DNA from: Armatimonadota bacterium
GTDB taxonomy: Bacteria; Armatimonadota; SYMT01
Assembly (NCBI GenBank): GCA_041690135.1
Contig: JAWLHY010000002.1
Span: 880,342-944,341 of the forward strand
Length of the DNA: 64,000 nucleotides
Reading direction: 5' to 3'
In this document: positions 1 to 64,000 of the stretch, piece by piece
Layout: each line of letters starts with the position of its first letter
Numbering within the stretch: position 1 is the stretch's first letter
Notes under the pieces: generated by a model
Told to the model about the DNA's origin: nothing
What the model saw: the letters and a program-made list of their open reading frames with translations, nothing else
The model's database searches: none
Program-made: the position numbers and the translations under genes

Positions 1-1114
1 GGATCTCCCTTCGGGTCACCACGTCCCAGAGGCGCACCTTACCCGAGTCGTTATAGGCTATGATGGTTCCGCTGGGATTGATGGCTACGCCTCCGTAGGC
101 GGAGAACACCTCTCCCGGCATCTCGCGGAGCAACTCTCCGGATTCCGCATCGAGCAATTGGATCACGCCGCTGTCCGCCAGCGCGACCCAGTCGCCGTCC
201 GGAGCGAGGTCTACCGGCGAAGGGCTGAAGGGGCGGGGCAGATGCGCCAGCTTGATGGCACAGAGCGTCCGGCCGCTCTTGCAGTCCCAGATCCGTGCCG
301 TGCCGTCTTCGCTGACGGAAAGAAGGCGCTCGCCGTCTTGGCTCCAGTCGAGGCTGATGATTCCCCGCGAATGCCCGAGGAAGACGCGGTCCTGCGAGGG
401 CGCCGGGGCTTCGACGTTGCGGGCGCGCAGCCGGGTGCTCAGCTCGGATAGGGTGAGGTCCTTCTGATGGGCGGGTCGCTTCCTGAGTAGTCCCGTGGCC
501 TCGTTGATGGGGACGGCGAAGTTGAGGTTCTGGCCGTCCGTGCGCATGGAACGCACCACGCCGATAACCTGGCCGTCGGCGGTGAACACCGGGCTTCCGG
601 AACTGCCGGGAGATACCGCAGCGCTGATCTGCATCAGCCGGACCCCCTCGTCGGTGTCGCGGAAGCCGCCGAACAGGCCCTCGGTGATCGTGTTCTCCAG
701 CCCCCGCGGATTACCGATGACGTAAACGCGCGCGCCCACTGCAACCGTCGCCGAATTCCCCACCGGGACCGAGGGGAGTGCGGCCCCTTCAACTCGCAGG
801 ATGGCGATGTCCAGGGGCTCGTCGAAGGCCACCACGCGCGGTGATTGCAGCACCCGGCCATCGGGCAGGCGGAGGTCCGCGTCGGTTGCGCCTTCGAGCA
901 CGTGCAGGCTGGTAAAGACGAGGCCGGAGGAGCCCACCAGGAAGCCGGTTCCCAGCGCGCCCTCCCCCTCGGCCTGCTTCGTGGTAATGAGCAAGACCGC
1001 CTTGCCATTGCGAGCGACGATCTGCTCGGGCTTGAGGTCCGCCGCGCGGACGGCCAGCGGCATCAAGATCAGGAGTCCGAGGTAGCTCAGCAGACGCAAA
1101 GGGTGGGAGAACAT
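1..1114 (-). CDS. Secreted trypsin-like (S1C/HtrA-like) serine protease fused to WD40-like repeats; runs off the window
   Basis: Translated by hand from ATG 1114: MFSHPLRLLSYLGLLILMPLAVRA signal peptide; GTGFLV, TSLHV, DIAILRV, IGNPRG, SPGSSGSPV protease motifs; then GTARIWD and GKVRLWD WD40-like motifs. Absent from the ORF track because the stop lies outside the window. Confidence 0.85.
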   Translation of the reverse strand, partial: MFSHPLRLLSYLGLLILMPLAVRAADLKPEQIVARNGKAVLLITTKQAEGEGALGTGFLVGSSGLVFTSLHVLEGATDADLRLPDGRVLQSPRVVAFDEPLDIAILRVEGAALPSVPVGNSATVAVGARVYVIGNPRGLENTITEGLFGGFRDTDEGVRLMQISAAVSPGSSGSPVFTADGQVIGVVRSMRTDGQNLNFAVPINEATGLLRKRPAHQKDLTLSELSTRLRARNVEAPAPSQDRVFLGHSRGIISLDWSQDGERLLSVSEDGTARIWDCKSGRTLCAIKLAHLPRPFSPSPVDLAPDGDWVALADSGVIQLLDAESGELLREMPGEVFSAYGGVAINPSGTIIAYNDSGKVRLWDVVTRREI

Positions 1115-1312
1115 GGCGAGTGGTCCGGTGAAAGGGTCGCGGTGGGTGTCGGAAGAACCCTTCACCAGAAGCCGTGCCCGCACCTGCCCGTTAGACAACA
1201 AAGCAGCAGCACAGGGAGAGGAAACCGATGGCAGGGCCTGCGCCGGATTGTCAGCGTTCTGGCCCTAACATTCACTATGTCAGGCCCCTGCCCGAGGCGG
1301 AAGTCCAAACTC

Positions 1313-1375
1313 CCTCACGCCTCACGCCTCACGCCTCACGCCTCACGCCTCACGCCTCACGCCTCACGCCTCACG
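1313..1375 (+). repeat. Heptamer tandem repeat (CCTCACG)x9, with degenerate CATTACG/CATCACG copies near 1430-1456
   Basis: Nine exact consecutive copies read directly. Confidence 0.95.
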
Positions 1376-1621
1376 TTTCATACCCGCCCGAGGCAACCCC
1401 ATCGCCCCCGCACCCGCCTCGCACGAAACCTTACGCATCACGCATTACGCATTACGCCGCCACGTGTCCGAGGTAGCCCCTTGGCCATAGCACCTATCTC
1501 GCACGAACGTCTCACGCCTCTACCCCCAGTACCGCCCCCCATGGCATAATCAGTGCGGTTCCGGACGCCACGGCAGGGAGGCCGGCGCCCGGATCTGGCG
1601 CGAGGTGGGACGAAGGTACGC

Positions 1622-1666
1622 AAAAACGCCCGCCTCGCCGGTGAGGACCGGTGCGAAACGGGCGTT
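1622..1666 (-). terminator. Intrinsic terminator, probably the original tRNA-Ser terminator displaced by the insertion
   Basis: AACGCCCG (1625-1632)/CGGGCGTT (1659-1666) stem with a T-run on the minus strand, just downstream of the duplicated tRNA 3' end. Confidence 0.65.
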
Positions 1667-1671
1667 GCGGG

Positions 1672-1726
1672 ACGGAGAGGGTGGGATTCGAACCCACGGA
1701 GGGTTGCCCCTCACCTGTTTTCAAGA
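1672..1726. repeat. att site: 55-bp direct repeat duplicating the 3' part of tRNA-Ser
   Basis: ACGGAGAGGGTGGGATTCGAACCCACGGAGGGTTGCCCCTCACCTGTTTTCAAGA is identical at 1672-1726 and 24771-24825. Confidence 0.97.
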
Positions 1727-1843
1727 TTTGCCCGTCCCACTTCCCCTATGATCCCCAGGCATCCCATCCCCCCCCTTCCCAGGTACAAAACAAGTGGTCC
1801 AAGTGACCTGCGCCAGCCCCTAGGAACCTAACATTTCCTCTGG

Positions 1844-1867
1844 TCGGTTATACGCCGTGTTATACGG
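1844..1867. promoter_or_regulatory. Putative integrase arm-type binding sites (left)
   Basis: TCGGTTATACGCCGTGTTATACGG, identical to 24700-24723; contains two GTTATACG units. Confidence 0.75.
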
Positions 1868-1992
1868 TGAGCCCCGTAAACGGCGCTGGATTTGAGGTGA
1901 ACCCAGCTTCGGCCACGGGTAGTACCCCGAAACATCTGTTCGCAGTACCTCTCCTAACTTGATAGAAGTGCGGATGACGGAGAGGGCGGAAG

Positions 1993-3852
1993 ATGAAATT
2001 TAATGTGGGTGGGTTTCTGGAAGGGCTGGCGGCGGCGGAAGCCGGGACGGCAGCCGGTAAGGCGGCGGCGGTGCAGTTCATCCAGCGGCGGCAGGCGCAG
2101 GAGTTTCAGCAGCGGCTGGCGGGTCTCCGTGCGGCGGGAGACGCATGGAATGACCAGCAGGGGCGGCAGGTCAACACCCGAAACCTGGCGGGGCGCGAAC
2201 TGGTGAGCCTCGCCCGCATGCAGGGGCTGGACCCGAAAGCGCGGGAAGAGCTCATCCGGCAGGGCATGACCTACTTTGACCAGGCGGCGGTGCTCGGTGA
2301 GGTGCCAAACCCCTACGGGCCGGAAGCCTTCCAGAGGTTCTTGCAGGGCACGCCTTACGGGAAGGGGCTCGACGTGGCCCCCACGCCGCCCGTGGGGCCG
2401 CAGAGAGCGCCCCTTACCCTGCCGAAGGGCGAGGGGCCGTTATTCCGGAAGCCGGCGGCCAAGGCGATTGTGGAGCCGATCCGGGACGCTGCGGACCGGG
2501 CGCGCATCCAGGGGATGGCGGACCGCTACGGGAGCCTGCAGCAGCTCCTGGTGGACCTGGAAGCGGGGAAAGTCACGGACGCGCAGGCCTGGGAGAGTTT
2601 CCGGAAACTCGGACCGACGCCCGAACTGGAACCGCTCCGGAAGTGGAGCGCGGGCGCCGGCGCGCGGATCGGGGGACTGCTGAAGGGGGGCGCATTCACT
2701 CCGCAGGCGCGGGAGCAGGCGCTAGAACTGCAGGCAGCCCTGGAAGAGGCGGCCTCGGCCTTTCCGGTCGATCCGGCGGCCCTGGAACCGGTGCGGGGGC
2801 GCTACCTGGCTTTCCTGCGGGATCCGCGCAACTATCGACCCGACACGCAGCAGTTCCGGGAAGTGCAGGAACAGACCCGCAAAGACGAACAGGAAACGCG
2901 CCTGGCGCAGGGTGCCCACCAGCGGAACCACGCGTATCTGCAGGGGATCGCGAATGCGCTCCGCGCCGGCAATACGGGGCAGTTCCGGGAACTGGTCGGC
3001 CAGCAGCGGGCCTTCGTGGCCGCGCAGCCGGCGGGATACGGGCTGCGGGTGTATGGCGGCGAGGCCCTGGACCCTACCCAGCGGCGAAAGGTCGCGCGCC
3101 GGGTGCCGGGTGAGGGTAGAACGGTCACCAGCCCGGAAACGGACGAGGAAGCCGCCGGCAGGGTGCTGCTGGAAGCCCGGCGGTTTGTGGACGGACCGGA
3201 AGGCGTGAAAGCCCTCATCCAGGGGGCGCGAGGCGAGTTGATGCGCGTGTTCCGGCCCGGTCGCTGGGAGGCGCTTCCGGCTGCAGAACGGCGTACGCTG
3301 CTGGAACAACTCGCCGACCTGACCCAGGAGTTGGGGCTGCCGAAGGTCCTCTCGGAAGGGCTGTACGGCCGTCTCACGCCGTTTGAGCGGGCGCTCGTGG
3401 AGAACCGGACCACCGCGCGCGCCGAGGCGAACCGGCACGTGAAGGAACGACAGGCGCTTACCGGGACCGTCGCGCGGAAGGTCGAGGCGGGGCATCTGAC
3501 GCCCGTCCAGGGGAATATCGTAGGGCTGCTGGTTGAGGATCTCGACCGGCTGCAGGGGGAAGCGGCAGAGCTCCGGCGCGTGCATCCCGAGGAGCGGACC
3601 GACGATCAGCGGAAGCGGCTGGAAGTGCTGACGCGCGGGTCGGGAGTAGTCGAACGGGTCCGGCGGGCGATCCGCGACCTGCTGAACCCCGGGCGCCGTA
3701 ACTGGCCGGCCATCCCCAACAAATGGAGCCCGGCCTTCCAGGGTGCGCGGCGGCAGGCAGTCGCCCGTTACCGGGAACGGTTCGGGGATCCCGACCGCGA
3801 CACGCGGCGAGAGCTGTACTATCTGGTCGAGGAAGGCCTCCTGCGACCGTGA
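1993..3852 (+). CDS. Hypothetical 619-aa helical/coiled-coil protein
   Basis: Long ORF with GC-rich codon usage; GGAGAGG RBS upstream; no recognised catalytic motif. Confidence 0.8.
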   Translation: MKFNVGGFLEGLAAAEAGTAAGKAAAVQFIQRRQAQEFQQRLAGLRAAGDAWNDQQGRQVNTRNLAGRELVSLARMQGLDPKAREELIRQGMTYFDQAAVLGEVPNPYGPEAFQRFLQGTPYGKGLDVAPTPPVGPQRAPLTLPKGEGPLFRKPAAKAIVEPIRDAADRARIQGMADRYGSLQQLLVDLEAGKVTDAQAWESFRKLGPTPELEPLRKWSAGAGARIGGLLKGGAFTPQAREQALELQAALEEAASAFPVDPAALEPVRGRYLAFLRDPRNYRPDTQQFREVQEQTRKDEQETRLAQGAHQRNHAYLQGIANALRAGNTGQFRELVGQQRAFVAAQPAGYGLRVYGGEALDPTQRRKVARRVPGEGRTVTSPETDEEAAGRVLLEARRFVDGPEGVKALIQGARGELMRVFRPGRWEALPAAERRTLLEQLADLTQELGLPKVLSEGLYGRLTPFERALVENRTTARAEANRHVKERQALTGTVARKVEAGHLTPVQGNIVGLLVEDLDRLQGEAAELRRVHPEERTDDQRKRLEVLTRGSGVVERVRRAIRDLLNPGRRNWPAIPNKWSPAFQGARRQAVARYRERFGDPDRDTRRELYYLVEEGLLRP

Positions 3853-3902
3853 GAAGGCAGGCAGCCGGCTCTACTGACGCCGGCTGCCTGCAAGGGCAAA
3901 GG

Positions 3903-4394
3903 TCAGAGATCAGCGTCACGCTTGAAGACAGCGATAACTCCTAGGAGAACCCCCACCAGGCGGGGCAGGTCGTGAGTCAGGATTGTCCCGAACGACCAAG
4001 TGAAGTTATCCGGTGAGATACCTGCTAGAACCGGATTAAGCAGCATCCAGGCCACTCCCAGGACGATGGCAACCGAGCGGCGGGAAAAGGGCGCAACCCA
4101 GGCCGCCCCAAAGATCGAAGCTGTAGGGATGACCAGACGCGAAAGGGTTTGCTCCCAGACTGCCAGTGTTTCAGCACTCAGCCTTATGGACGCTTCAGGG
4201 TTCACACCACCAAAGGACACCATGAGTGCCCAGTGCAGAGGGAATGTCGCAAGAAAGCCGATCAACACACCTGCGGGCAACACCAAGATCCAGCGGACCA
4301 TGCATATGAGGAGCGACGGACGGGGTTCGGGGTCATTGTGTGCGTCGCTGGGTTCCGAGTCCCAGCTGCGGTAGGCGAGGCGGGCTTGTTGCAC
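3903..4394 (-). CDS. Hypothetical membrane protein, ~4 TM (start may be ATG 4301)
   Basis: Several hydrophobic segments (WILVLPAGVLIGFLA, VAIVLGVAWMLL, LVGVLLGVIAVF). Confidence 0.6.
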   Translation of the reverse strand: MQQARLAYRSWDSEPSDAHNDPEPRPSLLICMVRWILVLPAGVLIGFLATFPLHWALMVSFGGVNPEASIRLSAETLAVWEQTLSRLVIPTASIFGAAWVAPFSRRSVAIVLGVAWMLLNPVLAGISPDNFTWSFGTILTHDLPRLVGVLLGVIAVFKRDADL

Positions 4395-4549
4395 AACTGC
4401 ACTCCTTCCAGGTTGGTAGGCACTCTACTAATGGCTTGCCTGTGAGTTCTGTAGAGAACCTGTAAGTTCCTTGATCGATTTCACGGTGGCTTACTAATGC
4501 AGGTGAAGGGGCAGGCGACCCCCAGGGATCGCCTGCCGAGAGGAACGCG

Positions 4550-4810
4550 CTACCGGACGGGCTCCGGCGTGAGGTACTCCGCATCCGGAGCGTGGAACTC
4601 CAGACCGGTGCGGGGTTCGGGCTCGAGGAAGTGCGGCTGGCAGCCATACCACGTTTGCGAACAGCCGCAGGGGGCGTAGTCGTGCTCCGGATGCTCGCCC
4701 AGGTGCTTACCGCGTCCACGATAGACGGAGGCCTTGTGGTAGACGGCGCCGCAGCCGCCACAGGCGCGAAAGTCCGTCTCGTGCATCCGGTCCATAGCGT
4801 AGCTGGCCAT
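4550..4810 (-). CDS. Small Cys/His-rich putative Zn-binding protein (86 aa)
   Basis: ATG 4810 with GGAG RBS; MASYAMDRMHETDFRACGGCG...HDYAPCGC; C-terminal part of track ORF 4550..5233. Confidence 0.6.
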   Translation of the reverse strand: MASYAMDRMHETDFRACGGCGAVYHKASVYRGRGKHLGEHPEHDYAPCGCSQTWYGCQPHFLEPEPRTGLEFHAPDAEYLTPEPVR

Positions 4811-4866
4811 GAGGGTGCTCCGCCCGCGCGGAAGGGTGGGAAGTCCCCCACCCTTCCGGCAGGAGA

Positions 4867-5394
4867 TCAGGCCGCGACGGGGACCGCGACAGGCCGGCGC
4901 TCGGCGACCGGCTGGCCAATCTTGCCTGCGAGCTGCTGCAGGCGCTCGAACTGGGCGGGCGTGACGAACACCCCCAGACCCTGGTGCAGGGCGGCCACGT
5001 GCTTGCAGGAGAGGCCGGTATCCTGGCACACCCCGGCATCCCGGCAGGTGCAGGAAGAGGGCTCCGCCGCGACCGTATAAACCTCGCCGGAGAGGGAGAG
5101 GACGTGCCATACGGGCTGGTCGGGATCCGCGAGCCAGACATAACCGGGGCCTTCTTCCAGGGCGCGCAGGACGCGTTCTTGCTGGAGTTGCTGAAGCAGG
5201 GCTTCCCGCTTCTGATCGCAGGCAGGCAGGCACACCACGAAGTAGCGATTGGCGCTCCGGGCGCGGGTGCTTTCCAGAACCGTGACGCCCGTGTACTGGG
5301 GATCCTCGCGCAGGCGGTCCGCAAACGCGCGGGCCGGCTCTTCGGGCATGAGCTTCGACCGGTAACCGGGGCCTTCGTGAGTTAAAACAACCAT
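4867..5394 (-). CDS. SWIM zinc-finger protein
   Basis: ATG 5394 preceded by GGAGG; GEVYTV...SCTCRD...SCKHVAAL matches the CxC-x(n)-CxH SWIM motif. Confidence 0.85.
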   Translation of the reverse strand: MVVLTHEGPGYRSKLMPEEPARAFADRLREDPQYTGVTVLESTRARSANRYFVVCLPACDQKREALLQQLQQERVLRALEEGPGYVWLADPDQPVWHVLSLSGEVYTVAAEPSSCTCRDAGVCQDTGLSCKHVAALHQGLGVFVTPAQFERLQQLAGKIGQPVAERRPVAVPVAA

Positions 5395-5524
5395 GCTGAT
5401 CCTCCGGGATCTGACAGGGAACGGGGCGCTGATCTTAGCGGGTCTGGGCGCCCCGTTCGTGTGTTTCTGGGCAGGCAGGGTGAAGCGGTAGAGGCCGAGG
5501 GGACCCGTCGGCTGCGCTGCCGCA

Positions 5525-5659
5525 CCGTGCTTGCGTGAAAGCGACATTTTGCGGGGGCGGGCAAAGCGCAAGCCCCCTAGCCCGAAGGGTGCCGAAGGCA
5601 GGCTTGCGCTTTGATCCGAGCGCAGCGACCCCGCGTTAAAATGACGCACGCAAGCACGG
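5525..5659 (+). promoter_or_regulatory. Candidate single-stranded-DNA promoter / ssi-like hairpin (Frpo-type)
   Basis: Nested inverted repeats 5525-5537/5647-5659, 5545-5556/5629-5643 (imperfect) and 5562-5574/5601-5613; GAA-triloop mini-hairpins; TTGCGC (5604-5609) and TAAAAT (5637-5642) lie in the 3' arm. Confidence 0.7.
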
Positions 5660-6561
5660 GAAGGAGATTCCGCCCGCAGGGCACCGCATTGGGTGGCGGG
5701 CGGGCACAGGAGAGCAAGATCGCGGTGGGCGAGCCGGGGATGCCGGTCGCTGTTTGCCGGGAGCCCCGGAGCGCCGACCGTATCCGCATCCCTCACACCC
5801 AGCGCCTGGGGAGCACAGACGCGGCGGGCGCAGAGGAGCGGAGAGAACTGAACGGAAGCGAGAACGGAGCCCGGAGCGGGAACGGGAACGGAGCGACGGT
5901 GGGCCTGGGGCGGTCCGTCGCCCGTGGTTAGCCCGTGCCGTAGTTTGGCGGGGGCGGGGTGGCGGTCCGCCCAGTAGTCAGGCCGGCCGGAGCGAAGTGG
6001 GAGTGAGAGCGGGGCGGAGTGGCAGCGGACGGGAAGGAACGGAGCGGGGACAGCCGGCCGTGGCCCCTGGTGACACGGGATCCGCACCGAACCCCCGTAA
6101 GAGTGACGAGACGGGCAGGCGTGTGGCGCATCCCACACCGGCCCCGCACGCCCGGCAATGGAGACGGAGCCCACTGCTGCGACCGTGTGCCGGGCCTACG
6201 GCAGCCGAACGAGCCTTCTCACTTTGCCGAGACCGGTTCGGGAGTGGCCTGGGTGTCCGAAATAGGAGTAGGAGTAGGAGTAGGACCGCGCACGCCCTGA
6301 CAAGCGTTCTGGCGCTCGCCGTCGATAAGCCCGCTTCTCATCGGGGCCGCCGCTCGGGGGTGGCGGGTGGGCGCTGGAAGGTCTGGGTTGCCGCGCCGTC
6401 CCCGTCGTACGGGTCAGGCGCACCGCATCCGATGTCGGAAAGCGCCTGGAGTGCGCAGACGCGGCGGGCACGGAGGAGCGCAGAGAACGGTGCCTACCCA
6501 ATAGAGTAAAGTGCGGCCGGAAACGCGATTTCGGGGCCTGTCGAACATCAGATCGGCAATG

Positions 6562-8457
6562 CTAGTGTAAGGAGCTAGGGTTGCTGAGCCCAGAAGGCGA
6601 TAGGAGCTTCTCACGAACCTGAAGATCATCTGGCCCGAGTTCGAGATGAGCTTTAATATTGTGTTGTTCTTGTTTAAACCAATCGATCATATGGGACGGT
6701 AGTTTCTTGCAGATCCAGTTCGATGCAAGATCCGCTTCCCCAGCAATGAGAGCGTTGGCATAGAACCCGGCGATGCTCCCCGTCTGGACATCACTTTCGG
6801 ACGACCAAGTGTAGTCCAAACTCTCCCGATACGCATCCATTCGCTTCCTCGCCAGGAATGGGAACTGAGCTGTGACTGTGCTGAATTTACTACCATCCCA
6901 GCCTACAACATGCGATATATCTGAATCGTCTGCATTGCTCCTTTCATAACCCAGGCTAACACTCACGGCTACCTCGGATATTCCGTTGCTGTCCATATCG
7001 GCAACTTCATAACCATTACTATTATTGATCGATCCTATGGTTAGACGCGTCACTTTCCCATCGTGAAGGCGGAGTATCTCAAACGACTGAAAGCCTCCGG
7101 AGCCTTCGCTCACACCCTTGAGACAAAGTTCATCTTCAGCCATATTATCGAGATTAGCGAATACCACTTCAACGAACGAGTCGTCAAAGGTATGTAGAAC
7201 TAGCCCTTTCTCATCTATCAACTCCACTCGTTGTTGTGGATATTCCAAGGCTAGATCTCCTAATGCAACCTTATACTTTGACCATCGCCATGTCCGTTTT
7301 AAAGTCCCCCTAAGTTCCGGGATGGGAACTGGGGTTGATTTATGATCTGATGTTTGCCTAATACCCGCCATTTGAACACTACCGTGCGTATACCAGAATA
7401 CACAACCGACCAGTGCTGGGGTTAGCAGGCATCCGGCGATCCAGTGCCAACCAAATGATTTTCCTAGAGTTGGATGGGTTTGTTCAATCGTTGACTCCCA
7501 ATCGACAGTTGGGTTGGACCCGGCAGTGCGGCACTGGAAGGTAATGTCGTTTATTTGATTGAGAGCTTCAACATCAGATCGTAGATTTGCTGTTCTTACG
7601 ATAATATTAGCTGTAGCAGCACCGAGATTCCAACCAGCTGATCCAAGACCTAGCCCGGCCTGTGCAGCAAAAACCGAAATCCAGCTTCCTCCGAATTTCA
7701 GTGCAATGAAACCGACCGCTGATCCACCTATGGCGCCGAATAATAAGTATGCCGGAATCCACTCCAGATGGGGATTTATAGCAAGCCGCTCTAACCGTAG
7801 GTTGAGCCGCCTCAGCTCAACCAAACGCATAGCACGTTCCTGAAAGACCACCTCTCTCCATTGAGCTATCTTCTTTTCGGACGCTGCCAGTAACAGACTC
7901 TTCTGGGATGCTTGATAGGCATATCGGTAGGCTGATTGCCATGTGCCATGCCGCAATGCCGTAACACTCATTTCCAAGAGCGTGTCGCCCTTCGTAAGCA
8001 GTGATAGGGTTAACCCTATGCCTGCCATAAGCGAAAGTGGGACAAATACGTGCGGTGCCGTCAATAAGCCGAGCACCTTCATTGCGGTACTGATAGTCCC
8101 GAAACTGGCCCCCATCATTCCGAGAGCGGATGCGGACGCCATGAAGATCCCGAATCCTGTAGCATCTGCCGCAGCGGCCATCCCCATGCTCGTGGCTGCC
8201 GTGATTAGACCTGCAGCAAAGGCAGTAGGAGTTGAAGTATCGATCCCAGGGTGACGCAGACGAAACGCCTGCATTTCAGGAGTGGAGACGACTGCTCGCC
8301 ATGGTGAAAACATCCACATCAGACCAAGCGCGACAATTGCGGCACCGATGCTTATCAAATCTGTCGGGGTGGCGGCAAGCCTTCCCGTGAAGCACCCAAT
8401 GATCAGACTCAGGACTAGCGAAAATGATAGAGAGCTCTTATAGGGCAATTTGTGCAT
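6562..8457 (-). CDS. Hypothetical multi-pass membrane protein with an extracytoplasmic C-terminal domain carrying FG-GAP/VCBS-like motifs
   Basis: Likely start MHKLPYK (8457); many hydrophobic Gly/Ala helices; ANLDNMAEDEL and VADMDSNGISEVAV motifs; low GC. Confidence 0.7.
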   Translation of the reverse strand: MHKLPYKSSLSFSLVLSLIIGCFTGRLAATPTDLISIGAAIVALGLMWMFSPWRAVVSTPEMQAFRLRHPGIDTSTPTAFAAGLITAATSMGMAAAADATGFGIFMASASALGMMGASFGTISTAMKVLGLLTAPHVFVPLSLMAGIGLTLSLLTKGDTLLEMSVTALRHGTWQSAYRYAYQASQKSLLLAASEKKIAQWREVVFQERAMRLVELRRLNLRLERLAINPHLEWIPAYLLFGAIGGSAVGFIALKFGGSWISVFAAQAGLGLGSAGWNLGAATANIIVRTANLRSDVEALNQINDITFQCRTAGSNPTVDWESTIEQTHPTLGKSFGWHWIAGCLLTPALVGCVFWYTHGSVQMAGIRQTSDHKSTPVPIPELRGTLKRTWRWSKYKVALGDLALEYPQQRVELIDEKGLVLHTFDDSFVEVVFANLDNMAEDELCLKGVSEGSGGFQSFEILRLHDGKVTRLTIGSINNSNGYEVADMDSNGISEVAVSVSLGYERSNADDSDISHVVGWDGSKFSTVTAQFPFLARKRMDAYRESLDYTWSSESDVQTGSIAGFYANALIAGEADLASNWICKKLPSHMIDWFKQEQHNIKAHLELGPDDLQVREKLLSPSGLSNPSSLH

Positions 8458-8694
8458 GTGGGTTTCACTATGGTTAGGGCAGTGCGTTTTTGCGCGATAA
8501 CTACTCGGCCACGCAACCGTCCACGAGCATCCACACACCCATTGCTACTTCAAGAGGCATTGAACCAACGTTGGACGGCGAAGCGAGAGAATTGATAGCA
8601 ACCACTGCTGCCAGATTACGCCGGGCACGCAGAGCGAACTGGAGTGTAACGACCTGATTGAAGCTGCGGTGCCCGCTCGAATGGGTATCCGAGT

Positions 8695-9396
8695 TTACCC
8701 GCCGCACCGGCCGCAGGCCGTGTAGCCTTGGCCCTTCGCGACTTTGAGATTGATCGCGATAGAACTACGACGAAGTGAACTGCAGCCGGCGCGGTGATAC
8801 TTCTCGCCGGTGCGGGTGATGTAGACGGTGCGCGCTTCCACTGCGGGACGTGCGGGAGCACGAGCGACCACGGCGGGGCGTGGGTTGGCCGGTCGCAGCG
8901 CGGCGGGTTGGGGTGCCGGGCGGCTGGGGTTCCGGAACGCCCACGGCGGCTGCGGGTTGGCATCGGCCCACAGGCCACGGCGGGCGGCGCGGGCCTCGAT
9001 TTCCGCTTTGGCGATCTCGGTCTCGCTGCGGCCGTACTGGTGATACCACCAAGCGTAGCCGTTGCGGACCAGGGATAGATTGAGGCTGGAACCGTCGCCG
9101 AGTTTGACGACCCCTACCTTCCGACCGTAACGGTCCGTCTCCTTCACCTCAACCGTAACAGTCTTCTGGAAGCACTTCCCGGCGGTGAACTGCTTGGCAA
9201 CGCTGCCGAAAGGCTGGGCCGATTCCGGGGCGTCCACGGCGTGCAGGCGCACCTTTACCTGGGTCGTGCCGCGAAGGACGGTGAGAGTGTCGCCGTCGGA
9301 GAGTGCAACCACTTTCCCCGTAAAGGTGTCCTGCCCCACGCAGGGCACGGCGATCAACGAGCAGGCGAAGAGAAGAGGTAGGAATCTGCGCAACAT
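8695..9396 (-). CDS. Secreted thermonuclease (SNase family) with a C-terminal Cys-containing (Ada-like metal-binding) domain
   Basis: GGAGG RBS; signal peptide; SDGDTL, VRLHAVDAPE, DRYGR, ARRGLW; C-terminal VYITRTGEKYHRAGC...YTACGRC. Confidence 0.9.
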   Translation of the reverse strand: MLRRFLPLLFACSLIAVPCVGQDTFTGKVVALSDGDTLTVLRGTTQVKVRLHAVDAPESAQPFGSVAKQFTAGKCFQKTVTVEVKETDRYGRKVGVVKLGDGSSLNLSLVRNGYAWWYHQYGRSETEIAKAEIEARAARRGLWADANPQPPWAFRNPSRPAPQPAALRPANPRPAVVARAPARPAVEARTVYITRTGEKYHRAGCSSLRRSSIAINLKVAKGQGYTACGRCGG

Positions 9397-9817
9397 AGAG
9401 CCTCCTGCGGTCGAGGTGAGACGGAAGCAGGGTGACACCCGGATGGTTCGTCAAGTGCTGGGGGAATCCCTCCTACCCTACTGTTCGTGGGAGCCGACCT
9501 GGGAACGGCGAGTGGGCGGCGAGTGAAGATAACACCGAGGCACTGGATGGGCACACAGTGGATGCCGCCGAAAGCAGGGGCGTAGGGAGCGGCCGGACCG
9601 AGGAGCGGAACGGACGGGTAGCTTATCGAAAGCTATCGCACGTTCCGGAGTGAGGACAACGTCGGGCACGAAACACCCCCGAATCCGGCATAACGCGGCG
9701 GCCACGCGAGAGACGTGACCGCGATCACCTATGTCTGACGCCTGTTTCCGGGGTATGAGAGTATCAAACGGACGGATAGGCCATCCGAAGAGCAGGCGGT
9801 TAGCAGGTGAAAGGACC

Positions 9818-10300
9818 ATGGCGTGGAGAAAACCACCCCGGAAGCCATACAAACCTAGGAGTGCAGAGGGCACCTCTGCCATAATGGCAACCGTGCGTAG
9901 CACGAACAACAAGGCTGAGGTGGCGCTTCGGAAAGAACTTTGGCGACGGGGGTATCGTTACCGGCTTTACGATCACCATCTTCCTGGCCGGCCCGACATC
10001 CTCTTTCCTGGCGCACGCGTTATCATCTTTGTAGACGGTGATTTCTGGCACGGCCGCGCGCTGATCGAGCAGAACCCCGAAGCATTAGTGGAAGCCCTTA
10101 GAACTGAGCGTCGCGATTGGTGGCTGGCAAAGATCTCGCGAACTGTTGAGCGTGACCAGAAGAACACAGCACTTCTAACTGAGATGGGGTGGAGTGTTCT
10201 TCGGTTGTGGGAAAGTGAAGTAAAGACTGATCCTCGCGCGGCAGCGGACAGGGCTGCTCGCTTTATCGATGATGCTCGCCGACGATTGCATGCCCCATAG
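9818..10300 (+). CDS. vsr: Very-short-patch repair endonuclease
   Basis: S-AIMATVRS-N-KAEVALRKEL, LPGRPDI, IFVDGDFWHG, WSVLRLWE motifs; next to a C5 methyltransferase. Confidence 0.92.
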   Translation: MAWRKPPRKPYKPRSAEGTSAIMATVRSTNNKAEVALRKELWRRGYRYRLYDHHLPGRPDILFPGARVIIFVDGDFWHGRALIEQNPEALVEALRTERRDWWLAKISRTVERDQKNTALLTEMGWSVLRLWESEVKTDPRAAADRAARFIDDARRRLHAP

Positions 10301-10374
10301 ACGGAGCGGTAGGAGTTCTTCAGGCCCACCAAAGCAGTTCCACGACACCAGATTTCCGTGCTTCCAGCCACGAC

Positions 10375-11679
10375 TTGGTGGCACCTAGTAAACCAATGCG
10401 CAGTACAGAACAGCATCTACTTCCGTTCGTTGACCTTTTCTGCGGTGCAGGTGGGCTTTCCGTTGGGTTTGAGCAAGCTGGCTTCAAAGCAGTCTACGCT
10501 AACGACTTCGATCCACTCGCCGGCGCTACATATGCTTACAATCACCCGGAATGCCACGTGTGCGGCGATGACGTTGCGGAAGTCACCGCCGACTCAATAA
10601 AGAAGGCGGCTAATATAGACCGTGTCCCCCTGGTAATCGGTGGCCCGAATTGTCAGGGTGTCAGCCTTCGGGGCAAGAGAAACCCTGATGATCCAAAGAA
10701 TAGGGCCTTCTTCCACTTTAGAAGGTTGATTGGAGAGCTAAAGCCGGATTGGTTCGTGATGGAAAATGTGCCGGGGCTCCTTCACCGCCACAACCAATCG
10801 CTGTTGACCGCGATCTTTGAGGCATTCCATGACCTAGGCTATCGTTGTGGAGGTGAAGTTCTCCTGGCGGCTGACTATGGAGTCCCTCAACTACGTTACC
10901 GATTCATCCTCATCGGGAATCGCTGGGGTGAGCCCATTACCTTCCCCGACGCCACACACGCCTGTCCGATTCCGATTAGTACGGACCTCCACCTGTTTCC
11001 GGCTGACGAGCGGCCGCCGTGGCTAACTGTCCGTGACGCACTCTCTGATCTGCCCGCTATCGAGAATGGGGGGGGGCACGCCGAGATGGATTACCCGCCA
11101 ACCGATGGTCTACTTCCTTATCAAGAGTGGTGCCGCACTGGCGCGACAGTGCTAATGAACCATGTATGCCATCGTACCCCCCCCCGGAATATTGAACTGA
11201 TCAAACACATACCGCCTGGCAAGAACTGGAAGGCCATCCCCGAACAATTGCGGCCCGAGCGGTTTAAGCATGTGGCGCTAAAGGATCACACAACCACCTT
11301 TGGTAGACTGCGTTGGGACATGCCGTCTCGCACGGTGACCACTTACTTCAACAATATCAGTTCGGGCGCATTCACCCATCCGGAGCAGCATCGGGGCATT
11401 TCCGTGCGTGAAGGTGCGAGGTTACAGGCCTTTCCCGACACACATCGTTTCCTCGGAACTCTCGCGCGACAATACCGGCAGGTTGGAAATGCCGTACCTC
11501 CGCTACTGGCACGATACGTGGCCACGCACACACACCAACTTCTAACGCAACACCCTGTCTCAATGGAGCACACACACGAGGCGGCGGTGCAGTTCGACCC
11601 CCGAGTTGGCGCACTAATCTATCTCCGACCTGTCCAAGGAATGCGGTTCAATTTGGACAGGTATCTCGTAAGGAGCTAG
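10375..11679 (+). CDS. DNA (cytosine-5)-methyltransferase (start may be ATG 10396)
   Basis: Motif I VDLFCGAGG; motif IV GGPNCQG; motif VI MENV; motif VIII PQLRYRF; motifs IX-X REGARLQAFPD and QVGNAVPP. Confidence 0.95.
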   Translation: MVAPSKPMRSTEQHLLPFVDLFCGAGGLSVGFEQAGFKAVYANDFDPLAGATYAYNHPECHVCGDDVAEVTADSIKKAANIDRVPLVIGGPNCQGVSLRGKRNPDDPKNRAFFHFRRLIGELKPDWFVMENVPGLLHRHNQSLLTAIFEAFHDLGYRCGGEVLLAADYGVPQLRYRFILIGNRWGEPITFPDATHACPIPISTDLHLFPADERPPWLTVRDALSDLPAIENGGGHAEMDYPPTDGLLPYQEWCRTGATVLMNHVCHRTPPRNIELIKHIPPGKNWKAIPEQLRPERFKHVALKDHTTTFGRLRWDMPSRTVTTYFNNISSGAFTHPEQHRGISVREGARLQAFPDTHRFLGTLARQYRQVGNAVPPLLARYVATHTHQLLTQHPVSMEHTHEAAVQFDPRVGALIYLRPVQGMRFNLDRYLVRS

Positions 11680-11682
11680 CAA

Positions 11683-12372
11683 GTGCCATTCCCTTCAATG
11701 GAACAGGTTATTGAGTCGGTCCGACGCTTGAACTACGATGACAAAGGCGACGAGATCCACACCTGCGGCCTGTGGCATATCTTGATCTTTCTTCGTCATC
11801 GCCGGCTCCACGGTATGCAGGAAGAGTACACGTTGTATGGAGATACGTTAGCCGTAGCGGCGTTTGACATCCTGGGGATCAACTTTGCCGACAATGCGCG
11901 AGATTTGGCCTACTATGAACCGGCAGCCACGGAAAAAAAGCCGCCGGAATATTTCCGAGTTGCTGGCGGTGTTCGCAACACCATTACGAACCGATTTCAG
12001 ACTGGTCTAAGTGGACTTGGGCCGAGGCAGCCTAATGTGGTCAGGATCAGTAAGGCGACGCTTCCATTAGACGTGAAACTCCATCCTGACTGGATTGACA
12101 ATCTTCGTGACCCTTCGCGGGGCAGAGGCAATCATGTAATTCTCGATCAACGAACCCGGGAGTTGATAACTTGGTTGTTCCGCTTCGGCGTGCCTTGCGT
12201 TGAAAATAGTACGAGTAGCCTAGCAGTGCAGCAGAGGAAGTATACTTTGCAACCGCAACCGAATTTGCGACTTCAACCACTCCCGACATCTAGTGAGGAG
12301 TTGAGAGCTTTAGTCGAGGATTTTTTGGGACTGCAGGCAGACCAGCGCAGCTCACTCCTTCCGAACTTGTAG
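11683..12372 (+). CDS. Hypothetical protein; possible specificity subunit or detached N-terminal domain of the McrB-like gene
   Basis: Starts 4 nt after the MTase stop; same frame as the downstream McrB-like ORF, separated only by TAG plus 3 codons. Confidence 0.7.
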   Translation: MPFPSMEQVIESVRRLNYDDKGDEIHTCGLWHILIFLRHRRLHGMQEEYTLYGDTLAVAAFDILGINFADNARDLAYYEPAATEKKPPEYFRVAGGVRNTITNRFQTGLSGLGPRQPNVVRISKATLPLDVKLHPDWIDNLRDPSRGRGNHVILDQRTRELITWLFRFGVPCVENSTSSLAVQQRKYTLQPQPNLRLQPLPTSSEELRALVEDFLGLQADQRSSLLPNL

Positions 12373-12381
12373 GTTTTTAGA

Positions 12382-13680
12382 ATGCCGTATGAATGGGAAA
12401 GTGACGACCCGATTGTGCCTGTAGACTTGGCCGCCGCATTGCGGACGGAATATGGGGTCGCGGTCAATCAAGATAACGGTGTGGCTGACGATGGATGGGA
12501 TGAAGAGGGGCAGGAACCCGAGCAACTCCCACTAAGCCCGCGGATCCGCGTGGATCCGCGGGTCAAGCGAATGATCCGGGTGGCGATCGCCTCTTATCCG
12601 GCAGTGATCCTAGTTGGGCCGCCAGGAACTGGTAAGACCTCCCTGCTGCGAGAGGTGCTCGAGGAAGTAAATTCAAACCATGGCGCTTACGGGTTCAGCG
12701 CGCCACCGGGTGAGCCAATCAGAGTGACCCCTGATGAGAGTTGGACAGCGCGCGAACTGGTAGGTGGGGAAACGATTGACGCTGAGGGTAGATTGGCGTT
12801 CCGGCCGGGACATGTGTTGCGCGCTATTGCGGCTAATAAGTGGCTGGTGCTGGACGAGGCCAATCGGGGCGATATGGACAAGATCTTTGGTCCCATACTC
12901 ACCTGGCTGAGCGAGAACGCGGGCAGCCCCCCGGTGGATATCGGCAGGTTAAATACTGCTGACAATGCCCCTATCGTGCAACTTGCCTGGAGTGACGCTG
13001 AAGATTGTAGGGTGGACGAGATTTCTTCGGGTGAGGCTGATGGCGAAAGGTATTTGACTGCCGTGCAGTATGTCGCGGGGAAGCGGTGGAGACTGCTGGC
13101 ATCTTACAATCCTCTTGATGTCAATCGTGTGTTCCGCTTTGGTTTGGCTCTCGCTCGGCGCTTTGCCGAGATCCCAGTTCCAGCCCCATCACCCGAGGCA
13201 TTCCGTGTGGTGGTTAGGGATGCGGCGACTGGACTCCCTGAACAGGTGCCGATGACACTGGCCGCGCTATATGAAGCGCACCGGGCGGACACTTCCACGC
13301 GGCTAGGGCCCGCGATCTTTCTCCAAGCGATTCCCTATGTCCGCGCTGCGTTGGCTCTCCAAGGCCTTTTGGTGACGGATCAACCAAACGCTGGCGAGGA
13401 TGGCGCAGTGGAACAGATAGAGGCGCGCGGGCCGGAACATGAGGCTGAAGCTGATGCAGAGCGCAATCAGGTAACTGGTGAGGCGGCGGATGCGAGGCAG
13501 GCAACGCCTGAGCTCCTTATGCAACTCTTAGCCGAGGCTTACATGACCGTAGCCGGTAAGTATCTCGCGAAAAGAGAGGAAGGTGAGTTGGAGCAACTGT
13601 GGCGGCGAATCGAAAACAGTAATGCGCTGCCTTTGGGAGAGTGGGAATGGATAGTGGCGCTGTTACCGGACTTGGCGTAG
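12382..13680 (+). CDS. McrB-like AAA+ GTPase/ATPase
   Basis: Walker A GPPGTGKT; Walker B LVLDEANRG-DMDKIFG; NxxD-like SYNPLD; ALARRF. Confidence 0.88.
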   Translation: MPYEWESDDPIVPVDLAAALRTEYGVAVNQDNGVADDGWDEEGQEPEQLPLSPRIRVDPRVKRMIRVAIASYPAVILVGPPGTGKTSLLREVLEEVNSNHGAYGFSAPPGEPIRVTPDESWTARELVGGETIDAEGRLAFRPGHVLRAIAANKWLVLDEANRGDMDKIFGPILTWLSENAGSPPVDIGRLNTADNAPIVQLAWSDAEDCRVDEISSGEADGERYLTAVQYVAGKRWRLLASYNPLDVNRVFRFGLALARRFAEIPVPAPSPEAFRVVVRDAATGLPEQVPMTLAALYEAHRADTSTRLGPAIFLQAIPYVRAALALQGLLVTDQPNAGEDGAVEQIEARGPEHEAEADAERNQVTGEAADARQATPELLMQLLAEAYMTVAGKYLAKREEGELEQLWRRIENSNALPLGEWEWIVALLPDLA

Positions 13681-14909
13681 CACCACCAATACCCGAGGCT
13701 GGCCTATTCGAGACTCTTCGGTCTTGGAGTGGAAAGGGGCAATTGTGGGAAGCCCTCGCGGCGGCTGCGCCGGAACCGCTAGCTAGCCGGCACTGGAGTT
13801 CTGGCGAAGTGGAGCGAAGAGCGCATCGGGTACTCTTTGAGCAGCTTACGCCATTCCTGGCCACGTGGCCTCGATCTCTTACCGAGTGGATGCACGTGCT
13901 CCCAGTGATTTCGCACCGTCGTCGGGAACTCGCTCCGGTCCCCAGTTCTGGTGTTTCATGGACAGAGACCCGAATGCGCGGTTGGCCGCCACGAGAGTTT
14001 GTGGTTCACTCCCGCCACCGGGACGCCGATACGGTTCTGCTGACAGCTCTCCGTTTCACCGTTGAAAGACTCTTGCGCGTCGCCACAGATGCGCGGTCAC
14101 TGGCAGGATCGTTAACTCACGCAGTAGACACACAGCTTCAAGTTGCTGCGCGGCTGATGGAAATAGAGCCACTGGCATCCGCTCAGCTGGCCATTCCGAC
14201 ACGCGCCGATGTGGCCGCCCTACGCTCCCAAGGACGGCCTTGGGGGGCTGTAGCGCAAGTAGCCGACTATTTGCGCCTACTTGACGGGACCGGTATTAGC
14301 GAACTAGCCACCAAGGCTGTAAGACCGGACCCGGAATTCGCTGGAGCTCTCTTCCATTTAGGGGTGCTGGGTGAACTTTTGCTGGCGCTATGCGAGCTTG
14401 GATTTACCATTGTTTCGCGGCGGCCGCTATCTGGCGGTTCCCCAGGACCGGCCTATCTAGTGAATACACCGGCCGGGGAGGTCTGGCAGTTATGGTTTGA
14501 GGCGGCTTCCATCCACAGCCATTCTAGGCGTCCATCTCCATATGCTGAAGCTCGCGCAGGTCTAGTCAATTCTGGCCCGCCAATTGGCGCTGACCTCATC
14601 CTAGTGCTACCGGGTTTTCGTGCACTCGTCATTGAGTGTAAGTATTCCGCAAGCGCAGCTTACGTAGCTAGCGGATACCACCAAGCGCTTTCGTACGCCA
14701 CCGAGATTCATCCATGGCTTGCCAAGCAGATCTTGACTACAGTAGTGGGACCGGAAGGTGTCGTTGGGACGGCGAGCTTCGGTAAGCTCCACTTTGGAGC
14801 AGTCGCCATAATGCCGCCGCAAGGCATCCGCCTTGCGCTCGCCCACTTGATGGGTTTACGGGACGGCATTTTGCCACCGTTCGAGACCGTCGACAATGGA
14901 GTTCGGTAA
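13641..14909 (+). CDS. McrC-like PD-(D/E)xK nuclease
   Basis: Overlaps the McrB-like gene; C-terminal ADLILV...VIECKYS...YHQALSYA nuclease-like motif. Confidence 0.72.
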   Translation: MGMDSGAVTGLGVAPPIPEAGLFETLRSWSGKGQLWEALAAAAPEPLASRHWSSGEVERRAHRVLFEQLTPFLATWPRSLTEWMHVLPVISHRRRELAPVPSSGVSWTETRMRGWPPREFVVHSRHRDADTVLLTALRFTVERLLRVATDARSLAGSLTHAVDTQLQVAARLMEIEPLASAQLAIPTRADVAALRSQGRPWGAVAQVADYLRLLDGTGISELATKAVRPDPEFAGALFHLGVLGELLLALCELGFTIVSRRPLSGGSPGPAYLVNTPAGEVWQLWFEAASIHSHSRRPSPYAEARAGLVNSGPPIGADLILVLPGFRALVIECKYSASAAYVASGYHQALSYATEIHPWLAKQILTTVVGPEGVVGTASFGKLHFGAVAIMPPQGIRLALAHLMGLRDGILPPFETVDNGVR

Positions 14910-15496
14910 CGGTGCAACCGAAGTGGGCAATCATGGAACGGAAGTCTTGGGAGCCGACGCGCATCGATTAGATGGATTCCGGGGTGGGGTTTAGCGGGAA
15001 GTTGGGCGGGGCCGTGCTTGCACAGATCACGTGGCCGGTGCGGCTGTAAGAAGGCACATCTGCTGGGACGTATAGGCAGTGGGTGGACACAGGGTTGTGT
15101 ACATGCGCAACGGGCGTAGGGGGCCTCGAGGCGGAGCGGGTAGTTTGCGACAGGCGGTGCGGCGTGCCCTGTTGGGGCAGGTCGCAAGTAAGGAAGCGAA
15201 ACTGGCAGAAGAAGATAGACGCCGCCGCCGTTCTAGCGGATCCCGGCAGCGGTTGAACCGGAGAGGCCACGAGCGCAGGGCTGTAGATGTGAAGGGCGGG
15301 TGCCCTACGCAAGCCTGGAAGCCCGGTGCAGTTTGCCGGGTTGCCAGGCTTGTGTATCGGAGCGGGCACCCCGAGGAGTAAGCAGGGCCGACCTTATGAC
15401 CGGAGAGCGGTGCCGGTTCGGATTGGGGTCGGTGTGGCCTGGAGGTGGAAGTGTCGCCAGGCCTGATACCGGGGTGGTGAAGTTCCGAACCTCGCC

Positions 15497-16039
15497 CTAT
15501 CGAGAGAGGTAGTCGGAGAAAGAGCCGTAGGGGGATTTGGAATTGCTCTTGCTACAGCAGTCGCAATGCCGCTTGCTCCCGAACGTGCTACCAGCGCCGT
15601 AGTGCGAACCGCCGCCGTAAGTAGGGCTACTGCTGTATGGATTCCGGTAGGCGCCCCCGGTGGTGCTGCCCGAGCTATACGGGCTGGAGAAGGTGCTGCG
15701 GAATGCGGGGGTAGACCCGTAGGTAGAACCCCCGAACGTCGAGCGGCTGCCGTAGGTGCTTCCGAACCCACTGGGGGTGCTCATTGGGCGGAACGGCTGA
15801 TAGTACTCGCTGCTGGGCGACGAGTAGTAGCGGTCGGTGCCAGTGGTCCCTGTATAGGGATTCCGATTTCCGCTGTAGGAGTAGTTGTCGCGCACCGTGT
15901 TGTTCGGGCTGCTGCGGTAGTATCCCCGCACGTACTTGCCATCTCGCCGGGTGTAACCGCTCACGTATTGGTCGGCCTGCACCGCCGTCACAGTGGCGAC
16001 GAGGGCGACCAACGCCAAGCCTAATCTCTTGAACACCAT
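15497..16039 (-). CDS. Secreted Tyr/Ser/Gly-rich hypothetical protein of a type common in mobile elements
   Basis: AAGGAG RBS; signal peptide; YVSGYTRRDGKYVRGYYRSSPNNTVRDNYSYSGNRNPYTG motif. Confidence 0.8.
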   Translation of the reverse strand: MVFKRLGLALVALVATVTAVQADQYVSGYTRRDGKYVRGYYRSSPNNTVRDNYSYSGNRNPYTGTTGTDRYYSSPSSEYYQPFRPMSTPSGFGSTYGSRSTFGGSTYGSTPAFRSTFSSPYSSGSTTGGAYRNPYSSSPTYGGGSHYGAGSTFGSKRHCDCCSKSNSKSPYGSFSDYLSR

Positions 16040-16191
16040 TGGCTCCTTTTGTGTCCAGGCTCGGAAAGTCGTACAACTGCCTACCGAGGCCGTAGCTGTG
16101 AGGTAGTCTACCATAAAGGTGGTTGGGTGTCCGGTAGACGAAGCGCGACAGGTTCGACGCAATGGGCAACGCGAGTAGGCAGCGGAGAAGG

Positions 16192-16425
16192 TTACTCGTC
16201 GCTCCGCATTTGCTGATGGACTCGGGAGATGAGTTCATCCGGCGGAATTCTCAACGTCGCCGCGATCTGGAAGAGCATTGAGAGAGTTGGGCTGTTCCGG
16301 CCGGTCTCCAGGCGGCTGACGTGCGGACGGCTGATCCCGCACGCCTCGGCAAAACTCTCTTGCGAAAGCCCGCGAGCGCGCCGCAGTTCGCGTAGGACCT
16401 CGCCAAACGCCCTTTCTGGGCTCAC
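16192..16425 (-). CDS. XRE-family HTH regulator (controller-protein-like)
   Basis: GTG start with GGAGG RBS; FGEVLRELRRARGLSQESFAEACGISRPHVSRLETGRNSPTL. Confidence 0.9.
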   Translation of the reverse strand: MSPERAFGEVLRELRRARGLSQESFAEACGISRPHVSRLETGRNSPTLSMLFQIAATLRIPPDELISRVHQQMRSDE

Positions 16426-16554
16426 CGCCCCATCCTCCTGCCGCCACCGGTAAAGGCGTAAGCAAGTGTGGAAGGAGGCGGTAGGCCGAGGCTGTAACAA
16501 GTATGCTACAGGGTTAAATGATCAGAACCGCGCAACAGAGGGAGGCAAGAGGCC

Positions 16555-16995
16555 ATGAACGCCGATGATGAGTACTTCGCCGAGAAGGTAGCCCGCCGAG
16601 ATAGGTTAGGTATGGCATTGCCGGGCCTGTTGCTTGCAGTGGTAGGTTGCGTGGTTGCCTACAAATTTCGCCTACTGGCCCCCTTCCACCCAGGTAATGG
16701 GGCATTGTTCTGGACGAGCACCGTATGGTTCGGATTGTCCGCCGCCGAGACGTTCAATAAGCGGATGGGACAATGCGTGATGCGAGGGGAACAACCGCCT
16801 TACATGGAGTACCCAGGGCTGCATGTGCCGATGCTCATCGGACGATACGCGCTACTGGCTTACTTGCTGTATCTGGACTGGAGGTGGGCGGGCACCCTGT
16901 ACGTGCTGACGTTGTGTCTTGCAATCTCCCCAATTCTCGAAACAATTGGTAAGGGAGTGATGTTCTTGTGGCTGAAGAAGGCGATTAGTGCATAA
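16555..16995 (+). CDS. Hypothetical membrane protein
   Basis: GGAGG/GAGG RBS; 3-4 hydrophobic segments. Confidence 0.65.
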   Translation: MNADDEYFAEKVARRDRLGMALPGLLLAVVGCVVAYKFRLLAPFHPGNGALFWTSTVWFGLSAAETFNKRMGQCVMRGEQPPYMEYPGLHVPMLIGRYALLAYLLYLDWRWAGTLYVLTLCLAISPILETIGKGVMFLWLKKAISA

Positions 16996-17043
16996 GGGGC
17001 ATCAGGCTTTGGTCGGCCGCAGTTTGCCATCGACACGCGATGG

Positions 17044-17622
17044 TCACAACACATTCGAAACTGCAGCGACCGTGAGTGCCATCGCCTTTAGTTCTGCGGC
17101 GTTCGCGTCGTTCTGCAACTGCGCGAAGGTGCGTCGGTGCATTCCGCCCGGCCTCATCCCGAACCGCTGGTAGAGTTCAGACCGCTCAAGAGGTGCGCGG
17201 ATCCGGATAGCCTTCCGGAAGAGGCGGCTGGCCAGATCCTCACGGCAGACCTGATAGGCGAGGCCCAGGCAGTGGCGGCAGAGAGGGCCGATTTCGGCGA
17301 CATAGAGGATCGCGACCCGCCGGCTGCAGTCGGCGCCGGGGCACCGAAACCAGGGGCGAGAACCGCCGTAAGTGCAGGGGGTGTGGTCGATCTCGACCCA
17401 CTCCGACCAACCGTCATCGCTGGTGATCCGGAGCGCGTCGCCTATCGTGTGAACCGTAACGCGGGTGAGCGGCACACCTGCCCGATTCCAGGCATAAGAA
17501 CGGCACTCGCCGGGCTGAAGCGTCCCGTTACGATTCAGAACGCGGATGTCCAGCGAGGCGAATTCGTCGGTCGTTGGCTTGCGGTCGCGGGGGCCTCTGC
17601 GGCCGGAGAAGCGGCTGCCCAT
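17044..17622 (-). CDS. Conserved Zn-finger hypothetical protein typical of small integrative/phage-related elements
   Basis: MGSRFSGRR start; TPCTYGGSRPWFRCP...C-RRVAILY...CRHCLGLAY...RPGGMHRRT pattern. Confidence 0.8.
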   Translation of the reverse strand: MGSRFSGRRGPRDRKPTTDEFASLDIRVLNRNGTLQPGECRSYAWNRAGVPLTRVTVHTIGDALRITSDDGWSEWVEIDHTPCTYGGSRPWFRCPGADCSRRVAILYVAEIGPLCRHCLGLAYQVCREDLASRLFRKAIRIRAPLERSELYQRFGMRPGGMHRRTFAQLQNDANAAELKAMALTVAAVSNVL

Positions 17623-17660
17623 GGCGAAAGTTGACTGTTGATTTCGGTAAAATCCAAAGA

Positions 17661-18032
17661 TCAATGCGGAAGCTCGACCACTTCGCGGCCGTGGCTGTCC
17701 GCTATGGAAAGTTTACCAGACTTCCGTTCCGCATAGAGTTGAGCGCCGGCTTCCCCGGTGGGAGCCAGGGTGTAAACGCCACCGCCGTCTTCGTGGGCTT
17801 CGAGGATCACCAGGGACTTGCCGGCGGTCCCCAGGAGACGCAGGACCGGGCCGTTACTGCCTTCGGCCACTTCCAGCAGGGTGCGGCCGTCGCAGCCGAG
17901 AACCCGTAGCGGGGCTTGGATCACGTGCGGGTTCTCGGCGGTTATCTCGGCCTGGCGCAGACGTTCCCGCACGCGGGCGCGATAGGCTCGCTGGCGGTCG
18001 GCCTGGGTGGCGTGTTTGCGAGGTTGGGGCAT
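17661..18032 (-). CDS. Hypothetical protein with a basic N-terminal helix
   Basis: MPQPRKHATQADRQRAYRAR; co-oriented directly after the primase gene. Confidence 0.7.
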   Translation of the reverse strand: MPQPRKHATQADRQRAYRARVRERLRQAEITAENPHVIQAPLRVLGCDGRTLLEVAEGSNGPVLRLLGTAGKSLVILEAHEDGGGVYTLAPTGEAGAQLYAERKSGKLSIADSHGREVVELPH

Positions 18033-18044
18033 CGCGTGTAGTTC

Positions 18045-19313
18045 CTATGAAGCGATGCGCAACGGGGGTGGTGGGAGACACCCGCGAGTGAATGAAGGTA
18101 GACAGGGCCGCGCTGGAACTGCCGTATCGTGTGCCACCTTCCGTGCGATCTCGATCAGCCGAGAGGAAGCGGCCTGGACGCCGGGCAGGTCACCTAAGGC
18201 GGCGGCTTCGTCCAGTGAAGGCCAGGAGGCGGAGAGTGCGTCGTCTTCGTGGTGATCGACCCCCACAAGGATTTCCGCCAACTCGCCCCAGGTCTCGCGG
18301 AGTAGCGCTTGGATACGCTCATCGTTCTGTCGAAGGGTGTCCGAAGCTCCGGTTGCCGAGAGCGCGGTATCGGTGGCCAGGAAAGCTCGCAGCCCGACCG
18401 GATCGGCCATCAGCCACGCGTTCCAGTCTTTGTAGCCGACGGGCCGGAGACGATGCACGCCGCCAACGAGAGGGCGAAGGCGCGTCAGCCACTTCTCGGC
18501 GGCCTGATCGCCTGGATCGTCGGCGTCCGTGGCGACGATAACGGGTCGCACCTTACAGGCGACGGAAAACCACGCAGGGAGGCTGGTGCCGAGGGTGGCG
18601 AGGGTCGGGAGCCCGCAAACGTGAAGCGAGAGAGCATCAATCGGAGCTTCGGTTACCACCAACGCGGAAGTGGACCAAGCGCCGGGAGTTGCAAAAGCAC
18701 CCGATGAGAGGGTGCCACGGGTGAGCGCTTTGGGGCCGAACTCATCCGGAGAGATGGCGCGGCCCTGGACACCAACGAGAATGCCGGAGCGATCTCGCAC
18801 CGCAATAACCACGCGCCGAGACGTAGCTACAAGTTTCCATTGGTCATCTTCCTTGACCCAGTGAGGCCAGCGCGGGTGGTAACGGACCTTCGCCGCTAGC
18901 GCCAGGTCTAGGGGGATGCCGCGCTTGGTCAAGTACTCGGCGCCCGGTGTCCCTGGCAGAGGCACCAGCCCCTGGAGCACGCGTTTCCAGTCCGTCATGT
19001 CCGTGGTGACAGGCGCGGGGGAGGGTGGTAACTCCAGGCGAGCCTTGCGCTTGCGCCGGGTGGTCTCTCGGGGGCGGTCCTCCCACCATTCGCGTAACCT
19101 ACCGGCCGAACGCGGATGGCCTGGGCCGGTGGGGCAGCGTGGGCAATTCCAGAAACCCGATTCCATGTTCGCCGAAAGGCACCGGTGAGCGTCGTCCCGA
19201 GGCTTCGTGTGACCACAGAACGGGCAGAGGAAACGGCGCTCGCGTTTTCCTGGCGGAGCTAGAGGATCATAGGCCTCAAGCTCGGCGAGGGAAAGGAAGC
19301 TAGTGTCCCCCAT
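18045..19313 (-). CDS. Zn-finger + Toprim DNA primase-like protein
   Basis: CPFC...WNCPRC Zn finger; EYLTKRGI; Toprim VTEAPIDALS, ATDADDPG, KDWN; ATG 19313 with GGAGG overlaps the helicase stop. Confidence 0.88.
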   Translation of the reverse strand: MGDTSFLSLAELEAYDPLAPPGKRERRFLCPFCGHTKPRDDAHRCLSANMESGFWNCPRCPTGPGHPRSAGRLREWWEDRPRETTRRKRKARLELPPSPAPVTTDMTDWKRVLQGLVPLPGTPGAEYLTKRGIPLDLALAAKVRYHPRWPHWVKEDDQWKLVATSRRVVIAVRDRSGILVGVQGRAISPDEFGPKALTRGTLSSGAFATPGAWSTSALVVTEAPIDALSLHVCGLPTLATLGTSLPAWFSVACKVRPVIVATDADDPGDQAAEKWLTRLRPLVGGVHRLRPVGYKDWNAWLMADPVGLRAFLATDTALSATGASDTLRQNDERIQALLRETWGELAEILVGVDHHEDDALSASWPSLDEAAALGDLPGVQAASSRLIEIARKVAHDTAVPARPCLPSFTRGCLPPPPLRIAS

Positions 19314-20187
19314 TGCTAGCGGCCTCCGTGAACTGCTGCAAAGCACCGTGAAAGGATAGGCGCACCTGTTGACCGGGGGAACCGTTGCGGTTCTTATCGA
19401 GCGTCAGGAGCACTTGCGTGGAACCCGGTGCGGCCACCACGGCATCTTTGGGGGGCGAGAGATCCCACACGGATTCCGCGCCATATTCGAACCGGCGGGT
19501 GCCCGCACTGGCATTCATGCCACCGGAGCCCATCTGAGCGCGGTTGCGCTCGGCGACGGCTACAACCGGGCACTTGAGCTCCTGGGCGAGCGCGCACACC
19601 AGGCTGATGTGCTGATTGAGGGCATCATACTCATTCTGTGCATCCCCCCAGCCTTGAGCCCAACTGTGAAGACTGTCAATCACGATTAGTAGGTGGGGGT
19701 GGTCGCCACGCGTAGCGAGTGCCACGTCTTGTAGCCAGGCCGGGGTAGCATACTCCAGCGTAGCATCCCCTAGCACAAGACCGGGATACTTGGCGACGGT
19801 CTGCTGCGCGAGGGCCAGGGATTCCGCCGGCAGGAGTTCGCCGGATTTGAGTCTCCCGAGGTAAGTTCCAGTCACCCGCGCGGTGAGACGGCGGAATAGC
19901 TCGAGCCGGCCCATTTCGCAGGACAGGAAAAGAGCCGGGCACCCGCATTCGGAAGCGATTTGCAACGCGAGTGCGGTCTTGCCCGTGCCCGGTTGGCCGT
20001 GCATCACGTGCAGCCCCGGCGAGAGGAACCCGCCGAGGATCTGGTCCAATCGCGACAGGCCGGTAACTGGACCCCGTGGGGTCTTGGCTTGCCGTGCCTT
20101 ATGGGCTAATGAAGCGTCCTCCTCCCACACGGAGAGAAGCTCCCCCAGGCGGGATACTGTCAACCTACTACCCTGTTCAGCACCCAT
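19300..20187 (-). CDS. DnaB-like SF4 helicase (C-terminal motor domain only)
   Basis: TGLSRLDQILGG; GQPGTGKT; FLSCEM; IVIDSL; FEYGAE; DKNRNG; AAGGAG RBS before ATG 20187. Confidence 0.9.
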   Translation of the reverse strand: MGAEQGSRLTVSRLGELLSVWEEDASLAHKARQAKTPRGPVTGLSRLDQILGGFLSPGLHVMHGQPGTGKTALALQIASECGCPALFLSCEMGRLELFRRLTARVTGTYLGRLKSGELLPAESLALAQQTVAKYPGLVLGDATLEYATPAWLQDVALATRGDHPHLLIVIDSLHSWAQGWGDAQNEYDALNQHISLVCALAQELKCPVVAVAERNRAQMGSGGMNASAGTRRFEYGAESVWDLSPPKDAVVAAPGSTQVLLTLDKNRNGSPGQQVRLSFHGALQQFTEAASNGGH

Positions 20188-20281
20188 GACGGGGCTCCTT
20201 TCGAATAAATCCCGGCGCAAACGGCCGGAGCGTGTGAAACGATGACCAGGCGAAGGGGGTGGCGGGAACCAGCCGCCCCCC

Positions 20282-21547
20282 TTAAAGCCTTAGAGTCTTA
20301 GCGAATGGAAATACCCGCTTCCAGGCACGAAACAGCCAACCCAACTGCCGGGATAGGTGAGAGTTTCTGCCGGGATAGGTGGGAGTTTCTGCCGGGATAG
20401 GTGGTGAGGTGCAGGTGTACAACAGCACCGGTCTTGCCGAAGAACCACACGAGCTTTGCCCAGTCGAGATGCGCCGTTCGGCATAGTGTGCGAGGTCGTC
20501 CCGCACGCACGGGGGCGGCGGAAGGTGGACTCGACGGTTGAGGAAGGCTTCAAGTTGCCCTCTGCGGGTGAGCGCATAGCGATCTTCCGGATGTGTCAGC
20601 ACATCATCGACCCAGTCCTTGAGCGGCATCCCATCGGGGGGAGCCGCCAGGCACTCCACATCGATTAACTGCCCCAAAGCGGCATAGAGGCTGTTGATGA
20701 ACTCTCCCGGATGGTCAAACTGGCGATCGGTTATCTCGATACCGGCCTCGTATAGGTGGCTCCGCCAACTCCGATAGCGGGGCTTAAAGGGAGAAGGTGG
20801 AAGGGAGACGTATTGGGGGGCATTCAGCCGCCAGTCCCTACGGAGATAACGCCCGAGGCGCTTCGCGGTGCGCTGGCGGTAGGGGTCGAGGTGAAGGAGC
20901 CGGGGGGAGAAAGCCGCGACAAAGTATCTGTTGTCGGAGAGGGCTGCGGCTACAAATGCTCCTGGACTATACACATAGATAAGAGCGCCCTGATTCTTGC
21001 CGTTCTCCGGGTGAATAGAGTCGATTTCCAGGAGTTGTGAGTCAATCCCATTAGTCTGAATCCGGAATCCCCTGATGTCGCACATTGCTTTCTTGCACTC
21101 TCTGAGTGCCTTGTCCAGGGGCTTCACGTGCCGATACCTGCAAATGTCGCGTAACGAAAGACAGGCTTTGGCCGGACGCTGGTAATGAAGCCAATGGAGG
21201 ATGGCAATGTCAAAGATATCTGCCAGCGTATCCTCTTTCATCTGCAGGAACTGAGATTCAACCTCGGACATGACGGCGTCACTATGCCGTAGCCACCAGG
21301 CATCGCCATACCGCTCTTCGGGCCGCCGTTCAGGTGACCAGGTTACAACGACCTCCGGGTTCTGGGCCTCTTGATAGTACCGGTTAGCTTCGGCAGGATT
21401 GCTTTGCCAATCGTCACGACGTACGAACGAGCGGTGTAGAACTTGGTCTACTGGGCCATTCGGCACTCTAACAATTGGTCCACAGTAGACAGGATGAGAT
21501 CTCCGGGCGGCAAGACTATTCAACGGTCTTGGTGGCTGCTTCCCCAT
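20282..21547 (-). CDS. Putative replication initiator protein
   Basis: Lies directly upstream of the helicase and primase; iteron-like repeats in its 3' end; LDPYRQRTAKRLGRYL motif recalls plasmid-encoded proteins (from memory, unverified). Confidence 0.6.
   Translation of the reverse strand: MGKQPPRPLNSLAARRSHPVYCGPIVRVPNGPVDQVLHRSFVRRDDWQSNPAEANRYYQEAQNPEVVVTWSPERRPEERYGDAWWLRHSDAVMSEVESQFLQMKEDTLADIFDIAILHWLHYQRPAKACLSLRDICRYRHVKPLDKALRECKKAMCDIRGFRIQTNGIDSQLLEIDSIHPENGKNQGALIYVYSPGAFVAAALSDNRYFVAAFSPRLLHLDPYRQRTAKRLGRYLRRDWRLNAPQYVSLPPSPFKPRYRSWRSHLYEAGIEITDRQFDHPGEFINSLYAALGQLIDVECLAAPPDGMPLKDWVDDVLTHPEDRYALTRRGQLEAFLNRRVHLPPPPCVRDDLAHYAERRISTGQSSCGSSARPVLLYTCTSPPIPAETPTYPGRNSHLSRQLGWLFRAWKRVFPFAKTLRL
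20345..20403. repeat. Three iteron-like repeats with 22-bp period (putative oriV)
   Basis: CTGCCGGGATAGGTG at 20345, 20367 and 20389; 8-bp-period CTTA repeats at 20281-20304. Confidence 0.85.
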
Positions 21548-21609
21548 GGCGGAACTCCCTCATAAAGGATCGATTACATGCGCGGATGCTTGGTGCGTCC
21601 CGGGCCGGC

Positions 21610-21843
21610 TCAGAAGCGAGCCGATGTGACTTGGACTGCCAGGGTCTCCGCAACAGCGGGAAACCGGCGGATAAACACGAGGGTTTCCAGTGCGGCAATC
21701 CACTCCGCAGCCGGTAGTGAGTACTCGGAGGCGAGGGTCTCGCACTCCGATCGGATTACCGACTGCAGGGCAGACTCCGCTGTACGACATCCGGCGCATA
21801 CGGCGATCCGGAGCAGATAGTAGAGGCGCTCATTACTCGGCAT
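21610..21843 (-). CDS. Small hypothetical protein
   Basis: Overlaps the xis-like gene stop, in the same leftward operon. Confidence 0.5.
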   Translation of the reverse strand: MPSNERLYYLLRIAVCAGCRTAESALQSVIRSECETLASEYSLPAAEWIAALETLVFIRRFPAVAETLAVQVTSARF

Positions 21844-22060
21844 CGTCGCTGGGCAATTGAGCCTCGGAGCGCGCTGCGCCTTCGAGGAGGGCGCGGATTG
21901 CGGATTTCGGAACCAGAATGCGACGCCCTACCCGAAACGAGTAAATCTGTCTGTTCCTGATGAATTCGCGTGATTGTCGCTCGCCAATGTTCAGGATCCT
22001 AGCCAATCCGGCTGGGCTCACGGCCCACGGCGGGCTATAGAGGTCTAGATTCTCAGCCAT
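21833..22060 (-). CDS. Excisionase / MerR-like HTH (recombination directionality factor)
   Basis: SPAGLARILNIGERQSREFIRNRQIYSFRVGRRILVPKSAI; divergent from the integrase operon. Confidence 0.85.
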   Translation of the reverse strand: MAENLDLYSPPWAVSPAGLARILNIGERQSREFIRNRQIYSFRVGRRILVPKSAIRALLEGAARSEAQLPSDDAE

Positions 22061-22348
22061 GTATGTTTGCCTTTAGGTGCTCCGAGGGTATCATGCTGTC
22101 CCCCTCTGGTAATTCCCACTTCCTCCAGCCGCTACGCGCGGATTCTCCGGGAATTTGTTCTTCGCAGAGTGGGCTACCACTGGTGTGCTTGCCTCTCAGT
22201 GCGCCCAACTCAATGCGGGAGAAATGAGGCCGCTGATGCTGCCGATCCAGAAAATGGCTTCGCATGATGAGGGTAGCCCGCAGGGCACGCGAGGCGGCAA
22301 AAAGACGCCGCTAGCGACCGGAAACCACCTGTAGAACATGGTAAAATT

Positions 22349-22387
22349 CAGGTGTCACACTGACAATACAAAATCGTGTGACACCTG
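22349..22387. promoter_or_regulatory. 12-bp perfect inverted repeat (putative operator)
   Basis: CAGGTGTCACAC-N15-GTGTGACACCTG with an AT-rich spacer, between the divergent operons. Confidence 0.6.
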
Positions 22388-23457
22388 GGAGCCATTCCGA
22401 AATGCAGTTAAAGCTGAACTGGGCGAGGGGTGATTACGAGATCGTAGCGGGGCGAGTGCGACCGAGAGGACCTACGGAGGCATACGCGATTGCTTCCGAA
22501 TGGATGGGCCGTGGGCGGCGGACCAACGGTGGCCAATTGGCTGTCTCACTTGCGGGGGTAAGGTTACCCGACCGCAACCTTTCCGTGGATGAATATGCGT
22601 CAGAGGTTGTAGAGCCGCTCCTCGGTTTCTATCGGCAGTGGGGGCCTTTGGGACTTGCGCACCATGAGTTTGGTAGACAGAGCCATGTGCCGCAAGTTCA
22701 CGGGGAAGTTTGGGTGTGGGATGTCGCACCTGACGGCTACCGACGCGTGTTTGAGGCTTTGGACGGTGAGCGGGAGGTCTGGCCACAGCAGATTGGGCGG
22801 CCAGCTTACCCAGGCGGGCCGCTGCCAGTGGCGCAGGATCCAATGAAGAGCGAAGGGGGAAGACCACCGACGGCGACTGTGTTTATCCAGAGTAAACGTA
22901 TAGGGTCGCAATTGTGCTCGGCGACGGAGTTTTACGGGCGCTACTTCCCGAATGCGGTGGAGGGGCGGAGTCCGCAATATCCGATCAGGTTTCCCAATAT
23001 AGTCGTTGGAGGCAGTGCGTTCTGGGATGGGTATCAAGAACCGCTGAACCACGCATTACTTGAGATCGGGGACTTTCAGGATCTCTGGCGTGAAGTAGCG
23101 GAGGCTTCCGTTTATCGGGGAGATCCGAAAGGGCGAACGGAGTGGGTGGAGACAAACCTTATGCCGTACTTGAGAAAGGTTCATCCCCGCTTGGAAGTCC
23201 GCGAGGATGGGATGTTTGAGGGAGTGCTCTGGGCTCCTTCGCTGCTGGATGCAGCTTACTTCGAACTCGCCGCTGTGGCTATGCAAAGTTATGCGAGAAT
23301 CTGCATTCGCTGCGGCAAGCCTTTCGTCACGCCGACCGGCAAACGGCAGGCGTGCCCCAAGCCTAAGGCGTGTGATGATTACGTGCGGAAGTGGAAGGAG
23401 CGGCATCCTAGAGAGCCTTTATCCAAGCTGCCAAAGAAACTAGAAAGGGGATCCTGA
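22378..23457 (+). CDS. Hypothetical protein with a C-terminal CGNR-like Zn finger; putative regulator (start may be ATG 22402)
   Basis: FYRQWGPLGL; SLLDAAYFEL; RICIRCGKPF...RQACPKPKAC; TGATG coupling to the integrase. Confidence 0.7.
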   Translation: MTPGSHSEMQLKLNWARGDYEIVAGRVRPRGPTEAYAIASEWMGRGRRTNGGQLAVSLAGVRLPDRNLSVDEYASEVVEPLLGFYRQWGPLGLAHHEFGRQSHVPQVHGEVWVWDVAPDGYRRVFEALDGEREVWPQQIGRPAYPGGPLPVAQDPMKSEGGRPPTATVFIQSKRIGSQLCSATEFYGRYFPNAVEGRSPQYPIRFPNIVVGGSAFWDGYQEPLNHALLEIGDFQDLWREVAEASVYRGDPKGRTEWVETNLMPYLRKVHPRLEVREDGMFEGVLWAPSLLDAAYFELAAVAMQSYARICIRCGKPFVTPTGKRQACPKPKACDDYVRKWKERHPREPLSKLPKKLERGS

Positions 23458-24620
23458 TGGCGGGGCATTTGAAGGACCTGGGCAACGGTAAGTGGCGCGC
23501 GTGGTTTGACCTACCGCGCGGGGAAGACGGCCGGCGACAGCAAAAGGTAGTCACCTTTCAGGCGAAGGGCCGGCGCGAGGCGGATAAGCACGTAGCCAAG
23601 TTGGTAGCTGATGCCAACGCAGGCAGGATTCTCGCACCCACGAAGCACACCGTCGAGACCTACTTAGCCGAATGGCTGGAGAAGCGCGGGCAGGATAATC
23701 TATCGCCGAAGACGCTGGAGACCTGGGGCGATCTGGCGCGGGCCTACATCCATCCCCGGATCGGCAAAGTGGTGCTGGAGAAGCTCACCCCGAAGCAGGT
23801 AGATGATCTGTATAACGGGCTCCTGCTGAACGGACGAGTGAGAGGGGACGGAGGCTTATCCCGCAGGAGCGTGCTACACGTGCACCGGCTGCTGTCCGAG
23901 GCGCTGAAGCACGCGGTGAAGGTCGAACTGATCCCGCGCAATCCCTGCGATGGGATGGCGCCAAAAGGAGTCCGGCACAAGGAACGGGAGGCGGTCGAAG
24001 AGTTCGATGCGGAAGCGCTCGGGAAGCTCCTGGAGGCGACGAAAGACACCTGGCTGTATGTCCCCATCGTCCTGGCGACCGGCATGGGAATGCGCCGGGG
24101 GGAATGCCTGGGGCTGATCTGGGAGAACGTGGATTTCAAGAGCGGAGCCATCCATACCCGCATCTCGGTCCAGCAGCTCCGGGGAAAGGGTACCTTCGAG
24201 AAGAGGCCGAAAGGGGAGCGGACGCGAACCGCCGCCATGCCGGGCTTCGTGGCCGGCGCGCTACGCAAGCACAAAAGCGCGCAGGCGGCCCACCGGCTGC
24301 AGGTCGGCGAAGCGTGGGAAGACCGGGGATTCGTGGTGACCGATGGATTCGGGAACCCGAGGTCGCCGGGCTCGCTCACCCATGCCTTTCGGGATGTGAT
24401 CGAACGGGAAGGGCTCCCGAAGATCACCTTTCACGATCTGCGGCACGTGAACGCTACCCTGCTGCTGTTGAAGGGCGTGGACGTGAAGATCGTTTCGGAG
24501 CGGCTGGGGCACTCCACCAGCGCGATCACGCGCGATCTCTACCAACACGTCTTGCGGCCGATGGATCAGGAAGCCGCACGCGCGACGGATGATTTCTTCC
24601 GGGGTGCAGTGGGTGGGTAG
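23457..24620 (+). CDS. int: Tyrosine recombinase/integrase (ICEBs1/phage type)
   Basis: N-terminal arm-binding region; GMRRGE, FHDLRH, SERLGH, DLYQH catalytic motifs. Confidence 0.97.
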   Translation: MAGHLKDLGNGKWRAWFDLPRGEDGRRQQKVVTFQAKGRREADKHVAKLVADANAGRILAPTKHTVETYLAEWLEKRGQDNLSPKTLETWGDLARAYIHPRIGKVVLEKLTPKQVDDLYNGLLLNGRVRGDGGLSRRSVLHVHRLLSEALKHAVKVELIPRNPCDGMAPKGVRHKEREAVEEFDAEALGKLLEATKDTWLYVPIVLATGMGMRRGECLGLIWENVDFKSGAIHTRISVQQLRGKGTFEKRPKGERTRTAAMPGFVAGALRKHKSAQAAHRLQVGEAWEDRGFVVTDGFGNPRSPGSLTHAFRDVIEREGLPKITFHDLRHVNATLLLLKGVDVKIVSERLGHSTSAITRDLYQHVLRPMDQEAARATDDFFRGAVGG

Positions 24621-24624
24621 GATG

Positions 24625-24723
24625 GTATAACATCCCTCGTGTTATACGTGGGCGGAAAAAAGGCCGGGAAAGGCCCGATTCTGCACGGTGAAAACCACAT
24701 CGGTTATACGCCGTGTTATACGG
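24625..24723. promoter_or_regulatory. Putative integrase arm-type binding sites (right)
   Basis: GTATAAC (inverted, 24625), CGTGTTATACG (24638) and TCGGTTATACGCCGTGTTATACGG (24700). Confidence 0.75.
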
Positions 24724-24771
24724 AAGCCTTCCCGGCCCGGTTGCAGGGTGTATCGATCTTACAGTTAAGCA

Positions 24772-24856
24772 CGGAGAGGGTGGGATTCGAACCCACGGAG
24801 GGTTGCCCCTCACCTGTTTTCAAGACAGGCTCCTTAAACCACTCGGACACCTCTCC
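24772..24856 (-). tRNA. tRNA-Ser(TGA), intact copy; CCA not encoded
   Basis: GGAGAGGTGTCCGAGTGGTTTAAGGAGCCTGTCTTGAAAACAGGTGAGGGGCAACCCTCCGTGGGTTCGAATCCCACCCTCTCCG: acceptor stem, TGA anticodon, long variable arm, TTCGAAT loop. Confidence 0.97.
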
Positions 24857-24867
24857 CGGGTGCGGGT

Positions 24868-24896
24868 ATTGTATTCTCCGCTCCCCGGCCTGTCAA
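24868..24896 (-). promoter_or_regulatory. sigma70 promoter of tRNA-Ser
   Basis: TTGACA-17 nt-TACAAT on the minus strand, 11 nt upstream of the tRNA. Confidence 0.85.
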
Positions 24897-24987
24897 CCGG
24901 GTTCGCCTTCTCACCCACATTCCAGCTTTTCCACGCGCCCGGCCGGCTGCCGGCGGGGCGTGTGACACGGGGCAGATAGGATATGCA

Positions 24988-26256
24988 ATGGCGGAAGTGA
25001 AGGGATTTGCCGGGGTCCGATACCGGCTGGACCGGCCCGAGGCGGCCGAGGCGGTGATCGCGCCGCCGTACGACGTGGTTTCTCCGGAAGACCGGGAAGG
25101 CCTGCTGCAGCGGAGCGAGCACAATGTGATCCGGCTGGAGCTGCCGGTGGATCAGTCCGGGGACAACGAGCAGGAGAACCGCTACACCCGCGCCGCGGCG
25201 CTGTACCGGGAGTGGCTCGCTTCCGGCGTGTTGCAGCAGGACGGCGAGCCGTGTCTTTACGTCTATGGCCAGCGCTACGAGGTCTCCGGACGGGAGCAGG
25301 AACGGTTGGGTCTCCTGGCGGCGCTGAAGATCGAGCCGTACGAGGCGGGAGTGGTGCTGCCGCACGAGCAGACGTTCCCGAAGCATAAGGAAGACCGTTT
25401 CCGGCTGCTCTCCACGGCGGAAGCGCAGTTCAGCCCGATCTTCGGCCTCTACTCCGCGCCCGAAGCGGAAGTGCGCGAGGGCCTGGTGCGGGTCACGGAA
25501 GGGGAGCCCGCCGCCGCGGCTCGGGATCGCGATGGCGTGCTGCACCGCCTCTGGCCCGTCTCCGATCCGGAGTTCGCGGAGTGGCTCACTGGCGTGTTCG
25601 CGGGCAAGCAGGTCTTTATCGCCGACGGGCATCACCGCTACGAGACCTCCTTGCGCTACCGCGACCATCGTCGAGCGCAGACCCCGGACGCGCCGCTCTC
25701 CGCGTTCGACTATGTGATGACCTTCCTGGTGGAGATGGATGACCCCGGACTGGTTCTCCTGCCGACGCACCGGATGGTCCGCCAGGGGCTCCCGGCCGCG
25801 GCGGAGCTGCGGAGCCGGCTGGAAGAGGCGTTTACGGTGGAAGAGGTCTCGCTGGACGACGCCGATCAGCTTGCCCACCACCAGGTGGGGCTGGTCCTGC
25901 CGGAGACGGGGCAGGCCGGGCGGGCCTGGCGTCTCACCCTGAAGGACCCGGCCCTGCTGGCGCAGGTCGGCGAGGGGCAGAGCGCGGCCTGGCGGGACCT
26001 CGACGTGGTGCTGCTGCACCACTTGGTCTTCGACCGGCTGCTGGGGCTGGACGAAGAGGATAACATCGTCTACACGCGGGACCCGGCGGAGGCCCGCAGT
26101 GGGGCGGTTTCCGGCCAGTTCAGTGCCTCCTTCCTGCTTCCGTACCCCCGCGTGGAGGAGCTGAAGCTGGTGGCCGGGGCCGGCGACAAGATGCCCCACA
26201 AGAGCACCTACTTCTGGCCCAAGGCGGTAACGGGCCTGGTGATCTATCCCGAATAA
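24988..26256 (+). CDS. DUF1015 family protein
   Basis: APPYDVV, PHEQT, IADGHHRYET, MPHKSTYFWPK. Confidence 0.92.
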   Translation: MAEVKGFAGVRYRLDRPEAAEAVIAPPYDVVSPEDREGLLQRSEHNVIRLELPVDQSGDNEQENRYTRAAALYREWLASGVLQQDGEPCLYVYGQRYEVSGREQERLGLLAALKIEPYEAGVVLPHEQTFPKHKEDRFRLLSTAEAQFSPIFGLYSAPEAEVREGLVRVTEGEPAAAARDRDGVLHRLWPVSDPEFAEWLTGVFAGKQVFIADGHHRYETSLRYRDHRRAQTPDAPLSAFDYVMTFLVEMDDPGLVLLPTHRMVRQGLPAAAELRSRLEEAFTVEEVSLDDADQLAHHQVGLVLPETGQAGRAWRLTLKDPALLAQVGEGQSAAWRDLDVVLLHHLVFDRLLGLDEEDNIVYTRDPAEARSGAVSGQFSASFLLPYPRVEELKLVAGAGDKMPHKSTYFWPKAVTGLVIYPE

Positions 26257-26258
26257 CG

Positions 26259-26639
26259 ATGCCTCTCTTCGAATACCGCTGCGAAGACTGCAAGCGCAAG
26301 TTCACGCTGTTGGTGGGGATGACCGCGGAGGGGGCGAGCCAGGCTTGCCCCCGCTGCGGCAGCGCGCGGATCCGGAAGCTCATTTCCCGGTTCACCGTGG
26401 CGCGCTCCGAAGACGACGTCCTCGATAGCCTCTCCGACCCGATGAACATCGGCGACCCGGACGATCCGAAGGCCATGGCGGATTGGATGAAGCGGGTCAG
26501 CCGGGAAATGGGCGAGGACCTCGGCGACGATTTCGATCAACTGGTCGAAGAAGCCGCCGCCGAGGAAGCCGGCGGTGGTGGGGACGACGCGGGAGATTCC
26601 GGAAGCGGTGACGCCGGAGGTGGGCTGGGGGACCTCTAA
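26259..26639 (+). CDS. FmdB-family zinc-ribbon protein
   Basis: MPLFEYRCEDC...CPRCGS...KLISRF. Confidence 0.9.
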   Translation: MPLFEYRCEDCKRKFTLLVGMTAEGASQACPRCGSARIRKLISRFTVARSEDDVLDSLSDPMNIGDPDDPKAMADWMKRVSREMGEDLGDDFDQLVEEAAAEEAGGGGDDAGDSGSGDAGGGLGDL

Positions 26640-26668
26640 CCCATCAGAATGTACTCGTCAGCAAAGCG

Positions 26669-28180
26669 TCAGGCGCTGAGGGCGGCGCGGGTGCGTTGGA
26701 CCAGTGGGTTGTCGCGCTCGCGGCTGCCCCGGAGGTTATACATACCGGCGGCGAGGAATTGATTCCGCCATTCGGGGGAGACGTGCTGGAAGTCTTCCAG
26801 CAGGGCGGAACTGAATTTGTAGTCGTGGGAGTTGGTCCCCTTGAGGAAAATGAGGCGCCGCGCCGCGGTCAGCAGCGCTTCCGGGGATCCGCCCTGCTGG
26901 AGGTATGCGAGGGTCTTCCGCGTGGCCTCCTGACGGCTGCCGGAAATCTCGGCGAAGATTGCCTCCAGGGCTTCCGGACCGGACGTTTTCAGCTCGGCCG
27001 GCTCCAGGCGATCCACCCGCGGGCCGCCGTCGCCCTTCAGGTTCATGGACTCGCGGAACATCGCCATGAAGGCCGCGGCCTGGAGCAGCAGCAGGAGACG
27101 CGTCTCGGTGTTCCCGCTCGTCTCCGCCGCGTATCGCAGGGCGTTGGCCGACGTGACGCAGTGGATGCCCAGGATGCCGGGGCGCCGCATCAGCAGCTCT
27201 CCGGCTCCAGTGAAGACACCGTCCCAGAGAGAACGTGCGGCGACCCCGCGGTTCAAGAGTGCGGTCACCTCTGCGCACACGGCGTCGGGTGAGCCGGCGC
27301 GGACTGCCGCCAGCAGGTCGGAGGTTGCGGTGGAGTCCGTCTTCCCGGCGATCCAGTCGGGTTGTACCTTCTTCACGCGCTCCAGGTTTCCACGCCAGGG
27401 GCGGTCCGCGGGTTCGTCGGCCTCGGCGGGGTTTACGGAGCCCCGCTGCAGGAGCGCCAGGGTGAGCGAGCGGAGGACCGGCTCGGCATGCTGCCAGCCA
27501 ATGACCTGCAGCGTGCGCCAGGCATTGGCCACGTAGATCGCCTTATGGCCGATGTCGCGGAAGTCGCGCGCCCCGTACCTCCAGAAGAGCTCGAAGATCT
27601 CGGAGGCGCCGGCCGTGCGGGCCAGTTGCGCCACGGCGAGATCGGCGCCCGGCTCATCCCAGCGCTCCATCGCCGCGACGAACCGGGCGCGGGCCTGGGT
27701 GGGTGCGGGAAGGAGGGCTTCCTTCACGGCCGGCAGCGTCCAGTCGCCTTCGCTGACGTCCTGCGCCTGCGATGACTTGAAATAGTCGAGCGCCCAGAAG
27801 ATCGGCAGCCAGCGATCCGAGTCAGGGGAGGCCATGCTGGCCTGGTGCGCCGAGTGGACCACCAGCACGGTGTGGAACTTGAAACCGACCGGTTGGGGCT
27901 TGACGTTCCGCACACCCGCGAGCAGGAGTGCGCCCAGAACCTCCTGGTAGCTGGTTCCGCCGTGGATCCGCGCGGCCACCTTCTCCAGCAGCTCGGCGCG
28001 CGGGGTCGTCTCGAGGAGCCGGACGAGCGGTTCGATCTCCGGACGGAACTGCACGTGCTCCGGACGGACGCGGACCTCGTTCGCGCGCACCGGCCGAAGG
28101 GTTTGCAGGAACCCCAGGTCACCTACCGCGGCGGCGGTACCGAGCCCGGCGGCATTCAGGAGCAACTCGCGTCGTTTCAT
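26669..28180 (-). CDS. Tat-exported conserved hypothetical protein
   Basis: MKRRELL twin-arginine signal; His-containing motifs FHTVL, IGHKAIY, HDYKF. Confidence 0.8.
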   Translation of the reverse strand: MKRRELLLNAAGLGTAAAVGDLGFLQTLRPVRANEVRVRPEHVQFRPEIEPLVRLLETTPRAELLEKVAARIHGGTSYQEVLGALLLAGVRNVKPQPVGFKFHTVLVVHSAHQASMASPDSDRWLPIFWALDYFKSSQAQDVSEGDWTLPAVKEALLPAPTQARARFVAAMERWDEPGADLAVAQLARTAGASEIFELFWRYGARDFRDIGHKAIYVANAWRTLQVIGWQHAEPVLRSLTLALLQRGSVNPAEADEPADRPWRGNLERVKKVQPDWIAGKTDSTATSDLLAAVRAGSPDAVCAEVTALLNRGVAARSLWDGVFTGAGELLMRRPGILGIHCVTSANALRYAAETSGNTETRLLLLLQAAAFMAMFRESMNLKGDGGPRVDRLEPAELKTSGPEALEAIFAEISGSRQEATRKTLAYLQQGGSPEALLTAARRLIFLKGTNSHDYKFSSALLEDFQHVSPEWRNQFLAAGMYNLRGSRERDNPLVQRTRAALSA

Positions 28181-28401
28181 GGTGTGGCCCTCCGTTTACT
28201 TCTTCTCCGCCTGGGGTCGGGGTTCCTATGCAGTGGGACCCGCAGGTGCTCTTGTGCGCGCGTTCCTCGCAGCGGGTTTGCGGCGCGTGTCAAGAACATG
28301 CCCCACGGCTACCGCGCACAGGAAGAGGTGGTACGCCGCTCCGTGCGGAAGGTACTCCCAATGCACCGCGCCACCGGCGCCTGTTTTCTCAGATACGGAC
28401 C

Positions 28402-29151
28402 ATGAAACTCAAGCTTTGCGCATTTCTTACGGCGGTTGCCGCCGCGGCCGCCGTTTCCGGCGTCCACTCCGCCCAGGCCCAGGCGCCCCAGGGCTTTGTC
28501 TCGCTGTTCAACGGTAAGGATCTTGCGGGCTGGAAGGTGCCCGCCGGCGATAACGGTCACTGGAAAGTGATCGACGGCGTCATCGACTGCGACGCGCGCA
28601 GCGAAGCCTCGGGCGACAAAAGCCTGTGGTCGGACAAAGAGTACGGCGACTTCGTGCTCAAGTTGGACTGGCGGCTCAAAGAGACGCCGTTCCTCAACCC
28701 GCGCGTCCCCATCATCCTGGCGGATGGCACCCACAAGAAGGACGCCACGGGCAAGGAGATGACGATCACCGTCCCGGACGCCGACTCGGGTGTCTATCTA
28801 CGCGGCCAACCCAAGGCCCAGGTGAACATCTGGAACTGGCCGTGCGGGTCGGGCGAGGTCTACGGCTACCGGATGGACAAGAGCATGTCCCCCGAAGTGC
28901 GCAAGGGCGTGACCCCCCGGGTGAATGCCGACCGGAACATCGGGGAGTGGAACAACTTCGAGATCACGCTCAAGGGGGAACGTCTTAGCGTCCTGCTCAA
29001 TGGGCAGAAGGTCCTCGATCAGGCCGCGCTTCCCGGGCTTCCCGCCCGCGGTCCGATCGCCCTGCAGCATCACGGCAGCCTGAAAGACGGCAAGTGGACC
29101 AGCGCTCCTTCGCTGGTGCAGTTCCGGAACATCTCCATCAAGGAACTCTAA
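28402..29151 (+). CDS. DUF1080 / 3-keto-disaccharide hydrolase family secreted protein
   Basis: Signal peptide; SLFNGKDLAGW, YGDFVLKLDW, DSGVYLR, GEWN, GPIALQHH, FRNISIKEL. Confidence 0.92.
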   Translation: MKLKLCAFLTAVAAAAAVSGVHSAQAQAPQGFVSLFNGKDLAGWKVPAGDNGHWKVIDGVIDCDARSEASGDKSLWSDKEYGDFVLKLDWRLKETPFLNPRVPIILADGTHKKDATGKEMTITVPDADSGVYLRGQPKAQVNIWNWPCGSGEVYGYRMDKSMSPEVRKGVTPRVNADRNIGEWNNFEITLKGERLSVLLNGQKVLDQAALPGLPARGPIALQHHGSLKDGKWTSAPSLVQFRNISIKEL

Positions 29152-29167
29152 CGATCTTCGCGGCGCC

Positions 29168-29896
29168 TCACTGGAGCGCCAGTGAGGCGCCGAGGATCAC
29201 CAGCAGGCAACCGACGGCCCGACGGAATAGGGCTTCTGGTAGATGACGCTGGAGCCGCTCTCCGCACCAGGAGCCCAGCAGCGATACCGGATAGAGCCCA
29301 AGGCCCGCCAGGCAAAGCGAGGGTGTGAGAGCTCCGCTCGTTGCCAGCCCGAGCGTCCGCAGTAGGTCCACGGAAGTGAGGAAGAGGAGGAGCGTGGCCC
29401 GGAAGGAGACGGCCTCCAGTTGGCGGGTGGCGAGGTAGAGGACGACGGGCGGACCGGAAGCGCCGAAGAGTCCGCCGAGGATCCCGCTGGTCAGTCCCGC
29501 TGTCAGTCCCGCGGCGTCCGACCCCTGGCGCTCGCCTTCCGACGGGCGCCGGCTCGCGAGCCAGAGCCCCACACCAATCACGGCAAGTCCCAGAATTCGC
29601 CGCAGCAATCCGTCGGAGCCGAAGTGGAAGAGGGCCAGGCCGGCGAGAGTGGCCGGCAGTCCGCCCACCAGGAGCAGCCGGTATTCGCGGAGAGCTACCC
29701 ACTTCCGGGCGCGCCAGGTCAGCCACACGCCGTTGACGATGGATAGTACCGCGATGAGCGGCACCGCGACTTTAACCGGCATCCAGGCGGCAAGAATCGG
29801 CAGCGTCACGAGCACGGCCCCGAAACCGGTGAGACCGCGGATGGCAAAGCCCGCGAAGACAGCCAGGTTGGCGATGATTAGGCCTTCCGGGGGCAT
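29168..29896 (-). CDS. TauE/SafE (TSUP) family permease
   Basis: GLTGFGA and GGLFGASGPP repeats; ~8 TM. Confidence 0.9.
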   Translation of the reverse strand: MPPEGLIIANLAVFAGFAIRGLTGFGAVLVTLPILAAWMPVKVAVPLIAVLSIVNGVWLTWRARKWVALREYRLLLVGGLPATLAGLALFHFGSDGLLRRILGLAVIGVGLWLASRRPSEGERQGSDAAGLTAGLTSGILGGLFGASGPPVVLYLATRQLEAVSFRATLLLFLTSVDLLRTLGLATSGALTPSLCLAGLGLYPVSLLGSWCGERLQRHLPEALFRRAVGCLLVILGASLALQ

Positions 29897-29899
29897 GGA

Positions 29900-30889
29900 T
29901 CAAACCTGCAGCTTTGCCAGATGGTGCGCGCAGATCCGCGCCACCCGGTCCGATAACGGCCCATAGAAACCCCGGCGCGCCAGTTCGGCGTAACATGCGA
30001 GGAATGCTCCGCCCTCTGGGGCTGTCCGTGCGGACACCACCCCGTCGCGAGCGCGGACGGTTTCCACGCAGACTTCACAGTTGAAGGCCGTCATCGGGAG
30101 CACCTCCGGCTCCTCCAGCGCATCCAGGTCGTTCCGTCCATTTCCGGCGTGGGTCAGGCGGACCTCCGCCCGTGGGAACATCAGCCGCGCCAGCCGGGGC
30201 ACGCTCCACTTCCCCACGGCGCGGCCCTCGATCAACGGCAGCACATCCACCGCCCCGTCCGGATGCGGTTCCGAAATCTCCAGCGCCAGTTGATGCCGCT
30301 CCACCAGGGTGCGAAGGTATGCGGTGAGCTCCCAGCGGTCCGTCCCCCGGTCAAAGGACCACCGGTGGGCCACCGGCTCCGGTTCCGGAAAAAAGCTCAC
30401 CACGATGTCGCCCAACTCGTCGCGCTTGTCCTCCAGGGCCACCTGGACCCGGCGACCTTTCAATTCCAGGGTCACCACGTCTCGCGCGTTGGAACCGACA
30501 CCGACGAGCCGGCGGATCGCCGCCAGGTCGGGGCACGGCGGCACGAACCTTTCGGTGGGACTGCCGACCTCTCGCCAAGCCGCCCCATTACCCGAGATGA
30601 CGAAGCGCCCTCCGAACCGCCGCGCCTCGGCCTCCAGATACTCCGGTGCCTTTCCACTATTCAACACGATCTGGATCTGGTGGCGCGTCCCGTCCGCGTG
30701 CAGCGAGAGGCCCTGCAGTTCCCGGAGGGCCGTCAGTTGCGCTGGACCGATCGCCCGGTTCGGCGGCGACAACCACCCATCCAGGTCTTCGGAATGAAAA
30801 TAGACGACTTCAGTGTCAGTGGAAGTAGGGAGTTCGGGTGTCTTCAAGGGAATAGGTGCTCGGACGCGTGGCGTGACGAACTCGGACAC
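29900..30889 (-). CDS. HAD-superfamily-like protein (start uncertain)
   Basis: EDLDGWL motif I; LNSGK; ISGNGA; AGNGRNDLDAL. The N-terminal extension of track ORF 29900..31444 overlaps the opposite-strand gene. Confidence 0.65.
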   Translation of the reverse strand: MSEFVTPRVRAPIPLKTPELPTSTDTEVVYFHSEDLDGWLSPPNRAIGPAQLTALRELQGLSLHADGTRHQIQIVLNSGKAPEYLEAEARRFGGRFVISGNGAAWREVGSPTERFVPPCPDLAAIRRLVGVGSNARDVVTLELKGRRVQVALEDKRDELGDIVVSFFPEPEPVAHRWSFDRGTDRWELTAYLRTLVERHQLALEISEPHPDGAVDVLPLIEGRAVGKWSVPRLARLMFPRAEVRLTHAGNGRNDLDALEEPEVLPMTAFNCEVCVETVRARDGVVSARTAPEGGAFLACYAELARRGFYGPLSDRVARICAHHLAKLQV

Positions 30890-30947
30890 ACGGGGGGACC
30901 CCGTTAGCGTATACTCCAGAAGAGAAGTAAGGTTAGTATAATCCCCT

Positions 30948-31865
30948 ATGCTTAAGGTTTTGAGGACGGTAGCGGTACTCGGGCTCGCCACTTCTGCCGC
31001 CGGATGGGTGGCCGGTTGTTCCGGCGGTGGTGGGAAGGGAACTCCGGTAGCCACTTCCGGTGGGGCCGCGAAGTCGCTGTCGGTCGCTCCGCCCGCGGGT
31101 GAGGCCGGCACGAACGGCCCGGCTGCTGCCGGGATGGGAGACGGCAACCCGCTCGCGGTTTCGGAGCGGGACGCTGCGGTTCCGGAGAATGGGGCGCCAC
31201 CGTCCGTCAAGGACGGAGGCGCAGCGGCGAACGCAGCAGCTCCGGCGGAGAAAACCGGGCTTGCTCCCGAGGATGACGGGCGGAAATCGCCGCCGACCGC
31301 GCCGGCCGCGGCTATCCGGGTGGCAAAGGCGACCCCGGCCACCACGGACAAGAAGCCCGGGTCACCCCGGAAGAAGCCTGCTGCCACCTCTGCGACTGTC
31401 AAACCCGCGGTCTGGAAGTTGCCCCCGAACGCGCCCCCCAGCATTTATGTCTCGGCCCAGATGCCGGAGTATGTCAGCGCCGAGGGACGCCTTGCGCGGT
31501 TCATCACCGCCATGCAGACGGGGCACCGCAAGAAGGCCAGCGAGCTGTTTTCCAGCCGGGTGACGGAAGAAGAACGACAGGCGTTTATCGAAAAGAAGTG
31601 GCTCCGGTACGACCCGGTACACAAGGAAGATTTTCATCAGGTCCTCTACTTTAAGGACCTGCAGATTCGCACCCACGCGATCTACGAGGACCTGATCCGG
31701 GTCTATGTGGGTTCGCGACGCGTGCCCTTCCGTATTCTGGCGACGGAAAAGGGGATCATCCGGTTCGGCAAAAAGACCGACCCCCCCGTCGGGTGGATGT
31801 CGATCCCGATGCGCAAGGAAGATGGGAAGTGGTGGGTGGAACTCCACCCTCCGTCCGCGGAGTAG
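30948..31865 (+). CDS. Hypothetical lipoprotein
   Basis: Lipobox VAGC; Pro/Ala linker; globular C-terminus ending MRKEDGKWWV. Confidence 0.75.
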   Translation: MLKVLRTVAVLGLATSAAGWVAGCSGGGGKGTPVATSGGAAKSLSVAPPAGEAGTNGPAAAGMGDGNPLAVSERDAAVPENGAPPSVKDGGAAANAAAPAEKTGLAPEDDGRKSPPTAPAAAIRVAKATPATTDKKPGSPRKKPAATSATVKPAVWKLPPNAPPSIYVSAQMPEYVSAEGRLARFITAMQTGHRKKASELFSSRVTEEERQAFIEKKWLRYDPVHKEDFHQVLYFKDLQIRTHAIYEDLIRVYVGSRRVPFRILATEKGIIRFGKKTDPPVGWMSIPMRKEDGKWWVELHPPSAE

Positions 31866-31951
31866 TTCGGGCATCAACCTCCGGGCGGCCATCGAAACGG
31901 CCATGTGGACGGCTATGGAAATGAGCCCGGACGTCCAAAGGTGAGCGAGTC

Positions 31952-32872
31952 ATGCCGAAGGCCAAGATCGTCGTCGTCGGTTCCACCAACCTGGATATGG
32001 TCGTGCGGACCAGCCACATTCCCCGCCCCGGTGAAACGGTGATGGGGGAGCAATTTCGTATGATTCCAGGGGGCAAGGGCGCCAACCAGGCAGTGGCTGC
32101 GGCCCGGATGGGGGCCGAGGTCACCTTCATCGCCCGGGTAGGCGGAAGTAGTTTCGGCGATCAGGCGGTCGCGCTGTTCCGGGATGAAGGGATCCGTACG
32201 GATTTCGTGGTTCGAGATGCCGAGGTTGAGCACGGGATCGCGCTCATTCTGGTGGACCCCAACGGCGAGAATGCGATTGCGGTGGCTCCCGGAGCGAACG
32301 CGCGTCTTACTCCGGAAGACGTGGAACGGGCGGAAACGGCAATCGCGGAATGCGACGCGGTCTTGCTGCAACTCGAGGTGCCGTTGGAGACCGTGGAACG
32401 GGCCGTGGAAGTGGCGAAGCGGCACGGGAAGTTGGTGGTGCTCAATCCCGCGCCCTACCTGGCTGTGCCGGACCGGGTGCTTGCGCAGGTGGACGTGCTC
32501 ACTCCTAACGAAACCGAGGCGGAAATGCTTTTGGGTGGCGGCGAAGCCGGCCTGGCCGGAGTGGCCGCCACGGCAGAAGAACTGCTGCGGCGAGGAGTCG
32601 GCAGCGTGATCGTCACCCTGGGGCGCGAAGGGGTGTTCGTGGTCACTCCGGAAGCCCAGTTCCACCTGCCCGGCAAGCATGTGAAGGCGGTGGATACCAC
32701 GGCGGCGGGAGATGCCTTCTCGGGGGCACTGGCCACCCTGCTGGCGGAGGGGGCGGAGTTTCGCCAGGCGGTCCGGGCGGCAGTTTGTGCCAGTGCCCTC
32801 ACCGTAACCCGCGAAGGGGCGCAGACATCGCTGCCTACCCGCCAGGAAGTGGAGGCGCTTCTCGCCGGATAG
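31952..32872 (+). CDS. rbsK: Ribokinase
   Basis: GSTNLD, PGGKGANQAVAAAR, LNPAP, PNETE, DTTAAGDAF. Confidence 0.95.
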   Translation: MPKAKIVVVGSTNLDMVVRTSHIPRPGETVMGEQFRMIPGGKGANQAVAAARMGAEVTFIARVGGSSFGDQAVALFRDEGIRTDFVVRDAEVEHGIALILVDPNGENAIAVAPGANARLTPEDVERAETAIAECDAVLLQLEVPLETVERAVEVAKRHGKLVVLNPAPYLAVPDRVLAQVDVLTPNETEAEMLLGGGEAGLAGVAATAEELLRRGVGSVIVTLGREGVFVVTPEAQFHLPGKHVKAVDTTAAGDAFSGALATLLAEGAEFRQAVRAAVCASALTVTREGAQTSLPTRQEVEALLAG

Positions 32873-32979
32873 GCGTCAGATGGGTGAGCATGGGGCACCC
32901 GGCCGTGGGCCTTAAGGCGGTCCGGCCTTCCGGATGCTGTTGGGGGATAGAAGGCGATTGGATCAGGAAGATACTGAGA

Positions 32980-34626
32980 ATGAAACAACCAGCAAAGCCG
33001 ATTGGCGGAATGGGGCTGCTTGGAATGTTGGGCCTGGCGGGGGCGCTGGTCGTGCCCGCCGGAGCGCAGGGCGGATCGGAGGTGGTGGCGCGGGTGGGGG
33101 CGGCCACGATCAGCCGTCCGGCGTTGGACGCGCAACTGCTTACCTACTATGGCAAGAACGGGCTGCAGCAACTCGTGGAGCGGAGCATGCTCGACCAGGA
33201 AGCGGCCCGTCTGAAGGTGACCCTGGCCGATGCCGAGCTGAACGAGCGGCTCGCCGAGCAGAAGAAGGCGGCCGGCGCCAACTTCAATAAAGCGCTGGAA
33301 GCCGAGGGCATCTCGGAGGCCACCTGGCGCGAGCGGGTGCGTACCGGTCTGCTGACCGAAAAGCTCACCGACAAAGTCTGGCCCATCAAGCCGACGGACC
33401 TGGTGCGTCTTTCCGTGCGGTATGCACGGGTGCATACGCGAAACCAGGCGCTGGAGATCATCCGCAACGTCCAGGCCGGGCAAGACTTCGAACTGCTGAT
33501 TCTCCAGCGGTCATTGGATAAGGACACCCTGGGCTTCGTGCAACCGAACCCGTTCCTGCGGGTGGAGAAGCCGTACATGTTCCGCATGGTGTCCGGGCTC
33601 ATCAGCCAGGGCAAGCTCCGGGTAGGGCAGATGTGCCGGGAGCCCGTGCAGTCCGATGAGTTCTACCTGGCGGTTCGGTTGGAGAAGTACCTCGACGCTT
33701 CCACGCTGAAACCCCGCGAGCGAGAAGTAGCCGAGGCGAAGATTCGCTCCCGACGGATCGCGGGGCTCGTCAACAAGATACGCCAGCGCCACAAGGCGGA
33801 GCACGTGGTATCGCTCGACACGCTGGCTGCCGATCCGAAGCTGCCGGGCGACACCGTGCTGACTCGCGTCAGTCCCACGGCCGCCGACAAGGGAGCCAAG
33901 GCGGACGAGATCACGCGGAAGGAGCTCTTCGGCTATCTCTATGCGAATTTCGCCAAGACGGCCCTGGAACAGTTGATCGAGCGGAGCATCGTGCAGCAGC
34001 AGGCGCGGACGCGGAACGTGGTTGTGTCCGATGCCGAGATGGGTGAGCGGCTCGCGGAGACCCGGAAGGCGCTCGGCGAGGCGGGGTTCAAGACGACCCT
34101 GGACCGGGAAGGCATTTCGGAGACGGCGTTCCGCGAGCGGAGCCGGTATGTGTTCCTGGCCCAGAAAACCGCCGAGGCGCAGGCCCCGCTCCGCCCCGAG
34201 GACCTGCAGCGTTATGCCGTTCGATACGTGCGAGTCGCTTCGCGCGACCAGGCGGAGAAGGTCCTCCAGGCAGCCCAGGCCGGAACCCAATTCGAGCAGT
34301 TGGTCCGCCAGGTCTCGTTGGATAAGAACGATGGGCTGATCCAGCCGCGCGCCTTCCTGCCCGTGGACCATCCGGAAGTGGCCCGGGCGGTTGCCGGCTT
34401 GAAAAACGGGCAGGTAGCAAGCCAGCCGCTTAAGGTGGGGGATAGCTTCCTGGTCCTCAAGCTGGAAGCCCGGTTCGGCCCCGAGACGATGTCCGCCAAG
34501 GAGCGCGAAAGCGCCGTGCGCAAGATCAACACCCTGCGTCTCGGGCAGTTCCTGGATGCCTGGCGGAAAGCCACCCGCGTGGAATACGTGATGCCCCTCG
34601 ATCGCCTGGTAGCCGGCGCTGGCTAG
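32980..34626 (+). CDS. Secreted foldase with duplicated SurA-N/PpiC-like (PrsA-like) modules
   Basis: Signal peptide; two repeats of L-QLVERS..Q-A...V-DAE and parvulin-like G-FE-L...SLDK. Confidence 0.75.
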   Translation: MKQPAKPIGGMGLLGMLGLAGALVVPAGAQGGSEVVARVGAATISRPALDAQLLTYYGKNGLQQLVERSMLDQEAARLKVTLADAELNERLAEQKKAAGANFNKALEAEGISEATWRERVRTGLLTEKLTDKVWPIKPTDLVRLSVRYARVHTRNQALEIIRNVQAGQDFELLILQRSLDKDTLGFVQPNPFLRVEKPYMFRMVSGLISQGKLRVGQMCREPVQSDEFYLAVRLEKYLDASTLKPREREVAEAKIRSRRIAGLVNKIRQRHKAEHVVSLDTLAADPKLPGDTVLTRVSPTAADKGAKADEITRKELFGYLYANFAKTALEQLIERSIVQQQARTRNVVVSDAEMGERLAETRKALGEAGFKTTLDREGISETAFRERSRYVFLAQKTAEAQAPLRPEDLQRYAVRYVRVASRDQAEKVLQAAQAGTQFEQLVRQVSLDKNDGLIQPRAFLPVDHPEVARAVAGLKNGQVASQPLKVGDSFLVLKLEARFGPETMSAKERESAVRKINTLRLGQFLDAWRKATRVEYVMPLDRLVAGAG

Positions 34627-34689
34627 TGCGGGTCGGCCGCCCTGCTCCGGGACACCAATCACGGCTTTGACGCCGACCACTCAAGAGAA

Positions 34690-36288
34690 ATGAGCCCGAT
34701 GCGAGTCCTCAGTCTGCTTCTCCTCCTCTGTCCGCTCCTTACCGGGACCGCCCACGCGCAGGGTCTGGACGACCTGGTGCTGGCGAACGTCAACGGTGAA
34801 GACATCACCCGGCGGCAACTCGTTGGCCGGCTTCTGGATTACCACGGCGCCGAGTCGCTCGAGAAACTGGTGACCCGCCAGATCCTGGAACAGGCCGCGA
34901 AACGGCATGGTGTTTCGGTAACGGCGGAAGAAGTGAAGCAGAAGCACACGGAGGTGCTCTCTCGCTTCCGCTCGGACGAGGATTACCGCAAGTTCCTCCA
35001 GTCCAGCAAGCTCAAGGAATCCCAGCACCGGGAGGAGATCCACCATACGCTCCTCGCGCAAAAGGTAGTGCTCAAGGAGCAGCCGATAACGGACGCGGAC
35101 CTGGAGCAGTACGACCTCCGCATCATTGTGGCGGCGGACAAGGCCACGGCGGAAAAGTGGATTCAGGACCTGGTCAAGGGCGCCGAGTTTCGCCAGGTGG
35201 CGGCCACGCGCAACGGTGATGTGAATCTGCGGAAAGCGGCGGGACACCTTCAGCCCTTCCTCGCGATCCAGATGCCGGAGCTGGCGCGGGCCGTCGACGA
35301 GCAGAAGCTCAAGCCGCTGGAGTTCACGAAGAAACCAGTGGGCCTCAGCAACGGTTCCTGGGCCATCGTGCGGCTCGAACGCATGATCCCGGTGTCGCTG
35401 GGGGCCTCTGCCGTGGAGCGAGAGCGCCTCACCGCCGCCGTTCTCACGCAGCGCATCTCCGCGTGGTTTCAGAAGAACCGCGCCAAGGCCACGGTGCAAA
35501 AGCTGCCCCTCGACCAGCCGAACGTGGCCATGGTCAACAGCGAGCCGGTCAAGCGGGAGACGCTGGTGAACTGGCTGTTGGAGTACAAGGGCGAAGAGGC
35601 CCTGGACCAGATGGTCAACCGGACGCTGCTTCTGCAGGCCGCCAGGAAGGTCAGTCTGTCTCCCACGGACGCGGATGTCGAGAAGCAGCTCGCGGAGCTG
35701 CGGGCACGCTTCAAGACCCCACAGGAGTTACAGGAGTTCATTGGAAAGGCTAACCTCAGTGAGAAGCAGTTCCTGGATGAGGCCCGCTACAACTTCCTGA
35801 TGGAAAAGGTCGCCCTCCGCGAAGCACCCATTACCGAGGACGACCTGACCCGGTACGACGTCCGGATGATCGTATGCCCGGACCGGAACACCGCGTTGGA
35901 ATGGGTCAAGGAACTGGATAACGGGGGAGACTTCAAGCAGATCGCCCGGACCCGTTCCGCGGACCCCCAGGGGCGGCAATCCGAAGGCCGCTTCAATCCG
36001 TTCCTCCGCATTGAGATGCTGGATATCTGGCGCGCGCTGAACGCGCAGGCGTTGAAGCCGGGGATGTACACCAAAGACCCCGTCTTGCTGACCGACGGAA
36101 CCTGGGCGTTGCTCAAGCTGGAAGGCTTGCAGGGGGTGGCTTCCGCCTCGAAGGAAGAGCGTGAGAAGCGCACGAAGGCGGTGCGGGATTACCGGGTCAA
36201 CCAGTGGCTGGTCCAGACCCGCTCTACCGCCAAGGTCGCCTATCCGGTGCCCCTGACGGCGGTGATCGCTCGCAGTGCCGAAAAGTGA
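34690..36288 (+). CDS. Second secreted foldase with duplicated SurA-N/PpiC-like modules
   Basis: Signal peptide; LANVNGEDIT and AMVNSEPV repeats; GAEFRQVA and GGDFKQIARTRSAD parvulin-like motifs. Confidence 0.78.
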   Translation: MSPMRVLSLLLLLCPLLTGTAHAQGLDDLVLANVNGEDITRRQLVGRLLDYHGAESLEKLVTRQILEQAAKRHGVSVTAEEVKQKHTEVLSRFRSDEDYRKFLQSSKLKESQHREEIHHTLLAQKVVLKEQPITDADLEQYDLRIIVAADKATAEKWIQDLVKGAEFRQVAATRNGDVNLRKAAGHLQPFLAIQMPELARAVDEQKLKPLEFTKKPVGLSNGSWAIVRLERMIPVSLGASAVERERLTAAVLTQRISAWFQKNRAKATVQKLPLDQPNVAMVNSEPVKRETLVNWLLEYKGEEALDQMVNRTLLLQAARKVSLSPTDADVEKQLAELRARFKTPQELQEFIGKANLSEKQFLDEARYNFLMEKVALREAPITEDDLTRYDVRMIVCPDRNTALEWVKELDNGGDFKQIARTRSADPQGRQSEGRFNPFLRIEMLDIWRALNAQALKPGMYTKDPVLLTDGTWALLKLEGLQGVASASKEEREKRTKAVRDYRVNQWLVQTRSTAKVAYPVPLTAVIARSAEK

Positions 36289-36327
36289 GCCTCCCCGTGC
36301 GGACAAAGAGTTGAGACGGGACACGAG

Positions 36328-36810
36328 ATGCACCCACTGAAGGCCGAAACCACCGGGCGTCCGCTCCCCGAGGTGCTGTTGGAGGATCTCCGCGAACTCC
36401 TGTCGTGGGACAACAACTGCTATCTGACCTGGGTGCGGCTATCCGGCGACGCGGAAGCGGAATCCCAACACTGGTTCACCGTGAAATTCGGCAGCGACGG
36501 CCGACGATTTGGCTTGCGGCTGGAGTTCTGCATTCCGGACTGGATGGATCAACGGGGGGTGGAAGCCATCCTGCCGGCCCATCTTCCGGTGACCGCCATC
36601 GAACGCGGTCGCTGGGCGGCGGTCGATCTCGGCCGCACGTCCTGGTCCGGGGCGACCGGAAGTCTTCCGAAGGTCGCCCGCACCTGTGCCCGGTTGATGA
36701 ATGAATTGTGGGGCTCGACCACCGCGCTGAACGTGCTGCTGCTGACCCTGGAGTATCAGGACGAGCGGTTGGAGACGCCCTTCACCGAAATGCCGGGTTA
36801 CCGCGGATAA
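36328..36810 (+). CDS. Hypothetical protein
   Basis: Co-oriented ORF with host-like codon usage. Confidence 0.6.
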   Translation: MHPLKAETTGRPLPEVLLEDLRELLSWDNNCYLTWVRLSGDAEAESQHWFTVKFGSDGRRFGLRLEFCIPDWMDQRGVEAILPAHLPVTAIERGRWAAVDLGRTSWSGATGSLPKVARTCARLMNELWGSTTALNVLLLTLEYQDERLETPFTEMPGYRG

Positions 36811-36851
36811 TTTCACGGCGCCGAACAGGCCCCTATGTTGCAGTGAGTCCT

Positions 36852-37382
36852 ATGAGTTATCGGCAGTTAGATTCAGGCAAACGCGTGCACGACTTTCTCC
36901 CAATGGAAGTCCAGGAGGGGTGTATCGAGCGGGACGGCGAGCGAGAGACCCTGCGGATCGCGGGGGAGGCGAGCCATCCCACCATCCCGGGTGTGGAAGT
37001 TTCGCAGTCGCAGACGTTTATCAACGAGCGACGCGTGCTGGTGGTGACCCACAACAGCCAGGAACCGCCGGGTACTCTTGGCTACACGGTGGTGGTCCGG
37101 CCCGGCTACAGCGTGGGCGACCATTACCACCATCACCGCGAGGAGCGGATCGTGGTGCTGCACGGCCGGGCGGAATTCCGGCTGCTGGACGAGCGCCCGG
37201 ATTCTCCCACCGCGGGGAAACTGAACCTGTTCACGTTGGACTATCCCGGCTCTTGTGTCCGGATTCCGACTGGGGTGGCTCACGCCATCATCGCTCACGG
37301 GGCGACGACGGTGCTCCAGGTGCTGGCGTCCTCGGATTACGACCCCAGCGACGATGTGCACGTTTCGCTGTCGAATCTGTAA
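36852..37382 (+). CDS. Cupin-fold protein (WxcM/RmlC-like)
   Basis: GDHYHHHREE and RIPTGVAHAI cupin motifs. Confidence 0.8.
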   Translation: MSYRQLDSGKRVHDFLPMEVQEGCIERDGERETLRIAGEASHPTIPGVEVSQSQTFINERRVLVVTHNSQEPPGTLGYTVVVRPGYSVGDHYHHHREERIVVLHGRAEFRLLDERPDSPTAGKLNLFTLDYPGSCVRIPTGVAHAIIAHGATTVLQVLASSDYDPSDDVHVSLSNL

Positions 37383-37405
37383 GCACCGCGGAGCCTGGAA
37401 ATGCC

Positions 37406-37441
37406 GAACAGGGGAGGCCGGATAGCCGGCCTCCCCTGTTC
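37406..37441. terminator. Strong hairpin between convergent genes (likely bidirectional terminator)
   Basis: GAACAGGGGAGGCCGG-ATAG-CCGGCCTCCCCTGTTC, a 16-bp stem. Confidence 0.75.
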
Positions 37442-37479
37442 CTTTCGAGCCTCTTCGCTTTGGAAGAGTAGACGGCGAT

Positions 37480-40023
37480 CTACTCTTCTTCTTCGATTTC
37501 CTCTTCGGCTTCTACATCCGCATCGGCGTCAGCATCCGCATCCGCATCGGCGCCCATGGCGCTCCCTAGTGCCGACTGGGATTTCTTGGTGCTCCCGGTG
37601 CGCTTCTCCACGCGCTCGATCGTGCGGATCTGGTCGCCTTCGTCCAGCTTCATCACCCGCACGCCTTCCGTGGCCCGGCCGATCGTGCGGATGTCGTCGA
37701 TCGGCATCCGGATGACGATGCCGTTCGCGGTGCTGACCAGAAGGCGGTCGCCGGACCGCACCATCTTGAAGTCCGCCACCGGGCCCGTCTTGTCGGTCAC
37801 CCGCATCGTGATGACGCCCTTGCCGCCGCGGGTCTGCACCGGGTACTCGCTCACGCGGGTGCGCTTGCCGTACCCGCGCAGTCCGACGACCAGCGCGTCG
37901 GCATCCGACTGGACGACTTCCATCCCCACCACCTGGTCCCCCGGCTCGAGGGAGATGCCGCGGACGCCACCCGAGTTGCGGCTGGCGATACGCAGGTTGC
38001 TCTCCGGGAACCGGATCGCCTGGCCCTGCTGGGAGACCATCATGATCTCGTTATCGCCATTGGTAAGGTTGACCCACCGCAGGGAGTCGCCCGGCTCCAG
38101 GTCGAAGGCGTTCAAACCATTGGCCCGCAGGTTCTTGAAGTCTTCCAGCGCCGTGCGCTTGACCTCGCCGAGCTGCGTGCCCATCACGAGATACCCTTCC
38201 TGATCCATCGACGAGATCGGAACCGTGGCCGTGACACGGTCTCCCGGTTCGATGCCGATCAGGTTGATGATGGCCGTGCCCATCGCCGTGCGGCTGGTCT
38301 GCGGCACTTCGTAGGCCTTGAGGCGGTAGACGCGACCGCGGTCCGTGAAGAAAAGGATGTGGTGGTGCGTCGTGGCCACGAACAGGTGCGCGACGTCGTC
38401 CGCCTCGCGCGCCGTGACGCCGATCACCCCGCGCCCGCCGCGCTTCTGCACGCGGTAAGTCTCCGCGCTCACCCGCTTGATGTAGCCGTTGCGGGTGATG
38501 GTGACGATCGTCTCCTCTTCCGGAATCATGTCCTCTTCGCCGATCTGGTCGGCTTCCATGGACACGATGCGGGTGCGGCGGGGCTCGCCGTACTTCTTCT
38601 TGATCTCCCGCAGGTCGTCCTTGATCATACTCAGGACCTTCTGCGGGTCTGCCAGGATACCGCGGAGCGTTTCGATCAGCTCCAGCAGTTCCCGGTATTC
38701 CTGCTCCAGCTTTTCCCGTTCCAGGCCGGTGAGCGCTCGGAGCTGCATGTCCAGGATGTATTGCGCCTGGATCTGGCTGAACTCGAACCGCGCCATGAGG
38801 GCGTCGCGGGCGGCCGCGGGGTTGGGGCTGGCGCGGATGATCGCGATGATCTCGTCGATGACGTCCAGCGCGCGCCGCAGGCCCTCCACGATGTGCATCC
38901 GGGCTTCGGCCTTCTCCAGCTCGAACTGGGTCCGGCGCCGGATGACCTCCTGGCGGTGCTTGACGTAGTACTGCAGGATCTGCGGCAACGAGAGCACGCG
39001 CGGCGCGCCGTCCACCAGCGCCAGCATCAACACGCCGAACGTGCTCCGCAGCGGCGTGTGCTTCAGGATATAGTTCAGCACCTTCTGCGGCTGTACGTCG
39101 CGGCGCAGCTCCACCACCACCCGCATCCCCTCGCGGTTGGTGTAGTCGTTGATGGCCGTGATGCCGTCGATCTTCTTCTGCTTGACCAGCTCCGCCATCT
39201 GCTCCACCAGGCGGGCCTTATTGACCTGGTAGGGGAGCTCGGTGATGACAATGGCATGCTTGCCGTTGTCCATCGGTTCGATGTGGGTCTTGCCCTGCAT
39301 CACCACGCTGCCGCGACCGGTGGTATAAGCGGACCGGATGCCCTTGCTGCCCAGGATCATCCCGTAGGTCGGGAAATCCGGACCGGGCAGGAACTGCATC
39401 AACTCCTCGGCCGTGGCCTGGGGATTCTCGATCAGCGCGATCACGGCGTCGCACAGCTCGCCCAGGTTGTGCGGTGGGATATTGGTGGCCATGCCGACCG
39501 CAATTCCCGAGGCGCCGTTAGCCAGCAGATTCGGAAACCGCGCCGGAAGCACGGTCGGCTCGTTTTCGTCCTGGGTGTAGTTGGGGGTCCAGTCGACCGT
39601 GTTCTTTTCCAGGTCGGCCAGCATCTCCATCGCCAGGGGCGTGAGGCGGCATTCGGTGTACCGCATGGCCGCCGGCGGGTCGCCGTCCACGTTGCCGAAG
39701 TTCCCCTGCGGCAAAACGAGCGGCGCGCGCAGCACGAAATCCTGGGCCATCCGCACCAGGGTCATGTAAAGCGCCGCGTCGCCATGCGGATGGAACCGCT
39801 TCATGGTCTCGCCGACCACGGCCGCGCACTTCTGGAAGCGGGAAGCGGGGGTAAGACCGAGCTCCCGCATTGCATACAGGATTCGCCGCTGGACCGGCTT
39901 CAGCCCGTCCCGGACGTCGGGTAGCGCCCGGGCCACGATCACCGACATGGAGTAAAGCAGGTAAGACTGCTTCATCTCATCGTCGATGTTGATGGGCTCG
40001 AATTGATCTTCGTTAGTAGCCAA
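37480..40023 (-). CDS. gyrA: DNA gyrase subunit A
   Basis: [28 protein letters not shown], GyrA-box QKRGGRG, pinwheel repeats, acidic tail. Confidence 0.97.
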
Positions 40024-40263
40024 AAAGGATACTCCTCAGACAAACAGGTCTGATAGGGTTAACTTTGTCATAGACGGGCAGCAGCCAAAAATGCTGAAGG
40101 ACTATGACGCTAGCTTATAATTCTATCAGACTCAGCAGGGTTTGACCACAAACAGCAAACGTCTATTTGCATCTTCCGCGGTCGGGATTCGAAGAGGAAG
40201 CCCGACGTCCGGCGTGGGCCGGAGCGGAGCGTGTAGCGTTGCGGATTCCCGGTCGGAGGTTCA

Positions 40264-41478
40264 TTGGTGCTCCCCCCCGATTCACAGAATGAGGAGCAAT
40301 CTTCCACTCCCGCGTCACCCGGCGTCCCCACGCTGGTGGAGTGCGCGCTGGAGGGGTTGTCCATGGCCATTGTCGTAGCGGACGTGGCAGGGACGATTCG
40401 TTACCTCAACCGCCGCGCGGCCGCACTCGTGGGTCTCCCATGGGAGCAGTGCCTGGGGCGTCCCCTTGGCGAGTGGCAGGCCGCTCTCCGCGCCGCGTTG
40501 CCGGCGGTGCCGGAAGAGGGTAGCCCCGAAGCGGAAGGGGTCCGGGGCGACAACCATGGATCGGGTGGAATCCGTGTCTGTTCGGCAGAGTTCCCGCACC
40601 GCGTCTTCGAATGGCGCAGTGTCCCTCTGGAATCCGATTCTCCGGAAACCGGAGGCACGCTGGAAACGGTGGAGGAGATCACGTCCGCCGTCCGGCGGGA
40701 AGCCGCCGTCCGGCGGAATGAGCTGCGCCACACCCGCGAGATGGAAGCTCTCCAGGCGCGCGTGGACCTGGCGGAATCGTTCAAAACGGAGTTGACTCAC
40801 AACGTCACCCACGATCTCCGCACGCCGTTGGCCAGCATCAAAGCCGCCGTTTCGGGTCTCCTGGCCGGCGACGTCAGCTACGATCGGGCTACCCTCAGCG
40901 AGACGTTGACCGTCATCGAGGAAGAGACCGACCGTTTGCAGCGCCGTGTCTCCAACCTCCTGTCGATGGCCAAGATGGAATCCGGTGGAGAAACGCTCCA
41001 CCGGGATTGGCTTGACCCGGTGGACGTGGTGGTCTCCGCCCTGGAATCGTTCCGCTCCCTCCAGGGTGACCGCGAGATTCGCCGGGACTTCGCCGCGGAC
41101 CTACCGCTCATCCAGGCGGATTATGACCAGTTGTCGATCGCGATCCGCAATCTCCTCGAGAACGCACTCCTCTACAGCCCGGCCGGGACTCCCATCGACG
41201 TCTCCGTCCGGCATGGGTTGGGCCAGGTGTTGTTTCGCGTTCGAGACTACGGCACGGGCTTGATGCCGGACGAGTTCGAGCGCGTCTTCGACAAGTTCTA
41301 CCGCGGCCGCTCGGCGCGCCGGATTCCCGGAACCGGTCTCGGCCTGCCGATCTGCCGCGGTATCGCGGAGGCCCACGGCGGTCGGTTGTGGGCGGAGCAC
41401 GTCCCGGGCGGCGGGGTAGCGTTCGTCCTCTCGATTCCCGCACCGGATTCCGACCAGGACGTCGTGCAACTCGGCTGA
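40264..41478 (+). CDS. PAS-domain sensor histidine kinase (no adjacent response regulator)
   Basis: PAS (IRYLNRRAAALVG); HDLRTPLASI; NLLENALLY; DYGTG; FDKFYR; GTGLGLPIC. Confidence 0.92.
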   Translation: MVLPPDSQNEEQSSTPASPGVPTLVECALEGLSMAIVVADVAGTIRYLNRRAAALVGLPWEQCLGRPLGEWQAALRAALPAVPEEGSPEAEGVRGDNHGSGGIRVCSAEFPHRVFEWRSVPLESDSPETGGTLETVEEITSAVRREAAVRRNELRHTREMEALQARVDLAESFKTELTHNVTHDLRTPLASIKAAVSGLLAGDVSYDRATLSETLTVIEEETDRLQRRVSNLLSMAKMESGGETLHRDWLDPVDVVVSALESFRSLQGDREIRRDFAADLPLIQADYDQLSIAIRNLLENALLYSPAGTPIDVSVRHGLGQVLFRVRDYGTGLMPDEFERVFDKFYRGRSARRIPGTGLGLPICRGIAEAHGGRLWAEHVPGGGVAFVLSIPAPDSDQDVVQLG

Positions 41479-41937
41479 CCGGCGCGCTTCCTCACTAGCC
41501 CTGGCAAAAAAGGGGTTTCTTCTCCCTCTGGGGAGGGAAACAGTACGGGGAAAGGGAGGGATAGGTCGGGAACGAGCCGTGCAAGCTGCCGTTCTTCCCC
41601 CTTTCCTCCGCTCCCATCCTGTACCGGTCCCGTCGCCTGGCTCCGGGCCACCCATACCTCACCGCGTACGTCATGGACAATCCCGCAAACCGTTGGCAAA
41701 CTCCCGGATGTTTGACGTTTAGGGGGGTGCCCGGTGGGGTAACTTCCAAGCGGGCAGCGAGGTCGTCTTACCTCGGAAGCATCCGGACATGCGCTGGCAT
41801 TCCGGGACTCGTGGCCCTAATCCCACAGCGAGAGCCGGCCTCCCGAGGCTGCCCCCACGGGCGGGTCCGTCGCCTCCGGTGAGCTTTCCACTGATATCCA
41901 GGTTCCACGTTCCACGTTCCAGGAGGACCACACGATC

Positions 41938-42225
41938 ATGGCTGATGAGGAAACCCGCGAAATGACCGTTGCCGAAGCCGGCCGTAAGGGCGGCGAGACG
42001 GTGAAGGAACGCTACGGCAGCGACTTCTACGGTGAGATCGGGCGTAAGGGCGGAAGCACCACGAAGAAGAAGTATGGGCAGCAGCATTACGCCGACATCG
42101 GCCGTCGCGGCGGGCAGACGACGGCCCAGCGCCACGGGCAGGAATTCTACGAAAATATCGGCCGCAAGGGCGGCCAGCGCGTTCGCGAGCTGATCGAGCG
42201 CGGCAAGCAGAACGGCGAGGAATAA
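41938..42225 (+). CDS. KGG-repeat general stress protein (GsiB/YciG-like)
   Basis: MTVAEAGRKGG and repeated YG.EFY.EIGRKGG; AGGAGG RBS. Confidence 0.92.
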   Translation: MADEETREMTVAEAGRKGGETVKERYGSDFYGEIGRKGGSTTKKKYGQQHYADIGRRGGQTTAQRHGQEFYENIGRKGGQRVRELIERGKQNGEE

Positions 42226-42233
42226 AGCCGTCG

Positions 42234-42262
42234 GCGGCGGGGTCATTCCCCGACCCCGCCGC
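42234..42262 (+). terminator. GC-rich hairpin after the KGG gene
   Basis: GCGGCGGGGTC/GACCCCGCCGC stem; weak U-tract. Confidence 0.45.
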
Positions 42263-43003
42263 GGCAATCCTTCCGCCAGCCTTTTCCATCTTTCTCCGGC
42301 GACTGGGATCCGTAGACCGATTCACGAGGCCGCTTCTCACAGCACATCCTCAATTTCGACCTGCGGGCCTGGCCGCCCGGAGAATCCCGTCCTTCACCCC
42401 CTCACCGAACTCAAGATACCGCGCGTACGTGCGTCTGCGAGCGGAGAGTGGGCGGAAGGACGACCAAACAACCTGTAGGTAGTTTGCGTTAATGTGGAAT
42501 TCGCCCCATGCGCGAGAGGGATGGAGGATTTGGCGGATGGTCGGCCGATAATCTATCAGGGAAGGCAAGGGACGGCCGCACCGCTTACCTGTGCCGGGAT
42601 GAAGCCCGCGGTTGTGGGCAAACCGGACAGGGTTGTGTTAAAGTGGGTGTTGAGCGGCTGATTGGCCGTCTTCGTGTGCTGTACCCGGTTCAGTCAAGAA
42701 CGGGCTCGCCACCGCCCCTTTTTCGGGAATTACGCTGCAGGCGGGTGCCTCGGGGTGATACTGATAAGGGATCGGGCGGAAGCGGGCCGGGACAGCGAAC
42801 CGGGGCTCGCGACCTCCAGAACTATCAATCTCAAGCCGGCTTGGCCCCAGGGGCCGGAAGGCGGCGGTTGTATAGACTGGGCCGGTCCGGTTAGGTGAAA
42901 AGAGGCTCGCGGAGTGGAGGCAACGTGGATACTCCCCCGAGCGAGCGGTGATGAGCCTGATCGGAAAGGCTCGACTTCTCACACACAAAACGGAGGAGAA
43001 CCG

Positions 43004-45082
43004 ATGAACAAGAAACTGGCACTGTGGGCAGGTGCCGCCACCATCGGGGCGGCCGCGCTGCTCCCGAGTGCCGCCCAGGCGCAGGAGGGCCGCGGCCCCT
43101 TCGCGGACGTTCCGCAGAGCCACTGGGCGTACGATGCCGTGACGCAGCTTGCGCAGCGCGGCATCTTCACGGGCTATCCGGATAATACGTTCAGCGGCAA
43201 GCGCGCCCTGACTCGTTACGAATTCGCGGTGGCACTGCAGCGGATGCTGCAGGACGTACAGCGGCAGATCGCGGCCATTCCGGCGCCGCGCCAGGGTGAG
43301 CGGGGTCCCGCAGGGCCTGCCGGTCCTCGCGGTCCGCAGGGTGTTCCCGGCGCCGCCGGCGCTCCCGGACCGGTGGGACCTCCCGGACCTCCCGGAGTGG
43401 CTCCGGCTGAACTGGCCGAGCTGCGCCGGCAGAACCAGCTGCTGCGCAATGACGTGAATGCGCTCCAGCGGCTGGCCCAGGAGTTCAGCTCCGAACTGGC
43501 CATGCTGGGGTCCGACGTCGAGGCTCTGAAGAAGAACCTCGCCGCGCTGACCGACCGGGTAGGCCGGCTGGAGACCACGGTCGCCAACCTGCCGAAGATC
43601 ACCGGCGCCGTCAACATCGGCTTCCGCGCTTCCAACGCCACGGCCAGCGGCCAGAACCTGGAAGCCGGCGGCAACACGCCGATTGAAGGCGTGGTGGACC
43701 GCGACGGCCGCCTGCTCAACCCGAGCAGCAGCATCCTGGAGCGGGTCAACGCGTTCTACGACATCGACCTGGGGATTACCGCCAACATCAGCGACGTGGC
43801 CACGGCCCGCCTGCTCCTGAACGCGGGTAACTACCTCCGGGGTTACCTGGGCAACCGCATCTCCCAGGTGAGCCCGTCGATCGACGGCGGCGCCGAAGGG
43901 CTGGACACCTTCCCGAACTTCACGGTGGAAGACGTAGTTCCGTACTACCTCTACATCGAGACGCCGGTGAAGCTGGGTGGCCTGGGCGCCAACCTGACGG
44001 TGGGTAAGTTCGGGCATCAGTTCACGCCCTACACCCTCAAGATGGTCGACGTCGATAGCTACTTCTACAACGACAAGACCGACCTGGGTGACTACCCGAT
44101 CACGGGTGGCCGCGCCAACTTCCGCGCCCTGGGGCTGAACTTCAGCACCTACGCGGGTGTGCACTCCAACGAGTACGCGGCGCTCACCAGCACGGCGGGC
44201 TTCGTGATCCCCGGCTTCTACGCCCCGGATCTCCAGCGCTTCCTGCCGCACGGCGCCAGCAACCCGGCGCTGCTGGGTCTGGGCTCCACCATGCTCGAGC
44301 AGAGCGCGGGTGTCCGGGCGACCTACGTCGGCAAGCGGTTCCAGATCGGTGGGACCTATCTCACCGCCGCCGGTTCCGCCTCGGACGTGCCGGGCGCCCA
44401 GGACCTGTTCCGCCAGCTCTCGGTGTACGGCTTCGACGTGAACTTCACGCCGTTCCGCAACATCGGGGTGTCCGCGGCGGTCACGGAGAGCCAGTGGGAC
44501 GGTCAGGTCGACCAGAACACGCAGAAGCTGTTCGGCATCAACGACAACGAGCGCCGGGCTTACGACTTCCGCGTGCGGCTGCCGCTGGGCAAGGCCCTCG
44601 CCACGGCCTTCTACAAGAAGATCGGCGAAGGGTTCGACGCTCCGGGTAGCTGGGGTCGGATGGGTAACTGGATCAACCCGCGCGGTATCGAGGGCTTCGG
44701 TGGAACGCTCGAGATTCCGATCGGGAACCGCCTGACCCTCGACTTCGAGGGTGCGGACTACAACTACCGCATGCTCCATCGCGTGGCGGGTGTTCCGGGC
44801 AGCGACATCCTCTACCTCCGCGGTGGCGTGCGCTTCCCGCTCACCAGCCGCAACAACGTCGGCATCGGGTACGAGCGGGTCGAGTACGATGCGGATCGCC
44901 CGGGCGGCCTGAACCGGCTGGAGCAGTACTACAACATCGGGTTCGGGCACCAGTTCAGCGCGAACCTGAGCTTCAACCTGCTCTACCAGTTCCTGAACGT
45001 CCACAGCGACGGCATCTTCGAACTGCCGGGCTTCGACTACAAGGCGAACATCATCGCCACGCAGTTCACGGCCCGGTTCTAG
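43004..45082 (+). CDS. SLH-domain / coiled-coil / beta-barrel outer-membrane protein (OmpM/SlpA-like) with a collagen-like insert
   Basis: GGAGG RBS; signal peptide; [16 protein letters not shown]...GIFTGYPD...TRYEFA SLH domain; [13 protein letters not shown] stalk; C-terminal Phe. Confidence 0.9.
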
Positions 45083-45120
45083 AGCTAGCTGCTCGGCAAC
45101 CGACTATCAGATCGGCTGCA

Positions 45121-45153
45121 AAAGTGGCCCCCGGGCAACCGGGGGCCTACTTT
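45121..45153 (+). terminator. Intrinsic terminator after the OmpM-like gene
   Basis: GGCCCCCGG-GCAA-CCGGGGGCC followed by TACTTT. Confidence 0.6.
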
Positions 45154-45214
45154 CGTTCCTAGCCACTCCGGATTCAGGCCGGTCCATTCGTCCGTCGATC
45201 CGTCGGAGCCCAAG

Positions 45215-47107
45215 GTGAAGTATTCCTCCCTCCCGTCCGGTGTTTGCCTCTCCCTGCTGTTGACTGTCCCCGCGGCGGCCCAGGTGCCCGGCGCCGCGGC
45301 GGCCGGTACGCGTCCTCCCGTCCCGCCTCCCGATGCCACTCCCGCCCCCAACGAGCATCTGCGGGGCCTCCTGGCCCTGGACCTCCTGGCGCGGCAGGCA
45401 CCGGAAGCTCTGGTCGATCTGGATGCCTCGTCCGATCCCCATGCCTTTCAGGCGGACGACCTGGCCCCGGACGCGGCGGCAGACGAGCCCTTTCCAACCC
45501 TCGACGGCCCCGATAGCACGGTGAAACTGGCCCAGGCGGCACCGACTCCTACGCCAACCCCTCCTTCGGCTCCGCCTGCCGCCGCGCAGCCGGTCCCACC
45601 GCCGCAGTCCGAGGGAGATCGGGTGCGCATCGTGGCAAACGGCATCACCCTGGAAGGAGACGAGGTCGAATTCAACCCGGACACCGGCCTGTACGTCTTG
45701 ACCGGGAACCCGCGCGCCTTCCGCGGGGAGGATGAGATCCGTGCGGAACGGATGATCCTGAACCCGCGGACCCAGCAGGCAACCGCCGAGGGCGACGTGT
45801 TGATCCGCCAGGGAGGTCAGCAGTTCCGGGCGACCCGTGCGACTTACAATTTCGAGGGGCGCCAGGGTCTGGCGGATAACGTCACCACGGTTTTCGGAAC
45901 CTATTACGTGCGCGCCAACCAGATCGAGTTGAAGCCCGGGCTCCTCTACGAAGGGCGGCGTGTACAGTTCAGCACCTGCCCCCCGGAGCACGGGCACTAC
46001 GGGGTGTACACCCGCGTGCTGGAGGTGAAGCCCGGGGAGACGATCACCGCGCGCAACCTGGGCATCGATGTCTTTGGCCTGCGGCTCTTCACGATTCCGA
46101 AGGTCACCCGCTCGATCCGCGAGGACGAGGAGAACGAACGGCGCGGGCAGGTTTACCCGGCCTTCGGCTACAACAGCTTTACAGGGCCGTACGCCCGCCG
46201 GGAGTTCAACCTGCACCGGGGCGAGGATTACCTCCTGGACGCCGACGTGCGCCTGAACACGTTCAAGCCTCCGTTCGGGGGCCTGTTGTTCGGAACCCCG
46301 GGCAAGCTTCAGGCCATCGGATCCCTCTACTACCGGGACTTCTCAGAGAACCGGTCGGTCCGGAACTTGCAGGTCAGCCGCCTGCCGGAGGTTGGCCTGA
46401 TCTGGAGCCCTCGCGAGCGAGCGCGGCCGGGCGAGCATCTGCCCCACCAGATTTACGGGGTGGGTGGCCGGCAGCAGTCGCAGAATACCGCCTGGATTCC
46501 CGCGGCCGAGGTCTCGGCCGGCTATTTCCGCCAGCATCGGGGCGACCGGATCCTCGAGCGGGACACGCTGAGTAAGAGCGGAGGGCGCATTCGCCTGCAG
46601 GGCCAGGTGGTCAAACCGGTGGTGCGTCTCGGCGGGCTTTCGCTGAACGGGCTTCGCTTTCTCGCCCGGCAAACGTTCTACGACACCGGGCAGCAATTCG
46701 GCGTGATGGGGGTGGGGATCGGCAAGCAGGTGCGCAGCGGGTTGTGGACTTTCCGCGCGGATCGGTTCGAGCAGTGGACGTTCGGCTCGACGCCGTTCCG
46801 GTTCGACGACGTGGAACTGCGGAGCGAGTGGCGCCCCCGGATCGAATACCAGAGTCGCCTCTGGAGCTTCTCCTACACGCTCCGGCTGAACGGCAACAAC
46901 GGAAACGTCTTCGACCAGTGGTTCTCGGTGTCGAAGCTCCACCACTGCTTGCAGCCGCGCCTGACCTATCGCACGCGGGGAACGGATATCCTTTTCGAGA
47001 TCCGGATTCCCGGAATCTCCGGTTTCGGGCGCACGGGCGCCGGCGGCACTTCCACCGTACGGGATACGGAGCCAGGCGCGCCCGTTATACCAACTCAACA
47101 CGATTGA
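45215..47107 (+). CDS. LptD/OstA-like outer-membrane protein
   Basis: Beta-jellyroll-like N-terminus (AEGDVLI, ATYNF, FSTCP...HY); amphipathic beta strands; HCLQPRLTY near the C-terminus. Confidence 0.7.
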   Translation: MKYSSLPSGVCLSLLLTVPAAAQVPGAAAAGTRPPVPPPDATPAPNEHLRGLLALDLLARQAPEALVDLDASSDPHAFQADDLAPDAAADEPFPTLDGPDSTVKLAQAAPTPTPTPPSAPPAAAQPVPPPQSEGDRVRIVANGITLEGDEVEFNPDTGLYVLTGNPRAFRGEDEIRAERMILNPRTQQATAEGDVLIRQGGQQFRATRATYNFEGRQGLADNVTTVFGTYYVRANQIELKPGLLYEGRRVQFSTCPPEHGHYGVYTRVLEVKPGETITARNLGIDVFGLRLFTIPKVTRSIREDEENERRGQVYPAFGYNSFTGPYARREFNLHRGEDYLLDADVRLNTFKPPFGGLLFGTPGKLQAIGSLYYRDFSENRSVRNLQVSRLPEVGLIWSPRERARPGEHLPHQIYGVGGRQQSQNTAWIPAAEVSAGYFRQHRGDRILERDTLSKSGGRIRLQGQVVKPVVRLGGLSLNGLRFLARQTFYDTGQQFGVMGVGIGKQVRSGLWTFRADRFEQWTFGSTPFRFDDVELRSEWRPRIEYQSRLWSFSYTLRLNGNNGNVFDQWFSVSKLHHCLQPRLTYRTRGTDILFEIRIPGISGFGRTGAGGTSTVRDTEPGAPVIPTQHD

Positions 47108-47144
47108 AAGGAACCATCAGGCGAGCTGCCGTGTCCTTCCCTTT

Positions 47145-49394
47145 ATGCGGAGGCGTTGCAAAATGAGCAGGCGCTTTGTCCTGGGAACCCTGGTCGTTTC
47201 CGCGGCTTTTGCCGCGGGCGCGATACCGGCTGTGGCCGAATCGAAGAAGGAAGCCACCGGTCAGGCGACCCGGCGTGACTGCCAGGACCTCTTCGTGGTG
47301 GGAACGCCGGGGGATGCGTCGTCAACCGGGCGGTTCGTCCTGACCTGGCGGGGACTGCTTCCCGGAGACGAAGAGGTGCGCCTCGACGGCGTACCCCAGC
47401 AGTACGGCCGGGACTACGACCTTGATTTCGAACGTGGGGTGATCCGGTTCAAGCGGCCGCCCGCGCCGGGGGCCGTGGTACAGGTCGCTTACCGGTTGCT
47501 CCCGCTCAATGCCACGCGTAATGGGCCCATGGGGCGGGATGCCCTGGATGCCACGGAGCCGGCTCCCATTCGCCCGCAACTGCGAGCGGTTGGCCGGGGA
47601 CCGGTCGCCCGGTATTTATCGCTTGACCGAGGGCCCGAGGTTCCGGTAGCCGACGACGTGGAGCCGGGGCGGGTCTCTGTGCGCATCGATGGGGAGAAGC
47701 GCGTCCCCAGTCCAACCTCTGGACAGCTTCGTGACCAGCTCTTGAGCGGGCTGCGGCAGACGGAGCTTCAACAGCGAGTAGACGAAGCCGGCCTGGGCTC
47801 GGCCACGGTCTCCTACCTGCGGGCCGACGCCCTGGATCCGCGCACGGCGCAGGATGCCCGGGAAGAGTTTCGTTCCAGCCTCGACCTGCGGCCCGACGCC
47901 GCCAGTCGCCTGCAGTTTTCGAACTACCTTTCGCGTGAGAGCATCTTTTCGGAAGACTACGAGGAGATCGAGCGCCGCCAACTCCAGTTCGAGAAGACCT
48001 GGGGCCAGTCGACCGTCGGCTTGCTGTGGAACCGGCAGCGTCGCGACGGGTTCGGGATGGCGAACGCCCTGGATGCGCTCTCCCTCACCCTCAGCCATCC
48101 CTTCAATCGCCACCTGAGCGCGGAAGGGTTGTTCTCTTTCGAGAATTCCCTCTACCGTGGACAGGAGACGAGCGGGCTGTTCACCCTCCGCGAGCGGTTC
48201 AATCGCTGGCTCAGTGGGCAGGCGAGTGTTCAGCATCGCGACTCGGCGTTTTCCGGTGCGACGCTCGAGACCGGGGTCACGCTTTCGGCGCGGCCCGGGA
48301 ACAACGCGGAAGCGGAGTTTGCGTTTCAGGAAGCCTATTCCGAACGCTACGGACGCTATCAGCGTCTGGCCTCCGAAATCAATGCCGCGATCACCGAGCG
48401 CGTGATGCTGCTGGGGGAGGTTTCCCGCCGGTACACGCGCGACCTGGGAACGGTGCATTCCTTCGGTCTCGGTTTCAGCGCCCGTCCGACGGCGGGAATG
48501 CTGTTGGACGCTGCCTTTTCCGAGAGCCTGGGCGACGTCATCGGACGCGAGCGTTCTCGCACGCTGCGGTTCAGCATGGACCCTTCCGCGGCGCTGCGCA
48601 TCCAGCTCGGCTACGACCTGCTCGCAAACAGCGATCACGGTCGGTCCGAAAACGGCTTGTGGATGGTAACCGTGGGCGGCCGCCGGTACGTGAAGCTGGA
48701 AGGATACCGGGGAGTGCGGGAGTTTTCCGGTGAGGACCCGATCGAGGACGCCCTGTACCGGCTGGAAGTCCGTCCCCTGGATGCCCTGGCCCTCTCCGGA
48801 AGCTTGCGCCGGATCGGCGATGACGACGACCTCCGCTCGCTGGCCTCGGTAGGCGCCAGCCTCCGGCTGGTGCAGGGCGTGGAAGTTACCGCCACCTACC
48901 GGCGACCTACCGAATCGGATGAAGCGAACCCGGAAATCTCGGGTCGGGATTTGCGTCTCACACTGGCTCCGGTGTCCGGGTTCCGCTTGTTCGGCGAGCA
49001 CAGCACCCGCCCGGAGGATGAACGGGGCGCTCTTCTCGATCAGGTGAACCGCACGCTGGGGGTGGAGACCCACCTGGGGAGCTTCGGCCTCCAGGGCAGT
49101 CTCACCAGCATCCAGGGAAGCCTGTTGGAAGAACCGGGTCGCCAGACGGATTTCCTGGCCAGCCTGAACCTGTCGAGCGGCACTCGCCTCTACGGCGGCT
49201 TGCGCACGTTGGACGTACTGGGGCCGGAACAACTCCGCAGCGAGATCTTGCGCCTGGGCATCAGCCAGACGGCGGGTCCTTCGCTGTTCCTGCTGCTGGA
49301 AGGCCAGTTGGGGTATATCCGTGACCCTGTGGGGGGCCGGGTATACAATCCGGACGACACCCGGGCACAGGCACGGCTCGGCTTCCGGTTCTGA
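47145..49394 (+). CDS. Hypothetical outer-membrane beta-barrel protein (start may be 47163)
   Basis: Signal peptide; DYDLDFERGVIRF motif; alternating beta strands; ends ARLGFRF. Confidence 0.75.
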   Translation: MRRRCKMSRRFVLGTLVVSAAFAAGAIPAVAESKKEATGQATRRDCQDLFVVGTPGDASSTGRFVLTWRGLLPGDEEVRLDGVPQQYGRDYDLDFERGVIRFKRPPAPGAVVQVAYRLLPLNATRNGPMGRDALDATEPAPIRPQLRAVGRGPVARYLSLDRGPEVPVADDVEPGRVSVRIDGEKRVPSPTSGQLRDQLLSGLRQTELQQRVDEAGLGSATVSYLRADALDPRTAQDAREEFRSSLDLRPDAASRLQFSNYLSRESIFSEDYEEIERRQLQFEKTWGQSTVGLLWNRQRRDGFGMANALDALSLTLSHPFNRHLSAEGLFSFENSLYRGQETSGLFTLRERFNRWLSGQASVQHRDSAFSGATLETGVTLSARPGNNAEAEFAFQEAYSERYGRYQRLASEINAAITERVMLLGEVSRRYTRDLGTVHSFGLGFSARPTAGMLLDAAFSESLGDVIGRERSRTLRFSMDPSAALRIQLGYDLLANSDHGRSENGLWMVTVGGRRYVKLEGYRGVREFSGEDPIEDALYRLEVRPLDALALSGSLRRIGDDDDLRSLASVGASLRLVQGVEVTATYRRPTESDEANPEISGRDLRLTLAPVSGFRLFGEHSTRPEDERGALLDQVNRTLGVETHLGSFGLQGSLTSIQGSLLEEPGRQTDFLASLNLSSGTRLYGGLRTLDVLGPEQLRSEILRLGISQTAGPSLFLLLEGQLGYIRDPVGGRVYNPDDTRAQARLGFRF

Positions 49395-49433
49395 CGGACG
49401 CATTCGGTTAGCGGCCAGATTCTCACGTCGGCG

Positions 49434-49890
49434 AGACACTTCCGGCAGCGTGGGTCGGGTCCCATCCGGCGAGCCTTCGAAGGCAGCACTCGTAGGGAAC
49501 GTCTCGTACACCCGACGGAGCATATGGCCGCAGTGTTCCGCCGGACGGAATCAGATCCTGTTCTGCCAGCTCGTGGGAGCACGGGTCCCGGTGCGGTTCG
49601 GTTTGGCACAACGGGATCAGATCCGTTGACTGCGGAATGGAACGGCGTCACATTCCCTACCGTCCGGGTTTCCCCGGAAGTGTCTTGAGCCCGAACCACA
49701 TCGGTGGCGGCTGCCGAGGCGTAGATGGAAAAACGACCTACACTTGCATGCAGCCCACAGGATCTGCACGGCAAGTGACCCACTACGACCGTTTCATTTC
49801 GCTGCTGTGGGTGCCGATCCCGTTCGACTAAACTGGAGAGCCGAAAGCACCGGCCACTGTAGGGGCATGGGTTTTCCGCCGATAACGTCC
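49434..49890. ncRNA. Candidate structured non-coding RNA, unclassified, strand unknown
   Basis: At least five nested helices spanning 49434-49685, plus further hairpins downstream, in a region with no convincing ORF. Confidence 0.4.
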
Positions 49891-49894
49891 ATGC

Positions 49895-51391
49895 ATGTCC
49901 GCCCACTCCAAGAACAGCATCCGCGCCTTAACGGCCGGCTGCCTCCTGTTGGCCCTGGTTGCCTACGGAGGCGCCGTCGATAGTTATTTCGCCAGTGACG
50001 ACTGGTTGATGCTCTGGCATTACGGGCGGATCCCCGTAAGCCGCCCCTGGCAGTTCTTTTCGCCCGAGGTGGTGTGGTTCTACCGTCCGCTCCAGAGCTT
50101 CCAGTTCGGCCTATTCCACCACCTCTTCGGGCTAGGGGAGTGGCCGTACAACCTGGCGCTGCTTCTGCTATACGGCGCAACTTGCTGTGCCGTGTTTTTC
50201 TTCATTCGCGAGCTCACCGCCAGGCCGCTTCTCGCCGCGGGGATAACCGGACTCTTCGTCGCGCAGTGGGCCTATGCGGACGTGCTCCTCTGGAAGTCGA
50301 ACTATAACACTCTCCACTGGGCCATCCTGACCCTGCTGGCCTGCACCTGCTTTTTGCGCTACCTTCGTACGGATGAGGGACGCTGGCGCACCGCGGCGTT
50401 CGTTCTTTGTGGAACTGCCTTCCTGGCCAAGGAGATGGCGGTGAATGCCCCCTTGCTCCTTTCCGCGCTCTGGCTGTTTCATCGCGCTGGAGAAGGGCCG
50501 CAGACGGATGGGGAGGCGAAGCCTACCGCGCGGCCTCGCGGACTCCGGGCTGCGGTGCAGGACCTCTGGCCGGCCTTTGCGATGGCGCTCTTGTACGTGG
50601 TTGCGCACCGCCTCCTCGTACGCGATGTGGCCGAAGACCGCACCGGCTATTTCTTCGTCGGGCCGCTTCAGGCACTCCGGCAGGCGGGATTCATCTACAA
50701 CCACCTCCTGCTCGCTTTCTACGGGGACCCGCTGTTACTGGCGCGCATGCCTCCGCTGCAGGCTGCGGTCCAGGCGGTGGTTGCCGGATTCCTGATCCTG
50801 CCGCTCCTGCTGGCCGCGTGGGCCTGGCGGGGTCGCGACCGTCTCCTGGGACTGGGTGTCGCCTGGATCCTCCTTGCGTTTCTGCCTGTTCTGCTCCTGC
50901 GGGACTTCCACGCGAGCCGCTTCTACTACCTGCCGGCGGTTGGGGCGGCGCTAATCGTCGCTCGCCTGGCGGAGCGGGGCTGGCAAGCCGTGGCGAACTG
51001 GGGCACATCCGGACGCCGCAGCGCGCGGTTGGTGTTGATTCTGGGCATCGCCTACTGGATGGGCGGGAACGTGGCCCGCGCCCGTGCGATCGTTGGAGAT
51101 GATGTGCGCCACGCCGGCCAGGTCCGCTCCCTGTTCACGCTGTTGGAGGGACAGCGCGGCCGGGTGCCGGAGGGGTCGCTGGTCGTGCTCCAACATGCCC
51201 CCGCGTCCTATTTTGGGGGTGGGTTCGGTGTCCGGGAGTTGGTGCGCTTCGCCCTGAATGACGCGGCCGCGGAGGGCATCCTGGAGGGGCAGCGTTTGCC
51301 CGACGTCCGTCTGGCCCGGCTCCAGGGGATCCGCACCGTATACACAGTGGATCTCTCCGCCACCCCGATGCACCTGCAACGCCTGCGCTGA
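49895..51391 (+). CDS. GT-C-fold (ArnT/PMT-like) membrane glycosyltransferase
   Basis: YFASDD, WFYRPL, LAKEMAV, SRFYYLP motifs; many TM segments. Confidence 0.8.
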   Translation: MSAHSKNSIRALTAGCLLLALVAYGGAVDSYFASDDWLMLWHYGRIPVSRPWQFFSPEVVWFYRPLQSFQFGLFHHLFGLGEWPYNLALLLLYGATCCAVFFFIRELTARPLLAAGITGLFVAQWAYADVLLWKSNYNTLHWAILTLLACTCFLRYLRTDEGRWRTAAFVLCGTAFLAKEMAVNAPLLLSALWLFHRAGEGPQTDGEAKPTARPRGLRAAVQDLWPAFAMALLYVVAHRLLVRDVAEDRTGYFFVGPLQALRQAGFIYNHLLLAFYGDPLLLARMPPLQAAVQAVVAGFLILPLLLAAWAWRGRDRLLGLGVAWILLAFLPVLLLRDFHASRFYYLPAVGAALIVARLAERGWQAVANWGTSGRRSARLVLILGIAYWMGGNVARARAIVGDDVRHAGQVRSLFTLLEGQRGRVPEGSLVVLQHAPASYFGGGFGVRELVRFALNDAAAEGILEGQRLPDVRLARLQGIRTVYTVDLSATPMHLQRLR

Positions 51392-51397
51392 CGCGGG

Positions 51398-52651
51398 TCA
51401 ACCCCGCTTGGGCAAAAGGTCCAGCACGCCTTTGGCCGTTTTCACCCACCAGGGCACCAGGTCGCCGCGATACTGTTCGAAAAACGGCTGGTCCGAATGC
51501 TGGCGCAGCCACCGCCGCCAGCGCGCCGGTGAGGCCGCGCCGCGGAGTTCCGTCAGCGCGGCGGCCATCGTCTCGGCTGGCGCACCCGTGCCGATGAGTT
51601 CGGGAAACGGGGACCGCAAAAGCTGGTTGGAAAGGTCCCGCCCGGACGGCAGCCCCTTGAGATACGCCGCGATGAGCGCGGGATTGCTCTTAAGGATCCC
51701 CAGCACCTTCTCCTCCTCGCGTTGCCAGAGGGTGTCGCGCGTGTCGGGCGCCAGGGTTGCGGTCTTCGTGCTCGGTTCGCCCTGGTGGAGGGCATACCGC
51801 ACCTCGTGATAGGCGCGGATCTCCGCCCAGGTGCCCTGGCGAAGCTGCGCGTCCAACCACTTTCCGTAGCGAGTCTCCGGCGCGCGCTCCGGAAACTCGT
51901 TACGGGCCACATCGAAGAGCAGGTAGTCGCCGGCCTGGGAGGGCATCTCCGCCCGGGAGCCCACGGCCATCACGCGAAACAAAGGGCGTAGGGAACCGGA
52001 TTCGTAGAAGTGGGTGCACAGGGACGCCTCGATCCGCTGTGCGGGCTCCAAGGAGGCCAGCAGCCCGCGCAGCAACCGGGCGGCGCAGGCGGTATCCGCC
52101 AGCAGCAGCAGCGGCCGGGGCGGGGTCTTGCCGTTGCCCTCCGGTTCCACCAGGTGCAGCGCGAGCGAGGCGAGGAGACCGCCGGGAATACCCGCGGCGG
52201 CCCCCGGCTCTCCCGCCAGTGGGTCGATTTGCAACTCCAATGCCGGCAGATCGCGCGGAGCGAGGTCCGTCCCCGGCGCCGCCAGGTCGACCGCATCGAG
52301 GAGGGTGAACGGGTTGGCCCCCGTCTCCAGGAAGGCCTCGCGCTCCAGAATGAGATGGTGGGCCAGGTAATTGCCGTCGCGACCCATCGAATCCTGGCCC
52401 CAGTCGACGGTGCGTCCGATGGCCACTCGCCCGGACGGGAGGTGAAAGAACACCTCTTTCACCGGCAATTCTCCCGCCGTGCGTCGCTCGCGGGGGATGG
52501 AGTAGAAGGCAGCCTTTTCGAGGACCTTCAGGTCTTCCGTCCCGACCAGCTCGCGAGACACGGCCGCGGTCTGGAAACCGCGTCCCCGGTTGGCCACGTA
52601 GCCCCGTTCGACGCTGCTGAAGAGATGTTGGAGTGCGGGGATGGCAGGCAT
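51398..52651 (-). CDS. GAP1-N2-domain protein (GTPase-associated protein 1-like)
   Basis: QHLFSSVERG...GFQTAAVS...GQDSMGRDGNYLAHHLIL signature; 2 nt downstream of the GTPase gene. Confidence 0.75.
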   Translation of the reverse strand: MPAIPALQHLFSSVERGYVANRGRGFQTAAVSRELVGTEDLKVLEKAAFYSIPRERRTAGELPVKEVFFHLPSGRVAIGRTVDWGQDSMGRDGNYLAHHLILEREAFLETGANPFTLLDAVDLAAPGTDLAPRDLPALELQIDPLAGEPGAAAGIPGGLLASLALHLVEPEGNGKTPPRPLLLLADTACAARLLRGLLASLEPAQRIEASLCTHFYESGSLRPLFRVMAVGSRAEMPSQAGDYLLFDVARNEFPERAPETRYGKWLDAQLRQGTWAEIRAYHEVRYALHQGEPSTKTATLAPDTRDTLWQREEEKVLGILKSNPALIAAYLKGLPSGRDLSNQLLRSPFPELIGTGAPAETMAAALTELRGAASPARWRRWLRQHSDQPFFEQYRGDLVPWWVKTAKGVLDLLPKRG

Positions 52652-52653
52652 GG

Positions 52654-53508
52654 TTACAGGATTTTGGCGGCGCGGAAGATCCAGAAGAGGGGGTCGCGCA
52701 CCCGGAACGGAGCGGGTTCTCCGAGGAGCCGGAGTTGCCCACTCGCGTCGCGGACCGGGCGGTGGCCGAGCGAGGAGAGCCCGCAGAAGTGGGTGTTCGG
52801 CGGCAGGGAAGCGATCAGGTTATGTGCCCGGCGCTCGGGAAACATCCACCACTCCCGGAAGCGGTTGGAGAGGCTCTCCATCTCCATGAGGTAGGTCTCC
52901 AACTCCCAAGAGCGCGGTGGATGGCCCGGCCAGTAGTCGCTGATGGTGTCCACCCACTCGTCCGTGTTCCGCAGCTCGTCCATCTTGGAGAGAGCAATGA
53001 TCATGTGCTTCTTGTCGCAGCCCGGCACCACCCGCCGCACCCGGTCGATGACCCGAGCCGCGGAGAGGGCGCTGAAGTCCGGCTGCGTGGGGTCGAAGAG
53101 GAAGATGAAGTCGTCGGTGTCCTGCAGGTAAGGGGCATCCGCGAGGGCGGCTTCATCGCTGGCAAACACCTCGCCCGCCACGTCATAAAACGTCAGCCAG
53201 ATCTTCCGGCGGCGTCCTTTCCGGGCGCAGGGCACGCCCATGAACTCCAGTATGGCGGGCTGCGGGTCGGAACTGCGGGGGTTGGCGGGCGGGAGCATCC
53301 GTTCGTCGAGCGTCTTGGCATTGCCGTAGAACACGTCGTCCGCCTTGGGGTTCACCGCCTTGACGGCAAAGCGCTCCTCTCCTTGTTTGAACGTCTCCGC
53401 CAGCGCGAAGAAGCAATCCCAGAACATCCCCGCCAGAAAAACCGTTTTGCCATGACCGGGAAGTCCGATGGTGGCCACGGTACGCCGCTTGGGCCCAAAC
53501 CAGAACAT
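52654..53508 (-). CDS. TRAFAC-clade GTPase (double-GTPase/DO-GTPase-like)
   Basis: G1 GLPGHGKT; G3 FYDVAGE; FLFDP; G4 SKMDEL; G5 SSLG; PFRVRDPLFWI tail. Confidence 0.85.
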   Translation of the reverse strand: MFWFGPKRRTVATIGLPGHGKTVFLAGMFWDCFFALAETFKQGEERFAVKAVNPKADDVFYGNAKTLDERMLPPANPRSSDPQPAILEFMGVPCARKGRRRKIWLTFYDVAGEVFASDEAALADAPYLQDTDDFIFLFDPTQPDFSALSAARVIDRVRRVVPGCDKKHMIIALSKMDELRNTDEWVDTISDYWPGHPPRSWELETYLMEMESLSNRFREWWMFPERRAHNLIASLPPNTHFCGLSSLGHRPVRDASGQLRLLGEPAPFRVRDPLFWIFRAAKIL

Positions 53509-53517
53509 CTTGTCCCT

Positions 53518-55419
53518 TTACTCCGCTCTACCGGCCGCCAGCCCCTGGGTCGGAATCGCCGCATCGGAAGGCGTGATGGAACCCACACCCTCCCACTCTG
53601 TAGGCTGGCTCTTCTCCAGTTCTCCCTCGCTGACGATCAGGTCCTCCGTGCAGCCATGACGATCCTCTGCAAGACCGAGAAACCTTTCTGCCGTAACGCC
53701 GTACCGCACCTTCGCCAGGCGCGCTTCCAGGACGTTGCGAATCGCCGCGTCGGGCGCCGTCTCGGAGACGCAGAAGACCACCTCTTCCCACCGCGGCCCG
53801 GAGAGCCCCGGCAGGCGGGCGATCCGGTCGAGAGCTTCTCCCAGCGCCAGGGGCTCACCGGCGGCCAGGTGCAGCCAGATCTCCTGTATCTCACAGAGGT
53901 CCGGCACGGCAAAGAAGGCGGACGGCGTGCGCTCGGGATCGTCCAGGTTCACCACGTAGTTGAGCCGGTCCGGAGCAGCCTCGCAGAGCCAGCCGCCACC
54001 GAGGTCGTGGCGGTGACGCGAATCCATGGCCTGGGTGAGTGCCCAGAGATCCGGCGCGCAGAGCACGGCCAGCGTACGGACCGGCGCCGTGGGGGTGTGC
54101 ACCCACCCGCTGGCGCGCGGTCCCTCACCCAGGAACTCTCGCGCCGGGACTCCGACCTGGAGGGTGCCGAAACGACTCTCGAGCAGGGCCGTGAGTGACG
54201 GGTGGGGGTGCGGGTTCTCCAGGCAGACCGTTACCTGTTCCAGCCGGGAGGTGTCTGCCCCCGCCAGCCGGAAGAACCGCTGGAGCCAACTTTCCAGCGC
54301 CTGCGGGTGATCCGGTAGGTTTTCGATCCAGAGCGCCTCGACCTGGCGGAATGCGGACCGGAGGGGGCTCCTCTCCGGCCCCGCTTCGGCGTATTCCATG
54401 CAGATCACCCGCGCTTCCCGGTCGAAACGGTTCCGATAGCGGTCCTGTTTGCCCAGGAGGGAATGCCCTTGTCGATCCGTCACGCCCCGCAGGGCCGCGA
54501 GGTCCTCATCCGTTAGCACGGCCAGGACCTGTTCGTGCCGGTCCGCCACCGGTGTTGCCGCGAGGATGCGGGGTACGCGGTCCGCGGGAATGTCGTACTC
54601 CACCTGGTCCCAGCGGGTGGCGAGGACATTGCGCGCGGCCGGCGCGACGGCTCCGGGCCCAACCAGGATGCGGAGGCGTTCGGACAGCGCCTGTGGGGCA
54701 GGCCTCCGGAGCAGGCCGTCCAGCACTTCACCCAAACGCAGCGCCTCCTGCGCGGTCGGCCCGATCCACAGCGCGTCGAGATGGGCAGAGGCGTGCTGCT
54801 CAGGATTCCACCCCTCTGCCGGCGACGCCTCGAGGTCCAGGACAAAAGTCAGGACTGAACCGTCATCGTGATGGGCATAGGTGTCGTGACGTGTCCAACC
54901 CTGCCTCACGGCGCGGCGGAAAGCGTCGAAATCCGCCCGGCGCGGGGCACCGACCACCCGCACGCGCCGCTCGTGATGGACGGTCGGATCGCAACGGCCT
55001 CCGCAGTGGAGGCACCGGGCCAGCACGCCGATACCGCGCCGCGCGCCCCGCGGAAAGAGCTGCTTGCGGCAACGGCGACATGCGTTCTCGCCAAAGCCCT
55101 CGGTCTGCGCCGTCCAGGGGTGGACCTCCTGCCCGCAGCCTCCGCAGCCGTGGCGGAAGAGGCCGAAATGGAGGCAATGCGGGCAGAGAAACCGGTGACC
55201 CAGGTAATGGTGACGGTGAATCTCCTCCTGCTGTCGCAGCCAACCGAACAGGCCGGTGACACCCAACGACACCAACAGGACCAGCAGCGCCCCGCCGGCC
55301 ATCTGCGACAGCGGCAGGTTGGTCCACCGGCCTCCGGCCAGCGCCGTCAGCAGCAGTAGCAGCAGCAATGGAGATAGTCGAGCGACGATTCGCATCAAAG
55401 GGTGATTGGGGAGCAGCAT
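53518..55419 (-). CDS. Membrane-anchored Zn-ribbon protein with three tandem ~140-aa alpha/beta repeats
   Basis: 2 N-terminal TM; four CxxC pairs; three internally similar modules; 9 nt upstream of the GTPase gene. Confidence 0.75.
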   Translation of the reverse strand: MLLPNHPLMRIVARLSPLLLLLLLTALAGGRWTNLPLSQMAGGALLVLLVSLGVTGLFGWLRQQEEIHRHHYLGHRFLCPHCLHFGLFRHGCGGCGQEVHPWTAQTEGFGENACRRCRKQLFPRGARRGIGVLARCLHCGGRCDPTVHHERRVRVVGAPRRADFDAFRRAVRQGWTRHDTYAHHDDGSVLTFVLDLEASPAEGWNPEQHASAHLDALWIGPTAQEALRLGEVLDGLLRRPAPQALSERLRILVGPGAVAPAARNVLATRWDQVEYDIPADRVPRILAATPVADRHEQVLAVLTDEDLAALRGVTDRQGHSLLGKQDRYRNRFDREARVICMEYAEAGPERSPLRSAFRQVEALWIENLPDHPQALESWLQRFFRLAGADTSRLEQVTVCLENPHPHPSLTALLESRFGTLQVGVPAREFLGEGPRASGWVHTPTAPVRTLAVLCAPDLWALTQAMDSRHRHDLGGGWLCEAAPDRLNYVVNLDDPERTPSAFFAVPDLCEIQEIWLHLAAGEPLALGEALDRIARLPGLSGPRWEEVVFCVSETAPDAAIRNVLEARLAKVRYGVTAERFLGLAEDRHGCTEDLIVSEGELEKSQPTEWEGVGSITPSDAAIPTQGLAAGRAE

Positions 55420-55704
55420 GTCGGTGCTTCAGCCGGTTCTCAATTGCGCGGTTCTCCACCGGCGGCGAGCGGGCGCGCTCGGGGACGGTGTTGTTGCGGA
55501 GCCCCGGGGTCCAGCTCGGGGAACATTCCCACCTCTGTGAACGAAGGCAATCCCCACCGGGTTGCGGCTTCGCAGGAGCGCGGTGTCGCGAAGAAGCCGC
55601 AACTTCACTCGATGCCCGTAACCTTCGGGAGGAATGCGGAACTCGCGGAGGGAACAGCCAGATTGGTCTCGACGGTAGAAGCAGCGGGAGAGGGTTCGAG
55701 TTCA

Positions 55705-56280
55705 GTGGCAGGCCGCATCGAGGTGATAACAGGACCGATGTTCAGCGGTAAGTCCACGGAACTCCTGCGCCGGTTGCGCCTCGCGCAGATCGCGCGGAAG
55801 CGGACGGCGGCGTTCAAGCACGTTTCCGACGCGCGGTACGCGGAGGATGAAATCGCCACCCACGCGGAGCAGCGGGGTTGGGCGATGGCCATCTCCACGC
55901 CGCAGGAGATCCTGGAGTCCTGGCATTGCCGGGGCGCTTCGGTGATCGGGATCGACGAGGCTCAATTCTTTGACAGCAGTTTGGTGGAGGTCGTCGAGAC
56001 CCTGGCCTCGCGCGGCAAGCGCGTGCTGGTGGCCGGCTTGAACCAGGACTCCTTCGGGCGTCCATTCGGGCCGATGCCGGACCTGATGGCCCGGGCAGAC
56101 GAGGTGCTGCTGGTGCGCGCGGTCTGCATGGTCTGCGGGGAGGATGCGACGAAGTCTTTCCGGAAGGCGGGCGCGCAGATGTCCCAGGTGCTGGTTGGCG
56201 CGGAACAGGAATACGAGGCGCGATGCCGCGCCTGCTGGCAAACCGGCGAGGAGCAGAAGGGGTTGGGAGCGGGCGATTGA
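55705..56280 (+). CDS. tdk: Thymidine kinase (start uncertain)
   Basis: ITGPMFSGKSTEL, IDEAQFF, AGLNQDSFGRPF, CMVCG, YEARCRAC. Confidence 0.95.
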   Translation: MAGRIEVITGPMFSGKSTELLRRLRLAQIARKRTAAFKHVSDARYAEDEIATHAEQRGWAMAISTPQEILESWHCRGASVIGIDEAQFFDSSLVEVVETLASRGKRVLVAGLNQDSFGRPFGPMPDLMARADEVLLVRAVCMVCGEDATKSFRKAGAQMSQVLVGAEQEYEARCRACWQTGEEQKGLGAGD

Positions 56281-56408
56281 TCTTAAAGATACCAGGCAGG
56301 CGGCGTGCCGTTGCAGGAAGTCCGGGGCAGGTTTGACGAATATTTTGCGGAAGCGGAACACGCTTCTGTCGCGGGTCGTCCGAACGAATGGGTAGGTGTG
56401 AGGCGCGA

Positions 56409-57281
56409 TTGAGTGGAATAAGCGGTAAGACGCAAGTTTTCTGCGTGTTGGGTCACCCGATTGCGCATTCGCTCTCGCCCGCGATGCAGAACGCGGCGCT
56501 CGCCCGGATGGGCATCGACGGGGTTTACGTGGCTTTCGACGTGGCGCCGGAGAACTTGCCGGAGGCGGTGGCCGGTTTGCAGGCGTTGGGAGTGCGCGGA
56601 GTCAACTGCACCATTCCGCATAAGCTGGCGCTGTTGTCCCTAGTAGACGAACTGTCCGACGAGGCGGCATTCATCGGCGCGGCGAACACCCTGGTGTTCC
56701 GGGATGGGAAGCGGTACGGCTACAACACGGACGCTTCCGGATTCCTTGCGGCTCTGCGGGCCGAAGGCGTCGATCCGGCCGGACGGCGGGCGGTGGTGCT
56801 AGGAGCGGGGGGCGCGGCTCGTGCCGTGCTGGTGGCTTTGGGACGGGCGGGCGCCCAAATAACGGTGGCAAATCGCACCTTGGGGCGAGCCCAGGAATTA
56901 GCAGCGGATTTGAATCGTAAATTAGGTGCAGGGCCGGAGGTGCAGGCGGTTCCGATGTGCGAAGAGGCTCTTGGGCCGGCGTTGCGGAAGGCCGATCTTC
57001 TGGTCAACACCACTTCGGCAGGGATGAGCCCGCGGGGGGATGAAATGCCTCCGGTGCCGCTCGATGCGGTTCACCCCGGGCTTTTTGTTTACGATCTGAT
57101 TTACAACCCTCTCGAAACGCGGTTGCTCCGGGAAGCCCGGCTCCGCGGCGCGCGAGGGACCCACGGAGCGGGGATGCTGGCTCACCAGGGCGCCCAGGCG
57201 CTGGAGCTCTGGACCGGGCAGCCCGCCCCGGCGGAATTGATGGAGCGGGTGATCTTGGAGAGCCTGGCGGAGCGGTGCTGA
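56409..57281 (+). CDS. aroE: Shikimate dehydrogenase
   Basis: GHPIAHSLSPAMQN, NCTIPHK, AANT, NTD, GAGGAARA, DLIYNP, MLAHQG. Confidence 0.95.
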   Translation: MSGISGKTQVFCVLGHPIAHSLSPAMQNAALARMGIDGVYVAFDVAPENLPEAVAGLQALGVRGVNCTIPHKLALLSLVDELSDEAAFIGAANTLVFRDGKRYGYNTDASGFLAALRAEGVDPAGRRAVVLGAGGAARAVLVALGRAGAQITVANRTLGRAQELAADLNRKLGAGPEVQAVPMCEEALGPALRKADLLVNTTSAGMSPRGDEMPPVPLDAVHPGLFVYDLIYNPLETRLLREARLRGARGTHGAGMLAHQGAQALELWTGQPAPAELMERVILESLAERC

Positions 57282-57396
57282 ACGCGCCGGGACCAGGATG
57301 GATGGTTCCTTTGTAGATTGCTGGTCGTGCGGGCGGAGATTCTACGCCCGCGTCAACGGCTTTCGACGATACGTGTTCGTGAGGATGCGGTAAGCC

Positions 57397-59166
57397 ATGG
57401 CCCAAATGATGCGCAAAGATATCGGCGACCTGCTCTTCCAGGGGAAAGTGATCACCCAGGAGCAGCTGGTTCAGGCTCGCGAGATGCAGAGCAAGACCGG
57501 GCAGGACCTGGCCGAGGTGCTCAAGGAGAACTTCCAGGTCAGCGCGTGGCACATCCTCACCGCCCGCGGCTACATGGCGGGGATGAAGGCGATCGACCTC
57601 GAAAAGAACCCGCCGGACCCGAGCTGCCTCAATCTCATTCAGCCGCGGATCGCCAACCTCCACAAGATCATCCCCGTGATGAAGACGGCCCAGAACGGCC
57701 AGAACATCCTGATCGTGGCGCTGGCCGACCCGAATAACCTGATGGCGCTCGACGATGTCCAGCAGGCCACCCGGATCAAGCCGCAGCCGGTGCTGGCCGA
57801 CGCAAAGCAGGTCGAGGCGCTCCTCAAAAAGCATTACGACACCGCCCAGGAGACGGCGCCCGTGCCCGCGGAGAAGAGCGCCGCGCCGGCCGAGCCCGCC
57901 GGGAGCGGCATTGCCGACATCACCAAGGCGATCGGCGAAATGGGGGACTACGACACGGAGGCCATCGCGGACGGCGACGACTCCGAGGTGGTCCAGGGCC
58001 CCGTCATGCGCATCGCGCACTCCATTATCCAGGAAGCGGTGAAGGCGGGAGCCTCCGACATCCATATCGAGCCGGGAGCGCGCAACGTCCGGATTCGCTA
58101 TCGCGTGGACGGCGTGCTTCACGAAGTGATGACCCTGCCCCGCTACGTTCACCCGCCGCTCAGCTCCCGCTACAAGATCATGGCGGAAATGAACATCGCC
58201 GAGCGCCGCGTGCCGCAGGACGGTCGTATCGGGATCAACTACCAGAACAAAGACTACGACCTCCGCGTGAGCTGTCTCCCGACGCTGATGGGTGAGAAGA
58301 TCGTTATGCGTATCCTCGATAAGGGGAACGTTATGATCGGTCTCAACAAGCTGGGCTTCTTCCCGGACACCATGACCCAGCTCGAGCGGCTCTTTACCCA
58401 GCCGAACGGAATGCTCCTGGTGACGGGGCCTACCGGGGCCGGAAAGTCCACCACCCTCTACTCGGTGCTCAACCGGATCAACTCCGTCGAGCGGAACATT
58501 ATGACCGTCGAAGACCCGGTGGAATACCAGCTCCCCGGTATCAGCCAGGTCGCCGTGCTCCGCAAAGCGGGTTTGACTTTCGCCACCGCGCTCCGCTCCT
58601 TCATGCGCCAGGACCCCGACATCATCATGGTGGGTGAAATCCGCGACCTGGAAACGGCGGAAATGGCCATCCAGGCCTCCCTCACCGGCCACCTCGTGCT
58701 CTCCACCCTCCACACGAACGACGCTCCTTCCAGCGTAACCCGTCTCGTGGACATGGGGGTGGAACCGTTCCTGGTTTCCGCGACCCTCATCGGGGCCCTC
58801 GCCCAGCGCCTGGGACGCCGCATCTGCGAGAACTGCAAGGAGCAGTATGAAGTGGACGCGGTGGAGATCGCCAACCTCGGCTATAAGCCCGAGGACCCGT
58901 CGGAGAAGCTGCAACTCTGGCGCGGGCGCGGCTGCGAGAAGTGCCGCTACACCGGTTACAAGGGCCGCATCGGCATCTACGAGATGATGACCGTGAACGC
59001 CGACGTGGCCGAAATGGTCGTGCGGCGCGCGCCCGTTTCCGAGGTACGGAACGCGGCGCGGGCGAACGGAATGAAGACCCTCCAGGAAGACGGCCTCCGG
59101 AAAGTCCTGGCGGGCATCACCACTCCCGAAGAGATCCAGCGCGTCGTCTTCACCGGCGGCCACTAA
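57397..59166 (+). CDS. pilB: Type IV pilus assembly ATPase
   Basis: ASDIHIEP, RVDGVL, PQDGR, GPTGAGKST, EDPVE, RQDPDIIMVGEIRD, Zn CxxC pairs. Confidence 0.93.
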   Translation: MAQMMRKDIGDLLFQGKVITQEQLVQAREMQSKTGQDLAEVLKENFQVSAWHILTARGYMAGMKAIDLEKNPPDPSCLNLIQPRIANLHKIIPVMKTAQNGQNILIVALADPNNLMALDDVQQATRIKPQPVLADAKQVEALLKKHYDTAQETAPVPAEKSAAPAEPAGSGIADITKAIGEMGDYDTEAIADGDDSEVVQGPVMRIAHSIIQEAVKAGASDIHIEPGARNVRIRYRVDGVLHEVMTLPRYVHPPLSSRYKIMAEMNIAERRVPQDGRIGINYQNKDYDLRVSCLPTLMGEKIVMRILDKGNVMIGLNKLGFFPDTMTQLERLFTQPNGMLLVTGPTGAGKSTTLYSVLNRINSVERNIMTVEDPVEYQLPGISQVAVLRKAGLTFATALRSFMRQDPDIIMVGEIRDLETAEMAIQASLTGHLVLSTLHTNDAPSSVTRLVDMGVEPFLVSATLIGALAQRLGRRICENCKEQYEVDAVEIANLGYKPEDPSEKLQLWRGRGCEKCRYTGYKGRIGIYEMMTVNADVAEMVVRRAPVSEVRNAARANGMKTLQEDGLRKVLAGITTPEEIQRVVFTGGH

Positions 59167-59183
59167 GTTAAAGGAGATCGGTC

Positions 59184-60461
59184 TTGTCGCAACAGCCATT
59201 CCAGCCGGGGCAGGGGATGCCCCAGGGTCAGCCGACCGCCGGTGTTCCGGGGCAGCCGGGAGCCGTACCCGGTCAGCAGCAGCCGGGTGTCCAGCCGACC
59301 TACGCGCAGCCTAAGCCCGCCGCGCCGAAGGTGCTCCCGCTCGAAGAGGCCCACATCGACGACCTGCTCCGGCTGGTGGTCGAATGGAAGGGCTCCGACC
59401 TCCATATGACGGTCGGCGTTCCCCCCGTCATCCGCACGGACGGCGCTCTCCAGCCGACGCCCTACGAGCGCCTCACGCCGCAGGTGGCACAGCGGATGTG
59501 CTACGACATCCTTACCGACGAGCAGATCCAGCGGTTCGAAAGCACGCTGGAGCTGGACTTCTCCTACCAGGTGCCCCGGCTCGCCCGCTTCCGCGTGAAT
59601 ATCTTCAAGGAGCGCGGCAACCTGGCGGCGGCCCTCCGGCGGATCCCCCAGGTCATTCCCACCCTCGAAGAGCTGGCGCTGCCCAACATTCTGAAAGAGA
59701 TCGCGCACAAGCCGCGCGGCCTCATCCTCGTGTGCGGCCCGACGGGATCTGGGAAGTCCACCACGCTGGCGGCCATGATCAACGAGATCAACACCACCCG
59801 CAGCGAGCACATCCTGACCATCGAGGACCCGATCGAATTCGTCCACCCGCACAAGTACAGCGTGGTGGCCCAGCGCGAGTTGGGAATGGACACGCGGAGC
59901 TTTTCGGCCGCTCTGAAATCCGCTCTTCGCGAAGACCCGGACGTGATCCTCGTCGGGGAAATGCGAGACATGGAGACGATGCAGTTGGCCGTCTCCGCGG
60001 CGGAAACCGGCCACCTCGTCTTCGCCACCCTGCACACCAACAGCGCCGCCCAAACCGTGGACCGCATCGTCGACGTCTTCCCGCCGGGGCAGCAGGGGCA
60101 GATCCGCACCCAGCTCTCCAACAACCTGGAAGCGGTGATCGTGCAGCAGCTTTTGCGCAAATCCAACCAGCCGGGCCGCGTTTGCGCCCTGGAGATCATG
60201 GCCGCCTCCCCGGCTATTCGGAACCTGATTCGCGAAGGCAAGTCGCACCAGATCAACTCCATGATCCAGATCAGCAACAACCTGGGCATGCAAACGATGG
60301 ACCAGTGCCTCCGGGATCTTTACGCCAAGGGCCTGATCACTTACGATGATGCCATCGCCCGCGCGATGCAGCCGGAAGAGTTGAAGAAGATGATCAGCGG
60401 CGGCGCCACGATGGTGCCGGGTGCCCCCGGCGCGGGCAGCGGACAGCACGGCGGTCACTAG
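59184..60461 (+). CDS. pilT: Type IV pilus retraction ATPase
   Basis: GSDLH, GPTGSGKSTTLA, EDPIE, REDPDVILVGEMRD, AIRNLIRE. Confidence 0.95.
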   Translation: MSQQPFQPGQGMPQGQPTAGVPGQPGAVPGQQQPGVQPTYAQPKPAAPKVLPLEEAHIDDLLRLVVEWKGSDLHMTVGVPPVIRTDGALQPTPYERLTPQVAQRMCYDILTDEQIQRFESTLELDFSYQVPRLARFRVNIFKERGNLAAALRRIPQVIPTLEELALPNILKEIAHKPRGLILVCGPTGSGKSTTLAAMINEINTTRSEHILTIEDPIEFVHPHKYSVVAQRELGMDTRSFSAALKSALREDPDVILVGEMRDMETMQLAVSAAETGHLVFATLHTNSAAQTVDRIVDVFPPGQQGQIRTQLSNNLEAVIVQQLLRKSNQPGRVCALEIMAASPAIRNLIREGKSHQINSMIQISNNLGMQTMDQCLRDLYAKGLITYDDAIARAMQPEELKKMISGGATMVPGAPGAGSGQHGGH

Positions 60462-60508
60462 GTTAGGGCCGGGCGGCGAGTGCCCGGCAGATACACGGAG
60501 AGATACCT

Positions 60509-61756
60509 ATGCCTACCTTCCAGTACGTGGTCCGGGACCAGGCCGGCAAGGAGAAGAAGGGCGTCAAAGAGGCGGAAAGCCAGGGCGCGCTGGTGCGGAT
60601 GCTGCGGGAACAGGGTTTCACCGTCAAGAGCATCAAGCAGACCAAGGGCGCCGCGGGTACGGCGAAGAAGTCCGCGCCGCCGCGGGGCGGGGTGAAGCTG
60701 ACCGAGCTCTCCGTCTTCTGTCGCCAGTTCTCGACCATGGTGGACGCCGGCGTTTCGCTCGTGCGGTGTCTCTCCGTGCTCCAGGAGCAGTCGCAGAACC
60801 CCAAGCTCCGGCGGATCGTGGCGGATATCCAGGCCGAGGTGGAAGGGGGGAACACCCTCTCCAAGGCCATGGCCAAGTACCCGCGCGTCTTCAACAACCT
60901 GTTCATCGGCCTGGTGAAGGCGGGAGAGGTCGGCGGTGTGCTGGAAGAAAGTCTCCAGCGTCTCTCGCACTTCCTGGAAAAGGACGTGGAGCTCCGCCGC
61001 AAGGTGAAGTCCGCCATGACCTACCCGGTCATCGTTATGGTCGTGGCGGTGCTCATCGTCGTCGGTCTCGTCACCTTCATCCTGCCCAAGTTCTTCAAGC
61101 TGTTCGAGGAACTGGGGGTGAAGGAATTCCCGGCGATGACCCTCTTCCTGAAGCAGGCCTCCGACTTCTTGACCATGGGCTTCCCCACCCGCCAGATCGT
61201 GATCGGCATTGTGGTGTCGCTGCTGGTCGTCGGTTTCAAGATGTTCGTCCGCACCAAGTTCGGCAAGCGGGTCTATGACCGTTTCAAGCTGAAGGTGCCG
61301 GTGTTCGGCAGCCTGAACCACAAGATCGCCCTGGCGCGCTTCTCCCGCACGCTCGGCACGCTCCTGGTCTCCGGTGTTCCCATCCTTCAAGCTCTGGAGA
61401 CGGTGGCCGGAACCGTCGATAATGACATCCTGGCCGACTCGATCATGCACGCCCGAGCCCGCATTCGGGAAGGGGACCGGATCGGGGATCCGCTGAAGAA
61501 GAGCGGCCTCTTCCCACCGATGGTGGTCCAGATGATCAGCATCGGGGAGGAGTCCGGCGCGCTCGACTCGATGTTGACCAAGGTCGCCGAGTTCTATGAA
61601 TCGGAAGTGGACGCCGCGCTGGAAAGCTTGACCGCCGCCATCGAACCGGTCATGATCGTCTTCCTGGGTGGCTGCGTCGGCTTCATCGTTGTCGCCATGT
61701 TCATGCCGATGGTCAGCATCATCCAGAACCTGTCCGGCGGCGGTGGCGAAGAGTAG
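60509..61756 (+). CDS. pilC: Type IV pilus platform protein
   Basis: RQFSTMVDAG, AGEVGGVL, AMTYP, GEESGALD, IEP motifs. Confidence 0.95.
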   Translation: MPTFQYVVRDQAGKEKKGVKEAESQGALVRMLREQGFTVKSIKQTKGAAGTAKKSAPPRGGVKLTELSVFCRQFSTMVDAGVSLVRCLSVLQEQSQNPKLRRIVADIQAEVEGGNTLSKAMAKYPRVFNNLFIGLVKAGEVGGVLEESLQRLSHFLEKDVELRRKVKSAMTYPVIVMVVAVLIVVGLVTFILPKFFKLFEELGVKEFPAMTLFLKQASDFLTMGFPTRQIVIGIVVSLLVVGFKMFVRTKFGKRVYDRFKLKVPVFGSLNHKIALARFSRTLGTLLVSGVPILQALETVAGTVDNDILADSIMHARARIREGDRIGDPLKKSGLFPPMVVQMISIGEESGALDSMLTKVAEFYESEVDAALESLTAAIEPVMIVFLGGCVGFIVVAMFMPMVSIIQNLSGGGGEE

Positions 61757-61786
61757 CACGCCGTATGTTTCGAGTCGCTTGACTTC

Positions 61787-63268
61787 ATGTCGTTTGACTT
61801 CTGGACTGCTTACTGGACCTTCACGGCGTTCGTTTTCGGGGCAATCGTCGGCAGCTTTCTCAATGTCTGCGTCTGGCGGTTGCCCCGCAACGAGTCCTTG
61901 AGCGATCCCCCCTCGCATTGCCCGGCCTGCAACCACCGGCTGGCCTTCTTCCCGGATATGGTGCCGCTGCTTAGCCAGCTCTGGTACCGTTCCCGCTGCC
62001 GGCACTGCGGCACGCACTTCTCGTGGCGCTACTTCTGGGTCGAGCTGTTCACGGCTTCGACCTTTGCCGCGCTTTACCTGCGCTACGTGGTCTACAGCCC
62101 GGCGCTGAACCTGGGCGAAACGGAGCGCACCTGGTCCGCCATCTGCGCGATGACCTTCGCGGCGGCCCTCATCACGATCTTCTTCATCGACCTCGAGCAT
62201 TACGAGATTCCCGATGTGGCGGTGATCGTCGCCGTCGGTGCGGCTGTCGCCAAGGATGCGATCCTGATCTGGAAGGGGGAGCGCCCGCTCTGGTTTCCCG
62301 TTCCGGGCACCACCGTGGAAGTGCCGTTACCGCTTTCCATCCTCGCCGGCCTGCTGGCGCTCTGGATGCTCTGGCAGTTTGCCGCCCTCTGCACGGCCCT
62401 CCTCGGGCGTGAAGCAATGGGCGCCGGAGATTCCCTGCTGCTGGGAGCCATGGGGGCGTTCCTGATTCCGTGGCCGCTCGCGGTGCTGGCATTTATGATC
62501 GCCATTTTCCTCGGCGCTACGGGGGGAGTGCTGGGAATCTGGTTCGCCAATCGCCAGGCTGCGGCGGCGGTAGCCGCTTCTCCCGGAGCAGGCGCCACGG
62601 ACCCGGGCCTCTCCGGTGATCCGGCGGCTCACGGCCCCGCGGAGGCCCCGCTGTACCATCAGCAGGAGGAGGTGGCAGCTTCCGCGGCGGAAGACTCCCT
62701 GGCGGGTGGGCGGGCGCCCTCCGCGGTGGCCAGTGAATCCCGGCCGCTTCCGCGCGAAACCGCCCCGGGCGCCGCCGGAATCCTCGACGGCTCGCATCGC
62801 GGCGCGGTGCCGGTCGGCGGCGACGCGGGCGAGGCACACCCGGCCCCGGCTGGCGAACCCGAGAACGGGGAACCGGAAGTGCCCGGTTTACCGTCAGATA
62901 GCCGTTGGGGACGCCTCTGGACCGTTCTGGGTACCTGGGTCGCGATCTTTGCCCTCTGGGGTGGCATCTACCTGTCCGAGCGGAGCCTTCCGCTGGGTCT
63001 CGGGGCCGGGGTGGCGGGTGGGTTGGTCGCGGCGGCGCTGCTGGTGTTCGGGGTCCGCCAGTGGGTGCGCGGGGACCAGGAGTGGTTGCCCGCGATGGAC
63101 GAGTTTTTCGAGGAAGGGGATCCCGGTCCCCGGTTCATACCTTTCGGGCCGTACCTGGTGGCGGGGACGCTGATCGCCATGCTGATCGGGCGTCCGCTCA
63201 TCGAGTTTTATGTGACGAACGTGATGATGCTGCCCCCAAGCATCCTTGCCGGTCTCAACTGGGACTAA
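61787..63268 (+). CDS. pilD: Prepilin peptidase / N-methyltransferase with a large insertion
   Basis: GSFLNVCVWRLP, SHCPAC, CRHC, FIDLEH, MGAGD, IPFGPYL. Confidence 0.92.
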   Translation: MSFDFWTAYWTFTAFVFGAIVGSFLNVCVWRLPRNESLSDPPSHCPACNHRLAFFPDMVPLLSQLWYRSRCRHCGTHFSWRYFWVELFTASTFAALYLRYVVYSPALNLGETERTWSAICAMTFAAALITIFFIDLEHYEIPDVAVIVAVGAAVAKDAILIWKGERPLWFPVPGTTVEVPLPLSILAGLLALWMLWQFAALCTALLGREAMGAGDSLLLGAMGAFLIPWPLAVLAFMIAIFLGATGGVLGIWFANRQAAAAVAASPGAGATDPGLSGDPAAHGPAEAPLYHQQEEVAASAAEDSLAGGRAPSAVASESRPLPRETAPGAAGILDGSHRGAVPVGGDAGEAHPAPAGEPENGEPEVPGLPSDSRWGRLWTVLGTWVAIFALWGGIYLSERSLPLGLGAGVAGGLVAAALLVFGVRQWVRGDQEWLPAMDEFFEEGDPGPRFIPFGPYLVAGTLIAMLIGRPLIEFYVTNVMMLPPSILAGLNWD

Positions 63269-63331
63269 CACCAGGAACAATCCGCGGTTATCAAACGTCT
63301 GCCAACAGGAAATCCTTTTCGGAGGTCAACG

Positions 63332-64000
63332 ATGCACCAGCCAGCCCCGCAACGTCGCACTCGGCGGCGCGGCTTTACCCTCATCGAGTTGCTCACCGTC
63401 ATCGCCATCATCGCGGTTCTGGCCGGCCTGCTCCTGCCCGTGTTCGCGTCGGTCCGCGAGAATGCCCGGCAGGGCTCTTGCATGTCGAACATGAAGGCCA
63501 TCATCCAGGGCCTCAAGATGTACCGCGACGACAACCGCGGCGTCTGCCCCGAGGCGCTCTACGGAGCGGCCAGCGCGGGCCGGCCCTTCGAAACCCGTCT
63601 CTATCCGGCCTACGTGAAGGATGAACCGAGCTTCGTCTGCCCGAACAGCCCCGTCAAGCTCGCCAAGCCGGGCACCTGGAGCGCCGTCATCCCGACGAAC
63701 TACACGCCGCCGACCCCAACGCCGGCTCCGGTGGCTATGGCTCCGTTCAGCAGCTACGACTTCCAGTACCGGACTCCCGCGATCATGGAGCTTCACTACA
63801 GCCGGAAGTGGACGGCCCCCGCAGCGACGGGTCTCAGCGACGACCGGCGCCAGCTCTACTATCGCGAGCCGCCGGACAACACCGTGGTGAGCTGGTGTCT
63901 CTACCACGCGGAGATGGACCGCTCCACCGGCGCGGTGAAGCCCGGCAAGATGGCGATGGTCCTGTTCTGGGACGGCCGCGTGCAGAAGATCGCCGCGGAC
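63332..64000 (+). CDS. Prepilin-type N-terminal cleavage/methylation protein (DUF1559/H-X9-DG-like); runs off the window
   Basis: GGAGG RBS; RRRGFTLIELLTVIAIIAVLAGLLLPVFASVRENARQGSCMSNMK; LFWDGRV near the end. Confidence 0.9.
   Translation, partial: MHQPAPQRRTRRRGFTLIELLTVIAIIAVLAGLLLPVFASVRENARQGSCMSNMKAIIQGLKMYRDDNRGVCPEALYGAASAGRPFETRLYPAYVKDEPSFVCPNSPVKLAKPGTWSAVIPTNYTPPTPTPAPVAMAPFSSYDFQYRTPAIMELHYSRKWTAPAATGLSDDRRQLYYREPPDNTVVSWCLYHAEMDRSTGAVKPGKMAMVLFWDGRVQKIAAD

Follow-up and report, generated by a model that had tools for sequence, protein, structure and literature searches.

What does a 135-nt branched hairpin do just upstream of a small zinc-protein operon? The hairpin lies near the left end of the window (the whole 64,000-nt stretch of DNA analysed here), in an island of ~23.1 kb that is integrated at a tRNA-Ser gene and encodes an integrase as well as a primase and a DnaB-like helicase (Table 1). 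A preliminary description of the locus had proposed that the + strand, once single-stranded, folds into a promoter for the operon. Our analysis partly supports this interpretation, as set out below together with four other explanations.

Table 1. Coordinates of the features discussed (window positions unless a contig is named)
Feature	Position	Strand	Details
Branched hairpin, 135 nt	5525..5659	+	Lower stem, side mini-hairpin, upper stem, two apical mini-hairpins
Outer stem	5525-5537 / 5647-5659		CCGTGCTTGCGTG / CACGCAAGCACGG
Stem	5545-5550 / 5638-5643		CATTTT / AAAATG
Stem	5551-5556 / 5629-5634		GCGGGG / CCCCGC
Stem	5562-5574 / 5601-5613		CAAAGCGCAAGCC / GGCTTGCGCTTTG
Apical mini-hairpins	5581..5600	+	CCC-GAA-GGG 5581-5589, TGCC-GAA-GGCA 5590-5600; each holds CCGAAGG, C(GAA)G triloop
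Side element	5619-5628	+	AGCGCAGCGA; contains GCGCAGC mini-hairpin 5620..5626 (exact GCGNAGC)
TTGCGC, -35-like	5604..5609	+	3' arm; 3/6 against TTGACA; kept in all 3 copies
TAAAAT, -10-like	5637..5642	+	3' arm; 5/6 matches, A2 and T6; AATAAT in both G006 copies
Second conserved hairpin	5419..5458		GAACGGGGCGC-loop-GCGCCCCGTTC; flanked by the big hairpin and the ribosome-binding site
SWIM zinc-finger gene, 175 aa	4867..5394	-	ATG 5394; ribosome-binding site GGAGGA 5405-5400
86-aa Cys-rich, zinc-ribbon-like protein gene	4550..4810	-	Syntenic with SWIM in G006 and G004
attL	1672..1726		55-bp direct repeat, identical to the tRNA-Ser 3' end
tRNA-Ser(tga) and attR	24771..24856	-	tRNA 24772-24856, attR repeat 24771-24825; right end of the island
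Tyrosine integrase	23457..24620	+	Phage_integrase E 4.5e-21
Primase and helicase	18045..20220	-	Toprim/DUF7146 primase 18045-19346; DnaB-like helicase 19300-20220
Hairpin copies in G006	C86:16348-16493 and C21:18947-19092		Found with the covariance model

An exceptional hairpin upstream of a SWIM-Zn operon

The nested + strand hairpin that had been described earlier is present with all of its listed stems and loops. Folding of both strands with DNA parameters, which had been suggested as a check, gave -53.0 kcal/mol for the + strand (z -8.72) and -51.8 kcal/mol for the - strand (z -9.18), far better than shuffled sequences in both cases (0 of 200 as good for either strand), and the fold is real and exceptional. 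With RNA parameters the two strands of the window's hairpin are equal (-77.0 for + and -78.0 for -, the latter with a z of -7.54). In the minimum-energy DNA fold the first apical hairpin is formed by CCCT/AGGG with a 7-nt loop, CCC-GAA-GGG being an alternative register. Across the genome, 864 merged candidates are inverted repeats whose exact 11-nt arms are separated by 60-200 nt; with those longer than 320 nt left unfolded, the hairpin ranks 6th among them by energy per nucleotide. Other long inverted repeats of the same genome (G000) have long outer stems and unstructured interiors, and were set aside as a different kind of object. The hairpin is noncoding and single-copy in its own genome. 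At gathering thresholds, Rfam 15 identified only a tRNA in the whole window, and the segment 5300-6700 had no match even at E ≤ 1.

The hairpin forms the right edge of a conserved module and is separated from the SWIM start codon, which lies downstream, by 130 nt in the window and 146 nt in the relative G006. The SWIM protein matches Pfam SWIM (PF04434) with an E of 0.0015 and 18.5 bits, below the 19.6 cut-off, and all 11 sequences share the residues of its CxC...CxH motif (C115, C117, C130 and H132). It has 10 relatives, nine of which are 52-82% identical, and the family counts only 10 members among the 5.8 billion proteins searched. Its structure model is confident (pLDDT 91.5), and Foldseek found no match for it in the PDB at E ≤ 0.001. 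A protein atlas matched it (0.88) to small SWIM proteins, some of them viral, which we treat as leads only. Pfam, PHROGs and NCBIfam assign the 86-aa Zn protein to no family.

Since the genes for SWIM and the Zn protein lie on the - strand together with the next three (3903-9438), the + strand is their template. Behind the SWIM-Zn pair, an ardC gene (ArdcN plus zincin peptidase) follows in both G006 (E 4.7e-36) and G004 (E 2.8e-33). ardC is an anti-restriction gene, and its presence in the operon of two relatives fits the earlier idea of early anti-defence or establishment genes; the window's own SWIM-Zn operon is without ardC.

A second, smaller hairpin stands in the leader of the operon. Its loop motif CTTAGCGG is common to the window and G006, and its exact stems occur in both genomes. 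With up to 2 mismatches allowed, its pattern was found in 43 of 401 genomes of the phylum, with exact matches only in G000, G006, G074 and G193, while a reversed control matched in roughly two dozen genomes (table read by eye). The stem sequence is not diagnostic of the locus, because most of the matches look like generic GC-rich terminator-type stems.

Homologous copies, strand bias and DNA-type loops

A covariance-model search returned 3 strong matches in 2 of 13 genomes, namely the window copy and two copies in G006. Compensatory changes in homologues, for which a search had been proposed, are indeed present. Between the window and G006-C86, 5 of the 36 consensus pairs are changed on both sides with pairing intact and 0 are broken; a three-sequence comparison gives double changes at 6 pairs, and the architecture is kept throughout. 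The two G006 copies have in common the hairpin and a right-hand flank of ~300 nt, with 89% identity along 446 nt. From one copy to the other, 3 of 6 substitutions make a G.T on the + strand and 1 on the - strand (read by eye). The C21 copy has no adjoining SWIM gene and a damaged outer stem, within which its homology break falls. No conservation was seen in the right flank of the hairpin between the window and G006. With only 3 copies, spread over 2 genomes, and with the G006 pair 89% identical, the comparative support is thin.

Further covariance-model matches in G007, G003 and G001 (E 0.19-0.39), with unlike folds, and short DNA matches in G008 and G030 (E about 0.0095) were judged to be due to chance. 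Upstream of the second ardC-like locus and of the SWIM paralogue, on contig C1 of G000, there is only an ordinary 16-bp hairpin. Among viral contigs, none carried the SWIM protein and 0 matched the big-hairpin pattern; genome contigs searched with the SWIM protein gave only the loci already known in G004 and G006. In metagenome contigs, 0 of 600 pattern matches to the 11-protein alignment were confirmed and the small-hairpin DNA pattern gave 0 matches, and plasmid records yielded no match to either the DNA or the protein query.

With DNA parameters all three copies favour the + strand over the - strand, the energies being -58.7 vs -49.7 for G006-C86 and -44.5 vs -37.8 for G006-C21. The F plasmid, taken as a control, behaves alike: transcription of its leading genes runs toward oriT, and the template strand of its Frpo regions folds 7-13 kcal/mol better than the complement (-119.1 vs -111.6 and -153.6 vs -140.3).

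The loops of the + strand are also of a DNA type. In the window, the three triloops read C(GAA)G, C(GAA)G and C(GCA)G. G006 has C(GGA)G and, in both copies, a GCGAAGC side mini-hairpin; its counterparts of the apical mini-hairpins are CCGC(GACC)GCGG and CCCC(GGA)GGGG. The GNA triloops differ between window and G006 solely at the N position. GCGCAGC and the two CCGAAGG of the window, like GCGAAGC and CCGGAGG in G006, combine a GNA triloop with C-G closure and a G-C stem. For comparison, GNA loops make up 7.0% (4373/62555) of the C-G-closed triloop mini-hairpins in the window's genome. The special stability of GNA triloops in DNA, asserted in the preliminary description, agrees with PMC13037366, according to which GCGNAGC and GNA loops form extraordinarily stable DNA mini-hairpins, a stability motif of DNA and not of RNA. 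The same source locates motifs of this kind in origins of the G4 type, in ssiA of RSF1010 (CCGAAGG) and in the N4 hairpin promoters (GGA/GAA loops).

A candidate promoter on the template strand

The two hexamers of Table 1 are 27 nt apart in the window, and subtraction of the 10-nt side element leaves 17; in G006 the arrangement is TTGCGC-28-AATAAT, and subtraction of an 11-nt side element again leaves 17. The count is thus retained although both the spacer (27 to 28) and the side hairpin (10 to 11) differ, and the AT-rich A2/T6 hexamer is conserved amid a stretch of 64-73% G+C. The geometry is also self-consistent, as judged from the sequence: with the 3' arm as the non-template strand, the + strand would be copied leftwards into SWIM sense RNA, and the gene polarity agrees with the leftward copying envisaged earlier.

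The Frpo-like spacing appears in both window and G006 only once the side hairpin is left out, and the accompanying -35 is weak (3/6). The hexamer pair scores 8/12 against a sigma-70-type consensus, from which that of the host may differ. Our promoter scan required at least 4/6 per hexamer and at least 9/12 in total, so that the rebuilt promoter would fail it, with its -35 of only 3/6 and its pair of only 8/12. In favour of an ssDNA signal, the scan detected no sigma-70-like duplex promoter in window 4400-6700 or in L012 3600-5200. Along the 5' arm of the window's hairpin, 15 nt and not 17 separate the complements of the two hexamers. A spacing of 17 would require an RNA polymerase that tolerates a three-way junction in the spacer, which counts against the promoter reading, and we know of no precedent for a side hairpin within a promoter spacer.

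Our best explanation, which we put forward tentatively as possible though short of probable, is that the hairpin is an ssDNA-acting signal on the + strand, the template of the SWIM-Zn operon, and serves as a promoter via the host RNA polymerase. Whenever the + strand is single-stranded, 5525-5659 would fold as a three-way-junction hairpin locked by its three d(C-GNA-G) mini-hairpins, and the lower stem would show TTGCGC and TAAAAT on the 3' arm, 17 nt apart, some of the -10 being unpaired. The host's RNA polymerase would initiate near 5649 (template position about 5535) and copy the + strand leftwards via the 130-nt leader into the SWIM and Zn protein genes; in relatives, transcription would run on into ardC. 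Frpo RNA also primes complementary-strand synthesis, and the same hairpin-started RNA could do so here. In this chain of steps we infer that the polymerase recognises the hairpin, that a single-stranded stage exists and what the genes do; the fold with its conservation and strand bias, the loop type, the gene polarity and the ardC synteny are observed.

Experimental cases of ssDNA promoters come from a handful of enterobacterial plasmids, and wider surveys relied on similarity to those few sequences. The concept is that of the Frpo or ssiD-type promoters in the leading regions of conjugative plasmids such as F and ColIb-P9, as given in PMC11541004 and PMC9849209; in the former, Samuel et al. 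scored Frpo/ssi similarity by BLAST at E ≤ 1e-6. Like Frpo, the present hairpin is long and imperfect and is formed by the template strand of the downstream genes, that strand folds better than its complement, the 3' arm bears hexamers resembling a -35 and a -10 that are directed toward the base of the hairpin, and in G006 and G004 an anti-restriction gene (ardC) is among the downstream genes on the same template strand. Unlike Frpo, it is 135-146 nt long instead of about 320 nt in F, is branched, has a side mini-hairpin in the spacer and a weak -35, and belongs to a GC-rich host outside the Enterobacteria. The region 5395-5700 had no match at E ≤ 0.01 in 72,556 plasmid records (blastn, distant mode), and the hairpin had nothing at E ≤ 1 in the F leading region or ColE1 beyond 11-mers (E 0.5 for those in F). 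The published -35/-10 boxes of F Frpo were not located in the F fold computed here. The N4 early promoters are similar in that DNA hairpins with 3-nt GGA/GAA loops act as transcription signals, according to PMC13037366; they differ in being single 5-bp-stem hairpins served by a dedicated phage polymerase, none of which was seen in the island.

The more specific proposal of a compact (135-146 nt) Frpo analogue beyond the classical plasmid hosts, unrelated in sequence, in which a three-way-junction promoter kept open to RNA polymerase by the three d(C-GNA-G) mini-hairpins drives a SWIM/Zn-ribbon/ArdC establishment operon in integrative elements with no recognisable relaxase, is in our view somewhat unlikely. 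Frpo resides on conjugative plasmids, whereas the present element is an integrase/primase island for which no oriT or T4SS was found. The lack of a visible relaxase, pointed out earlier, holds for all five Pfam families searched: relaxase (PF03432, PF08751, PF03389), coupling protein (PF02534) and VirB4 (PF03135) profiles gave no match in G000, G006 or G004, and the scanned island ORFs contained no relaxase, T4CP or VirB4. No route to a single-stranded stage is therefore apparent, which counts against the promoter reading; a novel relaxase may be among the nine island ORFs without family assignment (for example 1993-3852, 20282-21547 and 22378-23457). The sole related match, a weak one to a T4CP/HerA-like domain, falls in a protein of 1736 aa encoded elsewhere in G000.

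If the promoter reading is true, the hairpin would be an independent and structurally distinct ssDNA promoter and the strategy would be general, extending to a GC-rich environmental bacterium with an anti-restriction gene link and an integrase/primase island. A template-strand hairpin with GNA mini-hairpins would then serve as a search rule for others, and the SWIM and 86-aa zinc proteins would be candidate early establishment or anti-defence factors. On the more specific proposal, elements with no recognisable relaxase would enter or replicate via a single-stranded stage, by a route as yet undescribed in this lineage.

Other roles for the hairpin

It is unlikely that the hairpin acts as RNA instead, in the 5' leader of a SWIM mRNA (- strand) that starts at a duplex promoter to the right, and controls stability, translation or attenuation, perhaps via binding of the zinc proteins. 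Such a leader would account for the position upstream of the operon and the co-conservation with it, for the strong RNA fold of the - strand and for the second conserved hairpin just ahead of the ribosome-binding site, and the compensatory changes, at 6 of 37 pairs, suit RNA too. Yet the - strand of G006 folds worse than the + strand, by 8.5 kcal/mol with RNA and 9.0 with DNA parameters, and Rfam gave no match even at E ≤ 1. The - strand loops are UUC, UUC and UGC, which to our knowledge are not among the known stable RNA loops. There is no promoter-like site to the right, where the flank differs between the window and G006.

A purely priming role, in which the hairpin is a + strand ssi for PriA-type primosome proteins, DnaG or the island's Toprim primase and plays no part in SWIM transcription, is distinctly unlikely, even though structure, strand bias and GNA mini-hairpins fit it too. 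The G006-C21 copy stands without SWIM, and the island encodes its own primase and DnaB-like helicase; the G006 contig that bears the module, however, has no primase homologue. The tight link of the hairpin to the operon in both genomes also argues against priming alone, as does the A2/T6 hexamer kept in so G+C-rich a stretch. A likeness to ColE1, which speaks for priming, had been claimed as well. The exact 13-mer was not found there, but positions 1330-1342 of ColE1 (NC_001371), near the origin, read CCGAGCGTAGCGA and are identical to the window motif at 12 of 13 positions; only 2 of 200 shuffles gave a match. The shared core CGAGCG-N-AGCG holds a GNA mini-hairpin, and GAAGCGG occurs both in G006 and in ColE1 at about 1357-1363, although only this short motif is common and there is no wider alignment. 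The ColE1 stretch would be the primosome assembly site (PriA-type ssi, ColE1/pBR322), but a literature search for an AAGCGG primosome motif found nothing to confirm it.

RSF1010 ssiA and ssiB, the RepB' primase sites, and the G4-type origins are likewise ssDNA hairpins with GNA-type mini-hairpins, and CCGAAGG, the mini-hairpin of ssiA, appears twice at the apex here, in an element that encodes its own primase and a hexameric-type helicase (RSF1010 details from PMC13037366). Unlike these sites, our hairpin is three times longer, branched, and linked to an operon rather than to oriV iterons; the primase is of the Toprim type, and no paired site was seen on the opposite strand. Should the hairpin prove to act in priming or as the leader of an mRNA, it would still be a clean, conserved and unclassified structured element.

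We give equally little credence to an action in duplex DNA, whether as a large palindromic operator, a cruciform replication-origin element or a protein-bound recombination site. GCTTGCG(Y) or its complement occurs four times, at 5529, 5567, 5602 and 5648, in alternating orientation and largely retained in G006. The surrounding 1.1 kb are noncoding and contain direct repeats and 8 clustered GAACGG motifs, the island has a primase and a helicase of its own, and the break inside the outer stem of G006-C21 is as expected of a recombination-prone palindrome. However, the side mini-hairpin, a GTT bulge and the two apical mini-hairpins are asymmetric, with no partner on the other arm, and are conserved in type, which duplex binding would not need. 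In addition, the covarying positions fall outside the repeated 8-mer, and G006 does not conserve the remainder of the noncoding stretch.

Highly improbable, finally, is the 5' domain of a rightward + strand small RNA, given the unconserved right flank between window and G006, the lack of an Rfam match and of a promoter-like site on the left, and GNA triloops that stabilise DNA rather than RNA (PMC13037366), even though the + strand is the better-folding one and the G006 copies share exactly a unit of the hairpin and about 300 nt rightwards.

A conserved DNA fold upstream of the SWIM-Zn operon

Direct reading of the sequence found all the stems, loops and hexamers listed in the preliminary description in their places. 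The hairpin sits 130 nt upstream of the gene for a SWIM-finger protein (175 aa; Pfam match E 0.0015, slightly below the cut-off), downstream of which lies the gene for an 86-aa Cys-rich (Zn) protein. SWIM, Zn and the three next genes on either side are all on the − strand, and the + strand is therefore their template. When both strands were folded as DNA, as had been proposed, each gave a strong fold (+, −53.0 kcal/mol, z −8.72; −, −51.8 kcal/mol, z −9.18), values that none of 200 shuffles equalled. The stretch occurs once in its own genome (9.1 Mb) and is noncoding. A long ORF across it was rejected as an in-frame extension, 11 of 11 aligned family members starting at the ATG equivalent to 5394.

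In the related genome G006, the homologue on contig C86 is 146 nt long, lies 146 nt upstream of the SWIM ATG, and folds as DNA to −58.7 kcal/mol on the + strand (z −6.2) and −49.7 on the − strand (z −4.2). The compensatory changes sought in a homologous element are present, since of 36 consensus pairs five differ at both bases yet still pair, and no pair is lost. The upper stem is CAAAG/CTTTG in the window and GGCCGG/CCGGCC in G006, and the apical and side hairpins differ in sequence but not in form. A search with a covariance model of this pair gave three strong matches in 2 of 13 genomes, among them a third copy on G006 contig C21; three weak matches were judged to be chance. The comparative evidence is three copies in two genomes. 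Over the hairpin and ~300 nt rightwards, the C21 copy is 89% identical to that on C86; its homology ends within the outer 5′ arm, and it directly follows the end of an unrelated 832-aa gene, touching its stop codon, and has no SWIM gene. An integrase C-terminal fragment lies ~2 kb upstream of this copy.

The SWIM family is rare (10 proteins at E ≤ 0.001 in a 5.8-billion-protein collection), with matches in 4 of 61 related genomes, all from one family. Because synteny among the window, G006 and a further related genome, G004, is limited to SWIM, the Zn protein and ~270 nt upstream, the SWIM-Zn module is a self-contained unit with the hairpin as its right edge. Directly after the Zn gene comes ardC in both G006 (ArdcN E 4.7e-36, the product also carrying a zincin peptidase domain) and G004 (ArdcN E 2.8e-33), a position taken in the window by a membrane-protein gene. 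G004 has a truncated SWIM gene, and a tRNA-like fragment replaces its hairpin region, suggesting that something else integrated at or near this side of the module. The cut falls at about residue 79, next to sequence resembling a tRNA 3′ half, where ARAGORN makes no call. In the gap from the SWIM stop codon to the start of the Zn protein there is a smaller hairpin with an 11-bp stem (GGAAGGGTGGG / CCCACCCTTCC); the equivalent gap holds a different GC-rich stretch in G006 and none in G004.

Positions of the features (window coordinates unless a contig or locus is named)
Feature	Position	Setting
Hairpin	5525-5659	right edge of SWIM-Zn module
−35-like TTGCGC	5604-5609	hairpin 3′ arm
Side element	5619-5628	hairpin 3′ arm
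−10-like TAAAAT	5637-5642	hairpin 3′ arm
Rejected long ORF	4867-6174	across hairpin
Genes sharing the − strand	3903-9438	SWIM-Zn operon and neighbours
11-bp-stem hairpin	4830-4857	SWIM-Zn gap
Third hairpin copy	G006:C21:18947-19092	G006
Homology with C86	L034 8948-9375 = G006:C21:18947-19374	G006
SWIM truncation	G004:C51 (L013 3740-3800)	G004
55-bp direct repeat	1672-1726; 24771-24825	island ends
24-bp repeat	1844-1867; 24700-24723	
Membrane-protein gene	6562-8538	island
Defence-type cargo block	9731-14909	island
Toprim/DUF7146 primase	18045-19346	island
tRNA-Arg(ccg) call	18965-19060	within primase ORF
DnaB-like helicase	19300-20220	island
Tyrosine integrase	23457-24620	island
~70-nt direct repeat	5777-5848; 6420-6488	right of hairpin
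GAACGG motifs	5419-6490 (four in 5850-5891)	
CGCTGTTTGCC / TGTTTGCCGGG	5748-5761; L012 (G006) 4649-4659, 4743-4753	right of hairpin
Second mobile-looking region	G000:C1:571428-595840 (L036, L037)	same genome as window

Strand bias and DNA-type loops

With DNA parameters the + strand folds better in all three copies, by 1.2, 9.0 and 6.7 kcal/mol. Its small loops are C(GAA)G, C(GAA)G and C(GCA)G in the window, and C(GGA)G, GCGAAGC and one GACC tetraloop in G006; the side hairpin matches GCGNAGC exactly in every copy, and the GNA loops of the two genomes differ in the N position alone. Read on the − strand, the window loops would be TTC, TTC and TGC. Since GNA makes up 7.0% of the C-G-closed triloop mini-hairpins of this genome (4373/62555), two or three such loops on one strand by chance are unlikely (per strand, 0.07 squared to 0.07 cubed); of these, the apical loop that comes first needs a register other than that chosen by the minimum-energy fold. 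Passages of a 2026 review (PMC13037366) describe GCGNAGC and GNA loops as extraordinarily stable DNA mini-hairpins (Tm 70–76 °C), bearing out the special stability claimed for them earlier, and place such motifs in G4-type primase origins, RSF1010 ssiA (CCGAAGG) and N4 hairpin promoters (GGA/GAA loops). The + strand GNA loops are the strongest evidence for an element acting as folded DNA on that strand. Taken together, the hairpin is real, conserved, strand-biased and made of DNA-type mini-hairpins.

Promoter geometry and alternative readings

The preliminary description had proposed a promoter like Frpo, the ssDNA promoters of conjugative plasmid leading regions. Its geometry appears right, and polarity and spacing also speak for it: TTGCGC and TAAAAT are 27 nt apart in the window, and leaving out the 10-nt side element gives the predicted 17, a count repeated in G006 (TTGCGC to AATAAT, 28 nt less an 11-nt side element). 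Both −10 hexamers retain A2 and T6 within DNA of 64–73% G+C. The 3′ arm would be the non-template strand, with transcription running to the hairpin base and then leftwards along the + strand into SWIM; no sigma-70-like duplex promoter was predicted around the window or G006 operon. Against the proposal, the −35 is weak, agreeing with the consensus in TTG alone, the pair scores 8/12 (the host consensus may differ), the window path between the hexamer complements measures 15 nt along the 5′ arm, and we know of no precedent for a junction inside a promoter spacer. In F, our control, transcription of the leading genes points to oriT, and in both Frpo regions the template-strand fold beats its complement, as the + strand does here. 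By sequence the hairpin falls outside the Frpo family; should it function as Frpo does, it would represent a new structural variant. It lies at the place expected of a template-strand signal that serves an establishment operon, and a role as ssDNA promoter or primer signal is the reading we tentatively prefer, as possible rather than probable.

A function as mRNA leader is unlikely. With RNA parameters the window strands fold to −77.0 (+) and −78.0 (−), a tie, and in G006 the + strand is better by 8.5. A single-strand initiation site (ssi) serving priming only is improbable and stays alive because the ColE1 motif named in the preliminary description matches at 12 of 13 positions beside the ColE1 origin, obtained in just 2 of 200 shuffles, and because GAAGCGG is common to ColE1 and G006. 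We take this ColE1 stretch to be the primosome assembly site; a literature search gave no confirming paper. We also give little chance to a duplex palindrome. Among inverted repeats genome-wide (exact 11-nt arms 60–200 nt apart; 864 merged candidates, those >320 nt skipped) the hairpin ranks 6th in energy per nucleotide, and the other top-ranked repeats have long outer stems and unstructured interiors. A + strand small RNA is very improbable, and no Rfam family matched the hairpin at gathering thresholds or E ≤ 1.

The island and a possible single-stranded stage

The 55-bp perfect direct repeat, identical to the 3′ end of tRNA-Ser(tga), bounds an integrative island of ~23.1 kb. Besides the integrase, primase and helicase, the island carries a Vsr/Dcm pair, an AAA_5 ATPase and a staphylococcal-type nuclease, together with many family-less ORFs. 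In agreement with the earlier remark that no relaxase was visible, none occurs among the scanned island ORFs, and PF03432, PF08751, PF03389, PF02534 and PF03135 have no match in the window's own genome (G000), G006 or G004; PF12696 has one weak match, a T4CP/HerA-like protein of 1736 aa encoded elsewhere in G000, on a different contig. ArdC, and the primase with the helicase, would fit a conjugative, a phage-like or a strand-displacement lifestyle.

The defence-type block comprises a Vsr endonuclease, a C-5 cytosine methyltransferase, a family-less 229-aa ORF, an AAA_5 (McrB-like) ATPase and a family-less 422-aa partner. The 24-bp perfect repeat lies immediately inside attL and just outside the integrase-tRNA gap; it may serve as an arm-type site or be left over from tandem integration. 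No Pfam, PHROGs or NCBIfam family matches the 658-aa multi-pass membrane protein, and its gene (48% G+C, genome 65%) is probably separately acquired cargo. The 96-nt ARAGORN tRNA-Arg call is probably false, because Rfam misses it at the gathering threshold.

In the 1.1-kb noncoding stretch right of the hairpin, a ~70-nt direct repeat (48-nt core, 88% identical, copies 640 nt apart) and a cluster of eight GAACGG motifs look iteron-like and are not conserved in G006. The motif CGCTGTTTGCC / TGTTTGCCGGG recurs 90–260 nt right of the hairpin in both genomes (L012, E 0.12 each), which may be chance. The second mobile-looking region of G000 carries an ArdcN domain split across two frames, the 1736-aa protein named above, whose ATPase domains are T4CP/HerA-like, several very large family-less ORFs and a SWIM paralogue 40% identical to that of the window.
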